NCBI RefSeq assembly: GCF_051201565.1
Contig: NZ_CP179200.1
Coordinates: 840,001 to 872,000 of the forward strand
Source: Pseudothioglobus sp. nBUS_23
Lineage (GTDB): Bacteria > Pseudomonadota > Gammaproteobacteria > PS1 > Pseudothioglobaceae
Direction of reading: 5' to 3'
DNA length: 32,000 nt
In this document: piece by piece, positions 1 through 32,000 of the stretch
Position numbering within the stretch: position 1 is the stretch's first letter
How the letters are laid out: the number at the start of each line of letters is the position of its first letter
Notes under the pieces: generated by a model
What the model was told of the DNA's origin: nothing
The model's input: only the letters and a program-made list of their open reading frames with translations
Database searches by the model: none
Position numbers and translations under genes: made by a program

Positions 1-573
1 GCCTACAAGCTTTCATCAAAGATCGATGACATTGATCTGAATCTGGAAGACTTCAAGCAGCGCGTCAACTCGGACCTTGTTGGTAAGGTAGTTAATATTG
101 CCTCAAGGAGTGCATCATTTGTGGTTAAGAAGTTTGACAAAGAGCTCTCTAAAGTTTGCTGTGAGCAAGAGCTCTATGATGAGTTTGTAGCTGCTAGCAG
201 CGAGATAGTAGGTCACTACGAAGATAGAAACTTTGGTCAGGCCATGCGCTCGATTATGAAGCTTGCGGATAAAGCAAACCAGTACATTGATGACAAGAAG
301 CCTTGGCAGCTCGCGAAAGAAGAAGGCAAGATGCAAGAGGTTCACGAGATTACCTCACTAGCAATTAACCTTTTCAGAGTGTTAATGACTTATCTAAAGC
401 CTGTACTCCCTGAGATGGCAGAGAAATCAGAAGTATTCCTAAATGTTGACTCTCTGAACTGGGATGACATGAAGAGTCCTCTTTTAGGGCACCAAATTAA
501 TAAATTTAAGCCGCTTATGACGCGCATAGAGGATGAACAGATAGAAGCAATGATAGAGTCCTCGAAAGGTTAA
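1..573 (+). CDS. metG: methionyl-tRNA synthetase, C-terminal part (5' end lies outside the window)
   Basis: Frame 1 is open from base 1 ([40 protein letters not shown]...) and continues into the 121..573 track ORF. The [13 protein letters not shown] and KPWQLAK motifs are typical of the MetRS anticodon-binding region. Stop TAA at 571-573. Confidence 0.85.
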
Positions 574-586
574 AATCAAAAGTTTA

Positions 587-674
587 GGAGGGATGGCAGA
601 GTGGTCGATCGCGCACGCTTGGAAAGCGTGTAAACCTCACGGTTTCATGGGTTCGAATCCCATTCCCTCCACCA
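587..674 (+). tRNA. tRNA-Ser (anticodon GGA), class II with long variable arm, CCA encoded
   Basis: Acceptor stem GGAGGGA/TCCCTCC. Anticodon stem CACGC/GCGTG with loop TTGGAAA, giving anticodon GGA. Variable arm AAACC-TCAC-GGTTT. T arm ATGGG-TTCGAAT-CCCAT. Discriminator A followed by CCA at 672-674. Confidence 0.9.
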
Positions 675-720
675 CACTTTGATTTTCATAAAGAATCATA
701 ACGTATCATAATTAGCATTT

Positions 721-752
721 AAAGCCCTTTAAATAAGGGGTTTTATAATTTT
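721..752 (+). terminator. possible intrinsic terminator after the tRNA
   Basis: Short hairpin CCCTT-TAAAT-AAGGG (725-739) followed by GTTTTATAATTTTT. The stem is only 5 bp. Confidence 0.35.
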
Positions 753-781
753 TAGATTTTCATAACATCTCATAAATATTT

Positions 782-810
782 TTGACATCTTGTACTAAAG
801 TGAGTAGACT
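782..810 (+). promoter_or_regulatory. candidate sigma70 promoter for the integrase
   Basis: TTGACA (782-787), 17-bp spacer, TAGACT (805-810), about 50 nt upstream of the GTG start. The direct repeat GTGAGTAGA x2 (801-809, 814-822) overlaps it and could be an arm-type or operator site. Confidence 0.35.
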
Positions 811-858
811 TGTGAGTAGATTTGAAACACTCAAAAAAATACAAGGCTTCATCACACG

Positions 859-2070
859 GTGCTTACAGACACAAAAATACGAAATCTTAAGCGAAAAAAG
901 AAACTTTATCGAGTTGCTGATTCTCAAGGGCTTACTTTAGAAATTAATCCGAATGGATCAAAATTATGGAGACATCGCTATCGATTTAATAATCGAGCGA
1001 CGATGATGTCACTTGGACCTTATCCATTGGTCTCTCTTTTGGAGGCTCGTCAGGCTCGAAATAAGAACAAACAACTCCTCTTTAAGGGAATAAATCCAAA
1101 ACAAATTAAGGAGGAGCTTAATCCTCGAATTAGAGCTACCTTTGAAGATATGTTTCATAAGTGGATCAATAAAAATAAGAATCAGTGGAGCATAGGGTAT
1201 GTTGAAGACACCATACAACGATCAAACAACTACTTACTGCCTAAACTTGGTAATTTGCCTATCGAAGACATTAAGTCATCAGAAATAAGAAATTTACTGC
1301 TTAAGATTCAGGAGACAGGAAAGCTTGATATGCTCAAGAAGGTAAGAAGTATCTTGAATGGTATCTTTAAGTATTCAGTGGGTATGGATATTATCAAGAT
1401 TAATCCAGTAAGAGACTTGCCCAATGACATCTTTGAAAAGAAACTTGAAAAACACTATGCAACAATTACTGATCCTAAAGAGATTCCATGGCTTCTTGAT
1501 AAGTTAGAGCAGCATGAGGGGACTTATGAGGTAAGAGCAGCACTAGTTATTGCCCCCCATGTCTTTTTAAGACCAACAGAACTAACAGGCATGTTATGGA
1601 GCGAGATTGATTTTGATGATCATCTCATAAGAATTAACAAGGAACGAATGAAAACTAAAAAACCTCATCTGGTTCCTATGAGTCTTCAGGTGCTTAAGGC
1701 CCTTCAAAATTTAAGGAATGTAAATTTAGATAGTGACTATGTATTTCCAACAGATAGAAATAAAAATAAACCAATTACTCCTGACTCACTCAGACTGGCC
1801 TTAAGAAGGGTAGGTGTAGGTAAAGAGAAGATGACCCCTCATGGCTTTAGATCTATGGCTAGTACTAGGCTTAATGAACTAGGCTATAAAGATGACTTAA
1901 TAGAAATTCAGCTTTCACATCTACCAGCAAATAAAGTCAGAGCGGCATACAACCATGCTGAGTATTTAAATGAGCGAAGATTAATGATGCAAGAATGGTC
2001 AGATTATTTAGATAACCTTCAAAACAAAGAAGTAATTTCAACTTTGGCTTTTCAACAGAGTCTGTTTTGA
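859..2070 (+). CDS. int: tyrosine recombinase, P4-type phage integrase
   Basis: The N-terminus MLTDTKIRNLK...KLYRVADSQGLTLEINPNGSKLWRHRYRF is the classic P4-integrase arm-binding (DUF4102-type) domain. The C-terminal catalytic region has R (FLRPTEL), HGFRS and an RAAYNH..Y signature. GTG start. Positioned right next to the tRNA. Confidence 0.9.
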   Translation: MLTDTKIRNLKRKKKLYRVADSQGLTLEINPNGSKLWRHRYRFNNRATMMSLGPYPLVSLLEARQARNKNKQLLFKGINPKQIKEELNPRIRATFEDMFHKWINKNKNQWSIGYVEDTIQRSNNYLLPKLGNLPIEDIKSSEIRNLLLKIQETGKLDMLKKVRSILNGIFKYSVGMDIIKINPVRDLPNDIFEKKLEKHYATITDPKEIPWLLDKLEQHEGTYEVRAALVIAPHVFLRPTELTGMLWSEIDFDDHLIRINKERMKTKKPHLVPMSLQVLKALQNLRNVNLDSDYVFPTDRNKNKPITPDSLRLALRRVGVGKEKMTPHGFRSMASTRLNELGYKDDLIEIQLSHLPANKVRAAYNHAEYLNERRLMMQEWSDYLDNLQNKEVISTLAFQQSLF

Positions 2071-2095
2071 GCTAAATTTGAACTATAATTTTTAA

Positions 2096-3370
2096 ATGAT
2101 TAAAAATCTCAACAAGAAGCTTACTTTTATTGATTTATTTGCTGGATGTGGTGGACTTTCTTTGGGATTAGAGCAAGCGGGATTTTATCCTCTTTATGTG
2201 AATGAGCTAAACTCTGATGCTTTAGAAACTTACCTAATTAATAGAGATCAAGAATATCCTCATTTGCGTGAGAAATATCACTCAAAAGATATAAAAGAAG
2301 TTATTCTGAAAAAGGATTATTTTGATTCGCTTTTAAATGATCTGCAAGTCGATTTTAAACGTGACTTTAGAGAAAACTCAGTTGATTTGATAACTGGAGG
2401 TCCTCCTTGCCAAGGCTACTCTGCTTTAGGCATCAGAAGGTCTTATTCTGTAGACAAAAAACAGTTGCCATCTAATCATCTATATCAGGATATGGCCTAT
2501 TTTATTAGTCAGATTCAGCCTAAGATTTTTCTATTCGAAAACGTTCGGGGATTGTTAAATGCAAAATGGACTAAAGATGGAATGAAAGGTGAAATCTTCA
2601 AGGATGTATTTAAAACGTTTGATAGTTTATCTAATTACACAGTCAAGTTTAAATTAGTAAAAGCTAATGATTATGGCGTTCCGCAAAATAGACCCAGAGT
2701 TCTAATAATCGGGATTAGAAATGACTTTAATTTCAATTCAATGTCTGCTCTAGACGCATTAGAAGGAGGTTTACTTCCTGAGCCAACAAATGACTATCCT
2801 GACATAGAGGATCTATTATCTGATTTAGTTGATGACAATTTTGAATATGGCGGTGAGTCACTGTCATACAGAAAAGATCCATTAAATAGACTTCAGGAAA
2901 GTTACCGTACAAATATCCATTCAGGTGTCTTAATGAAAAAAGGGGATGAACTGACAGAAATGAAATACAGCAGACACTCGGATAAGGTAGTTGAAAAATT
3001 TAGTCATATGATCAAAAACCAGGGAAAGATACCAGAGCACCTTAAAACTAAAAAGTTTGCGCAGCGCGTACTTCCAAAAAAATGGGGAGATAATGGCCCT
3101 AAAATAACTGTGACCTCATTGCCTGATGATTTTGTTCATTATTCTCAAGCTAGAAGTCTGACTGTTCGTGAATGGGCAAGATTGCAAACTTTCCCTGATT
3201 GGTATAAGTTTGCTGGAAAAAGAACAACTGGTGGAATTAGAAGGGCGGGTAACCCCCGTGAATCTAACTTTGAAAGAGAGGTTCCAAGATATACCCAAAT
3301 AGGAAATGCAGTTCCTGTTAAGCTCGCTAGTGAGATTGGAAAACACTTTAGAAAGTTACTTCAAAATTAA
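2096..3370 (+). CDS. DNA (cytosine-5)-methyltransferase
   Basis: C5-MTase motifs I, IV, VI, VIII and X plus a motif IX-like block are present in order: I FIDLFAGCGGLSLG, IV GGPPCQGYS, VI ENVRGL, VIII QNRPRVLIIG, IX-like TVREWARLQTFPDWYKF, X TQIGNAVPVKLA. Confidence 0.92.
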   Translation: MIKNLNKKLTFIDLFAGCGGLSLGLEQAGFYPLYVNELNSDALETYLINRDQEYPHLREKYHSKDIKEVILKKDYFDSLLNDLQVDFKRDFRENSVDLITGGPPCQGYSALGIRRSYSVDKKQLPSNHLYQDMAYFISQIQPKIFLFENVRGLLNAKWTKDGMKGEIFKDVFKTFDSLSNYTVKFKLVKANDYGVPQNRPRVLIIGIRNDFNFNSMSALDALEGGLLPEPTNDYPDIEDLLSDLVDDNFEYGGESLSYRKDPLNRLQESYRTNIHSGVLMKKGDELTEMKYSRHSDKVVEKFSHMIKNQGKIPEHLKTKKFAQRVLPKKWGDNGPKITVTSLPDDFVHYSQARSLTVREWARLQTFPDWYKFAGKRTTGGIRRAGNPRESNFEREVPRYTQIGNAVPVKLASEIGKHFRKLLQN

Positions 3371-3455
3371 ACTATATTTAAATTAAGAAACATTCGATTG
3401 CAATATAATTTAGATAAACTAATTTATTTTGCTTAAAAATAAACTAATTAGGTCA

Positions 3456-5969
3456 ATGCACAACTTAAATACTGAATCACTTTTTCGAAAACAGATTGTT
3501 TCCAAATTAATTTCCATCAAAGGAAGTAATGCAAAAGGCCTTTATTATGGAAGTATTCCTATATCGAATGCAAGAGATAAGGCAAGATCAAAGATAAAAG
3601 AAGAAAACCCAGGGATTACTCTGAAAGAGCTCCGAGAGCGCACTAATGATCTAAATTTAACTTTTTCTGAGCGTCGAAATAGTAAAAAATATTTTCTTAA
3701 AGTGAATGAACAAAACCGAGCATTTGATGGTGAATTATCTTCGGAGCTTAATACCGAAGATGAAAATCTCTATGATTATATCTATGTTGATAATATTCGA
3801 ATAGAGAACCCAAAATTAATATCTCTTGTCTCTAGGCGGATTAGCAAAGAATCCACTAAGTATGTGCTGGGAAATAAAGAGTATGTTTTTAATTCTTATG
3901 ATAACTCTATAGAGTTTTTATTTACAATTTTGAAAATGTTAAATAAAACAGGCTATCTAATACTTACTAATCATGACCTGAAACATAGACCAACTGGCTT
4001 TCATTTCGATGAGGTATTCTTGGGGCTGCTTAACAAGCTTGGTTTTTATGTGAATGCATATTTTAAAAATCTAAATAGTAATTCTCGAAGCAGCAGAGCT
4101 TTCTATGCCTATATTATTTCTAAAAACAATCCAAATAGCCTAATTTATCTTGCTAATTTGGACTTTTCTTTCTCCTTTACTTATGATTCTCTTTCAAGTC
4201 CAAATTCTGAAGAATTTGACGTGTTAAGTTACTCAGAACCCACTGTTCCAAATGATATTTTTAGTAAGATGCAGAAAGGAGACTTTGAATATGGGGCTCT
4301 AGATGATGAGAGAGGGCCTCTAATTTATGTAGAGAAAGTATCAGAAAAATTTTTATCAGGTAAAGGGCGAGTAAGAGCATCTGATCTTTCAGAAATAATT
4401 GCAAATAAACTTGATTATTTAGATTTGAGTTCTTTAGATGCTAAAGTAGCAGTAAATGCAATTCGAAATGCTTTTTCTTATAATTCTATTCATCCAACTG
4501 GATTATTATATTTAAGGATTCAAACATCAAATTCTGACGACAATCAGTTTAAGAAATCTGCTGTTCTTGATGCTTTAAGGCGACACCCAAGGGTTGATGC
4601 CTATCATAGTTGCCCTGATGATTTAGGAGGAGCAAACGCCCTTTTCATACATATTAATAATGAATATGTTTGCCCATTTATTGCTAACTTTTTCCAAAAG
4701 CCATCTCAATTAGATGATGAAAATAAACTATCCGATGGATATTTTATGAGGCTAGAAGACTTTTATGGTTATGAACAATTAGAATCACTAGATAAGTCTG
4801 AAATAAATATCTTTCATAATTATGGCGAGGGATATAAGGAACACTCTTTAAAGGACTTGGTAAGTTTTAACCATGAAGATGATTTTCAAAATTTTGCACA
4901 AAAAGTAGATGAGTTATCTAGAAGAGAGACAAATACCTCTGGTCAGATTATTTGTGTACTTAGAACAAATAAAGATCGGTATGCAGATAAGATTGGGATA
5001 TGTGTTAACAAGCCTGAGGTTTTGTTTAAAGAAATTTTTGATGATAGGTCTGATGATTATTTATTTTATTATGTTAAAGATAGTTCTTTAGCTAAGTATA
5101 TAGAAATATTTTTGAATTCTGAGGTTGGGCGACAGTTGTATCGTTCAAATTTAAAGTTTAAAGGCAAAAACAAACTCCTTTCACCAAAAAATCTTGGCAA
5201 CCTAAAAATATTAATGCCTGAAAAAAATGAATTACTCGACTCAACAATTAAAGCTAATCAAAAAATCAATGAGCTTCTAAGAGAAGTTAATAATCTCAAT
5301 GAAAGCTTTATGAAGAATCCCAGATCCACAATAAATGAAAACATTTACAAGTTGGATGATATGCTTTCAGTCATTGGAAAACTAAATGATATTGACCAAG
5401 TTTATTCAATAATTCGAGGGGAAGAGGGTCCAGATAGAGAGTTTAAACAAACATTTCGATTGCCAGTAGGCGATATAAAGAAAAAAGAATTTGAAGTGAT
5501 GTCTTCTAGAATTAGCGCAGGTGTAATGAAGGTTATAAATTCATTCATTAATACTAATGGTGGGGACCTCTTGATTGGGGTTGAGGATGCAAATCATGAT
5601 ATTACTGGACTAAACCCTGAACTGAATCATTATTTTGGAGGGAAGGGTAGAACGCTTACTGAGCAGAAAGACAAGTTTACTATTGAATTTTCTCGTAAAT
5701 TAAATCAGGCATTCTTAGAGAAGTTTGTAAATGAAAATATTTCGTATAAGTTTGTTGATATAAAAGATGAGGTATGCGTATTTCATATAACTTGTAAGCC
5801 ATCAGATAAGCCTTGTATTATTCAAGAAACAAGCAAACTATTAAGTTTTTTAAACGGAAACTTTTTCAAGAGAAGTGGAAGTGAAAGCGTTCCATTAACT
5901 GGACAAGAGAAACAAGATTATATAGATGAACATTTTTATAATCAGGATCTTGACAAGAATACATTATGA
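3456..5969 (+). CDS. large multidomain protein with an HsdS-like target-recognition segment and a C-terminal AlbA_2/Schlafen-type domain; possible restriction or sensor partner of the methyltransferase
   Basis: 837 aa from ATG 3456; the track ORF starts at TTG 3429. The middle segment YYVKDSSLAKYIEIFLNSEVGRQLYRS...LGNLKILMPEKNELLDSTIKANQKINEL resembles the end of a type I/IIG specificity TRD. The C-terminal segment EGPDREFKQTF...INSFINTNGGDLLIGVEDANHDITGL matches the AlbA_2 (divergent AAA_4 / Schlafen-like) pattern. No clear nuclease or MTase catalytic motif was seen: NSYD sits where an NPPY/F motif might be expected. Confidence 0.7.
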   Translation: MHNLNTESLFRKQIVSKLISIKGSNAKGLYYGSIPISNARDKARSKIKEENPGITLKELRERTNDLNLTFSERRNSKKYFLKVNEQNRAFDGELSSELNTEDENLYDYIYVDNIRIENPKLISLVSRRISKESTKYVLGNKEYVFNSYDNSIEFLFTILKMLNKTGYLILTNHDLKHRPTGFHFDEVFLGLLNKLGFYVNAYFKNLNSNSRSSRAFYAYIISKNNPNSLIYLANLDFSFSFTYDSLSSPNSEEFDVLSYSEPTVPNDIFSKMQKGDFEYGALDDERGPLIYVEKVSEKFLSGKGRVRASDLSEIIANKLDYLDLSSLDAKVAVNAIRNAFSYNSIHPTGLLYLRIQTSNSDDNQFKKSAVLDALRRHPRVDAYHSCPDDLGGANALFIHINNEYVCPFIANFFQKPSQLDDENKLSDGYFMRLEDFYGYEQLESLDKSEINIFHNYGEGYKEHSLKDLVSFNHEDDFQNFAQKVDELSRRETNTSGQIICVLRTNKDRYADKIGICVNKPEVLFKEIFDDRSDDYLFYYVKDSSLAKYIEIFLNSEVGRQLYRSNLKFKGKNKLLSPKNLGNLKILMPEKNELLDSTIKANQKINELLREVNNLNESFMKNPRSTINENIYKLDDMLSVIGKLNDIDQVYSIIRGEEGPDREFKQTFRLPVGDIKKKEFEVMSSRISAGVMKVINSFINTNGGDLLIGVEDANHDITGLNPELNHYFGGKGRTLTEQKDKFTIEFSRKLNQAFLEKFVNENISYKFVDIKDEVCVFHITCKPSDKPCIIQETSKLLSFLNGNFFKRSGSESVPLTGQEKQDYIDEHFYNQDLDKNTL

Positions 5970-6021
5970 GTTGTAATTTATCTCTAAAGCATGTTATATA
6001 GGGGTTTAAGAGCTTTTGCAC

Positions 6022-6050
6022 TTGACTTTTAAGTCATAATGTTGTATAAT
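6022..6050 (+). promoter_or_regulatory. near-consensus sigma70 promoter
   Basis: TTGACT (6022-6027), exactly 17 bp, then TATAAT (6045-6050). About 150 nt of leader follows before the ATG at 6209, which has a GGAGG Shine-Dalgarno. Confidence 0.55.
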
Positions 6051-6208
6051 ATCACCCCTCAGAAACGCACAAATAATCCCTTCATCAAGTGAACTGGGAA
6101 TCGGCACGCTAAGCCACTAAATCAGTTTCTGTTGTCACACAATAAGCTTTTGGTTTTTATAACCAATCAATCATTTAACTACACCACTAGTTATCGGAGG
6201 AGAACTGT

Positions 6209-6760
6209 ATGCAGGCATATCTAACGGATGGAACACTACCCACCTATTTTGACAATGGCAAGAAATCAGGAGAAGTTACTTATAAAAATAGTAAACCTCA
6301 TGGATTATGGACGGAATGGTATGAGAGTGGACAATTAAAGTCAGAAAAAAGATATAAAGATGGAAAGCGTCATGGCAAATGGATTGGCTGGCATGAAAAT
6401 GGTTTGATGTTCAAAAAATCCTTTTATAAAGACGGTAAGGCTGAAGGCACTCACATGACTTGGAATAAGGATGGCACCCTAATAAGAAAATATATTTGGA
6501 AAGATAATAAGCTTGATGGGGAGCAAATACAATGGTATGACAATGGTCAAATGAGTCAAAAATCATTCTATCAATATAACAGGATAGAGGGAAAGAGAAT
6601 AGGTTGGTATGAAAACGGTCAAAAGCATTACGAGGACAATTATGAGGATGGTCTTCTAGATGGGTACAGCGTTACTTATCGCGAGAATGGAAGCAAGAGA
6701 AAAGAAGAGAACTACAAGCATGGCTTTTGCTTGGGTCGAACAAACCACGTGGAGGGTTAA
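6209..6760 (+). CDS. MORN-variant repeat protein (YwqK-family antitoxin/immunity-like)
   Basis: About 7 tandem ~23-aa repeats of the form Y-(K/E)-(D/N)-G-K-x-x-G-x-W-x-x-W-(Y/H)-E-N-G-Q, for example GLWTEWYESGQLKSEKRYKDGKRHGKWIGWHENG. Strong SD GGAGG upstream. Confidence 0.8.
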   Translation: MQAYLTDGTLPTYFDNGKKSGEVTYKNSKPHGLWTEWYESGQLKSEKRYKDGKRHGKWIGWHENGLMFKKSFYKDGKAEGTHMTWNKDGTLIRKYIWKDNKLDGEQIQWYDNGQMSQKSFYQYNRIEGKRIGWYENGQKHYEDNYEDGLLDGYSVTYRENGSKRKEENYKHGFCLGRTNHVEG

Positions 6761-6761
6761 T

Positions 6762-7376
6762 ATGACTACATTTAATTTAAATAAAATAGCCAATCTAAAA
6801 GAAGCAGATTATTCAAAAATCAGCTCAAGAGTCAAAGCATTTTGTTCAACTTTTGAGACCGCTCAAATACTCACAGAGATTGTTAAGGACGAGTTAGGTC
6901 ATGTAATTTTTAAAGCGCATGCTGTGGTCGATGGCACAATCAAAGGAACGGGCCATGCTCACGAAGTTGAAGGCTCAACTAATACAAACAACACATCTCA
7001 TTATGAGGTCTGTGAGACCATCGCTGTGGGTCGCGCATTGGCCTTTATAGGCTACTCAGAAACTGATACCTTGGCTTCTTATGAGGAGATTGAAAACTCT
7101 AAATTACAGGAGACTCAAGTCGCATTGCATAAGGAGACTTTAGGAGTTGCAGCGAATTACCTCTCAGTAATATTTAAAAAGGCTATTGAGGAGAGAAATG
7201 AAGAGAAAATAGCAGAGTGTCAAAGAGATATGCGTTTCAATGACGCTTTAAGACAGGCGGTGAACGTAACGTTGAATGATGGGCATAAAGATATTCTGAT
7301 TGAGCGCGGCAGACGCATACAGGAAGAGCGTAAATATGAAGCTAAAAAGCGTGTAACTAAAAAATTAAATGGTTGA
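6762..7376 (+). CDS. hypothetical protein (204 aa)
   Basis: ATG at 6762 lies 1 nt after the upstream stop, with GAGGG 6 nt upstream. The longer 6660 start would overlap the MORN gene by 100 nt. The segment CETIAVGRALAFIGY weakly recalls the conserved helix of Rad52/Sak-type annealing proteins, but this is unverified. Confidence 0.6.
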   Translation: MTTFNLNKIANLKEADYSKISSRVKAFCSTFETAQILTEIVKDELGHVIFKAHAVVDGTIKGTGHAHEVEGSTNTNNTSHYEVCETIAVGRALAFIGYSETDTLASYEEIENSKLQETQVALHKETLGVAANYLSVIFKKAIEERNEEKIAECQRDMRFNDALRQAVNVTLNDGHKDILIERGRRIQEERKYEAKKRVTKKLNG

Positions 7377-7451
7377 TACTTTAAGTCTAATGATTCTCAA
7401 AAGGGCTAAATGAAATGATAATATTATCCAATAGTTATTAAAGGAAACAAA

Positions 7452-7964
7452 GTGTCAAAGCAGTCTAAAAAAGAAGAAAATTCAGAGATATTTAAAAATA
7501 TCATGAAGAATCTAAAACCTTCTGGTGTATTGAATATAAAGGACGGCTCTGACACAACCTGGCTTAATGGGCCTGATTCCAAGAGGATGAAGGCTCTTCT
7601 TAATGATGGCATTACTTGGAAAGGTGCTGCGCCTGTTCCGGGGCCTAGTCCCTATAATTACAAAACTTCTCTTAATGGCTGCATTTTTAAGAATGAGTTA
7701 GATAATAAGGTTGATGGTATGGATTATGTTTTTGTTTCTAATCAGGGCTTTGTCTTACAAGGTCCTGAGTTAACTTTTAGTCATAAGCCAGAGGAGGTGG
7801 AAGATTTTAATCCAAATCTTTCAGTCAATGAGTTTGAGCCTAAATATGGTTATTATGAGGTAATTAAATTAAAGGCATACGTATTTCCTAGTGAAGATAA
7901 CCCTTACTATGGTTTCTATAAGAATGCTGATGTTGCTACTCTCTCTCGTTTTATAGTGTATTAA
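7452..7964 (+). CDS. hypothetical protein (170 aa)
   Basis: GTG start preceded by AAGGA at the right spacing. No recognisable motifs. Confidence 0.55.
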   Translation: MSKQSKKEENSEIFKNIMKNLKPSGVLNIKDGSDTTWLNGPDSKRMKALLNDGITWKGAAPVPGPSPYNYKTSLNGCIFKNELDNKVDGMDYVFVSNQGFVLQGPELTFSHKPEEVEDFNPNLSVNEFEPKYGYYEVIKLKAYVFPSEDNPYYGFYKNADVATLSRFIVY

Positions 7965-7974
7965 ATAAACAATT

Positions 7975-8991
7975 ATGAGTGATAAAGATAACTTCTATAT
8001 TTATTTGTTCATAGATCCAAAATCCGGTGAGACTATATATGTTGGCAAAGGGCAGAAATCTAGAATGTTTCAACATATCAACAATTCCTCAAATGATAGA
8101 CTTCAGAAAACAATTAATTCTAGACTTAATGATGGGTTTGAAATCAATCCAGTAAAAGTGTGTGAAACAAATGATGAAAAGCATGCCTTTCTTCTTGAAA
8201 AAGCTTTAATCAAGCTATTTGGAAGGGCAGATCAGGGCGAAGGAACGCTTTTTAATAATACTGATGGAGGTGATGGAGTTTCAAACCCTAGCAAGGAAGT
8301 CAGAGAAAAACAAGCACAGGCCATGTTTAAGCGCTTTGGAACTGAAGAAATTTTGAGGTTTAAGAATATAGATACTCAAGAAACATTTGAAGGATCGTCT
8401 AATGATTTATCTAAATATTTAAATATTAAATCAACACAAGTTAGAAAATTATTTACTGACGATAGTGTTAAGTCAGTTAAAGGCTGGGTATTAGATAATT
8501 ATGATGGAACAGTAAATTTGTATAACAAAGAATATGAGTTTATCAATGTATTCGATGGTGAAAAATTTACTGGCAAACAAAAAGATTTTGCCAATACTAA
8601 AAAATTATCGTATTCACTCGTCAGTCAGCTAGTTAAAGGAAATCAGAGTCATGCAAATGGATGGGTATTAAAGGGAGATGAGGCGTCAGTTCGTCCAACT
8701 ATTAAAAGAACAAGCTCTGGTAAGGTTTATAAAATTAGAAGACCTTGGGAAATGCCAACCTTTACAATAAATTCTAAAGAAGCTTATTTACTTGCAGGGT
8801 ATCTAGAAGAGAGATGGAGGCAAGATGGCTCAAAAAAAGATGCGAGTGTGAGAAAAATACTTAAAGATATGGGTATAGATTTCAAGGGAAAAGTGCATAA
8901 TTTTGAACGAATTTTTAATAAAATTAAAAATGAAGAATTTGTTCCATCTGGAGATAAAGGTTGGCAGGAATTTTTTAAATTAAATCAATAG
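7975..8991 (+). CDS. GIY-YIG nuclease with two NUMOD1-like HTH modules (homing-endonuclease-like architecture)
   Basis: The N-terminus FYIYLFIDPKSGETIYVGKGQKSRMFQH ... EKALIKLFG ... LFNNTDGG fits the GIY-YIG pattern (GIY, YVG, R, E, N). Two later segments, FEGSSNDLSKYLNIKSTQVRKLF...KGWVL and FTGKQKDFANTKKLSYSLVSQLVKG...NGWVL, resemble the DNA-binding HTH modules of Seg/I-TevI-type enzymes. Confidence 0.75.
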   Translation: MSDKDNFYIYLFIDPKSGETIYVGKGQKSRMFQHINNSSNDRLQKTINSRLNDGFEINPVKVCETNDEKHAFLLEKALIKLFGRADQGEGTLFNNTDGGDGVSNPSKEVREKQAQAMFKRFGTEEILRFKNIDTQETFEGSSNDLSKYLNIKSTQVRKLFTDDSVKSVKGWVLDNYDGTVNLYNKEYEFINVFDGEKFTGKQKDFANTKKLSYSLVSQLVKGNQSHANGWVLKGDEASVRPTIKRTSSGKVYKIRRPWEMPTFTINSKEAYLLAGYLEERWRQDGSKKDASVRKILKDMGIDFKGKVHNFERIFNKIKNEEFVPSGDKGWQEFFKLNQ

Positions 8992-9025
8992 TCAAATCAA
9001 CTTTTCAGGTGAGCATTTTTTAATT

Positions 9026-9304
9026 TCATTCATTTTTGACTAGTTGATCGATATATGCATCTAATCTTTCAATTTTTTCTTCGATTACAGAGGAATATGA
9101 AGGGGTTACAGAGGATATTTCTATTAATTGAGGCCCTTGCCTTGATAAGCTTTCTTTGAGCTTCAATTCCCCTATAAACCTTGATAGTTGCTTTTGATTT
9201 GAAAAATAGTGATGTCTGTCTCTTTTTCCCGAGGATTTTTCAATAAGAATCCAGTTGTATTTGTCAGTTTTGATAAACAATCGATTATCACCTAATGAGA
9301 TCAT
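9026..9304 (-). CDS. hypothetical protein (92 aa), translationally coupled to the AlpA-like gene
   Basis: Its ATG overlaps the upstream stop (ATGA). No recognisable motifs. Confidence 0.55.
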   Translation of the reverse strand: MISLGDNRLFIKTDKYNWILIEKSSGKRDRHHYFSNQKQLSRFIGELKLKESLSRQGPQLIEISSVTPSYSSVIEEKIERLDAYIDQLVKNE

Positions 9305-9534
9305 TTTGATTCTCCATCCCTCTCAACGCGCTTATCTTCGAGCCATTGTATGATTTCTTCGTAAAACCAGGCAGAACTTCTCTCACCAAGCTTTATTTGT
9401 CTAGGAAAAGAGTTGTCTTTAATCTGCCTGTAAATACTGGCAGTGCTTAATGTAGTAAGATGTTTAACTTCATTAAGCTTAATCACTTTATTAAATGATT
9501 TTCCTAAACTGCTTGAGTCACTATTTTTGGTCAT
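9301..9534 (-). CDS. alpA: AlpA-family (MerR-type HTH) transcriptional regulator / excisionase-like
   Basis: LTTLSTASIYRQIKDNSFPRQIKLGERSSAWFYEEIIQWLE matches the AlpA/Vis pattern. It is 77 aa, a typical size and island context for this family. Confidence 0.8.
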   Translation of the reverse strand: MTKNSDSSSLGKSFNKVIKLNEVKHLTTLSTASIYRQIKDNSFPRQIKLGERSSAWFYEEIIQWLEDKRVERDGESK

Positions 9535-9560
9535 GATAAATAATTGAAAATAATGGTGTC

Positions 9561-9588
9561 TAATATATTAACCATTTTGAAAATGTCA
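9561..9588 (-). promoter_or_regulatory. candidate sigma70 promoter for the alpA-like operon
   Basis: On the minus strand: TTGACA (9588-9583), 16 bp, TATATT (9566-9561), about 27 nt upstream of the ATG at 9534. Confidence 0.45.
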
Positions 9589-9864
9589 AATATATTTTAA
9601 TTTTTTTGGATTTTTAATTTGATTAAAACCCTTTCATAATAGGGGATACAGCCTTAATTAATTGATATTTGTCTGGTTTTCGATTAGTATTAATAGTCAT
9701 AAAAGTTTGCCTGAGACTAGTTAAATTGCGGGATTGTGAATTACCCTTGGTAATGATGCTGGAAGAACCTATAGTTTTTAATAAGATTTTCCCTTTAATT
9801 TTTTTTTATTTTTTTCCTTATATATAAATCTTTATTATTAAAAGCTTTGTTATTATTAATACGT

Positions 9865-10040
9865 TCCGATTTTCGGAGAATGCGATAATCGGACATCCGA
9901 TAATCGGACTTTGGCTTTTATCTTTTGTCTGATTTTCGGACTTTTATTTCGACCCATAGTCTGATTTTCGGACTTTTATTTCGACCCATAGTCTGATTTT
10001 CGGACTTTTATTTCGACCCATAGTCTGATTTTCGGACTTT
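9865..10040. repeat. array of 7 inverted-repeat boxes, including 3.5 tandem copies of a 32-bp unit (operator or iteron array)
   Basis: Boxes of the form TCCGA-N3-TCGGA start at 9865, 9881, 9896, 9928, 9960, 9992 and 10024. The boxes at 9865 and 9896 have perfect arms. Those at 9928, 9960, 9992 and 10024 read TCTGA-TTT-TCGGA (one mismatch), and the box at 9881 reads TGCGA-TAA-TCGGA (one mismatch). The 32-bp unit GTCTGATTTTCGGACTTTTATTTCGACCCATA is repeated exactly at 9927, 9959 and 9991, with a partial copy at 10023-10040. Confidence 0.9.
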
Positions 10041-10091
10041 GCTTTAGCAGCGCATTTTTATGTGTTTTCAATGAAGATTATTTATTTACTA

Positions 10092-10120
10092 TTGAATACT
10101 TAAATGAGAAGGTGTATATT
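10092..10120 (+). promoter_or_regulatory. candidate sigma70 promoter for the three leader-bearing ORFs
   Basis: TTGAAT (10092-10097), 17 bp, TATATT (10115-10120). The predicted transcription start falls just upstream of leader copy 1. Confidence 0.5.
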
Positions 10121-10138
10121 TGAGATTGATTTAAGAAA

Positions 10139-10212
10139 TGGTTCACTTTACGAACTGGGCATTTGTTCCTATTGTCGCCCTAGGATTTCCCTTAAAGTAC
10201 TAAAACGGAGGT
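10139..10212 (+). promoter_or_regulatory. conserved leader element, copy 1 (variable hairpin plus invariant 58 nt ending in the SD)
   Basis: Hairpin GTTC-ACTTTAC-GAAC (10141-10155), then the invariant CTGGGCATTTGTTCCTATTGTCGCCCTAGGATTTCCCTTAAAGTACTAAAACGGAGGT (10155-10212). The ATG follows at 10217. Confidence 0.8.
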
Positions 10213-10216
10213 TTAT

Positions 10217-10642
10217 ATGTCACAACAAAATCACTCTGACTCTGGTCAGTTTTCGAAGATATTAAGTCTTAAATTTATACTCGGAAGTTGGCCATTAGGC
10301 TACAAACTTATCCTTGAGGGTAATGCAGTTAATGTTACTCCAGACCCATGCTCATTCAATAATGAACCAATGACTTGTATCCCATCTATTGAAGAGTGGA
10401 ATAAATTCTTGGAAAGTATTGAACGACTTGATGTTTTAAATTGGAAAGAAAGTTATATTGATCCATCAATTTTGGATGGAACTCAGTGGCTTTTTCAAAT
10501 TAGAACTGAATCATTTGAAATAGATACTGGAGGCTCAAACGCATACCCTGAAAATTTCAATGGATTGATTACGTCAATTAATAAGCTGATTCCTCTTCCT
10601 TGCTTCACTTTAGGTAGTCCGATATGCGTCGATATTATTTAA
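10217..10642 (+). CDS. hypothetical protein (141 aa)
   Basis: GGAGG SD 5 nt upstream. No recognisable motifs. Confidence 0.65.
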   Translation: MSQQNHSDSGQFSKILSLKFILGSWPLGYKLILEGNAVNVTPDPCSFNNEPMTCIPSIEEWNKFLESIERLDVLNWKESYIDPSILDGTQWLFQIRTESFEIDTGGSNAYPENFNGLITSINKLIPLPCFTLGSPICVDII

Positions 10643-10677
10643 AGTCAGGCACTATTTATATATAGAACATAAAGGGC

Positions 10678-10751
10678 TGGTTTACCTTACAAACTGGGCA
10701 TTTGTTCCTATTGTCGCCCTAGGATTTCCCTTAAAGTACTAAAACGGAGGT
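10678..10751 (+). promoter_or_regulatory. conserved leader element, copy 2
   Basis: Hairpin GTTT-ACCTTAC-AAAC (10680-10694), then the same 58 nt (10694-10751). The ATG follows at 10756. Confidence 0.8.
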
Positions 10752-10755
10752 TATT

Positions 10756-11190
10756 ATGTCACACCCTTACCAAAACCATATAACGGTTGTTATAGGCAAT
10801 CCTGATGAAAAATTCAAAACTAAGGTTTCAGAAACTGCATTTGATGAATGCAGGACTGAAGAAGAAGTTTGGGTTGAGTATGTATTAAGAACTTTTGATA
10901 TTGGCACAATGCAGTTTGAGCCTGACTACAAAAGTCCTATTGATAAAGCTCTTACAAATCTTCTTGGAGAAGAAGTGCGTCTTGCTAAGCCTTTTCATGG
11001 TTTTACAAACAATGATGGAAGAACTTTTCCAGTCGTTATGTTTTTTGAAGAGTTCATACAAGATCTGTCAGGCAATCCAATATCCATTCTAAAGTTTAAT
11101 GATCAAATGCTTAGGCAGCTTGGTGAATACTTTAAAAGAACGATTAAGTCAGATTGGATTCATATCTCATCAACATTTACATATAGCTGA
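10756..11190 (+). CDS. hypothetical protein (144 aa)
   Basis: GGAGG SD upstream. No recognisable motifs and no similarity to the preceding ORF. Confidence 0.65.
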   Translation: MSHPYQNHITVVIGNPDEKFKTKVSETAFDECRTEEEVWVEYVLRTFDIGTMQFEPDYKSPIDKALTNLLGEEVRLAKPFHGFTNNDGRTFPVVMFFEEFIQDLSGNPISILKFNDQMLRQLGEYFKRTIKSDWIHISSTFTYS

Positions 11191-11204
11191 AATTAAGTCT
11201 AGAT

Positions 11205-11278
11205 TGGCTCACTTAATGAGCTGGGCATTTGTTCCTATTGTCGCCCTAGGATTTCCCTTAAAGTACTAAAACGGAGGT
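11205..11278 (+). promoter_or_regulatory. conserved leader element, copy 3
   Basis: Hairpin GCTC-ACTTAAT-GAGC (11207-11221), then the same 58 nt (11221-11278). The ATG follows at 11284. Confidence 0.8.
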
Positions 11279-11283
11279 ATAAG

Positions 11284-11430
11284 ATGGGTAAAGTTACCAT
11301 TAAAAAGCTACCAAAAGATCATCCTATTTTTAAAGCTGGATGGGTTATTTCATCACATAAGAATCAATCTGAAAAGATAAAAATTTATGAGAAGAAAAAA
11401 CTAGCCAAAAAAGACCAAAACAAAAAGTGA
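11284..11430 (+). CDS. small lysine-rich protein (48 aa), below the ORF-track length cutoff
   Basis: I translated it by hand: MGKVTIKKLPKDHPIFKAGWVISSHKNQSEKIKIYEKKKLAKKDQNKK, stop TGA at 11428-11430. It has the same leader and SD as the two upstream ORFs, which is the main argument that it is real. Confidence 0.45.
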   Translation: MGKVTIKKLPKDHPIFKAGWVISSHKNQSEKIKIYEKKKLAKKDQNKK

Positions 11431-11437
11431 TCTCATT

Positions 11438-11472
11438 AAGCCAGAGTTAATAAGAATGATCGACTCTGGCTT
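11438..11472. terminator. hairpin between convergent genes (candidate bidirectional terminator)
   Basis: Perfect 10-bp stem AAGCCAGAGT / ACTCTGGCTT with a 15-nt loop. There is no clean T-run directly after it on either strand. Confidence 0.4.
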
Positions 11473-11502
11473 ATAATAAGACTGATAGTTAAAGCTTTGA
11501 AG

Positions 11503-13098
11503 TTAGCTAAGGCTGAATTTATTTAATATCTCAGTATATGCAGCAGCAATGAGCTCAATATGATGTTGAAGCTCGTCACGATCCAAAGTATCTGCTAGTT
11601 GTGATCTAGAAATCTCTAGATTATTTCCAATAATTCCAATTGAAACCATATGGCTATGAATTATTTCTAATAATTGAGCTCTCGATGATTTTTTGTCAAA
11701 TAAATTCGCACTGTTTGGAATTAATGCATTGATGATTAAGTTGCGCTTTTCTTTTGTAACCGAGCAGGGCATCATAGAGAGAGTAATTGGAACCTTAAGG
11801 CCATTATTTTGAACATTAATTTGAATTGAATCATTAGGCCCTGGTTTTGGGTTGAATTTAAATGACTTAAGTCTTTCAACTACAATCATCAATTCAGGGT
11901 CAGGTTTGATTTCTTTTGAAGCTATTTCAATGCCATTAATTAATAGCTTTGATTGTGAGCCAAAGCCATTTAAATTTTGTTCTAGAGATGAAATTACAGA
12001 GTAGTTTGAAGAATTAGCAATATTCTCTGAAAGCATTAAATATTTATCAAGCTCATCTCTATTATTTCTCCATAAACTACCTGCAAGATAGTTAGTTTTG
12101 TCTCTAAATAAAGTTAAAAATTCAGCTATTGCTGCAACAGTTTTTCCTGCGTTAAGTGAATTTATATGATGGTCAAGTGACTCTTGATTATCAGATATGC
12201 ATGCAAGAAAAATTGATCGTTGTAAAACGCGATCCTTATCACCCAATTCAGATGGTGATTCAATACCAATTAAAATATTTTGAGTTTTATCTAATATCCT
12301 CGGAATAACTGGATTAATAGTTTCTTCATGAGTTACAAATCTAATAGGCTTTTGACTTGATGCATGAAGCGTCATTTCTTTGATAATCTCTTGTGATGAA
12401 AATTTGATATTGATTAACTCGCCATTATCAGAAATGCCCAATTTTTTTAAGCTAAAAATATAGAGTCTTAGTAACTGAAATTCATATTCCTGAATCTTTT
12501 TTGAGAGCTGAACTTCATCCAGAACTTTTTCTGTTAGCTCATAACAAATTTCAAAGGGGGTGCTGCCTGTAATTTTTGAAGAATAGTTGAAATCAATATT
12601 TAGTTTTTTGTATAGACCAACCACAGCTATATTTAAACTAGTTAGATGATTTACATGAAGCGCTCTTTGTGTAATTTTTGAAGCAGGCGGTAATACCCTG
12701 CTGCGCTTTAATTTACTTGTTTTTTCACGAACTTCAAATTCAAATAATTCAATGGGTAAATCAGGAAGCATTGAAAATGAAGCAATAAAGTTATCTTTCG
12801 TTTTTTGATCGAAGAATATAATTTTTTTTATATTTGAAATTGCTATAGGCCCATCTAGCATGAGATATTTAAATGTTTTCTTTTTTGCCGGTATAGCTGA
12901 CTTAACTGAAGTTATTTCTAAGCATAAATCATGCGTAATTTCATCAATAGAGCCTACAACAGAAACTTTTGGAAAGCTTAAAGACTGTATGTCACTATCA
13001 GGCTCAATGCTTGATGTCAGCCCAATAAAACCAGAGCTTAAATATTCCGGAAGTAGTGTTTTTTCCAAGGGTACAAAATATGTGTTTAGTTTATCCAT
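11503..13098 (-). CDS. hypothetical protein, last gene of the helicase operon (531 aa from ATG 13098; TTG alternative at 13104)
   Basis: Its start lies 2 nt after the upstream stop (or overlaps it by 4 nt if TTG is used). I found no Walker, nuclease, zinc-finger or TM motif. Confidence 0.8.
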   Translation of the reverse strand: MDKLNTYFVPLEKTLLPEYLSSGFIGLTSSIEPDSDIQSLSFPKVSVVGSIDEITHDLCLEITSVKSAIPAKKKTFKYLMLDGPIAISNIKKIIFFDQKTKDNFIASFSMLPDLPIELFEFEVREKTSKLKRSRVLPPASKITQRALHVNHLTSLNIAVVGLYKKLNIDFNYSSKITGSTPFEICYELTEKVLDEVQLSKKIQEYEFQLLRLYIFSLKKLGISDNGELINIKFSSQEIIKEMTLHASSQKPIRFVTHEETINPVIPRILDKTQNILIGIESPSELGDKDRVLQRSIFLACISDNQESLDHHINSLNAGKTVAAIAEFLTLFRDKTNYLAGSLWRNNRDELDKYLMLSENIANSSNYSVISSLEQNLNGFGSQSKLLINGIEIASKEIKPDPELMIVVERLKSFKFNPKPGPNDSIQINVQNNGLKVPITLSMMPCSVTKEKRNLIINALIPNSANLFDKKSSRAQLLEIIHSHMVSIGIIGNNLEISRSQLADTLDRDELQHHIELIAAAYTEILNKFSLS

Positions 13099-13100
13099 TA

Positions 13101-14609
13101 TCAAAGCTCGATTTTATCTTTAATTTCCTTTATAGAAAAATTGTTCAATTCTACTAGTGTATCAAGAATTGACTCCTCTAGATTATTTGTTGCACTCAAT
13201 CTATCGTTAATTAATTGAGGAATATGGCCATATTCAAATTGACCAGAAACAGCCTCAATAATGACTTGTTTGGTAGTTTCAAGATCCATTTTAGATAGCT
13301 TTTTTGCTAAATCCCCATATAAATCCCTAGCTACTGTTGAAGCTGATGCAAGCCAGTCAACATCATTTAACATATCTTCTAATACTGGATTTTGTAAATC
13401 CTTTTCAAGGGTGGTATAGGTGCATAAAGGCTCACTATCACTATGTGAAGGAAATAATCTTAAAACATCTTTAAAGCCTCCATTATCAGGAGATCCTTCA
13501 ACCATAAAAAATAAGTGTTCTCTTGGTCTAGATGAAACTACATAAAGTTTCTTAAAACCATCAATTTCATTACCTGCGCTGAGATATAAGCCTGCAAGAT
13601 TAATAACAAATACAACATCAAACTCTAAACCCTTAGAATTGGCTTGATGAATAATAGTTATAGAGGGAGGTTTATCAAACTGTAAGCTTTCCCAGTCATT
13701 GAGTTTGAAAGTATCTTTACCAATATAAGTTTGCACATGATATTTTGATTGATTTGATTCAAGAATTTTTTTAATTGAGGAATAAACAAACTTAACATCC
13801 TTATTTTTGCCTAAAACCACCACACCAACCTCCTTATTTGTCTGGACGTTGCAGTAGTTAGCGATATGCTCTATTTGACTATTAAGATCTTTATTTACAA
13901 ATATAACTGGTTTAATTCCTTCATGATCAGGCAAACTAACTGTTCCAGCTCCTAAAACTTGAAAATGCCTAGCGAATTTTGCAACTTCTTTAGTGTTCCG
14001 ATAATTTTTATCTACTCTCCAGTATCTTCTGTTTCTTGCAGTTGCATTTATTTCAGATCTAATTTCTGAGATAGTCGAATTAACATCAGTAATTGTTTGA
14101 TTTTCATCTGCAAAAACACTTAAAGTAAGCGTTGGATCTTTTTGGTTATTTACATAGTTCATTAAGGTGGAGTACATTTTTTTTGGAAAATCTTGCCCTT
14201 CATCAATAATTAGATGCCCCCAATGAAGTTTCTTTTTTTGACTATCTGTTGCGTTAGCTATATTTTGATCAATTTTCGACCAATTAATCTCCCATGGTTT
14301 ACGATAAGTTGTTGGAAAGCTTCTCTCTCCAAATGCAGATTCATACCATTCCTTTGCCCATTCATTAATATGAACTACCTTAACATTTTTTGGCAAACCT
14401 TCAAAATTAGAAGTGTATTGCCTTAAGGTTTTATTAAACATTCCAACAATTACATTTCCTGATTTTGCCAGTCTTGTAGCCCGATGCATTGCGAGAACAG
14501 TTTTTCCTGACCCTGGAGGACCAACTATTAAGACACCCTTATCTTGGGGAGATTCTGAGTAGACGTTCCTTTGGTCTTGGTCTAAATCTGCAAATGCGGG
14601 AAATTTCAT
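13101..14609 (-). CDS. UvrD/Rep-like SF1 helicase-family ATPase
   Basis: Walker A VGPPGSGKT, Walker B LIIDEGQDF, NYRNT, KGLEFDVVFV and LYVVSSRPREHLFF are present in SF1 order. 502 aa. Confidence 0.85.
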   Translation of the reverse strand: MKFPAFADLDQDQRNVYSESPQDKGVLIVGPPGSGKTVLAMHRATRLAKSGNVIVGMFNKTLRQYTSNFEGLPKNVKVVHINEWAKEWYESAFGERSFPTTYRKPWEINWSKIDQNIANATDSQKKKLHWGHLIIDEGQDFPKKMYSTLMNYVNNQKDPTLTLSVFADENQTITDVNSTISEIRSEINATARNRRYWRVDKNYRNTKEVAKFARHFQVLGAGTVSLPDHEGIKPVIFVNKDLNSQIEHIANYCNVQTNKEVGVVVLGKNKDVKFVYSSIKKILESNQSKYHVQTYIGKDTFKLNDWESLQFDKPPSITIIHQANSKGLEFDVVFVINLAGLYLSAGNEIDGFKKLYVVSSRPREHLFFMVEGSPDNGGFKDVLRLFPSHSDSEPLCTYTTLEKDLQNPVLEDMLNDVDWLASASTVARDLYGDLAKKLSKMDLETTKQVIIEAVSGQFEYGHIPQLINDRLSATNNLEESILDTLVELNNFSIKEIKDKIEL

Positions 14610-16489
14610 TAGATAAGCTCTTGAATAAAGTTAAAAAGACCAGAAACCTCGTCCCTTTCTTTTCCAAGGCCGCCCAAAGTGAGACGGTTCAACATTGCAT
14701 TTTGAAAGGTGCAGCTGGTTTCAGCAATTAGTGAACAGCAATGACATGCTGATCTATTTAAACCAGAAAACCCCTGTGAATCTGTCTCTCTGCAAACCGG
14801 ATCTGCTGAGCACCAGATAGCAGATTCATTAAGTTTATCTAAAACCAGATTTATTGCCTCTATTCGAGCTTGATCAACAAGCCCTCCCATTGTGCCTTCA
14901 GCATCTAATTCTGAGGTATAAATCATTATTCCTGCATAGTTTGAATCTGGATCAACAAAGACCCTCTCTCTAAGAGCTGATGAAGAATAACCACTGTTAA
15001 AGGTGAGTTGCCTTATCAATAGATGCGAAAGGGTGTGAGTGAGAATAAATAAGTCAGAGTCAGGAATGTCCAAAAGATAGTTATCATTAAGCTTTTCTAA
15101 TACCTGTTGCTGACCTCTAACTAGCTTAGAAAACTCATCACCATGCTCTTTAAAATATTTTGTAATTGTTGATTTATTCAACTCAAAATAAATACCTTCT
15201 CCAAAAGCCTCTATTGTTGGAAGCCAGTTTCGTTCTTCACTTATGTCGACAGATACGTCAACTAAACCTTGCCCTCTTGTAAATCCAGTTAAAACTCTAA
15301 TTTCTCTTAATCTTCTTATTTTGGCAATATGAGAAAACAGTAGACTAGTAAATTTACTTCCAGTTGCTGTAGATTCAAAAGTAATATCGAAGTTATCTTG
15401 ATGGACATCAATTCGTTTTTTAAAAAAATCTAATTCATCTTTAAGAAGGTTCTCTTGTTTTTTATCAACTTCTTCCTCTGTATCATTAGAATCACCAAAA
15501 TCATTCTCTAATTTTTTCTTTGCTGAATTAATTAAAAATTCAAGTGCTTTTTCATAGCTAATATTGGCCTGACTTGCATACCTCTCTATCTTGGTTTCGT
15601 ATTTATTGTCATCTGACTCAAGGCTCAAAATACATAGATCTAGTCCTATCTCTTCAATAATATCTTCAAGAAGTAAATTGAGCGCCGAAGAGTCAAAATC
15701 ATTACTTTCCTTGGCCTTTAGACTAATATCTATCGCGCTAAGTATCTTAGGCCTATGAATTGATGAACTTCCTCTTGGTTCAAATTTCATGGTTACTTCT
15801 TTGCAAGTTGTGGCAACTTCCATTCTTTTATCCCTAGACATTTTTGGGTGAACCATCCAAGGTTGTGTTCCACAGCATGCTTGATTATTTGCATACACTA
15901 AGTGACCCGGAATAGCCCTATCTTGCAATCGTTTTAAGGAAACACCTGGAGAATCACACGCTCTACATTTGACAATCATCTGATCAAAATCACCACCATG
16001 CTTTCCTGTTGTAGTAAAGAATATTTGGTCGTAGACAGTACAATTTCCAGTATTTGCTTGCTGTTGATTTGAGTGAGCAAATAACCACCAATTAAATTCA
16101 GTTAAATGACCATTATTGCAATAGGCTATGAATCGCATTGGAGAAAGCTTGGATTTACTTTTACAATTTCCGCACCTTGGCTCACCATGCTTTTCAAGAA
16201 GAGCTTTATCTAAAAGCTGAAGACTGCTACATTTTGAGCAATGATGCCATTGAGGAAAGCGACTAACCGTTAAAGATTCCTCTGGATTTTCAAAACTAGA
16301 GAAACTTCTAAGTTCTTTTTTGAACCCCAAGAGTTTATTTAGTCTTTCTAGCTCGACTATTTGAGATGGTCTCCTCCATTTTGAAATATCATTAACAACA
16401 AATGACTCTCCATCAATATCAATAATTGCACCAACACCAAAGGGTTGAATAGTTTGAGCCCTTCGCATTTTTTTTAGATTGTCAATCAT
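14609..16489 (-). CDS. DrmB-like DUF1998 (MrfA-type zinc-binding) protein
   Basis: The C-terminus WCSADPVCRE...ACHCCSLIAETSCTFQNAMLNR fits the DUF1998 four-Cys plus N..L.R signature. The N-terminus RRAQTIQPFGVGAIIDIDGESFVV is DrmB-like. Additional CxxC pairs are present (CSKCSS...CGNCKS). Confidence 0.8.
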   Translation of the reverse strand: MIDNLKKMRRAQTIQPFGVGAIIDIDGESFVVNDISKWRRPSQIVELERLNKLLGFKKELRSFSSFENPEESLTVSRFPQWHHCSKCSSLQLLDKALLEKHGEPRCGNCKSKSKLSPMRFIAYCNNGHLTEFNWWLFAHSNQQQANTGNCTVYDQIFFTTTGKHGGDFDQMIVKCRACDSPGVSLKRLQDRAIPGHLVYANNQACCGTQPWMVHPKMSRDKRMEVATTCKEVTMKFEPRGSSSIHRPKILSAIDISLKAKESNDFDSSALNLLLEDIIEEIGLDLCILSLESDDNKYETKIERYASQANISYEKALEFLINSAKKKLENDFGDSNDTEEEVDKKQENLLKDELDFFKKRIDVHQDNFDITFESTATGSKFTSLLFSHIAKIRRLREIRVLTGFTRGQGLVDVSVDISEERNWLPTIEAFGEGIYFELNKSTITKYFKEHGDEFSKLVRGQQQVLEKLNDNYLLDIPDSDLFILTHTLSHLLIRQLTFNSGYSSSALRERVFVDPDSNYAGIMIYTSELDAEGTMGGLVDQARIEAINLVLDKLNESAIWCSADPVCRETDSQGFSGLNRSACHCCSLIAETSCTFQNAMLNRLTLGGLGKERDEVSGLFNFIQELI

Positions 16490-19400
16490 TCGACCCTCAC
16501 TTGAACTTCAGAGTCAACATTCCTCATAGAATGCATTGTTCTAAATCCTGAACTATTGTCATTTTTTTGATTAAAGTTTATTAACAGTGAATGCATAGAT
16601 TTGTCTTTGCCAGCATTATAATAAAGTCTCTGTTTGGTCCAATCTGTCCAATTATTCAGGACTTTCTTTATATGCTTTTCAATTATTGATCTTTCATAAT
16701 TGTATTTATTTTCATCATATATGTTTACTAGACGTTTTTTAAAGTCTGATAATAAAGGTTCAATTTCTTCATGACCTTTGCTAAATAATCCAGCAGAATT
16801 GTTATCTTTCATATGACTAACACCATGCCTAATGAGGATTACTAAGCTAGCATGTAGAGCTCTTTCAAGTGCTGGGGCACTGCCAGGGGTGACACTAGTT
16901 GGCTCAACAAGTTGATAGAGTTTTTGATGGTAGGCTTTAAATTGTTCATAATGGCTTCGATCTCTTGGCTTCGCAGGAGAATATAAAGCAATTATCAGTC
17001 CTGGGCCAATATTATCAGGGCTTCTTCCAACTCGACTGCTTGCTTGAATATATTCAGAAGTTGTTTTGGGCTGACCATTAATAATCATAGAGCCTAGTCT
17101 GTCTATATCAATACCAACTGAAATCATATTTGTAGCAGGAACAAAGTCAATGACTGATGAGTCATTATTTGTAGTTCTCAAAGCATCACTTGTTTCTGAA
17201 ATTGATTTTGTTATGTTGGCACTTATTTCCTCTTTATTTAGAGGTTGAATTTCATCACGATCCTGATTTTGAGCATCACAGCAAACTTTCATTCTATCTA
17301 AGATTTCTTGATTTACTGAGCTATTAATTAAACCTAACTCTCTTAAACTATTGCAATAGCAAAGTGTAGTCCATAAAAAATCTAATGCCTCTTTTGAATC
17401 ATCTTTTTCTGCGATATATCTGACTGATTGAAGAAAAGCTCCACTCACTGCGTGCGCAGCACTTGTTGATCTAAAGGCTTGGGGCATAATTCCAAGATAG
17501 AGTCTTCCATTACTTGGATTGGCATCAGTATTAGCAAAGAAAGAATTTTTAATTCTAAGACCCCTTGGTGGAAATATTTTGGACTCCCTTCCAAGGAGCC
17601 TCTGAAGCTGTGTTTTGGAGTCTCTAACGGTAGCACTTGAGGCAATATATTTTGGACCAGTGTCAGCAAGATTGTGATCTCTCTGAGCTTTTCTTATTAA
17701 GGAATCAAAACCTGCCTCATAGATAGCACTTATTGTGCCCAATGGTCCTGAAATTAAATGTATTTCATCTTGGATTATTAGCGTAGGTGGAATAGTATTT
17801 TGCTTAGATTTTGGTCTAATGCCAAAAATACCACCCGGCTCAGGTTTCCATGCAACCTCAGCAAATTTATCAATAGTTCCTAAAAGGAAGGAGGGTGGCG
17901 CTTTATATATTTCTTCATCAACAGTTTTAACAGGGATATTAATTTTGTTAAAGGTACATTTCAAATTTTGACATCGATAAATGACAGCATTATTTGTAAC
18001 TCTAATACCAAGACCAGGGTAAAAACCATCTACATCTTTTTCGATATTGCTGGGTATTATGCTCGTTCCACAGCATGGACATTCTGTTACATGAAACAAA
18101 TGAGTTGTTACATTGTCAACCAGTTGATTAAAGCCTTCTCTAGCATCCTCAATTCGATTATAAGAAACTTTGCTTCCAACAAATAGACCAATACTAAATT
18201 GTTCATCACCTAATAAATCTTCGTTCTCTAGTCGGACTTTTTCTAATGCGCATCCAAGCGAAGTTGTTCGTGAAAATTGATCTGAGGTTAAAAAACGGAG
18301 TGTATATCGTGTCAACACTCCAGTGCCATATCCTATTTCAGGAGTGCCATATCTTGTCCTTCTTCTAATCAGCTCATAGCAAGCTAGAAAAAGATATGCT
18401 TCTGTCTTACCTCCACCGGTACTAAACCAAATTAAATCTGCAATTTCTCTATTTTCTTTACCTTCTTCTTCAAAGTCTAAAAAGCACATTAAAAAGAAGG
18501 CTAACTGAAATGGCCTCCATCTTGGGCTATCTTCTGAGTTTATTTGGTCAAGATCAAGAGAGTTATCAATATTTTCATTCCAATCAATTGGCCATGGCTT
18601 ATTTTCTTTTTCTCTTACTGATCGTAAATCTCTATTTTTTTTGGTTTGGAGCATTTGAATAAGCATTGCTCTATTAGACAATCTAAAAGCTTCCCAAAAG
18701 TTATCATTATTCTCAAGAGCCTTTATGCCCTTACGCATTCTCTGAGAACACTCTTTCATTTCATTAACAAGGTGTTTTTGAGCATTTTTAAAACTTTTTT
18801 GTGGTAAGTTTGATTCACTATCAATCCATTGCTCATAAAATTGACATAGCTCATAAAACCCTGAGATTAATTTATCTTTATCAAATTTATTGTCAGCTAG
18901 ATTTGCAATATTGAATATATATGAGTTTTCAAAAGTTGAGCCATCAGACCCCTTTAAGGTGTCAAATATTGGTCTATAAACTGTTTCAAAAGGTATATAC
19001 GAGATTTCTACTTGATTAATTAATCCATTATCCTCATGCCAATCAACAGAGGCACCATGCCCAATGGCATAAATAGGATTGTCACTATATTGTAGAGACA
19101 GGATATTCTCTTCCATATCATTTAGCTCAACTTTGTTAAAGTCGTAGGGTTTGATATGATTTTCAGAACTAGTGCATTTTAGATTTACTTGATACAAGCG
19201 TTTTTCAACATTTTTAATACTTCTTTGACTCTTGTCATTTTTATTTAACTCATTCACAAGAGTTACCGTAACAATTTCACAATCCTTACGATCTTTTGAG
19301 TTTCTTCTGAAAATATGTACTTTGGCTTTATATTCTTCACCATCATGAAAAATATCCTGATTTTTCTTAATTGAATTAGCTTTAATGACTGAATCTTCTA

Positions 19401-19800
19401 GGGGAATTCTTCTATAGCCAACTGGCGAATCTTCACTTTTAGCTTGATATTTATATCTTGCAGCAGAACAATGAATGGTGAAATCGGCTCCTTTTTTTAT
19501 TACAAAGGTAATACCAACTGAAGAAGGGAGCTCTTCATTAGCCATGGACAAGGGATTATCGGAATCTCCACTAAAATCCTCTCTTGTTTTGCCTTCAATT
19601 GATCCATCCTCTTCACTAAATGATTCATCATCTGAAGAAAGATCAGCTCTTTTTTCACCCTGCGGAAATAAGATGCCAGTAAGGTATCTTAAAGTTAAGC
19701 CTCTATTGCCCTCTATAAACTCATCATTTCCACCTCGAGGGCCAAAAACTAGTGATTTAAACTCATCTGCTACTTGTTGTCTAAGTTCAGATTTATGCAT
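16486..19800 (-). CDS. DrmA-like SF2 (DExH) helicase, 1104 aa
   Basis: Motif I WFSTGGGKTEAYLF (about nt 18423), motif II IIQDEIHLISGPLGT (about nt 17772), motif III SSAT, and motifs V/VI MISVGIDIDRL...YIQASSRVGR. A Cys4 insertion (CPCCGTS...YRCQNLKC) lies between motifs I and II. The N-terminal region of about 450 aa has no assignment. Confidence 0.85.
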   Translation of the reverse strand: MHKSELRQQVADEFKSLVFGPRGGNDEFIEGNRGLTLRYLTGILFPQGEKRADLSSDDESFSEEDGSIEGKTREDFSGDSDNPLSMANEELPSSVGITFVIKKGADFTIHCSAARYKYQAKSEDSPVGYRRIPLEDSVIKANSIKKNQDIFHDGEEYKAKVHIFRRNSKDRKDCEIVTVTLVNELNKNDKSQRSIKNVEKRLYQVNLKCTSSENHIKPYDFNKVELNDMEENILSLQYSDNPIYAIGHGASVDWHEDNGLINQVEISYIPFETVYRPIFDTLKGSDGSTFENSYIFNIANLADNKFDKDKLISGFYELCQFYEQWIDSESNLPQKSFKNAQKHLVNEMKECSQRMRKGIKALENNDNFWEAFRLSNRAMLIQMLQTKKNRDLRSVREKENKPWPIDWNENIDNSLDLDQINSEDSPRWRPFQLAFFLMCFLDFEEEGKENREIADLIWFSTGGGKTEAYLFLACYELIRRRTRYGTPEIGYGTGVLTRYTLRFLTSDQFSRTTSLGCALEKVRLENEDLLGDEQFSIGLFVGSKVSYNRIEDAREGFNQLVDNVTTHLFHVTECPCCGTSIIPSNIEKDVDGFYPGLGIRVTNNAVIYRCQNLKCTFNKINIPVKTVDEEIYKAPPSFLLGTIDKFAEVAWKPEPGGIFGIRPKSKQNTIPPTLIIQDEIHLISGPLGTISAIYEAGFDSLIRKAQRDHNLADTGPKYIASSATVRDSKTQLQRLLGRESKIFPPRGLRIKNSFFANTDANPSNGRLYLGIMPQAFRSTSAAHAVSGAFLQSVRYIAEKDDSKEALDFLWTTLCYCNSLRELGLINSSVNQEILDRMKVCCDAQNQDRDEIQPLNKEEISANITKSISETSDALRTTNNDSSVIDFVPATNMISVGIDIDRLGSMIINGQPKTTSEYIQASSRVGRSPDNIGPGLIIALYSPAKPRDRSHYEQFKAYHQKLYQLVEPTSVTPGSAPALERALHASLVILIRHGVSHMKDNNSAGLFSKGHEEIEPLLSDFKKRLVNIYDENKYNYERSIIEKHIKKVLNNWTDWTKQRLYYNAGKDKSMHSLLINFNQKNDNSSGFRTMHSMRNVDSEVQVRVE

Positions 19801-21352
19801 TCAATAGCTCCAATAAATATTTTTTAACTTGATCATTCTCAACAATATAACAAATACCTGTTGATCGTGAAACTGATTTGTAATATTGATCACGAAAAAC
19901 CTCAACATTAGAAACCTCACCCAGCCCAATAATAAAGACATAGTTTGATTCCATTCCTTTAAATTCATCAATTTGAGCAATCGTACAGCCTTCTTTTTGA
20001 AGCCTTGAAATATAATTAATTTTGTCTAGATTCTCTTTTTTTGAATAAAGAATTGTTGATTGACTAATATCAATAATGTCACCATTGGTAATGATATTCT
20101 CCAAAGCATCATTGTCAATTCGTCTCACTTCAGGTCCAGCTCCCTTAGCAGTTGTTCTGCCAACTCTTGCTTTAGAAATAGTTTCTAAGGCTTTAACAAT
20201 ATTAGGAGTATTTCTAACGTTAATATCAAGAGGAATCAGTGAATTATTTCCTGTACATGTTTTGATATAATCAAGATGGGAACTATCAAAGGAAGAGTTG
20301 TTGTCAAACTGGTTTTCAAAATCTCCAAACCACCTCCAACGACCATTTTCAAGTCCATCTTTTAAGACTTTATCTATGAGATCAATGCCATCATTATTGC
20401 ACCAGTCCTGACCTTCATCTATTAAGACAACATCAAATGAATCATCTTTAATAGCTGATAAGCTTTCTAAATTGTGACACTCAATAGATGAATCAAAAGA
20501 AACCTCTTGCTTTAAAAAATTGATTAATCTATTGGGCTTTGTAATGATTGCAATCTTTTTATTGTTAGTAGATTCAAATTTAGCACCATAAAGCAATAAA
20601 AATGTTTTACCTGTGCCGGCACCACCATCTATTAAAAGCCTATCAAGACTTGAGAACATATCAATAACTTGGTATTGACCCTCAGTCATTGATTTTTGTT
20701 CTTTATTTAAATTTGAAATAACACTTTGTTGATCAACATATGACTTATCCCAATCTGGTCTTAAAAGAATGGAAGCTTGATTTACTTGCTCATCTGATAA
20801 GGTTGAAGCTGGCTTGTTTGGAAAGTCATTTGCAATAAAGTGATCGATTGCAATATTCAAGTATTCTTTAAATATCACTGGTGTTATAAGGTTTTCCTCA
20901 TAGAGACAGTACTCATCCTGCATCTCAGGCCAATCATTAATTACTCTATTGTTACTGCATAAAATAGCTACTTTAACAAAAGGGATCTTAAAAAAAGATC
21001 GATCGTTAAACCATTTTTTCCTTAGTGTTTCGACTGCATCGCTAGCCTGTACTAAAGGAGATTTTTTCTTTTTATATCTTTCTTTTTTGCAACTTTTATC
21101 AGTATAAATCCTGTAATAACCCTCAATATATCTGACAGGGCCTGCTTTGACTTCAATACCAATAATCCCTCTTTTTGTGATTACAAGAAAATCAATTTCA
21201 GACCACCCTTGTCGTCTCCCTCCTGGGATATTTAATGAATGCATTGCAACATCGCATGAACTTAAATTGATCTCTTCAAGAAGGTCCATTACTCTCTTTT
21301 CACCATTATTCTCTATCTCATGGTTCCAGATTTGAGGGGGAATTGTTCTCAT
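19793..21352 (-). CDS. NERD-domain nuclease fused to an SF1 helicase-like ATPase
   Basis: The N-terminus GEKRVMDLLEE...GWSEIDFLVITKRGIIGIEVKAG fits the NERD (PD-(D/E)xK-type) pattern. It is followed by Walker A DGGAGTGKT, Walker B VVLIDEGQDW, NVRNT and FKGMESNYVFIIGL. Confidence 0.85.
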   Translation of the reverse strand: MRTIPPQIWNHEIENNGEKRVMDLLEEINLSSCDVAMHSLNIPGGRRQGWSEIDFLVITKRGIIGIEVKAGPVRYIEGYYRIYTDKSCKKERYKKKKSPLVQASDAVETLRKKWFNDRSFFKIPFVKVAILCSNNRVINDWPEMQDEYCLYEENLITPVIFKEYLNIAIDHFIANDFPNKPASTLSDEQVNQASILLRPDWDKSYVDQQSVISNLNKEQKSMTEGQYQVIDMFSSLDRLLIDGGAGTGKTFLLLYGAKFESTNNKKIAIITKPNRLINFLKQEVSFDSSIECHNLESLSAIKDDSFDVVLIDEGQDWCNNDGIDLIDKVLKDGLENGRWRWFGDFENQFDNNSSFDSSHLDYIKTCTGNNSLIPLDINVRNTPNIVKALETISKARVGRTTAKGAGPEVRRIDNDALENIITNGDIIDISQSTILYSKKENLDKINYISRLQKEGCTIAQIDEFKGMESNYVFIIGLGEVSNVEVFRDQYYKSVSRSTGICYIVENDQVKKYLLELLNA

Positions 21353-21381
21353 GAAAATGCACTAAAAGTCTTATAGTACAA

Positions 21382-21409
21382 ATTGTAGAGCATTTTGGAT
21401 CTAAATCAA
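21382..21409 (-). promoter_or_regulatory. candidate sigma70 promoter for the helicase operon
   Basis: On the minus strand: TTGATT (21409-21404), 16 bp, TACAAT (21387-21382), about 30 nt upstream of the ATG at 21352. Confidence 0.3.
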
Positions 21410-21432
21410 TATAAATTAAGTACAATTCTGCT

Positions 21433-24400
21433 ATGAAGAAATCATTTATTTTATTTTTCTTTTTAAGTTTTTTTAACTCTGCTCATGCTCAGAGCTGTAT
21501 TCAATTTGCTGAGGACCTTGGATTTAACACGTGGAATAATCAAGGAATCTGTCTTGGTGTTAGCAGGGAGGTTAACCATAAGTGTTATTCCTATGAGGCA
21601 AATAAGAGAAAACTTGATTGCAGTATTCCATCCTCTGATGGATGGTCTTGTAAAAAGGGATATGTAAAAAAAGGACAAAAGTGTGAAGCCGATACATATG
21701 TTCCTAAAAATGCTTTCAAGACAGCATCTGGTTGGAGTTGTAATTTCAACTATATAAAAAATAGTTCAGGAAATGCTTGCAAATCACTCCCTTCAAATTC
21801 ATATAAAACTTCTGAAAGTTCATTCCGTTGTAATTATGGTTATGAAAAAAATATATCTGGATCAGGATGCATATTAAAGAAAACAAAGCAGCAAAAGACC
21901 AAGCCTGATAACTCATACTTTACCAACCTTACTGCTAAAGGATGGAAATGCAGAGGAGGATATGTTCAAGATAACAATAATTGTGTGCTTGAGGCTGATT
22001 TCATTCCTGATCATGCAATTTCTTTTGGAAATTCTTGGGTCTGCGGTTCAAATTACACACTTAACGAAACAGGAAATGGCTGTCAAAAAGTACCTTTAAA
22101 TGGTTATTCCTCTAGATATAGTAATTCTTGGGACTGCAAGGCAAATTATCAAAAAAGTGGTGATAGATGTATTCTGAAAACACCAAAGTTAAAAGCGCCT
22201 AACAATGCTACTGTTTTTGGCAATACTTGGCGTTGTGATTTTAACTACCGTTTAACTATTGCTAAAAATGGTTGTGAAAAAGTTCCATCAAATGCATATT
22301 CAACAGCTGGATCGAATGGATGGGGTTGTATATCTGGTTATGAAAAATATGGAAGAATTTGTAAAGAAAGAGTTGTTAAGAGGTCTTCTGAAAAAGAGTC
22401 GGTAAATGAAAATGAGTCTGTCAATGTATTTATAGAAATTGCTGCAGCCATTATGCTAGTTTATTTTCTTTTGAAAATTTTTACCAAGAAAGCTCCACCA
22501 TCATCATCAAAGCCTAAGGCGCCTAAGACAGAAAAACCTAAGACTGCAACGACAGAAAAACCTAGGAGCTTTGTTGTAAAAGAACCTAAACTAAAAAAAG
22601 AAAATAAGACAGAAAAACCTAAGACTGCAACGACTGAAAAACCTAGGAGCTTTGTTGTAAAAGAACCTAAACTAAAAAAAGAAAATAAGACAGAAAAACC
22701 TAAGACTGCAACGACTGAAAAACCTAGGAGCTTTGTTGTAAAAGAACCTAAACTAAAAAAAGAAAATAAGACAGAAAAACCTAAGACTGCAACGACTGAA
22801 AAACCTAGGAGCTTTGTTGTAAAAGAACCTAAACTAAAAAAAGAAAATAAGACTGCCAAAACTAAATCACGAGCGCCACAAAAGTTCTATGCTAAAAACA
22901 GCCTATCTCTAGGAGATATAGAAACTCAAAAGAAAAAAATTAATTGGAAGAATACGCTTGATGGCATATCAAAAATTAATAACAGTAGTGTAGGTTATCT
23001 AATCCCCACAAAAACAGGACTCACAAAGGGAATTTTTGATGCAACAAAAGAATTGAGAGAATTTTTATTTGAAAATAATATTCATGATTATGAGAATTAT
23101 CCTTTTGGAGAAAAGAAGCGAATTCCAGTTCAATTAGTTACAGAGAAAGGTATTTTCTCAACTTCTATAACTTTATATAGGCCAAACAATAAAAAGCCGT
23201 TTCCTAGGTTGTCGATTTCGGGCATTAATAAGTTCGTTGAGCCAAAAGACTTACTAGTATTTAAAGTTATTGATAATGTCTTATATATCATTAATAATGC
23301 ACATGATGGCACCTATGACTATGCCCATTTACACCTTAAATATGTATTAAATTTCAATAAATTGCTGTCAGAAGACAAGCTCAGCTTTGAACAAAATAAA
23401 CTTTACTCGAGAAAAGATATTGGATTAATTTGTCTTCCTAAAACTGGAAGGCCCAAAGGTGGTATGTGGGATACTGGCTATGTTAGGGTTAAAAATAATC
23501 TCATTATATTTATGAATATTGGCGTTCCGGGACGCACTGAACACGATTTCAACAATAGCGTCAACGAGAGAAGTAAAACAATTATGTGGTATGGAAAACC
23601 AAACTCGCATTCTTTTCAGCCAACAATCGGTAAATTAATTTCTGGCGAATTAACCCCTTACTTTTTTGCAAGATGGGACAGTAGTAATGTCAATTTCAAA
23701 TTTCTCGGTATCGGAAAAATTGAATACTGGAGAGATGGAACTCCTACAGTAACAGGAAGTGGTGATAAGGCTGAAACAATTGAAATTAAATTAACTTATC
23801 AATCAGTTGATGATAAGAAATTAATTACTGAACCTAAGTCTCTTAATTTAATTTGGTCAGATAAACAGCCAAAAGTAGAGCCTAAGGTTAATTCAAAAGT
23901 AGAGCCTAAGGTTAAGCCAAAAGTAGAACCTAAGGTAGAAACTAAAAATCAATCTACTAAGAAGGCGCAAAAAAATAAAGAAAGTGACTCAGAAAAATTT
24001 ACTATACTAAACTTTGATCAATTCTCAGATAAATATTCAAAACTAGTATCCAGTGGTGTTGAGTCCATAGATGCCCCAACTATCTTAGGATTAATGACCT
24101 CAGATTTATATGAGGGATTAGTTAAAGAAAAACTTAAGAATAATATTAATCAAAATCTTTTATCGAAAGAGTTAATAGGTCTAGAGAAAAAGGCAATTAA
24201 GAGCTATTCTGAGAATATTGACTTTAAGCTTCAGAAAAAAATAATTCAGAGTAAAGAGAATCCTTTATTTGTCGCGTCGATATATTCTTCTGATGAAGAG
24301 CTTAATAATCTTTCTAGTGTAATTTGTAATGAGGAAGCATACTTACTGGCCCAAATAGGCATGCAGCCATCTGATGAAATATATGCTATTTTGCAGCATC

Positions 24401-24543
24401 AATTAATGGTGTCAGGCAAAGATAAAATCAAGTACTTATCATACTGGAAAGGGCAAGTCTGTATTGCGGCTGATATTGATAGAAATGATAAGTTTATAGA
24501 GACCCTTATTCAATCAGAAAAGGATTTTCTTAAAAAACTTTAA
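21433..24543 (+). CDS. large single-pass membrane protein: signal peptide, 8x Cys-rich ectodomain repeats, TM helix, repeat linker, large cytoplasmic region
   Basis: Signal peptide MKKSFILFFFLSFFNSAHA. Eight W-x-C-x2-(G/N)-Y-x(5-9)-C modules between residues 70 and 310. TM helix VFIEIAAAIMLVYFLLKIF at residues 332-350, followed by a K-rich, positive-inside segment. Confidence 0.85.
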   Translation: MKKSFILFFFLSFFNSAHAQSCIQFAEDLGFNTWNNQGICLGVSREVNHKCYSYEANKRKLDCSIPSSDGWSCKKGYVKKGQKCEADTYVPKNAFKTASGWSCNFNYIKNSSGNACKSLPSNSYKTSESSFRCNYGYEKNISGSGCILKKTKQQKTKPDNSYFTNLTAKGWKCRGGYVQDNNNCVLEADFIPDHAISFGNSWVCGSNYTLNETGNGCQKVPLNGYSSRYSNSWDCKANYQKSGDRCILKTPKLKAPNNATVFGNTWRCDFNYRLTIAKNGCEKVPSNAYSTAGSNGWGCISGYEKYGRICKERVVKRSSEKESVNENESVNVFIEIAAAIMLVYFLLKIFTKKAPPSSSKPKAPKTEKPKTATTEKPRSFVVKEPKLKKENKTEKPKTATTEKPRSFVVKEPKLKKENKTEKPKTATTEKPRSFVVKEPKLKKENKTEKPKTATTEKPRSFVVKEPKLKKENKTAKTKSRAPQKFYAKNSLSLGDIETQKKKINWKNTLDGISKINNSSVGYLIPTKTGLTKGIFDATKELREFLFENNIHDYENYPFGEKKRIPVQLVTEKGIFSTSITLYRPNNKKPFPRLSISGINKFVEPKDLLVFKVIDNVLYIINNAHDGTYDYAHLHLKYVLNFNKLLSEDKLSFEQNKLYSRKDIGLICLPKTGRPKGGMWDTGYVRVKNNLIIFMNIGVPGRTEHDFNNSVNERSKTIMWYGKPNSHSFQPTIGKLISGELTPYFFARWDSSNVNFKFLGIGKIEYWRDGTPTVTGSGDKAETIEIKLTYQSVDDKKLITEPKSLNLIWSDKQPKVEPKVNSKVEPKVKPKVEPKVETKNQSTKKAQKNKESDSEKFTILNFDQFSDKYSKLVSSGVESIDAPTILGLMTSDLYEGLVKEKLKNNINQNLLSKELIGLEKKAIKSYSENIDFKLQKKIIQSKENPLFVASIYSSDEELNNLSSVICNEEAYLLAQIGMQPSDEIYAILQHQLMVSGKDKIKYLSYWKGQVCIAADIDRNDKFIETLIQSEKDFLKKL
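22525..22853 (+). repeat. in-frame 81-bp tandem repeat, 4 copies (27 aa each: KTEKPKTATTEKPRSFVVKEPKLKKEN)
   Basis: Units at 22525, 22606, 22687 and 22768. They are identical apart from one synonymous A/T difference in unit 1. Confidence 0.95.
23869..23940 (+). repeat. in-frame 24-bp tandem repeat, 3 imperfect copies (PKVEPKV..)
   Basis: CCAAAAGTAGAGCCTAAGGTTAAT, TCAAAAGTAGAGCCTAAGGTTAAG, CCAAAAGTAGAACCTAAGGTAGAA. Confidence 0.85.
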
Positions 24544-24602
24544 AGGATTTTGGAAAAATTAATAAACTATTTACTTTATAGTTTTTCCATTAGTTAAATA
24601 TA

Positions 24603-25121
24603 TTACATGATTACTGGACAAGAATTATCTAGTGTTAAATATGATTTGTCTAAGCCCTTTGTTTTAAATGAGTCAGTCGTAATATCTAAAATATCAATTA
24701 GTTTTTTCGGCCCAGTAACTGTTAATTCAACTCTGGATGATTCCTTTAGTTTTTCAACAAAGGCTTCAGATTTAATGATTGCACCAAAGTAGCCAACTTC
24801 TAGAAGAAACATTTCACCAGCAAACATTAAAGTGAACTGAAGCTCTTCATCCAGCTCCTCGCTATCAATTTTTATCTTGAAATAGACGTCCTCACCCTCA
24901 AACTTCTTCATCTCGCCATCGGAGATTCCAGAGGACCAGCTCACAAGCAAGATGTCAGAGTCACAGAACCTCAAATTTTTCATAAAACCAAACTGATGAC
25001 CCCAAACAATCTCCCCATGAGTAATGAGTCTGGTGTCGTCAATTAGATTCCAATTTTCTTCTGCGATAGAGTTAGAGCTAAGACCAACAAAAAGCAGTAT
25101 AAGAGTGAGTATTTTTTTCAT
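24603..25121 (-). CDS. secreted hypothetical protein (172 aa)
   Basis: Signal peptide MKKILTLILLFVGLSSNSIA. Last gene of a tightly packed minus-strand cluster. Confidence 0.7.
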   Translation of the reverse strand: MKKILTLILLFVGLSSNSIAEENWNLIDDTRLITHGEIVWGHQFGFMKNLRFCDSDILLVSWSSGISDGEMKKFEGEDVYFKIKIDSEELDEELQFTLMFAGEMFLLEVGYFGAIIKSEAFVEKLKESSRVELTVTGPKKLIDILDITTDSFKTKGLDKSYLTLDNSCPVIM

Positions 25122-25129
25122 ATTAGATC

Positions 25130-25315
25130 TTATTCTGTTGATTCAATTTTTGTATTTTCTGGCAGAGGCATACCACCTTCTGCCCAGTAATCATCACCAT
25201 CAGAGAGTGCAAAAGCGATTATTACTACGATGACTCCAAAGAACATAACGACTGCGTAAATAATTGAATCTGCTATAGAGACTAACCACACAAAAGCTGT
25301 CGTAATGATTCCCAT
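25130..25315 (-). CDS. small membrane protein (61 aa), WLVSIAD family
   Basis: N-terminal TM region with the WLVSIADSIIYAV motif, shared with the 26358..26552 product. Confidence 0.5.
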   Translation of the reverse strand: MGIITTAFVWLVSIADSIIYAVVMFFGVIVVIIAFALSDGDDYWAEGGMPLPENTKIESTE

Positions 25316-25318
25316 AAT

Positions 25319-25552
25319 TTAAAGTGACTTGCAGTATTCCATCATTTTTTCTGCTCCAATTTCTGAAGTGCCTCTAAACATACAATTAAGATACGAAAAA
25401 TCAATAAACCAATCGGCAATTAGAAAAAGAAATATAGGTATAGAAAATATAAAGAGGAACAAGACTGCTAACCTTCGTCTTTCAGTGCGTATGAGGCTAA
25501 TTCCATAAAAGAGACTAAACGCCCAGAGTAGTAAAAAAATGATGAGTAACAT
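25319..25552 (-). CDS. small membrane protein (77 aa, 2 TM)
   Basis: Strong SD AAGGAG 8 nt upstream of the ATG. Two hydrophobic helices. Confidence 0.6.
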   Translation of the reverse strand: MLLIIFLLLWAFSLFYGISLIRTERRRLAVLFLFIFSIPIFLFLIADWFIDFSYLNCMFRGTSEIGAEKMMEYCKSL

Positions 25553-25567
25553 GCGATTAACTCCTTT

Positions 25568-26074
25568 TTATATCAATAAAAGTTCTGCAATAACTTGAAG
25601 TGCAATAAGTATTAAGATGCCTATAAAGGCATACATTTCCAATGATTTAGTAGAGTGAGCATAGTTCAGTGAGACCATATAGATAACGTATAAGATAGCA
25701 CCAATTCCGCCAAAAAATCCAATCAAGGGCATTGAGTCAAAATAGCTCATGACAACCAGGATAAGAATAACTGGAATGTTTGCTGCGATAGAGATGATGA
25801 TGTCGTAATTCAGGAAAGTTAAATATGAGTGCCTGATGTTGACTCTGCCAAACCAATACATTAAGAATGCTGCATTAATAAAAGTAAAGACAAAGGAAAA
25901 TATAAGATCAAAAGCTAGAGGCTCATTGCCTTCCAATAGAATGCTACTTGGGATAACTAACAGCATGTTGATAATGAAGATTGGAACTATGGGGTATTTT
26001 CTATAATGCTCAATCTCTTGAGATTGAACGCCCATTAAATCAATTAAATCATTTATTAGTGAGGTTATTTTCAT
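25568..26074 (-). CDS. multi-pass membrane protein (168 aa from ATG 26074; Yip1-like topology, tentative)
   Basis: Paralogous to the 31284..31796 product (LINDLIDL..Q..EIEHY.KYP, then about 5 hydrophobic helices). The track start at 26092 is a TTG. The ATG at 26074 overlaps the upstream stop (TAATG). Confidence 0.7.
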   Translation of the reverse strand: MKITSLINDLIDLMGVQSQEIEHYRKYPIVPIFIINMLLVIPSSILLEGNEPLAFDLIFSFVFTFINAAFLMYWFGRVNIRHSYLTFLNYDIIISIAANIPVILILVVMSYFDSMPLIGFFGGIGAILYVIYMVSLNYAHSTKSLEMYAFIGILILIALQVIAELLLI

Positions 26075-26358
26075 TAGTCTATCCAGAAACAAATGTGAGA
26101 AAATTTTTCTTCAAGAGCTGTATCCCAAATTTTGGAGCAGAAATCATGGTACTCATATTGTGTGAAATCAGCATCAAGATGCCCCTCAGAAACTAGCAGT
26201 TCAAGTTGCATATAGTACTTGTCGTTATAGATCATCTTAACGCCAGCGTAGAATGCCAATGAGACTAAGATTATCGTAATTGGGATGACTAGATAAATAG
26301 CCTTGCGCTGCTTCTTGATGGACTCCTTTGTTTGTTCCTCTGTCCAGTTATTATTCAT
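26074..26358 (-). CDS. single-pass membrane protein (94 aa), WTEEQTKES family
   Basis: Paralogous to the 29280..29570 product: WTEEQTKES(I/V)..Q.KA, a TM helix, EGHLDADFTQYEYHDFC and a C-terminal CxWID. Confidence 0.7.
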   Translation of the reverse strand: MNNNWTEEQTKESIKKQRKAIYLVIPITIILVSLAFYAGVKMIYNDKYYMQLELLVSEGHLDADFTQYEYHDFCSKIWDTALEEKFSHICFWID

Positions 26359-26552
26359 TAGTCGACTATGCCAAATTCTTTCATATAACAGCTCTCAACT
26401 CCGGTATTGGAGGTTTCACAATGGAGGACTTTTCCATTCTCATCTTGCAAGATACCAGCCATAGTAAAGGTCCAAAGCAATACAAAAAAGCCAATAAAAG
26501 TAAAGACGGCAGCAAGGATAGTGTCAGCAATGGAGACGAGCCAAGAGAGCAT
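26358..26552 (-). CDS. small membrane protein (64 aa), WLVSIAD family
   Basis: MLSWLVSIADTILAAV... Coupled to both neighbours (TAAATG and TAATG junctions). Confidence 0.55.
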   Translation of the reverse strand: MLSWLVSIADTILAAVFTFIGFFVLLWTFTMAGILQDENGKVLHCETSNTGVESCYMKEFGIVD

Positions 26553-26762
26553 TTACCAGACTCCCTCTGAAAGGCAGCCCCAAAAAATAGTGCCCTCCAT
26601 TTTTGAACACAACATTGCTAGGTCATACTGTGAGTAATCACTACTCAAAACACCTTGTGTAATTAATGCCTCAATTTCTTGATTTCCAATGTAATCAGTA
26701 ATTGTGATAATAACTGCCAAAATAATAATTATTATTAAAAATATTTTTAGCAATACTTTCAT
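26553..26762 (-). CDS. small single-pass membrane protein (69 aa)
   Basis: N-terminal TM helix. The tail QGVLSSDYSQYDLAMLCSKMEG resembles the ectodomain of the WTEEQTKES family. ATGA overlap with the upstream gene. Confidence 0.55.
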   Translation of the reverse strand: MKVLLKIFLIIIIILAVIITITDYIGNQEIEALITQGVLSSDYSQYDLAMLCSKMEGTIFWGCLSEGVW

Positions 26763-27016
26763 ATAGTATTTGATAGATAAAAGTAAGTGCTAGGTGTAAA
26801 GAACACTATCAGTATTAGTGGAGTAATAAGTTTGAGATTGTTCTTTTTAAACAAACGAATAACGATTAACAGAATAGAAATGATAATGGCAATGAACATG
26901 ATAGTTTCAACCATACAGCCAACAACAGGTGAGCATAGATGAGGGCCTGCCAAAGAGCTCATGAGCATCAAAAGACCTATCGCCGAGCTAATGCCCCAGG
27001 TGACCCAGTACTTCAT
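26759..27016 (-). CDS. small membrane protein (85 aa, about 3 TM), first gene of the minus-strand cluster
   Basis: Hydrophobic throughout. Followed by a 246-bp divergent intergenic region. Confidence 0.6.
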   Translation of the reverse strand: MKYWVTWGISSAIGLLMLMSSLAGPHLCSPVVGCMVETIMFIAIIISILLIVIRLFKKNNLKLITPLILIVFFTPSTYFYLSNTI

Positions 27017-27310
27017 CTTTATCTTGTTTTCGATTTTTTATCCCTAATTAATAAAACCAATGCGAGCTATTAAGCCATATGTGAATAGTATGTGAGTGTT
27101 TCTTTGGTTAGTATATACCCATTATTTGACTATGGTTCAAACCACACCATAAATTCATTAAATCTACACAAAAGTCAAAAACTCAAGGCCTAGAATGGAA
27201 CTTATTTGTTCTCCTAATGCTAAGGTGAGATTAGTTAAATAGCGTTCCTTCTCACATCAAAGGTGACTCTCCTTTTTTCCTTTGATTGTTCGCTATCTAT
27301 TTGGCACTTA

Positions 27311-27805
27311 ATGAAACAACTCCTACTGTTATCTTTATTATTCTTATCCTTTGGCTTATCAGCCGACACTAGCAAATCTAAAACAATTAATAACTTAACT
27401 GTTACTGTCCATGGAGGTAAGGCTCTCGCCCATGATAGAGACTTTGTTGAGGTCTATAAGGGTGATAAACACGTCTTTAGTTTTGATTGTAATGAGATGT
27501 ATCTCTGTAATATCTACACTACAATTAAAGACGATCCAGTTTATAAAATCATGGATGGCATGGTCTATGAGTCAGCATCAGAGGACCTACTTCAGCTGAC
27601 ACTTGATAACGTCCAAGAGGTTGTCGGTGATAACCCAAATTTCTATGACGGCACCATCAGTTTCTTTGTCAGTTATGCGGGTGCCACTGGCGCCTATGGA
27701 AATAACACGATGTATACGATTAACACTGAGCGAGGCAGCGTCTCGATGTCAAGGAGAGAATACTATCATTATATTTATGGGATGGCTAAGCCAGCACATG
27801 ATTAA
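27311..27805 (+). CDS. secreted hypothetical protein (164 aa from ATG 27311)
   Basis: Signal peptide MKQLLLLSLLFLSFGLSA. The track start at 27263 is a GTG that adds 16 non-signal residues. Confidence 0.65.
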   Translation: MKQLLLLSLLFLSFGLSADTSKSKTINNLTVTVHGGKALAHDRDFVEVYKGDKHVFSFDCNEMYLCNIYTTIKDDPVYKIMDGMVYESASEDLLQLTLDNVQEVVGDNPNFYDGTISFFVSYAGATGAYGNNTMYTINTERGSVSMSRREYYHYIYGMAKPAHD

Positions 27806-28004
27806 AACAATCTTAAAATACCATTTAATTCAATGTTTATGCTTAATGGCTTTTACTCACTATTCTTTAGCATCTGAGACTAATGAGACCCAAACTCAAC
27901 CTGAAATAGATTGGGAGCTCATAGTTCCTCAAGAAATTTTGCAGGGAACTAGATGTACAATTTCAGAGGAGGAAAGATTATTTATAGAATCCTTTTTCTC
28001 CTAA
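27798..28004 (+). CDS. possible small secreted protein (68 aa); doubtful
   Basis: The ATG at 27798 gives MIKTILKYHLIQCLCLMAFTHYSLA, which is signal-like. It overlaps the next ORF by 52 nt and could instead be a frame remnant. Confidence 0.3.
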   Translation: MIKTILKYHLIQCLCLMAFTHYSLASETNETQTQPEIDWELIVPQEILQGTRCTISEEERLFIESFFS

Positions 28005-28825
28005 CTATTCATTTATTTCAGCCTTCTTTTGCCGATTCAGACTGGGAGCCCTCTATGTATGAGGAGGACTACAACACCCAGTATATTGAAATGGGGCTTC
28101 CTGAGTTCTATAGATTAATGAATAGCAGGACGCCAATCTATATCGAGTTTACAGACGTCATTGAGGGGAGATACAGGGTTAATGTTGAGTGGTTCCCTGA
28201 TTACGGCTTGGCTCCTCTTCTAACAGGGCCAGCAAATATCAATTTTAAGGCAATTGATAGTGATATTAGCTTTACTGTCAGAAATGAGCTATTTCACGTC
28301 CCTAACGCCTATTTTCATACCAAGTATCCGCTGAGTATCGAATACATCGAGAGCAAAGAGCCTATCAAGATGCCTTTTTGGTATCTCCCTAAAAAACCAT
28401 TTGAATTTAGGGACGTGAACTTTGATGGAGTAAACGAACTCGTCATTAGAGAGGAAATGGGAGGACAGAGATTCTATGACTCATTTTCTGTTTATTTAAT
28501 CCAGGAAGGTGATGACTATTTTAATATAGTCGATATGTCAAAGATTAAGCCATACAAATACTTTGATGAGACCACAGAGTTTAATTGGGAGAATCAAACC
28601 GTATACATGTACTACTCGGGAGGTGCCTGCTCTTCCTCATATGAGCTCTATGAGAGGGTGTTTCATGAGAACACATTGGAAAACTATGAGTTCAAACTTA
28701 TTAAGAGTGAAGACTATGACTACCAAGACAAGAAGGGGAATAACATTGGCTGCCACAAATATGTCTATGACGTTATCGATGGTAAGAAGGTCTTTAATGA
28801 GGTTGAGTCAGGCCCAGTAAAATAA
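27953..28825 (+). CDS. secreted hypothetical protein (290 aa)
   Basis: The N-terminus IIYRILFLLTIHLFQPSFA is signal-like. Long uninterrupted ORF. Confidence 0.65.
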   Translation: MYNFRGGKIIYRILFLLTIHLFQPSFADSDWEPSMYEEDYNTQYIEMGLPEFYRLMNSRTPIYIEFTDVIEGRYRVNVEWFPDYGLAPLLTGPANINFKAIDSDISFTVRNELFHVPNAYFHTKYPLSIEYIESKEPIKMPFWYLPKKPFEFRDVNFDGVNELVIREEMGGQRFYDSFSVYLIQEGDDYFNIVDMSKIKPYKYFDETTEFNWENQTVYMYYSGGACSSSYELYERVFHENTLENYEFKLIKSEDYDYQDKKGNNIGCHKYVYDVIDGKKVFNEVESGPVK

Positions 28826-28884
28826 GGATCATCATGATATATATTTTGTAGTAGAATTCGATAATAATAATTTAGGAGGTAAGT

Positions 28885-29205
28885 ATGAAAAAGATTTCAA
28901 TAATTTCCCTGTTTTTATTTTCCATTTTGTTTTCACTAAACTCTTTTGCTTCATGTGTTTACAAATATGACTGGCAAACTGGAAATAATTATCGGGTTTG
29001 TACAAATTCTAATAGTACCACCTTATACGGTAATAATTATAATACTGGATCAAGTTGGAACCAAACTAGCTATTCTAATGGAAGCTACAATGGTAGGGAT
29101 AGCAACGGCAATTATTATAATGGCAACAATAATACTGGCTATTATTTTAACTCAGGCACTGGAAAAACTTGTTACGGGCAAGGAATTTATAGAAGATGCT
29201 ATTGA
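28885..29205 (+). CDS. small secreted Asn/Tyr/Gly-rich, 4-Cys protein (106 aa)
   Basis: Strong SD AGGAGG at 28874-28879. Signal peptide MKKISIISLFLFSILFSLNSFA. The mature part is low-complexity (GNNYNTGSSWNQTSYSNGSYNGRDSNGNYYNGNNNTGYYFNSG) and bracketed by Cys pairs. Confidence 0.7.
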   Translation: MKKISIISLFLFSILFSLNSFASCVYKYDWQTGNNYRVCTNSNSTTLYGNNYNTGSSWNQTSYSNGSYNGRDSNGNYYNGNNNTGYYFNSGTGKTCYGQGIYRRCY

Positions 29206-29279
29206 GAAGATTCTTAAGAAACACTCAGTAAATTTAATCTTTTAATGCCCGCTTACGTTTCAGAAAAGTCAAAGTAAAT

Positions 29280-29570
29280 TTGTCCTGGACTGAAGAACAA
29301 ACAAAGGAATCTGTAAGAAGGCAAAAGAAAGCCCTTTTAATAGCAATACCAATTATTCCCATAGTATTGTTTGCTCTAATGGCAGTATTCGCCTACGTTG
29401 TCCACCATTGGTTTATGGAGCCACCTGAATATCATGTGCAAATAGAGCAATTAATTGAAAGAGGTTATCTGAGTAAAGATTTCACTGTTACTGAATATTT
29501 AGACTTCTGTGAAAATATAGAGCAATCCTTGTATGACACTTATGATTATGTTTGCAGGTGGATAGATTAA
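29280..29570 (+). CDS. single-pass membrane protein (96 aa), WTEEQTKES family
   Basis: TTG start. Paralogous to the 26074..26358 product. Ends in CRWID, and its stop overlaps the next ATG (TAATG). Confidence 0.65.
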   Translation: MSWTEEQTKESVRRQKKALLIAIPIIPIVLFALMAVFAYVVHHWFMEPPEYHVQIEQLIERGYLSKDFTVTEYLDFCENIEQSLYDTYDYVCRWID

Positions 29571-30154
29571 TGAAAAAACTCCTACTAATCTTTTTACTTT
29601 CAATGTCTCAAATAACATCTGCTGATGAGCTATCTGATTTTGAAGTATTAGGTATGAGTATTGGTGATAGTTTGATGGACTTTATGCCTGAAGTTGATAT
29701 TCTTTATGGGATTGAAAAATATAAAGGTTCAAATAGATATTCTCATCTCAGAGAGCCAGATAAATTTTTTGAAATCACAGTCCCTAAACAAGAAAATGAT
29801 TTATATGATGGAGCTGAAGTTTTTATTAAAAATACTAAAACAAAGGAATATAAAATTTACGGTATTAGAGGCTACAGATATTACATAGAAGATTTTGACG
29901 CTTGCATTAAAAAGAGAAATCAAATTTCAGAAATCTTAATCAATTTTTTCCCAGATTCAAAAACTGGCTCATTAATAACTGAAGATAAAACTGGAATTAC
30001 GGACAATTTCTCTATTGGTAATTCGGAAAGAATTATTGATGTTAACTGTATAAACCTTGAAGAAACTTATAGACTTAAGAATAATTTTTTAGAAGGCCTT
30101 TCATTTGTTATTCGTAACAAAGAGTTTAGTAATTGGGCACTTGATTTCAAGTGA
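29570..30154 (+). CDS. secreted hypothetical protein (194 aa from ATG 29570)
   Basis: Signal peptide MKKLLLIFLLSMSQITSA. The track start at 29552 is a TTG inside the upstream gene. Confidence 0.7.
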   Translation: MKKLLLIFLLSMSQITSADELSDFEVLGMSIGDSLMDFMPEVDILYGIEKYKGSNRYSHLREPDKFFEITVPKQENDLYDGAEVFIKNTKTKEYKIYGIRGYRYYIEDFDACIKKRNQISEILINFFPDSKTGSLITEDKTGITDNFSIGNSERIIDVNCINLEETYRLKNNFLEGLSFVIRNKEFSNWALDFK

Positions 30155-30167
30155 AATGTTTTAGCTA

Positions 30168-30572
30168 CTAAATGTTTTTAATAATCTTGGCTTCTTTAAG
30201 CTGTTTTTTCTTATCTCTTAACTTATTATCCCGGATAGTGTCTTTATAGTGCCAAATGTAGTATCTTTTCAGAGAATGAATTAACTTTGACATGTCAAAG
30301 AAATATGGCTCGGCTTCACCCTTGTTAAACTCGAGCTCATTATCTCTTTGACTCTTTCTCAAATATGATATTGTTTGAAGATAGTAGACTGGAAAGAAAA
30401 ATACAACAAGGTTTACAATAAGAAGAGACAGAAAAAACCAGATATGACTGAACCAACTTTCATGATGGTCACCAATACCTCCTATTCCTAGGACATAGCC
30501 AATAACAAGTAATACAGAAGGGATAAATACCGATAGAAAGAGTATAAATGAGAATATTGCTAGTTTATTCAT
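30168..30572 (-). CDS. membrane protein (134 aa, 2 TM, basic C-terminal tail)
   Basis: Two hydrophobic helices followed by a K/R-rich tail. Confidence 0.6.
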   Translation of the reverse strand: MNKLAIFSFILFLSVFIPSVLLVIGYVLGIGGIGDHHESWFSHIWFFLSLLIVNLVVFFFPVYYLQTISYLRKSQRDNELEFNKGEAEPYFFDMSKLIHSLKRYYIWHYKDTIRDNKLRDKKKQLKEAKIIKNI

Positions 30573-30580
30573 AAAAAGGA

Positions 30581-30964
30581 TTATAACTCAGCCTGACAAG
30601 CTAGGGTTAGGCTATAGTCGCCAACTGAACCCTTTACAGGTTCTATCCAGCCTTCATTCAGTATTGTAAGGTCCATCGTTTCTGGTTCTCCTTGAGCCAT
30701 CTCTTGGGTGTACCCATTAAACGTTATATTTTTATAACGATATAAGTCACAGTCTGCCTTGTGATACGTTGCGATGCTTAAAAGCCTATCAGTTGGCTTC
30801 GCATAGTTAACCATTTCCCAGTAGTAAACATACCCATCGGTTTTTTCCATTTCATCAAAGTCAACATAATGGACGTTCTCGTTGGCGTCCATAACAAAGC
30901 CAACCCAGTCACCAAAGGAGTTTAAGGAGAGCAGTAAAAAGAATATAAGAATAAATTTATTCAT
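30581..30964 (-). CDS. secreted protein (127 aa), surface-adhesin-E-like (tentative)
   Basis: Signal peptide MNKFILIFFLLLSLNSFG. The pattern W..V...... HYVDFDEMEK..GYVYYWEMVNY....... LSIATYHKADCDLYRYKN recalls the protein E / surface-adhesin E family. This is recalled from memory and not searched. Confidence 0.6.
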   Translation of the reverse strand: MNKFILIFFLLLSLNSFGDWVGFVMDANENVHYVDFDEMEKTDGYVYYWEMVNYAKPTDRLLSIATYHKADCDLYRYKNITFNGYTQEMAQGEPETMDLTILNEGWIEPVKGSVGDYSLTLACQAEL

Positions 30965-31245
30965 TTTGTGCCATCAATACCAAATAGCTTAATCCATTCA
31001 ATCTCGGCTAGTTTGTTTAAATGACTTTGATGTCTGGCTTTGTGAGATTTCCACATTAATTCGATAGGATAAGCAAATAATAGTAAAAAAATGATTACAA
31101 GGATATTCTCATTGAATAATTTTGCAGCAAAGAATGCTTGCTCAGGTGTAACTCTTTTAAAAATGATCCACGCCAGATAATAAAAAGCACAAACTAATAA
31201 TAAGCCTATAAATGCGCCCAGTAAATAAGTTAATTTATCTTTCAT
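30961..31245 (-). CDS. membrane protein (94 aa, 2 TM)
   Basis: ATGA overlap with the downstream gene. Two hydrophobic helices. Confidence 0.6.
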   Translation of the reverse strand: MKDKLTYLLGAFIGLLLVCAFYYLAWIIFKRVTPEQAFFAAKLFNENILVIIFLLLFAYPIELMWKSHKARHQSHLNKLAEIEWIKLFGIDGTK

Positions 31246-31283
31246 AAGTCGATTATAAGTCGCCTTGAACTAAAGTTCAAATC

Positions 31284-31796
31284 TCATATAGAAAAAATTG
31301 TCATGTCAACTATTAACTGAATAAGTCCAATAATTAATACACCTCCAAGGGCATATTTTTTTGTTACCCCTGATGCTATAGCAAGATTAACTATTGCTAA
31401 ATAAAGGGCATAAATTAATGCTGTGAATGGGATTATCAAGAAAGCCCAAGATTGAGAGTTTAAGTTTAATAATAATAATCCCAATAGATTTAGTGGAATA
31501 ACAATGCTGATTGAAAGTATTAAAATAAAGTCTAATACTATTGAAAATGAGTATTTTTTATCTTTGCGACCTAACCAGTAGACTAAAAAATACGCCTCAA
31601 GAATGGTGACTAAAAAAACATTAGCAACATTTGACAGAATGTTAATCGAGCTATTCGTTTTTTCAACCTCATATAAAAAGTTAAATGGAATATAAAGCAC
31701 GAGCATAATGACAAACATCAATGCGGTTGGATATTTACTGTAATGCTCTATATCCTTAGGCTGAAGTTTCAGAAAATCAATTAAATCATTTATCAT
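31284..31796 (-). CDS. multi-pass membrane protein (170 aa), paralogue of the 25568..26074 product
   Basis: MINDLIDFLKLQPKDIEHYSKYP followed by about 5 TM helices. Confidence 0.7.
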   Translation of the reverse strand: MINDLIDFLKLQPKDIEHYSKYPTALMFVIMLVLYIPFNFLYEVEKTNSSINILSNVANVFLVTILEAYFLVYWLGRKDKKYSFSIVLDFILILSISIVIPLNLLGLLLLNLNSQSWAFLIIPFTALIYALYLAIVNLAIASGVTKKYALGGVLIIGLIQLIVDMTIFSI

Positions 31797-31999
31797 AATT
31801 TTTTATTATATAAGTACCAAGACATAGCAAAAATACCAAGATTCTGAGCAATGTACTTTAATAATTCTATGAGGCTTTCGTCCAAGATAGGAGTAGTTGT
31901 TATTGTCAGAACTATAGCCAATAATGAAACCAAAACTGCAGTAATAACTACTCTTTTTTCATAATTAGGTGCAATATAAAAAGCTAGATAGATTGTTGC
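31793..31999 (-). CDS. membrane protein, C-terminal part (5' end lies outside the window)
   Basis: By hand translation the minus frame is open from the last base: ...SNNLSSFYIAPNYEKRVVITAVLVSLLAIVLTITTTPILDESLIELLKYIAQNLGIFAMSWYLYNKKL, stop TGA at 31795-31793. The stop overlaps the next ATG (ATGA). Confidence 0.45.
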   Translation of the reverse strand, partial: ATIYLAFYIAPNYEKRVVITAVLVSLLAIVLTITTTPILDESLIELLKYIAQNLGIFAMSWYLYNKKL

Positions 32000-32000
32000 T

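Follow-up and report, generated by a model that had tools for sequence, protein, structure and literature searches.

A SAM-V-type leader before each of three small genes in Pseudothioglobus as a probable translational riboswitch

Three small genes in the 32,000-nt window (the whole stretch of DNA that was analysed, to which all coordinates refer) are each preceded by the same leader, which raises the question of what one element is doing in front of three unrelated ORFs. All three leader units and ORF1–3 lie on the + strand. A scan of the window found the 58-mer CTGGGC...GGAGGT without mismatch at 10155–10212, 10694–10751 and 11221–11278, the positions given in an earlier note on this DNA, and no fourth copy in the window at up to three mismatches (0 matches expected from shuffles). 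An ATG follows the copies at 4, 4 and 5 nt, within the spacing of 4–5 nt that had been claimed, and BLASTP detected no similarity among ORF1–3, which had likewise been described as unalike. Together with the hairpin in front of it, the leader is most likely a translational riboswitch of the SAM-V class, within the SAM-II/SAM-V family of H-type pseudoknots. Direct observations are that the element is homologous to SAM-V, that its helices form and covary, that the ligand-contact nucleotides are retained and that the genes are laid out as an operon, and SAM is, judging from the sequence, the presumable ligand. The type of RNA is a known one; what is new is the variant, defined by the hairpin P0 and by the state of nucleotide 23, and the genes behind it.

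The true repeat unit is ca. 86 nt long rather than 58 nt, because the hairpin belongs to the repeat. As the earlier note had described, the stems are GTTC/GAAC, GTTT/AAAC and GCTC/GAGC. In unit 1, P0 spans 10140–10156, with the core GUUC/GAAC at 10141–10144 and 10152–10155, a 7-nt loop and a G.U closing pair (10140:10156), and it abuts P1 without a gap. P0 lies at 10679–10695 in unit 2 (GUUU/AAAC) and at 11206–11222 in unit 3 (GCUC/GAGC). The suggestion that the hairpin is selected for its structure was borne out in 114 distinct leaders from other sequences – 98.2% of the cells of the P0 stem are paired, and three of the four pairs show double-sided changes, from U-A to C-G 21 times and from C-G to U-A 8 times. 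Both P0 and P1 contain G.U pairs, which are possible only in + strand RNA. The SAM-V consensus has no counterpart of P0, and this extra covarying 5’ hairpin is an addition specific to the present subfamily. Its probable role is to stack below P1, which is short, and to keep the upstream coding RNA from interfering with the folding of the aptamer. A reading of P0 as a terminator was rejected, since there is no U tract and the internal units need read-through.

The identity of the three window copies is less striking than it appears, because sequences of this aptamer subtype hardly vary anywhere. The cores of type A, the kind found in the window, differ from one another at a mean of ca. 2 of 54 nt; cores are identical in 11.6% of random pairs between contigs and in 25% of pairs within a contig, and the exact 58-mer of the window occurs 18 times in 16 sequences of the comparison set.

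The earlier note had not recognised the element as a known motif, and in this it was wrong. The comparison with Rfam that it proposed leads to SAM-V (RF01826): all three copies align over model positions 1–66 of 66, with 21.1, 22.0 and 26.1 bits for units 1, 2 and 3, below the Rfam gathering score of 41 and with E-values of 0.1–1.4 in a small search. At gathering thresholds Rfam finds the tRNA alone in the window, and the SAM-V match surfaced only by E-value reporting. Unit 2 scores 102.9 bits with model R1. Members of the same family in two other loci (L105 and L004) reach 45.8, 44.7 and 43.4 bits, above the cut-off, and others reach 29–39 bits. Those above the cut-off have a matching P0 and matching downstream ORF families, and one of them shares an array with a type A unit. 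The window copies thus stand at one end of a series that extends to bona fide SAM-V. Most of the present subfamily is missed by the Rfam threshold.

Positions were mapped to the crystallised metY and the ITC-validated bhmT SAM-V sequences (text and Table S4 of PMC6061858), and the correspondence extends to single nucleotides. The blocks common to the window copies and SAM-V are GGCAUUUG, UAUUGU, CGCC, UAAAG, ACUAAAA and GGAG. The nucleotides that contact SAM or form its pocket (U8, U9, U10, A18, U20:A48, U47 and A50) are identical in all three copies. P1 (GGGC/GCCC) exactly matches that of bhmT, and G5–C6 are missing, as they are in bhmT; this pairing, which the earlier note had listed as one of two alternatives, is a real helix, P1 of the pseudoknot.

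The layout is that of an H-type pseudoknot, a 4-bp P1 crossed by the strands of P2. The aptamer of unit 1 spans 10157–10205. Here P1 pairs 10157–10160 with 10177–10180, the third strand of the triplex (AUUUG) occupies 10161–10165, and the linker UUCC (10166–10169) is followed by UA (10170–10171). P2 pairs 10172–10176 with 10197–10203, with U10198 unpaired and U10201 equivalent to U47; P3 pairs 10182–10184 with 10190–10192, the A-rich junction lies at 10193–10196, and A50 and A51 are 10204–10205. The same aptamer and Shine-Dalgarno sequence (SD) occupy 10696–10750 in unit 2 and 11223–11277 in unit 3.

Over all helices, 98.5% of cells are paired, against 39–66% when the partners are slid. P1 is paired in 100% of cells in the 114 leaders; a compensated AGGC/GCCU form also occurs, and the P1 pair 1:28 changes from G:C to A:U by way of G.U intermediates. 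In P2, the pair 24:43 changes from C:G to U:A, while 23:44 occurs as G:C in 30 units and as A:U in 3. P3 (AGG/CCU, with a 5-nt loop) has the variants CUGG/CCAG and a compensated AGA/UCU, in which one pair goes from G:C to A:U, and its inner pairs are 100% paired. The main search pattern fixed the 5’ half of the core, and the alignment (A4) was hand-picked; because of this pattern and the near-invariance of the core, the covariation of P1 and P2 rests on few sequences.

One difference counts against the assignment. Nucleotide 23 is deleted in 131 of the 166 units, those of the window included, and a sixth P2 pair is kept in 35. Because of this deletion, P2 in the window is shortened to 5 pairs, with nt 44 unpaired and the U47 bulge kept, where the canonical SAM-V P2 has 6 bp, and SAM-V function with this change is putative. 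The base at nt 44 in the units that lack nt 23 is C in 75, U in 48 and G in 8, free variation of the kind expected of a base unpaired through the loss of its partner. There is also a type D subtype, in which a third strand GGUUG is coupled to an extra C after U47, at the adenine pocket, in 33 of 33 instances.

The SD of unit 1 (GGAGG, 10207–10211, read from the sequence) starts 1 nt after A51, and the linker can form four pairs with it, UUCC:GGAG (P2a). These pairs are formed in 88.6% of cells in the 114 leaders, and the CC of the linker and the GG of the SD are matched in the register of the P2a helix of bhmT. In the bhmT SAM-V that helix is required for SAM binding, and a model has been given in which P2a occludes the SD (PMC6061858). 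The proposal that the repeat is a shared cis-acting element of translational control is thus supported, with the element acting as + strand RNA. In the mechanism that we consider most likely, SAM turns translation off. UUGUC and G-ACU-AA form P2, GGGC and GCCC P1, and AGG and CCU P3; AUUUG would fill the P2 major groove, and the resulting triplex would create the SAM pocket. Bound SAM would stabilise the triplex and the linker would pair with the SD, so that ribosomes would be excluded and the genes off, while at low SAM the SD would be free and the three small proteins made. As SAM binding would hide each SD, translation would occur at low SAM.

A sigma-70-type promoter for the array was found by consensus scan at 10092–10120 on the + strand (TTGAAT, a 17-nt spacer, TATATT), and from this single promoter, with a predicted start site near 10127, ORF1, ORF2 and ORF3 would be transcribed as an operon. 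In other loci TTGAnT-17-TATAnT precedes the first unit of the array, the -10 hexamer ending 36 nt before P1, and a consensus scan of the arrays found no promoter match before internal units. There is one aptamer per cistron because SAM-V acts on ribosome binding and not on transcription, and a translational riboswitch at every cistron is an unusual operon design. Directly upstream of the promoter, facing the divergent alpA gene, a repeat scan found six 32-bp tandem repeats (9865–10055, no strand assigned), each with the palindrome TCYGAWWWWCGGA. Single copies of this palindrome are found upstream of arrays that begin with ORF family F3 in three other loci (L121, L013 and L071), and the tandem repeats are probably an operator through which a DNA-binding protein would regulate the array.

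The proteins encoded behind the leaders give few clues to function. Searches of ORF1–3 in Pfam, NCBIfam, PHROGs and PADLOC returned nothing except the phage family of ORF1. ORF1 (10217–10642, + strand, 141 aa, family F3) matches phrog_24571 (E 5.6e-9), a PHROGs family without assigned function, and its predicted structure (pLDDT 80.7) has a Mago-nashi-like fold (TM 0.56); the leader is absent before distant homologues of ORF1 in other bacteria. ORF2 (10756–11190, + strand, 144 aa) has a predicted ferredoxin-like fold (pLDDT 82.5) and belongs to F0, the commonest partner of the leader. ORF3 (11284–11430, + strand, 48 aa, family F1) is basic, with a family median pI of about 10. A separate ORF of 170 aa (7452–7964) was ruled out as a hidden member of F0. 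None of the ORF families behind the 166 units has a domain of methionine or SAM metabolism, a point against SAM as the ligand.

A role of ORF2 as a SAM lyase is unsupported. Its top PDB match in Foldseek is a SAM-AMP lyase (E 2.8e-3, TM 0.39–0.45), and the remaining PDB matches are generic ferredoxin-like folds; matches in BFVD are limited to phage proteins, all uncharacterised, PDB sequences searched with a profile gave no match, and the fused relatives of ORF2 contain no Pfam domains. Since the best structural match, itself weak, is a PII-like fold of the SAM-AMP/SAM lyase type, ORF2 may itself act on SAM, and we keep this modelled resemblance as a weak lead.

The element is found in at least 120 marine metagenome contigs and in two gammaproteobacterial genomes of the Pseudothioglobus group. 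Each array has one promoter followed by two to four leader-ORF units, with the ORF families in shuffled orders (F3-F0-F1, F0-F1, F0-F2, F3-F3-F0, F3-F0-F2-F1 and others). The islands recurrently hold SAM-dependent cytosine-5 DNA methyltransferases paired with endonucleases of the MvaI/BcnI, HinfI or MutH type, or else DISARM genes. A C5 DNA methyltransferase is nearby in half of the longer loci, and the window has one in addition to DISARM genes. Blastn of 9800–11500 against plasmid and phage collections gave no match, and viral contigs scanned three times, with exact as well as degenerate patterns, yielded none either, so that no evidence points to a viral element. The sole recombinase in the window is a P4-type integrase beside tRNA-Ser, and no att repeat of the 3’ end of this tRNA that would delimit an island was found at up to three mismatches.

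The same SAM-V-type aptamer could act in the opposite direction, as an ON switch: without SAM, the AUUUCC of the P3 loop and 3’ strand would hide the SD, and folding driven by SAM would free it. In the minimum free energy folds of copies 1 and 2, from single-sequence folding that cannot represent a pseudoknot, AUUUCC pairs with GGAGGU, and this pairing with P1 comes to -10.2 kcal/mol against -1.4 for P0, P2 and P3. Such a thermodynamic preference would invert the logic of the switch, and an ON switch would suit a protein by which SAM is used or removed. Shuffled sequence, however, folds at least as stably (z about +1), and the pairing is gone in the P3 variants AUAUGCC, AUUUGCC and AUUUACC. 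Validated SAM-V needs the 3’ nucleotides that contain the SD, paired to the linker, for SAM binding (PMC6061858), and here this complementarity of linker and SD is stronger still, with four pairs. We regard an ON switch as unlikely. It is also quite unlikely that an aptamer derived from SAM-V now binds another ligand (SAH, MTA, a SAM conjugate such as SAM-AMP, or another cation), in which case the non-metabolic genes would answer to some signal that is not SAM. The ligand of a riboswitch is usually judged from its gene context, which here does not point to SAM metabolism and is unlike that of every validated SAM-V. Close variants of SAM aptamers can switch ligand, as in SAM-I variants that sense spermidine (PMC10853860), and both the missing nt 23 of the type A copies and the coupled changes at the adenine pocket of type D would fit such a switch. 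Yet the type A copies of the window retain every SAM contact of the crystal structure. A G at position 8 is compatible with SAM binding, since bhmT has one and its Kd for SAM is 0.5 uM (PMC6061858), and units above and below the Rfam cut-off occur in the same arrays before the same ORF families.

Two further explanations do without a ligand. The earlier note had pointed to leaders bound by CsrA-type regulators, and a protein at the two GGA motifs, or elsewhere on the invariant part, could block the SD. The window leader does have one GGA in the P3 region and one in the SD, and near-invariance across 58 nt exceeds that of many riboswitches. But the upstream GGA sits in the P3 stem and not in a conserved loop, and it is absent in 43 of the 166 units because P3 varies (UAGGG, CUGGG, UAGAA). 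The conserved blocks coincide instead with the ligand-binding core of SAM-V, in nucleotides that are more than 97% conserved, and the covariation fits a pseudoknot and not a single GGA hairpin, so that this reading is not supported and seems extremely improbable. The leader might otherwise be a DNA-level recombination site or cassette junction (an integron attC site or a cassette of the T4 type) that mainly shuffles ORFs, as the many orders of ORF families behind it and the somewhat greater likeness of leaders within a contig might suggest. Against this, no integron integrase was found in the window, and the repeat is 5’ of the ORFs and carries an SD, with no second-strand palindrome spanning the unit. 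The G.U pairs and compensatory changes indicate selection on the + strand RNA, the homology to SAM-V fully accounts for the sequence, and ordinary homologous recombination between repeats can yield the shuffling. Recombination at the repeats may therefore be a side effect; a cassette site is very unlikely, and neither it nor the RNA-processing signal that had also been proposed is needed as an explanation.

Nearly all riboswitches are taken to serve metabolic feedback, and the genes under their control are used to guess the ligand. With a SAM-V-type riboswitch at this locus the inference runs in reverse – the aptamer is recognisable, and its targets, small uncharacterised proteins of at least four families, are encoded in modular arrays within the variable islands of abundant marine gammaproteobacteria. 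Should SAM be the ligand, the proteins would be made specifically once the methyl donor runs out, and expression at low SAM, if true, opens a direct experimental route to their function. SAM shortage makes restriction systems dangerous to the host, and some phages create it deliberately. One speculative possibility, to which we give a small but real chance, is that the arrays are a SAM-depletion alarm wired into defence islands. SAM could collapse through starvation, or through a phage SAM lyase or MetK inhibitor that disarms SAM-dependent R-M, BREX and DISARM systems; neighbouring nucleases, unrestrained, would cut unmethylated host DNA, and the small proteins would restrain the restriction or DISARM nucleases or start a back-up defence. 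In that case it would be the first known riboswitch to link the level of a cofactor to immunity and not to metabolism. The added P0 and the loss of one nucleotide from P2 also provide natural tests of the tolerance of the SAM-II/V fold.

In the cassettes of T4-type phages, promoter-early stem-loops flank small variable ORFs whose order differs between genomes, and these repeats are promoter-like or terminator-like DNA or RNA elements without a ligand-binding fold. The present arrays likewise place a repeated stem-loop and an expression signal before unrelated small ORFs, but their repeat is a riboswitch aptamer, and a promoter is present at the first unit only. SAM-II (RF00521) shares the ligand-binding core and the principle of a pseudoknot with a triplex; its core superimposes on that of SAM-V with an RMSD of 0.37 A (PMC6061858). 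In SAM-II, P1 has at least 6 bp, P2 has 4 bp and P3 is usually missing, and control is mostly transcriptional (PMC6061858 supplement), whereas the present element combines a P1 of 4 bp with a P3 and an SD and is assigned by Rfam to SAM-V. More than one SAM aptamer per transcript is also found in the SAM-II/SAM-V tandem before bhmT of SAR11. In known tandems, however, the aptamers are stacked in one 5’ UTR for one gene, while here identical aptamers stand between cistrons, each with its own ORF. The closest relative is SAM-V itself (RF01826; the metY, bhmT and mmuM leaders of ‘Candidatus Pelagibacter ubique’; structure 6FZ0), with the same H-type pseudoknot and 4-bp P1, a P2 with a major-groove triplex, a P3 hairpin, an SD right after the aptamer, a linker-pairing P2a and a marine habitat in common. 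It differs in that nt 23 of P2 is gone here and nt 44 left unpaired, in that P2a is stronger here (UUCC:GGAG), and in the host, a gammaproteobacterium of the Pseudothioglobus group and not SAR11. Published SAM-V sites precede metY, bhmt, mmuM and metH (PMC2704228). The present element instead has a copy at each cistron, two to four in an operon, before small proteins without annotated function that are encoded beside R-M and defence genes and not before genes of methionine biosynthesis.

The 58-nt leader occurs three times on the plus strand of the window with no mismatches (10155–10212, 10694–10751 and 11221–11278). No additional copies were found in the window at up to three mismatches, and none would be expected by chance. 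The true repeat unit is approximately 86 nt, upstream hairpin included (repeat finder, family D1), and the differences among the three hairpins are exactly those described in the earlier note. Each copy ends 4–5 nt before an ATG, and the ORFs opened encode proteins of 141, 144 and 48 aa with no BLASTP similarity to each other.

The earlier note had not recognised the leader as a known motif, but it does match one. At gathering thresholds the only Rfam match in the window is a tRNA. With E-value reporting, all three copies align to positions 1–66 of the 66 in RF01826 (SAM-V), at 26.1, 22.0 and 21.1 bits relative to a cut-off of 41. The blocks in common are GGCAUUUG, UAUUGU, CGCC, UAAAG, ACUAAAA and GGAG. 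Three members of the family score above the Rfam SAM-V threshold (45.8, 44.7 and 43.4 bits; others 29–39 bits), one of them in an array with a unit of type A, the subtype found in the window. The window copies thus lie at the diverged extreme of a graded series whose other end is bona fide SAM-V.

Validated sequences for comparison, metY and bhmT, were taken from the crystal-structure study of SAM-V by Huang and Lilley (2018; PMC6061858). In metY, the P1 strands are AGGC (5') and GCCU (3'), there is an extra GC, the third strand is AUUUG, the turn and linker are AAC UG, U17–C24 (the P2 5' strand) is UAUUGUAC, the junction after P3 is AAA, the P2 3' strand is GUACU and the tail is AAAAAAGG. In the same order, bhmT has GGGC and GCCC, no extra, AGUUG, AAC CA, UAUUGUGC, UUAA, GCACU and AAAAAGGA, and the window element has GGGC and GCCC, no extra, AUUUG, UUC C, UAUUGU-C, UAAA, GUACU and AAAACGGAGG, with P3 (UAGGAUUUCCCU) between the P1 3' strand and the junction. 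P1 is identical in bhmT and the window element, and both lack G5-C6. The nucleotides that contact SAM or shape its pocket, mapped on the published structure, are all kept in the window element: U47 (adenine), U8, U9 and U20:A48 (around the sulfonium), A50 with A18 (amino-acid end) and U10 (metal) (PMC6061858).

Two genomes gave matches to a degenerate pattern for the element, one single-cell gammaproteobacterial (L001) and one a Candidatus Pseudothioglobus sp. chromosome (L002), and a pattern anchored in the 5' half matched at least 120 marine metagenome contigs. There was no match in the viral contigs scanned. The L001 homologue of ORF2 has 51% protein identity, yet its leader is identical at 58 of 58 positions. 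A structural parse gave 166 units (a leader and its ORF) in 121 loci among the matches listed, in two subtypes. Type A has the third strand AUUUG and lacks nt 23 in almost all units, while type D has GGUUG and retains the 23:44 pair in nearly all. An extra C after U47 is found in 33 of 33 units with GGUUG and in 0 of 133 with AUUUG (for example, L001 6233–6302, minus strand). The two changes are coupled, lie at the adenine-binding pocket and could provide an extra G:C contact or change ligand preference. Type A cores differ on average at about 2 of 54 nt, and identical pairs of cores are more frequent within contigs (25%) than between them (11.6%). Given such near-invariance, most of the triple identity in the window reflects strong aptamer constraint, with some contribution from local homogenisation.

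The upstream hairpin, P0, is paired in 98.2% of cells across 114 distinct leaders, with double-sided changes in three of its four pairs; P1 is 100% paired in the same set. Since the search pattern left no freedom in the 5' half of the core, informative variation was taken from looser nhmmer and covariance-model matches. Among these, P2 pair 23:44 is G:C in 30 units and A:U in 3, and C:G is replaced by U:A at pair 24:43. In P1, A:U takes the place of G:C at pair 1:28, where G.U intermediates are also seen, and P3 occurs as AGG/CCU, CUGG/CCAG and AGA/UCU. Where nt 23 is absent, nt 44 is free to vary (C 75, U 48, G 8). In an alignment of 21 representative variants with metY and bhmT, which was hand-picked and hence of limited weight, pairing in P1, lower P2 and inner P3 reaches 98.5% versus 39–66% with slid partners, and 4 of 10 pairs have double-sided changes. 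The nested part of the fold alone is thermodynamically weak, as expected where folding depends on a ligand and a pseudoknot.

Two readings offered in the earlier note fail on this evidence. Its two GGA motifs, one in the Shine-Dalgarno sequence (SD), had suggested binding by CsrA, but the upstream GGA is missing from 26% of units. A cassette-junction or integron-like site is contradicted by the absence of intI, the position of the repeat 5' of the ORFs, and selection that acts on RNA. An altered ligand is conceivable from the sequences, above all for type D, though the pocket is unchanged in the type A copies of the window.

In the model of Huang and Lilley, SAM steadies the P2 triplex and a linker:SD pairing (P2a) blocks initiation; in bhmT, the 3' nucleotides of the CC:GG pairing are needed for SAM binding (PMC6061858). 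The window linker UUCC is complementary to the SD GGAG over 4 pairs, in the same register as CC:GG of bhmT. This register, together with homology to the model, suggests an OFF switch – bound SAM would stabilise the P2 triplex, UUCC would pair with the SD, and initiation would be blocked, with the ORFs translated when SAM is low. A minority alternative is an ON switch, in which the P3 loop and 3' strand pair with the SD as a competing structure. That pairing is present in minimum-free-energy folds but is not kept across all P3 variants, and the OFF switch is preferred.

A TTGAnT-17-TATAnT promoter (10092–10120 in the window) lies at a fixed spacing before first units, its -10 hexamer ending 36 nt before P1, and is absent from the internal units examined. 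It follows that an array is an operon with a separate translational riboswitch for every cistron, hence the recurrence of the leader ahead of each ORF. Arrays have two to four units, and the order of protein families differs among contigs. Four recurrent, mutually unrelated families follow the leader, along with rarer ones: F0 (ORF2 in the window; 144–197 aa; ca. 62 units), F1 (ORF3; about 47–51 aa; 46 units), F2 (Sel1 repeats, no window member; about 174–193 aa; 17 units) and F3 (ORF1; 125–149 aa; 9 units). ORF2 (10756–11190) has a confident ferredoxin-like predicted model (pLDDT 82.5), with a SAM-AMP lyase as top PDB match at a TM of only ca. 0.4; other searches gave no support. Its family is tiny (35 clusters in a set of 1.8 billion representatives), and a few fused members form proteins of 237–720 aa that lack Pfam domains. 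ORF1 (10217–10642) has a predicted fold like eukaryotic Mago-nashi (TM 0.56). It also matches the phage family phrog_24571.

The window is a variable island region adjoining metG and tRNA-Ser. The tRNA-Ser(GGA) gene (587–674) is followed by a P4-type integrase (859–2070), a C5 (cytosine) DNA methyltransferase (2096–3370), genes for an 846-aa Schlafen/AlbA protein, a MORN-repeat protein and a GIY-YIG protein, and alpA (9301–9534, minus strand). Between the tRNA and the array, ca. 9.4 kb (the 587–9534 stretch) has no counterpart in the syntenic L002; a second copy of the tRNA 3' end, as an att repeat, was sought and not found. After alpA come six 32-bp repeats, the riboswitch array and, converging on it, a DISARM-type operon (11503–21352, minus strand). 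This operon encodes a 2CompART-domain protein (533 aa), a UvrD-like helicase (502 aa), DrmB (626 aa; 1e-72), DrmA (1104 aa; 4e-185) and a NERD-helicase (519 aa). The 2CompART and helicase pair is also found in another array locus, L121, adjoining an MvaI/BcnI endonuclease and a C5 methyltransferase.

Among the matches listed, a C5 methyltransferase is found in 22 of the 121 loci; of the 30 loci at least 4 kb long, 15 have one. These enzymes share 24–100% identity, which means that the count does not come from repeated sampling of a single island. Several are paired with MvaI/BcnI-, MutH- or HinfI-type endonucleases. Further array neighbours include HTH with ImmA, NOV_C, DUF3427 and radical SAM genes. 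The L001 array is followed downstream (639–3734) by genes for an HTH_3 regulator and an ImmA/IrrE-type peptidase, and by a DUF763 and radical SAM gene pair, the latter another SAM-using enzyme beside an array.

Several smaller features were also seen. The six tandem 32-bp repeats (9865–10055) separate the divergent alpA from the array promoter; each contains the palindrome TCYGAWWWWCGGA, and together they look like a putative operator or iteron set for a DNA-binding protein. Single copies of the palindrome also precede F3-first arrays at L121, L013 and L071. A MORN_2-repeat gene and then a gene for a 217–238 aa protein without Pfam domains (6209–7376 in the window) are a conserved neighbour, just 5' of arrays in many loci (L001, L026, L032, L037, L090, L098 and L116; 43–86% identity). 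Between the array and the DISARM operon, an 8-bp G+C-rich inverted repeat (GCCAGAGT / ACTCTGGC, 11440–11470) with a 15-nt loop, followed by TTATAAT, is probably a bidirectional terminator, not picked up by the terminator scan because of its long loop. A 15-nt inverted repeat (9293–9307 / 11424–11438, 93% complementary) that brackets the alpA start to the ORF3 end may be due to chance. A 1036-aa ORF (21433–24543) has no match in Pfam or PADLOC, and beyond it (24603–32000) come successive small ORFs on either strand.

Published SAM-V riboswitches sit before metY, bhmt, mmuM and metH (PMC2704228). Domains of methionine or SAM metabolism were sought in the proteins controlled here and none were found, and in the set of literature searched no paper connected SAM riboswitches to restriction-modification or defence islands. 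The RNA class, SAM-V, is already known. What is new is a subfamily that has the P0 hairpin, lacks nt 23 and mostly scores under the Rfam threshold; the group of hosts that carries it; arrays with one riboswitch per cistron; and the link to uncharacterised proteins beside SAM-dependent restriction-modification and DISARM genes.

Follow-up and report, generated by a model that had tools for sequence, protein, structure and literature searches.

A five-gene DrmA/DrmB operon in Pseudothioglobus sp. nBUS_23 is a probable DISARM-lineage defence system

A coupled operon on a tRNA-linked island

We analysed a 32,000-nucleotide stretch of the Pseudothioglobus sp. nBUS_23 genome, here called the window, in which a sequence-only reading had described a coupled helicase/nuclease operon. 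The ORF coordinates confirm five minus-strand genes with near-zero spacing between 11503 and 21352 (Table 1), and all the overlaps described earlier were borne out. Genes 1 and 2 share 8 nt, genes 2 and 3 share 4 nt (ATGA) and genes 3 and 4 share 1 nt (TAATG); genes 4 and 5 overlap by 4 nt if gene 5 starts at TTG, or lie 2 nt apart if it starts at ATG. None of the five ORFs is truncated, and their catalytic motifs are intact. Every motif quoted in the earlier reading was found in the translations, and homologue alignments place these motifs at positions conserved family-wide: D54/E67/K69 of the NERD domain, both Walker A/B sets and the Cys clusters of DrmB. These data support the five genes being one conserved module. 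The sole gap upstream of the coupled genes is the divergent intergenic region, and a promoter-like site lies within it at 21409-21382 (minus), although such matches are no commoner than in shuffled sequence.

Table 1. Features of the operon and its island in the window
Feature	Coordinates	Strand	Length	Annotation
tRNA-Ser(GGA)	587-674	+		ARAGORN, Rfam
Tyrosine integrase	859-2070	+		Phage_integrase 2.2e-24
C5 cytosine DNA methylase	2096..3370	+	424 aa	PF00145 1.6e-65, same island
AlpA-type regulator/excisionase	9301..9534	-		PF05930 4e-17
Gene 5	11503..13098 (ATG) or 11503-13104 (TTG)	-	531 aa (ATG) or 533 aa (TTG)	Protein with ART-fold N-domain
Gene 4	13101..14609	-	502 aa	UvrD/GajB-like SF1 ATPase without nuclease domain
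Gene 3	14609..16489	-	626 aa	DrmB, OB-CON-DUF1998/MZB, zinc-binding DrmA partner
Gene 2	16486..19800	-	1104 aa	DrmA, YprA-family SF2 DExH helicase
Gene 1	19793..21352	-	519 aa	NERD nuclease + SF1 helicase-type ATPase fusion
Intergenic region	21353..21432	.	80 nt	Presumed operon promoter, divergent, upstream of gene 1
Divergent neighbour	21433..24543	+	1036 aa	Association with the cassette uncertain

The operon had been called clearly more AT-rich than metG. Its GC content (0.341) is indeed below that of the 573-nt metG fragment (0.426), but this is not specific to the operon, since the whole window has a GC content of 0.342 and metG is its only higher-GC part. The host genome is streamlined, at 1.79 Mb. 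The proposal of a tRNA-linked island holds: the tRNA-Ser, integrase and AlpA genes support a mobile island, and the tRNA-Ser with the integrase (587..2070) is its attachment end. The tRNA 3′ end occurs only once in the window, which leaves the far boundary undefined there. In the closest relative of the cassette (locus L001), the five genes are accompanied by an 80% identical integrase and again by AlpA. Other defence-island neighbours in our window are a PD-T4-3-like GIY-YIG protein and a Schlafen/AlbA_2 protein. The 1036-aa divergent neighbour, which also occurs in L001 and L011, consists of a signal peptide, Cys-rich repeats, a transmembrane helix, a repeat linker, a shared domain and a DUF3427-like domain. 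It has no Pfam match of its own, and its homologues are DUF3427+NucS proteins. Its residues 520-621 share 39% identity (5e-19) with MvaI_BcnI-family proteins of L010 and L008, and its shared domain is also found at the N-termini of cassette-linked MvaI/BcnI proteins.

The DrmA/DrmB core and its accessory genes

Genes 2 and 3 had been taken for a DrmA/DrmB pair, and PADLOC, NCBIfam and PDB matches agree on this. Gene 2 matches PADLOC DrmA (4.1e-185) and 7S9V_A (DrmA; 1.5e-115), and gene 3 matches PADLOC DrmB (1.3e-72) and 7S9V_B (1.4e-46); these two chains are the sole PDB sequence matches of the pair. Within NCBIfam, gene 2 reaches 785 bits with DISARM_DrmAS, which is under the equivalog cutoff (950) but above its 539 bits with DISARM_DrmAL, and gene 3 scores 342 bits against DrmB_fam (cutoff 240), with its Cys clusters conserved in 72 homologues. 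The profile searches thus uphold both assignments and support a genuine DrmA/DrmB core. According to Bravo et al. (2022), the DrmAB mechanism involves a trigger loop that is released by a 5′ overhang.

Gene 1 is a NERD nuclease fused to an SF1 ATPase, as read from its motifs. Its N-terminal PD-(D/E)xK nuclease domain matches Pfam NERD (8.1e-13), and 85% or more of 54 homologues retain D54, E67/K69, GAGTGKT and DEGQD. PADLOC matches are to RTasNERD-Hel (2.5e-16), AbiO and Nhi. Gene 1 is found in every complete cassette, and we propose it as the putative nuclease effector. The UvrD-like SF1 ATPase call for gene 4 likewise stands, with Pfam matches to ResIII, AAA_19 and UvrD_C and PADLOC matches to NERD+UvrD C3a187 (1e-21) and GajB (1e-15). 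When homologues of gene 4 were sampled down the ranking, six of six lay inside DrmAB cassettes, followed by a gene of 500-570 aa. Genes 4 and 5 appear always to be paired, as an obligate unit.

Gene 5 had been described as having no recognisable motif, and this view does not hold up. It has a borderline match to 2CompART (26.9 bits, cutoff 27), and orthologues score 30-35 bits (34.6 and 30.1). The AF2 model (pLDDT 85.8) has an ART-fold N-terminus (about residues 1-125), a helical middle and a C-terminal fold like that of type III secretion chaperones; in the full model, this last region resembles CesT/SycE-like folds. In Foldseek, the N-domain resembles Tpt1 (2e-3, prob 1.0), DarT entries (0.03-0.1, query-normalised TM-scores up to 0.61), Scabin, TreX and pierisin. 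A conserved ART catalytic triad was not found across 57 homologues, in which only L20, G23, D36, F95, F104, R294 and D506 are conserved at 80% or more. The family is rare, with 78 clusters among 1.84 billion representatives. Gene 5 is 47% identical to its L001 orthologue, compared with 75-81% for genes 1-4, and is the fastest-evolving component of the cassette.

Distribution of the cassette and its methylase

All five genes occur together in at least 24 other loci, so the co-occurrence expected of a single system was found. These loci come from Gammaproteobacteria, Alphaproteobacteria, Gemmatimonadota and a plasmid of Deinococcus, and there are two gene orders. Cassettes are present in Alkalimonas, Phaeobacter, Gemmatimonadaceae, the Deinococcus gobiensis plasmid and, in both orders, metagenome loci. 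The five-gene loci include those that hold the nearest gene 5 homologues (27-63% identity). The alternative order, DrmA-DrmB-g4-g5-g1, is seen in five complete loci (L034, L037, L051, L061 and L064) flanked by housekeeping genes, a type I R subunit or Fic. Gene 5 is homologous between the two orders (hhalign 97.4%/1.4e-11, 87.9%/3e-6 and 99.4%/4e-21).

This distribution bears on whether the locus is one system at all. Separate systems could have ended up side by side here: a NERD-helicase of the Nhi kind, a minimal DrmAB pair and, unrelated to these, a two-gene g4-g5 module. Gene 1 does resemble the stand-alone defence proteins Nhi, AbiO and NERD+UvrD, and it accompanies DrmAB without genes 4 and 5 in many loci, which means that the modules are separable. 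But start/stop overlaps tie all five genes, the set co-travels across phyla in two permuted orders, and every sampled gene 4 homologue lies in a DrmAB cassette. We therefore regard such a juxtaposition as hardly probable at all.

The sequence-only reading saw no methyltransferase at the operon. None lies inside or adjacent to it, but a C5 methylase is encoded in the same island, 8.1 kb from gene 5. It adjoins the island integrase and a different large gene, and it matches TIGR00675 dcm (178 bits) and PADLOC MTase_II (1.4e-78) and DrmMII (3e-53). Being only about 30% identical to cassette-linked methylases, it may belong to another system; as a source of self-marking for the cassette it is possible but unproven. 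Lack of a methylase is not a family trait: of 19 informative relatives with the same gene order, 15 have a C5 methylase no more than about 3 kb away. Four same-order relatives have an MvaI/BcnI-type endonuclease at such a distance as well. Enzymes of this family cut CCWGG/CCNGG-type sites. The methylase of L001 follows gene 5 at a distance of 73 nt and shares its strand; across loci, the position and strand of the methylase vary.

The five genes might instead be a self-contained, methylation-independent defence that knows foreign DNA by structure, such as free ends or replication intermediates, with the methylases of the relatives being independent R-M neighbours. Nine complete cassettes, the five in the alternative order together with L093, L094, L020 and our window, have no C5 methylase in their available flanks. 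The variable placement of the methylase also fits, the methylase and MvaI/BcnI endonuclease of four loci would make an ordinary type II R-M unit, and class 1 DISARM tolerates methylase loss. Against this, the association in 15 of 19 loci spans several phyla and is far above that of a chance neighbour, the methylase of the closest relative directly follows gene 5 on its strand, and a bona fide DrmMII is present in related loci. We consider this explanation unlikely.

The nBUS_23 copy lacks both the cognate methylase, of which no remnant was detected, and a 190-aa gene present in L001, which shares its integrase family and its p144 neighbour. It could thus be an orphaned remnant, non-functional or decaying. 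Signs of decay are seen in other copies: on a near-identical MAG contig DrmA is split into 667-aa and 338-aa pieces, and gene 1 of L094 seems truncated beside an IS element. However, all five ORFs of our copy are intact, several independent metagenome contigs carry cluster mates at 90% identity or above (99% in the case of gene 5), and 10 kb of dead DNA would be expected to be purged from so small a genome. Decay is very unlikely.

A probable class-2-type branch of DISARM

The operon probably encodes a DISARM-lineage system against phages and plasmids, carried by an integrase/AlpA island that is linked to tRNA-Ser. It fits neither DISARM type I nor type II in PADLOC, each of which requires five named core genes; the cassette lacks three. 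The earlier claim that a PLD nuclease is missing is confirmed: Pfam scans at E ≤ 0.01 or a stricter threshold gave no PLD domain in 25 window ORFs, of which four are shorter than 100 aa and the other 21 belong to the 28 that reach this length. Profile searches found no DrmD, DrmE or DrmMI in the cassette. Compared with class 1 DISARM (DrmD SNF2, DrmMI N6-methylase, DrmA, DrmB and DrmC), it shares the DrmAB core seen in 7S9V but has no SNF2 helicase, N6 methylase or PLD protein. Class 2 comprises DrmE, DrmA, DrmB, DrmC and DrmMII (Ofir et al. 2018). Class 2 DrmMII methylates CCWGG/CCNGG. Like class 2, the cassette pairs a split DrmA helicase with DrmB DUF1998, both strongly matched by profiles, and its family is often beside a C5 (PF00145) methylase. 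Distant relatives of the same DrmA clade combine the same NERD-SF1 gene with DrmE-like and DrmMII proteins: these loci hold a methylase (DrmMII 4.8e-174), the DrmE-like protein, NERD-SF1, DrmA and DrmB, with NERD-SF1 directly after DrmB in one of two arrangements. Unlike class 2, the cassette has a NERD-SF1 fusion, a UvrD-like ATPase and an ART-fold protein in place of PLD DrmC and DrmE, and the nBUS_23 copy has no adjacent methylase. Neither gene 4 nor gene 5 is related to the DrmE-like proteins by hhalign.

Other systems are less similar. ARMADA type II (ArmA BrxHII-like, ArmB PglX-like, ArmC YprA-like and ArmD RelE-GajB-like; Bell et al. 2025) also joins a YprA-family helicase operon to a GajB/UvrD-like SF1 helicase with an N-terminal toxin/nuclease-type domain. 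However, its helicase is unsplit and Druantia-like, its fused domain is a RelE-like RNase rather than NERD, and it has a PglX methylase, a BrxHII helicase and no equivalent of gene 5. TALON, largely confined to Chloroflexota (Bell et al. 2025), pairs a helicase of the YprA family with a NERD-type nuclease, but its ARMADA-like unsplit helicase and its TPR-CSD and TBP proteins are absent from the cassette. Like gene 1, Nhi, AbiO and NERD+UvrD (Gao candidate C3a187) have an SF1 helicase core preceded by a nuclease domain; they are single-gene and stand-alone, whereas gene 1 is translationally coupled to DrmAB and always in a larger cassette. DarT (DarTG) and Tpt1/KptA share the ART fold of gene 5, but its domain is about 125 aa with no conserved catalytic triad identified, is embedded in a 531-aa multidomain protein and lacks a DarG-like antitoxin partner.

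Several observations speak against the DISARM-lineage reading. DrmA is under its equivalog cutoff (785 versus 950); PLD, DrmE, DrmD and DrmMI are all absent; the remote methylase, about 30% identical to the cassette-linked ones, is possibly another system's; and gene 5 is without a conserved ART triad. The cognate methylase is absent too, and loss of DrmMII is reported as deleterious in class 2.

If the operon does belong to the DISARM lineage, DrmA and DrmB would form an ATP-driven, DNA-end-sensing helicase core, by homology to the Serratia DrmAB structure. Gene 1 may supply the DNA degradation ascribed to the PLD protein DrmC in canonical DISARM, a role suggested by its domain content and by its company of DrmE-like, DrmA, DrmB and DrmMII proteins. 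Gene 4, as a motor, and gene 5 could together fill the accessory role held by DrmE in class 2; gene 5 would be an adaptor or specificity subunit, or possibly a nucleic-acid-modifying one, which is the weakest step. Self would normally be marked by the adjacent C5 methylase, which the nBUS_23 copy may have lost or its lineage may never have gained. With it missing, the system would have to rely on the other C5 methylase of the island or sense free DNA ends independently of methylation.

The locus had been put forward as a candidate new defence system. Its gene set appears undescribed, since we found no description of it in the searchable literature, in which "many uncharacterized DISARM-like classes" have already been remarked (Bell et al. 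2025), but its relatives tie it to class 2 DISARM and argue against a separate system. Because 15 of 19 relatives lie near a C5 methylase and distant relatives carry DrmE-like and DrmMII proteins, the cassette is best seen as a class-2-type DISARM branch with swapped accessory genes. On sequence grounds, it would be a previously undescribed subtype within a known defence family.

A five-gene operon with a DrmA/DrmB core

The cassette consists of five minus-strand ORFs, and its junctions are, in order, overlaps of 8, 4 and 1 nt, followed by either a 4-nt overlap or a 2-nt gap, depending on whether gene 5 starts at TTG or at ATG. The ORF coordinates match the five coupled genes described in the sequence-only reading, and all of the motifs quoted there are found in the five translations. 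The drmA/drmB junction is an ATGA overlap, with drmB directly downstream of drmA. PGAP names gene 3 a "DrmB family protein" and gene 5 a "hypothetical protein." Scans of the window for promoters (52, versus 44.4 ± 7.8 in shuffled sequence) and terminators (9 versus 4.9 ± 2.4) did not rise clearly above expectation and were therefore uninformative in this AT-rich DNA.

Features of the window, in window positions
Feature	Position	Strand	Remark
tRNA-Ser	587-674		island start
Integrase	859-2070		island
C5 methylase, 424 aa	2096-3370	plus	PF00145, 1.6e-65; beside the island integrase; 8.1 kb from gene 5
Methylase and 846-aa protein	2096-5969	plus	
GIY-YIG protein, 338 aa	7975-8991	plus	
AlpA	9301-9534		island
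32-nt tandem repeats	9896-10055		
86-nt element, three copies	10139-10224, 10678-10763, 11205-11290		
Gene 5, putative ART-fold protein	11503-13104 (TTG start) or ATG start at 13098	minus	
Gene 4, UvrD/GajB-like ATPase	13101-14609	minus	
Gene 3, DrmB	14609-16489	minus	
Gene 2, DrmA	16486-19800	minus	
Gene 1, NERD-SF1	19793-21352	minus	
1036-aa neighbour, divergent	21433-24543	plus	same neighbour in relative loci L001 and L011
81-nt tandem repeats, four	22443-22928		within the 1036-aa ORF
65-nt direct repeat	25992-26056, 31729-31793		
Two apparent paralogues	25568-26092, 31284-31796	minus	

The DrmA/DrmB-type core proposed earlier is backed by profile matches. Gene 2, a YprA-family helicase separate from the DUF1998 module, matches PADLOC DrmA at 4.1e-185 and Serratia DrmA (7S9V_A) at 1.5e-115. 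At 785 bits it scores under the equivalog cutoff of 950 for NCBIfam DISARM_DrmAS and is therefore a divergent DrmA member. Gene 3, a DUF1998/MZB protein right after DrmA, reaches 342 bits on NCBIfam DrmB_fam (cutoff, 240) and matches PADLOC DrmB at 1.3e-72 and PDB 7S9V_B at 1.4e-46.

DISARM is defined by DrmA, DrmB, and DrmC together with class-specific genes, and PADLOC needs all five core genes to call type I or type II. Of these required genes, the cassette has only DrmA and DrmB; a looser "DISARM_other" call, beyond the published type I/II rules, may be possible. As the sequence-only reading had it, there is no PLD gene in or beside the operon: no DrmC/PLD domain (pfam13091) appeared among 25 window ORFs scanned against Pfam, no DrmC among 15 scanned against PADLOC, and no PLD family is recorded in the related cassettes shown with Pfam matches. 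Class 1 is marked by the SNF2 protein DrmD and the N6-adenine methylase DrmMI, whereas the cassette lacks both, and neither was found among the 25 window ORFs scanned. Class 2 carries DrmE "on occasion" and the methylase DrmMII (pfam00145); the cassette is without DrmE, which had no PADLOC match among its five proteins, and the PF00145 gene of the window lies 8.1 kb off rather than adjacent. We also considered that genes 4 and 5 might be a split DrmE. This was rejected at the sequence-profile level: when the gene 1, gene 4, and gene 5 profiles were compared by hhalign with 17 DrmE-like proteins of related loci, no probability exceeded 8%. The cassette probably descends from and works like DISARM, but it falls outside class 1 and class 2 by those definitions.

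A search of full-text literature for DUF1998/DrmA/DrmB sets with NERD (and UvrD) matched only Bell et al. (2025). ARMADA, BRIGADE, and TALON are the systems that this paper describes, and it speaks of "many uncharacterized DISARM-like classes"; a 2024 "DISARM-like" cassette of the same group later became ARMADA. This gene set, and any NERD/UvrD variant of DISARM, is absent from the accessible portions of its text and supplements. Instead of the new defence system suggested earlier, the cassette appears to be a DISARM-derived variant and not a separate kind.

The NERD-helicase and the gene 4-gene 5 pair

In gene 1, an SF1 ATPase core comes after a NERD domain (Pfam, 8e-13; 49.3 bits, cutoff 22.1), and its top PADLOC models are NERD-helicase, AbiO, and Nhi. 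The NERD/PD-(D/E)xK motif is present as D54 and E67-V68-K69 and is shared by no fewer than 85% of 54 homologues. In three alignments (54, 26, and 72 homologues), conservation reaches 85% or more for the DrmB Cys clusters, the NERD D-E-x-K residues, and both Walker A/B sets, and every one of these occurs in the window proteins.

By Pfam and PADLOC, the gene 4 product is an SF1 ATPase of UvrD/GajB-like type without a nuclease domain. Its homologues are far commoner than those of gene 5, with 1272 matches. When sampled along the ranking, six of six (from Alkalimonas delamerensis, Phaeobacter italicus, a Gemmatimonadaceae MAG, and three metagenome contigs) sit between DrmA-DrmB and a gene of 500 to 570 aa. 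Genes 4 and 5 appear to be confined to this lineage and to occur only as a pair.

Gene 5 is rare: a word-seeded search returned 13 clusters among 5.8 billion, and a full profile search returned 78 representatives among 1.84 billion. It is also the most divergent component of the cassette, with 47% identity to the closest relative (L001), versus 75 to 81% for genes 1 to 4, and its variability peaks at residues 151 to 250 and 301 to 450. The 531-aa product had been described as having no recognisable motif, which is contradicted by its 2CompART scores and its modelled fold. On Pfam 2CompART it scores 26.9 bits against a cutoff of 27, and its orthologues in L001 and in L004, another relative, score 34.6 and 30.1 bits. 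An AlphaFold2 model of the full protein, built on 13 homologues (pLDDT, 85.8; pTM, 0.82), matched, in Foldseek, the folds of type III secretion chaperones (CesT and SycE among them); judging from the secondary structure of the model, we assigned these matches to the C-terminal third. Residues 1 to 130, modelled separately by the same method (pLDDT, 84.5), matched mostly ADP-ribosyltransferase (ART)-fold proteins, many of them acting on nucleic acids: Tpt1 (2e-3; probability, 1.0), DarT, Scabin, TreX/TreTu, and pierisin. Among the best 40 PDB matches of this N-domain, 37 were ART-fold proteins and 3 were the uncharacterised CC0527. The 2CompART scores, the model, and the Foldseek matches agree on an ART fold. 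In an alignment of 57 homologues, only L20, G23, D36, F95, F104, R294, and D506 reach 80% conservation, the first five of them in the N-domain. The catalytic motifs considered were H-Y-E, R-S-E, and the R-H-R-R of Tpt1; no canonical triad is evident at the level of the alignment. We concluded that the predicted fold of the N-domain is ART-like and that any catalysis is putative. A literature search on 2CompART returned only unrelated text.

A weak PADLOC match of residues 186 to 257 to Cas4b (E, 5e-4) was treated as spurious because the confident model shows nothing but helices there.

Related loci, the C5 methylase, and the island

The five-gene order, which the sequence-only reading proposed to check in other genomes, is conserved in relative loci. 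Contexts of gene 5 homologues (27 to 63% identity) had the window's order in every case recovered, and the five genes were complete wherever the contig reached far enough upstream. A tblastn search against plasmids added a cultured carrier, Deinococcus gobiensis, on its plasmid P4. Scanning a genome collection with the gene 5 alignment returned a single locus, in a Piscirickettsiaceae MAG, since gene 5 patterns are too specific; a metagenome scan with the DrmA alignment was far more productive. Over 590 relatives came out of it; 80 loci were retained and annotated with HMMs made from the cassette proteins. The layouts were gene 1-DrmA-DrmB-gene 4-gene 5, as in the window; DrmA-DrmB-gene 4-gene 5-gene 1, the alternative order; methylase/~850-aa protein/gene 1/DrmA/DrmB (layout 3); and methylase/~870-aa protein/DrmA/DrmB/gene 1 (layout 4). 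In the first two, the gene after gene 4 is a distant gene 5 homologue (hhalign, 97.4%/1.4e-11, 87.9%/3e-6, and 99.4%/4e-21). The 850- to 870-aa proteins of layouts 3 and 4 have weak PADLOC DrmE matches (7e-6 and 3e-10). We tested two methylases from related loci against the DrmMII profile: that of L040, a layout 3 locus, matched at 4.8e-174, and that of L078, beside a window-order cassette, matched at 7.7e-137. With their DrmE-like and DrmMII-type proteins, layouts 3 and 4 appear to be class 2 DISARM plus a NERD-SF1 gene, so that NERD-SF1 is present and DrmC absent there. The cassette is real, conserved, and phylogenetically broad, and it is built largely from defence domains that are already well known.

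Individual loci depart from these layouts. A 21.7-kb MAG contig (OAU35_000xx), with cluster mates of genes 2 to 5 at 90% identity or more, has DrmA annotated as two pieces of 667 and 338 aa. Either an assembly error or, in a sister population, a frameshift or decay may explain the split. In L094 (3067-4804), a 168-aa ORF beside an IS3-type transposase is all that stands in place of gene 1, as if an IS element had inserted into the NERD-helicase gene. L078 (2599-17910) has two tandem DrmA-DrmB pairs; the second pair and an upstream 734-aa gene directly precede a complete window-order cassette, with the DrmMII-type methylase downstream. In L040 (1823-3886), a 687-aa protein matching PADLOC MzaE at 7.5e-100 lies between the DrmMII and DrmE-like genes of its class-2-like locus.

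That no methyltransferase lies in or beside the operon is literally correct, but the window has a C5 methylase elsewhere. Its best PADLOC model is the generic MTase_II (1.4e-78), with DrmMII at 3e-53, and it is about 30% identical to cassette-linked methylases. A degraded methylase adjoining gene 5 was ruled out, since tblastn with five cassette-linked methylases found only this gene. Of 19 same-order cassettes whose flanks are informative, 15 have a C5 methylase no more than about 3 kb away, and 4 of those 15 also have an MvaI/BcnI-family endonuclease gene. In L001, where the island integrase is 80% identical and a homologue of the small island ORF p144 is present, the methylase starts 73 nt past gene 5 on the same strand; that methylase and a 190-aa gene are absent from the window without trace. 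A C5 methylase is missing from all five complete alternative-order cassettes, whose flanks hold housekeeping or unrelated defence genes, and L093, L094, and L020 lack one too. The cassette-linked methylase is therefore frequent yet not universal. A Vsr very-short-patch repair endonuclease in L092 (212-589) and an HhH-GPD glycosylase in L009 (441-1124) flank cassette-linked C5 methylases; both enzymes are usual companions of 5mC methylases and repair deamination damage. According to published work, class 2 DrmMII methylates CCWGG/CCNGG and its loss is deleterious, methylase loss is tolerated in class 1, and neither class needs DrmC. The window copy may be protected in trans, may need no protection, or may be compromised.

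The suggested tRNA-linked island is borne out by the tRNA-Ser, integrase, and AlpA genes. In GC content the operon does not differ from the rest of the window (0.341 versus 0.342). No second tRNA-Ser 3′ end was present in the window at up to 3 mismatches, no long direct repeat flanking the island was found, its far end was not located, and an Rfam scan of the window matched only the tRNA. Directly after the methylase comes an 846-aa protein in which nothing can be recognised apart from a Schlafen/AlbA_2 domain at the C-terminus; the methylase and this protein may be a separate modification-linked defence pair. The 338-aa protein has an N-terminal GIY-YIG nuclease domain and a match to the PADLOC candidate PD-T4-3 (1.7e-11) and is likely another defence gene of the island. 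Between AlpA and a small-ORF array lie about 5 tandem copies of a 32-nt unit, TCTGATTTTCGGACTTTTATTTCGACCCATAG, which could be iterons or regulator-binding sites. The 86-nt element, in three copies 85 to 100% identical, starts with a hairpin (one flagged as terminator-like; no Rfam match) and ends in a GGAGG ribosome-binding site and ATG, preceding ORFs of 141, 144, and 48 aa. This array looks like repeated cassette junctions. On the other side of the operon, the 1036-aa ORF has, in order, a signal peptide, Cys-rich EGF-like repeats, a TM helix, the 81-nt tandem repeats, a ~100-aa domain that MvaI/BcnI-family proteins from distant cassette loci also have at their N-termini, a DUF3427-like domain (with small DUF3427+NucS proteins as its homologues), KVEPKV repeats, and a C-terminal domain of unknown kind. 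Pfam searches with pieces of it gave nothing, and a nuclease domain was not detected. Farther on, the 65-nt repeat (77% identical) lies at the 5′ ends of two apparent paralogues with no Pfam match.

A possible mechanism and its implications

Beyond the identity of DrmAB, we infer the entire mechanism. The solved DrmAB complex is a helicase that stays autoinhibited until it meets DNA whose 5′ end is free and single-stranded (Bravo et al., 2022), and by homology genes 2 and 3 would be held and freed in the same way. Gene 1 would be the obvious nuclease of the cassette. In class-2-like relatives it accompanies DrmE-like, DrmA, DrmB, and DrmMII proteins, and in one of two arrangements it lies directly after DrmB, in the place expected for DrmC. 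Genes 4 and 5 would form a motor-plus-adaptor module, in which the fast-evolving gene 5 would set target engagement or be attacked by phage inhibitors. A more novel possibility for this pair is a DarT-like modification of exposed ssDNA. The pair would then be a new DISARM effector/sensor: the SF1 motor would expose foreign ssDNA and the DarT/Tpt1-like domain would mark or block it, for example as ADP-ribosylated DNA, with no epigenetic self-mark. The self-mark-free part draws on the methylase-less copies, in the window and in alternative-order loci; we regard this reading as improbable.

DISARM is widespread, and how it destroys foreign DNA is unresolved, its candidate nuclease DrmC being dispensable and DrmE having no known function. 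In place of these two, the branch described here has enzymes that can be recognised, namely a nuclease-helicase of the PD-(D/E)xK type and an SF1 motor with a predicted ART-fold protein, and so gives an easier way into the effector step of DISARM. Natural copies with and without a C5 methylase permit a direct test of how far DrmAB-based immunity relies on methylation to tell self from non-self. In nBUS_23, a streamlined marine bacterium of the SUP05 clade with a genome of 1.79 Mb, about 10 kb is spent on this system, on a mobile island.
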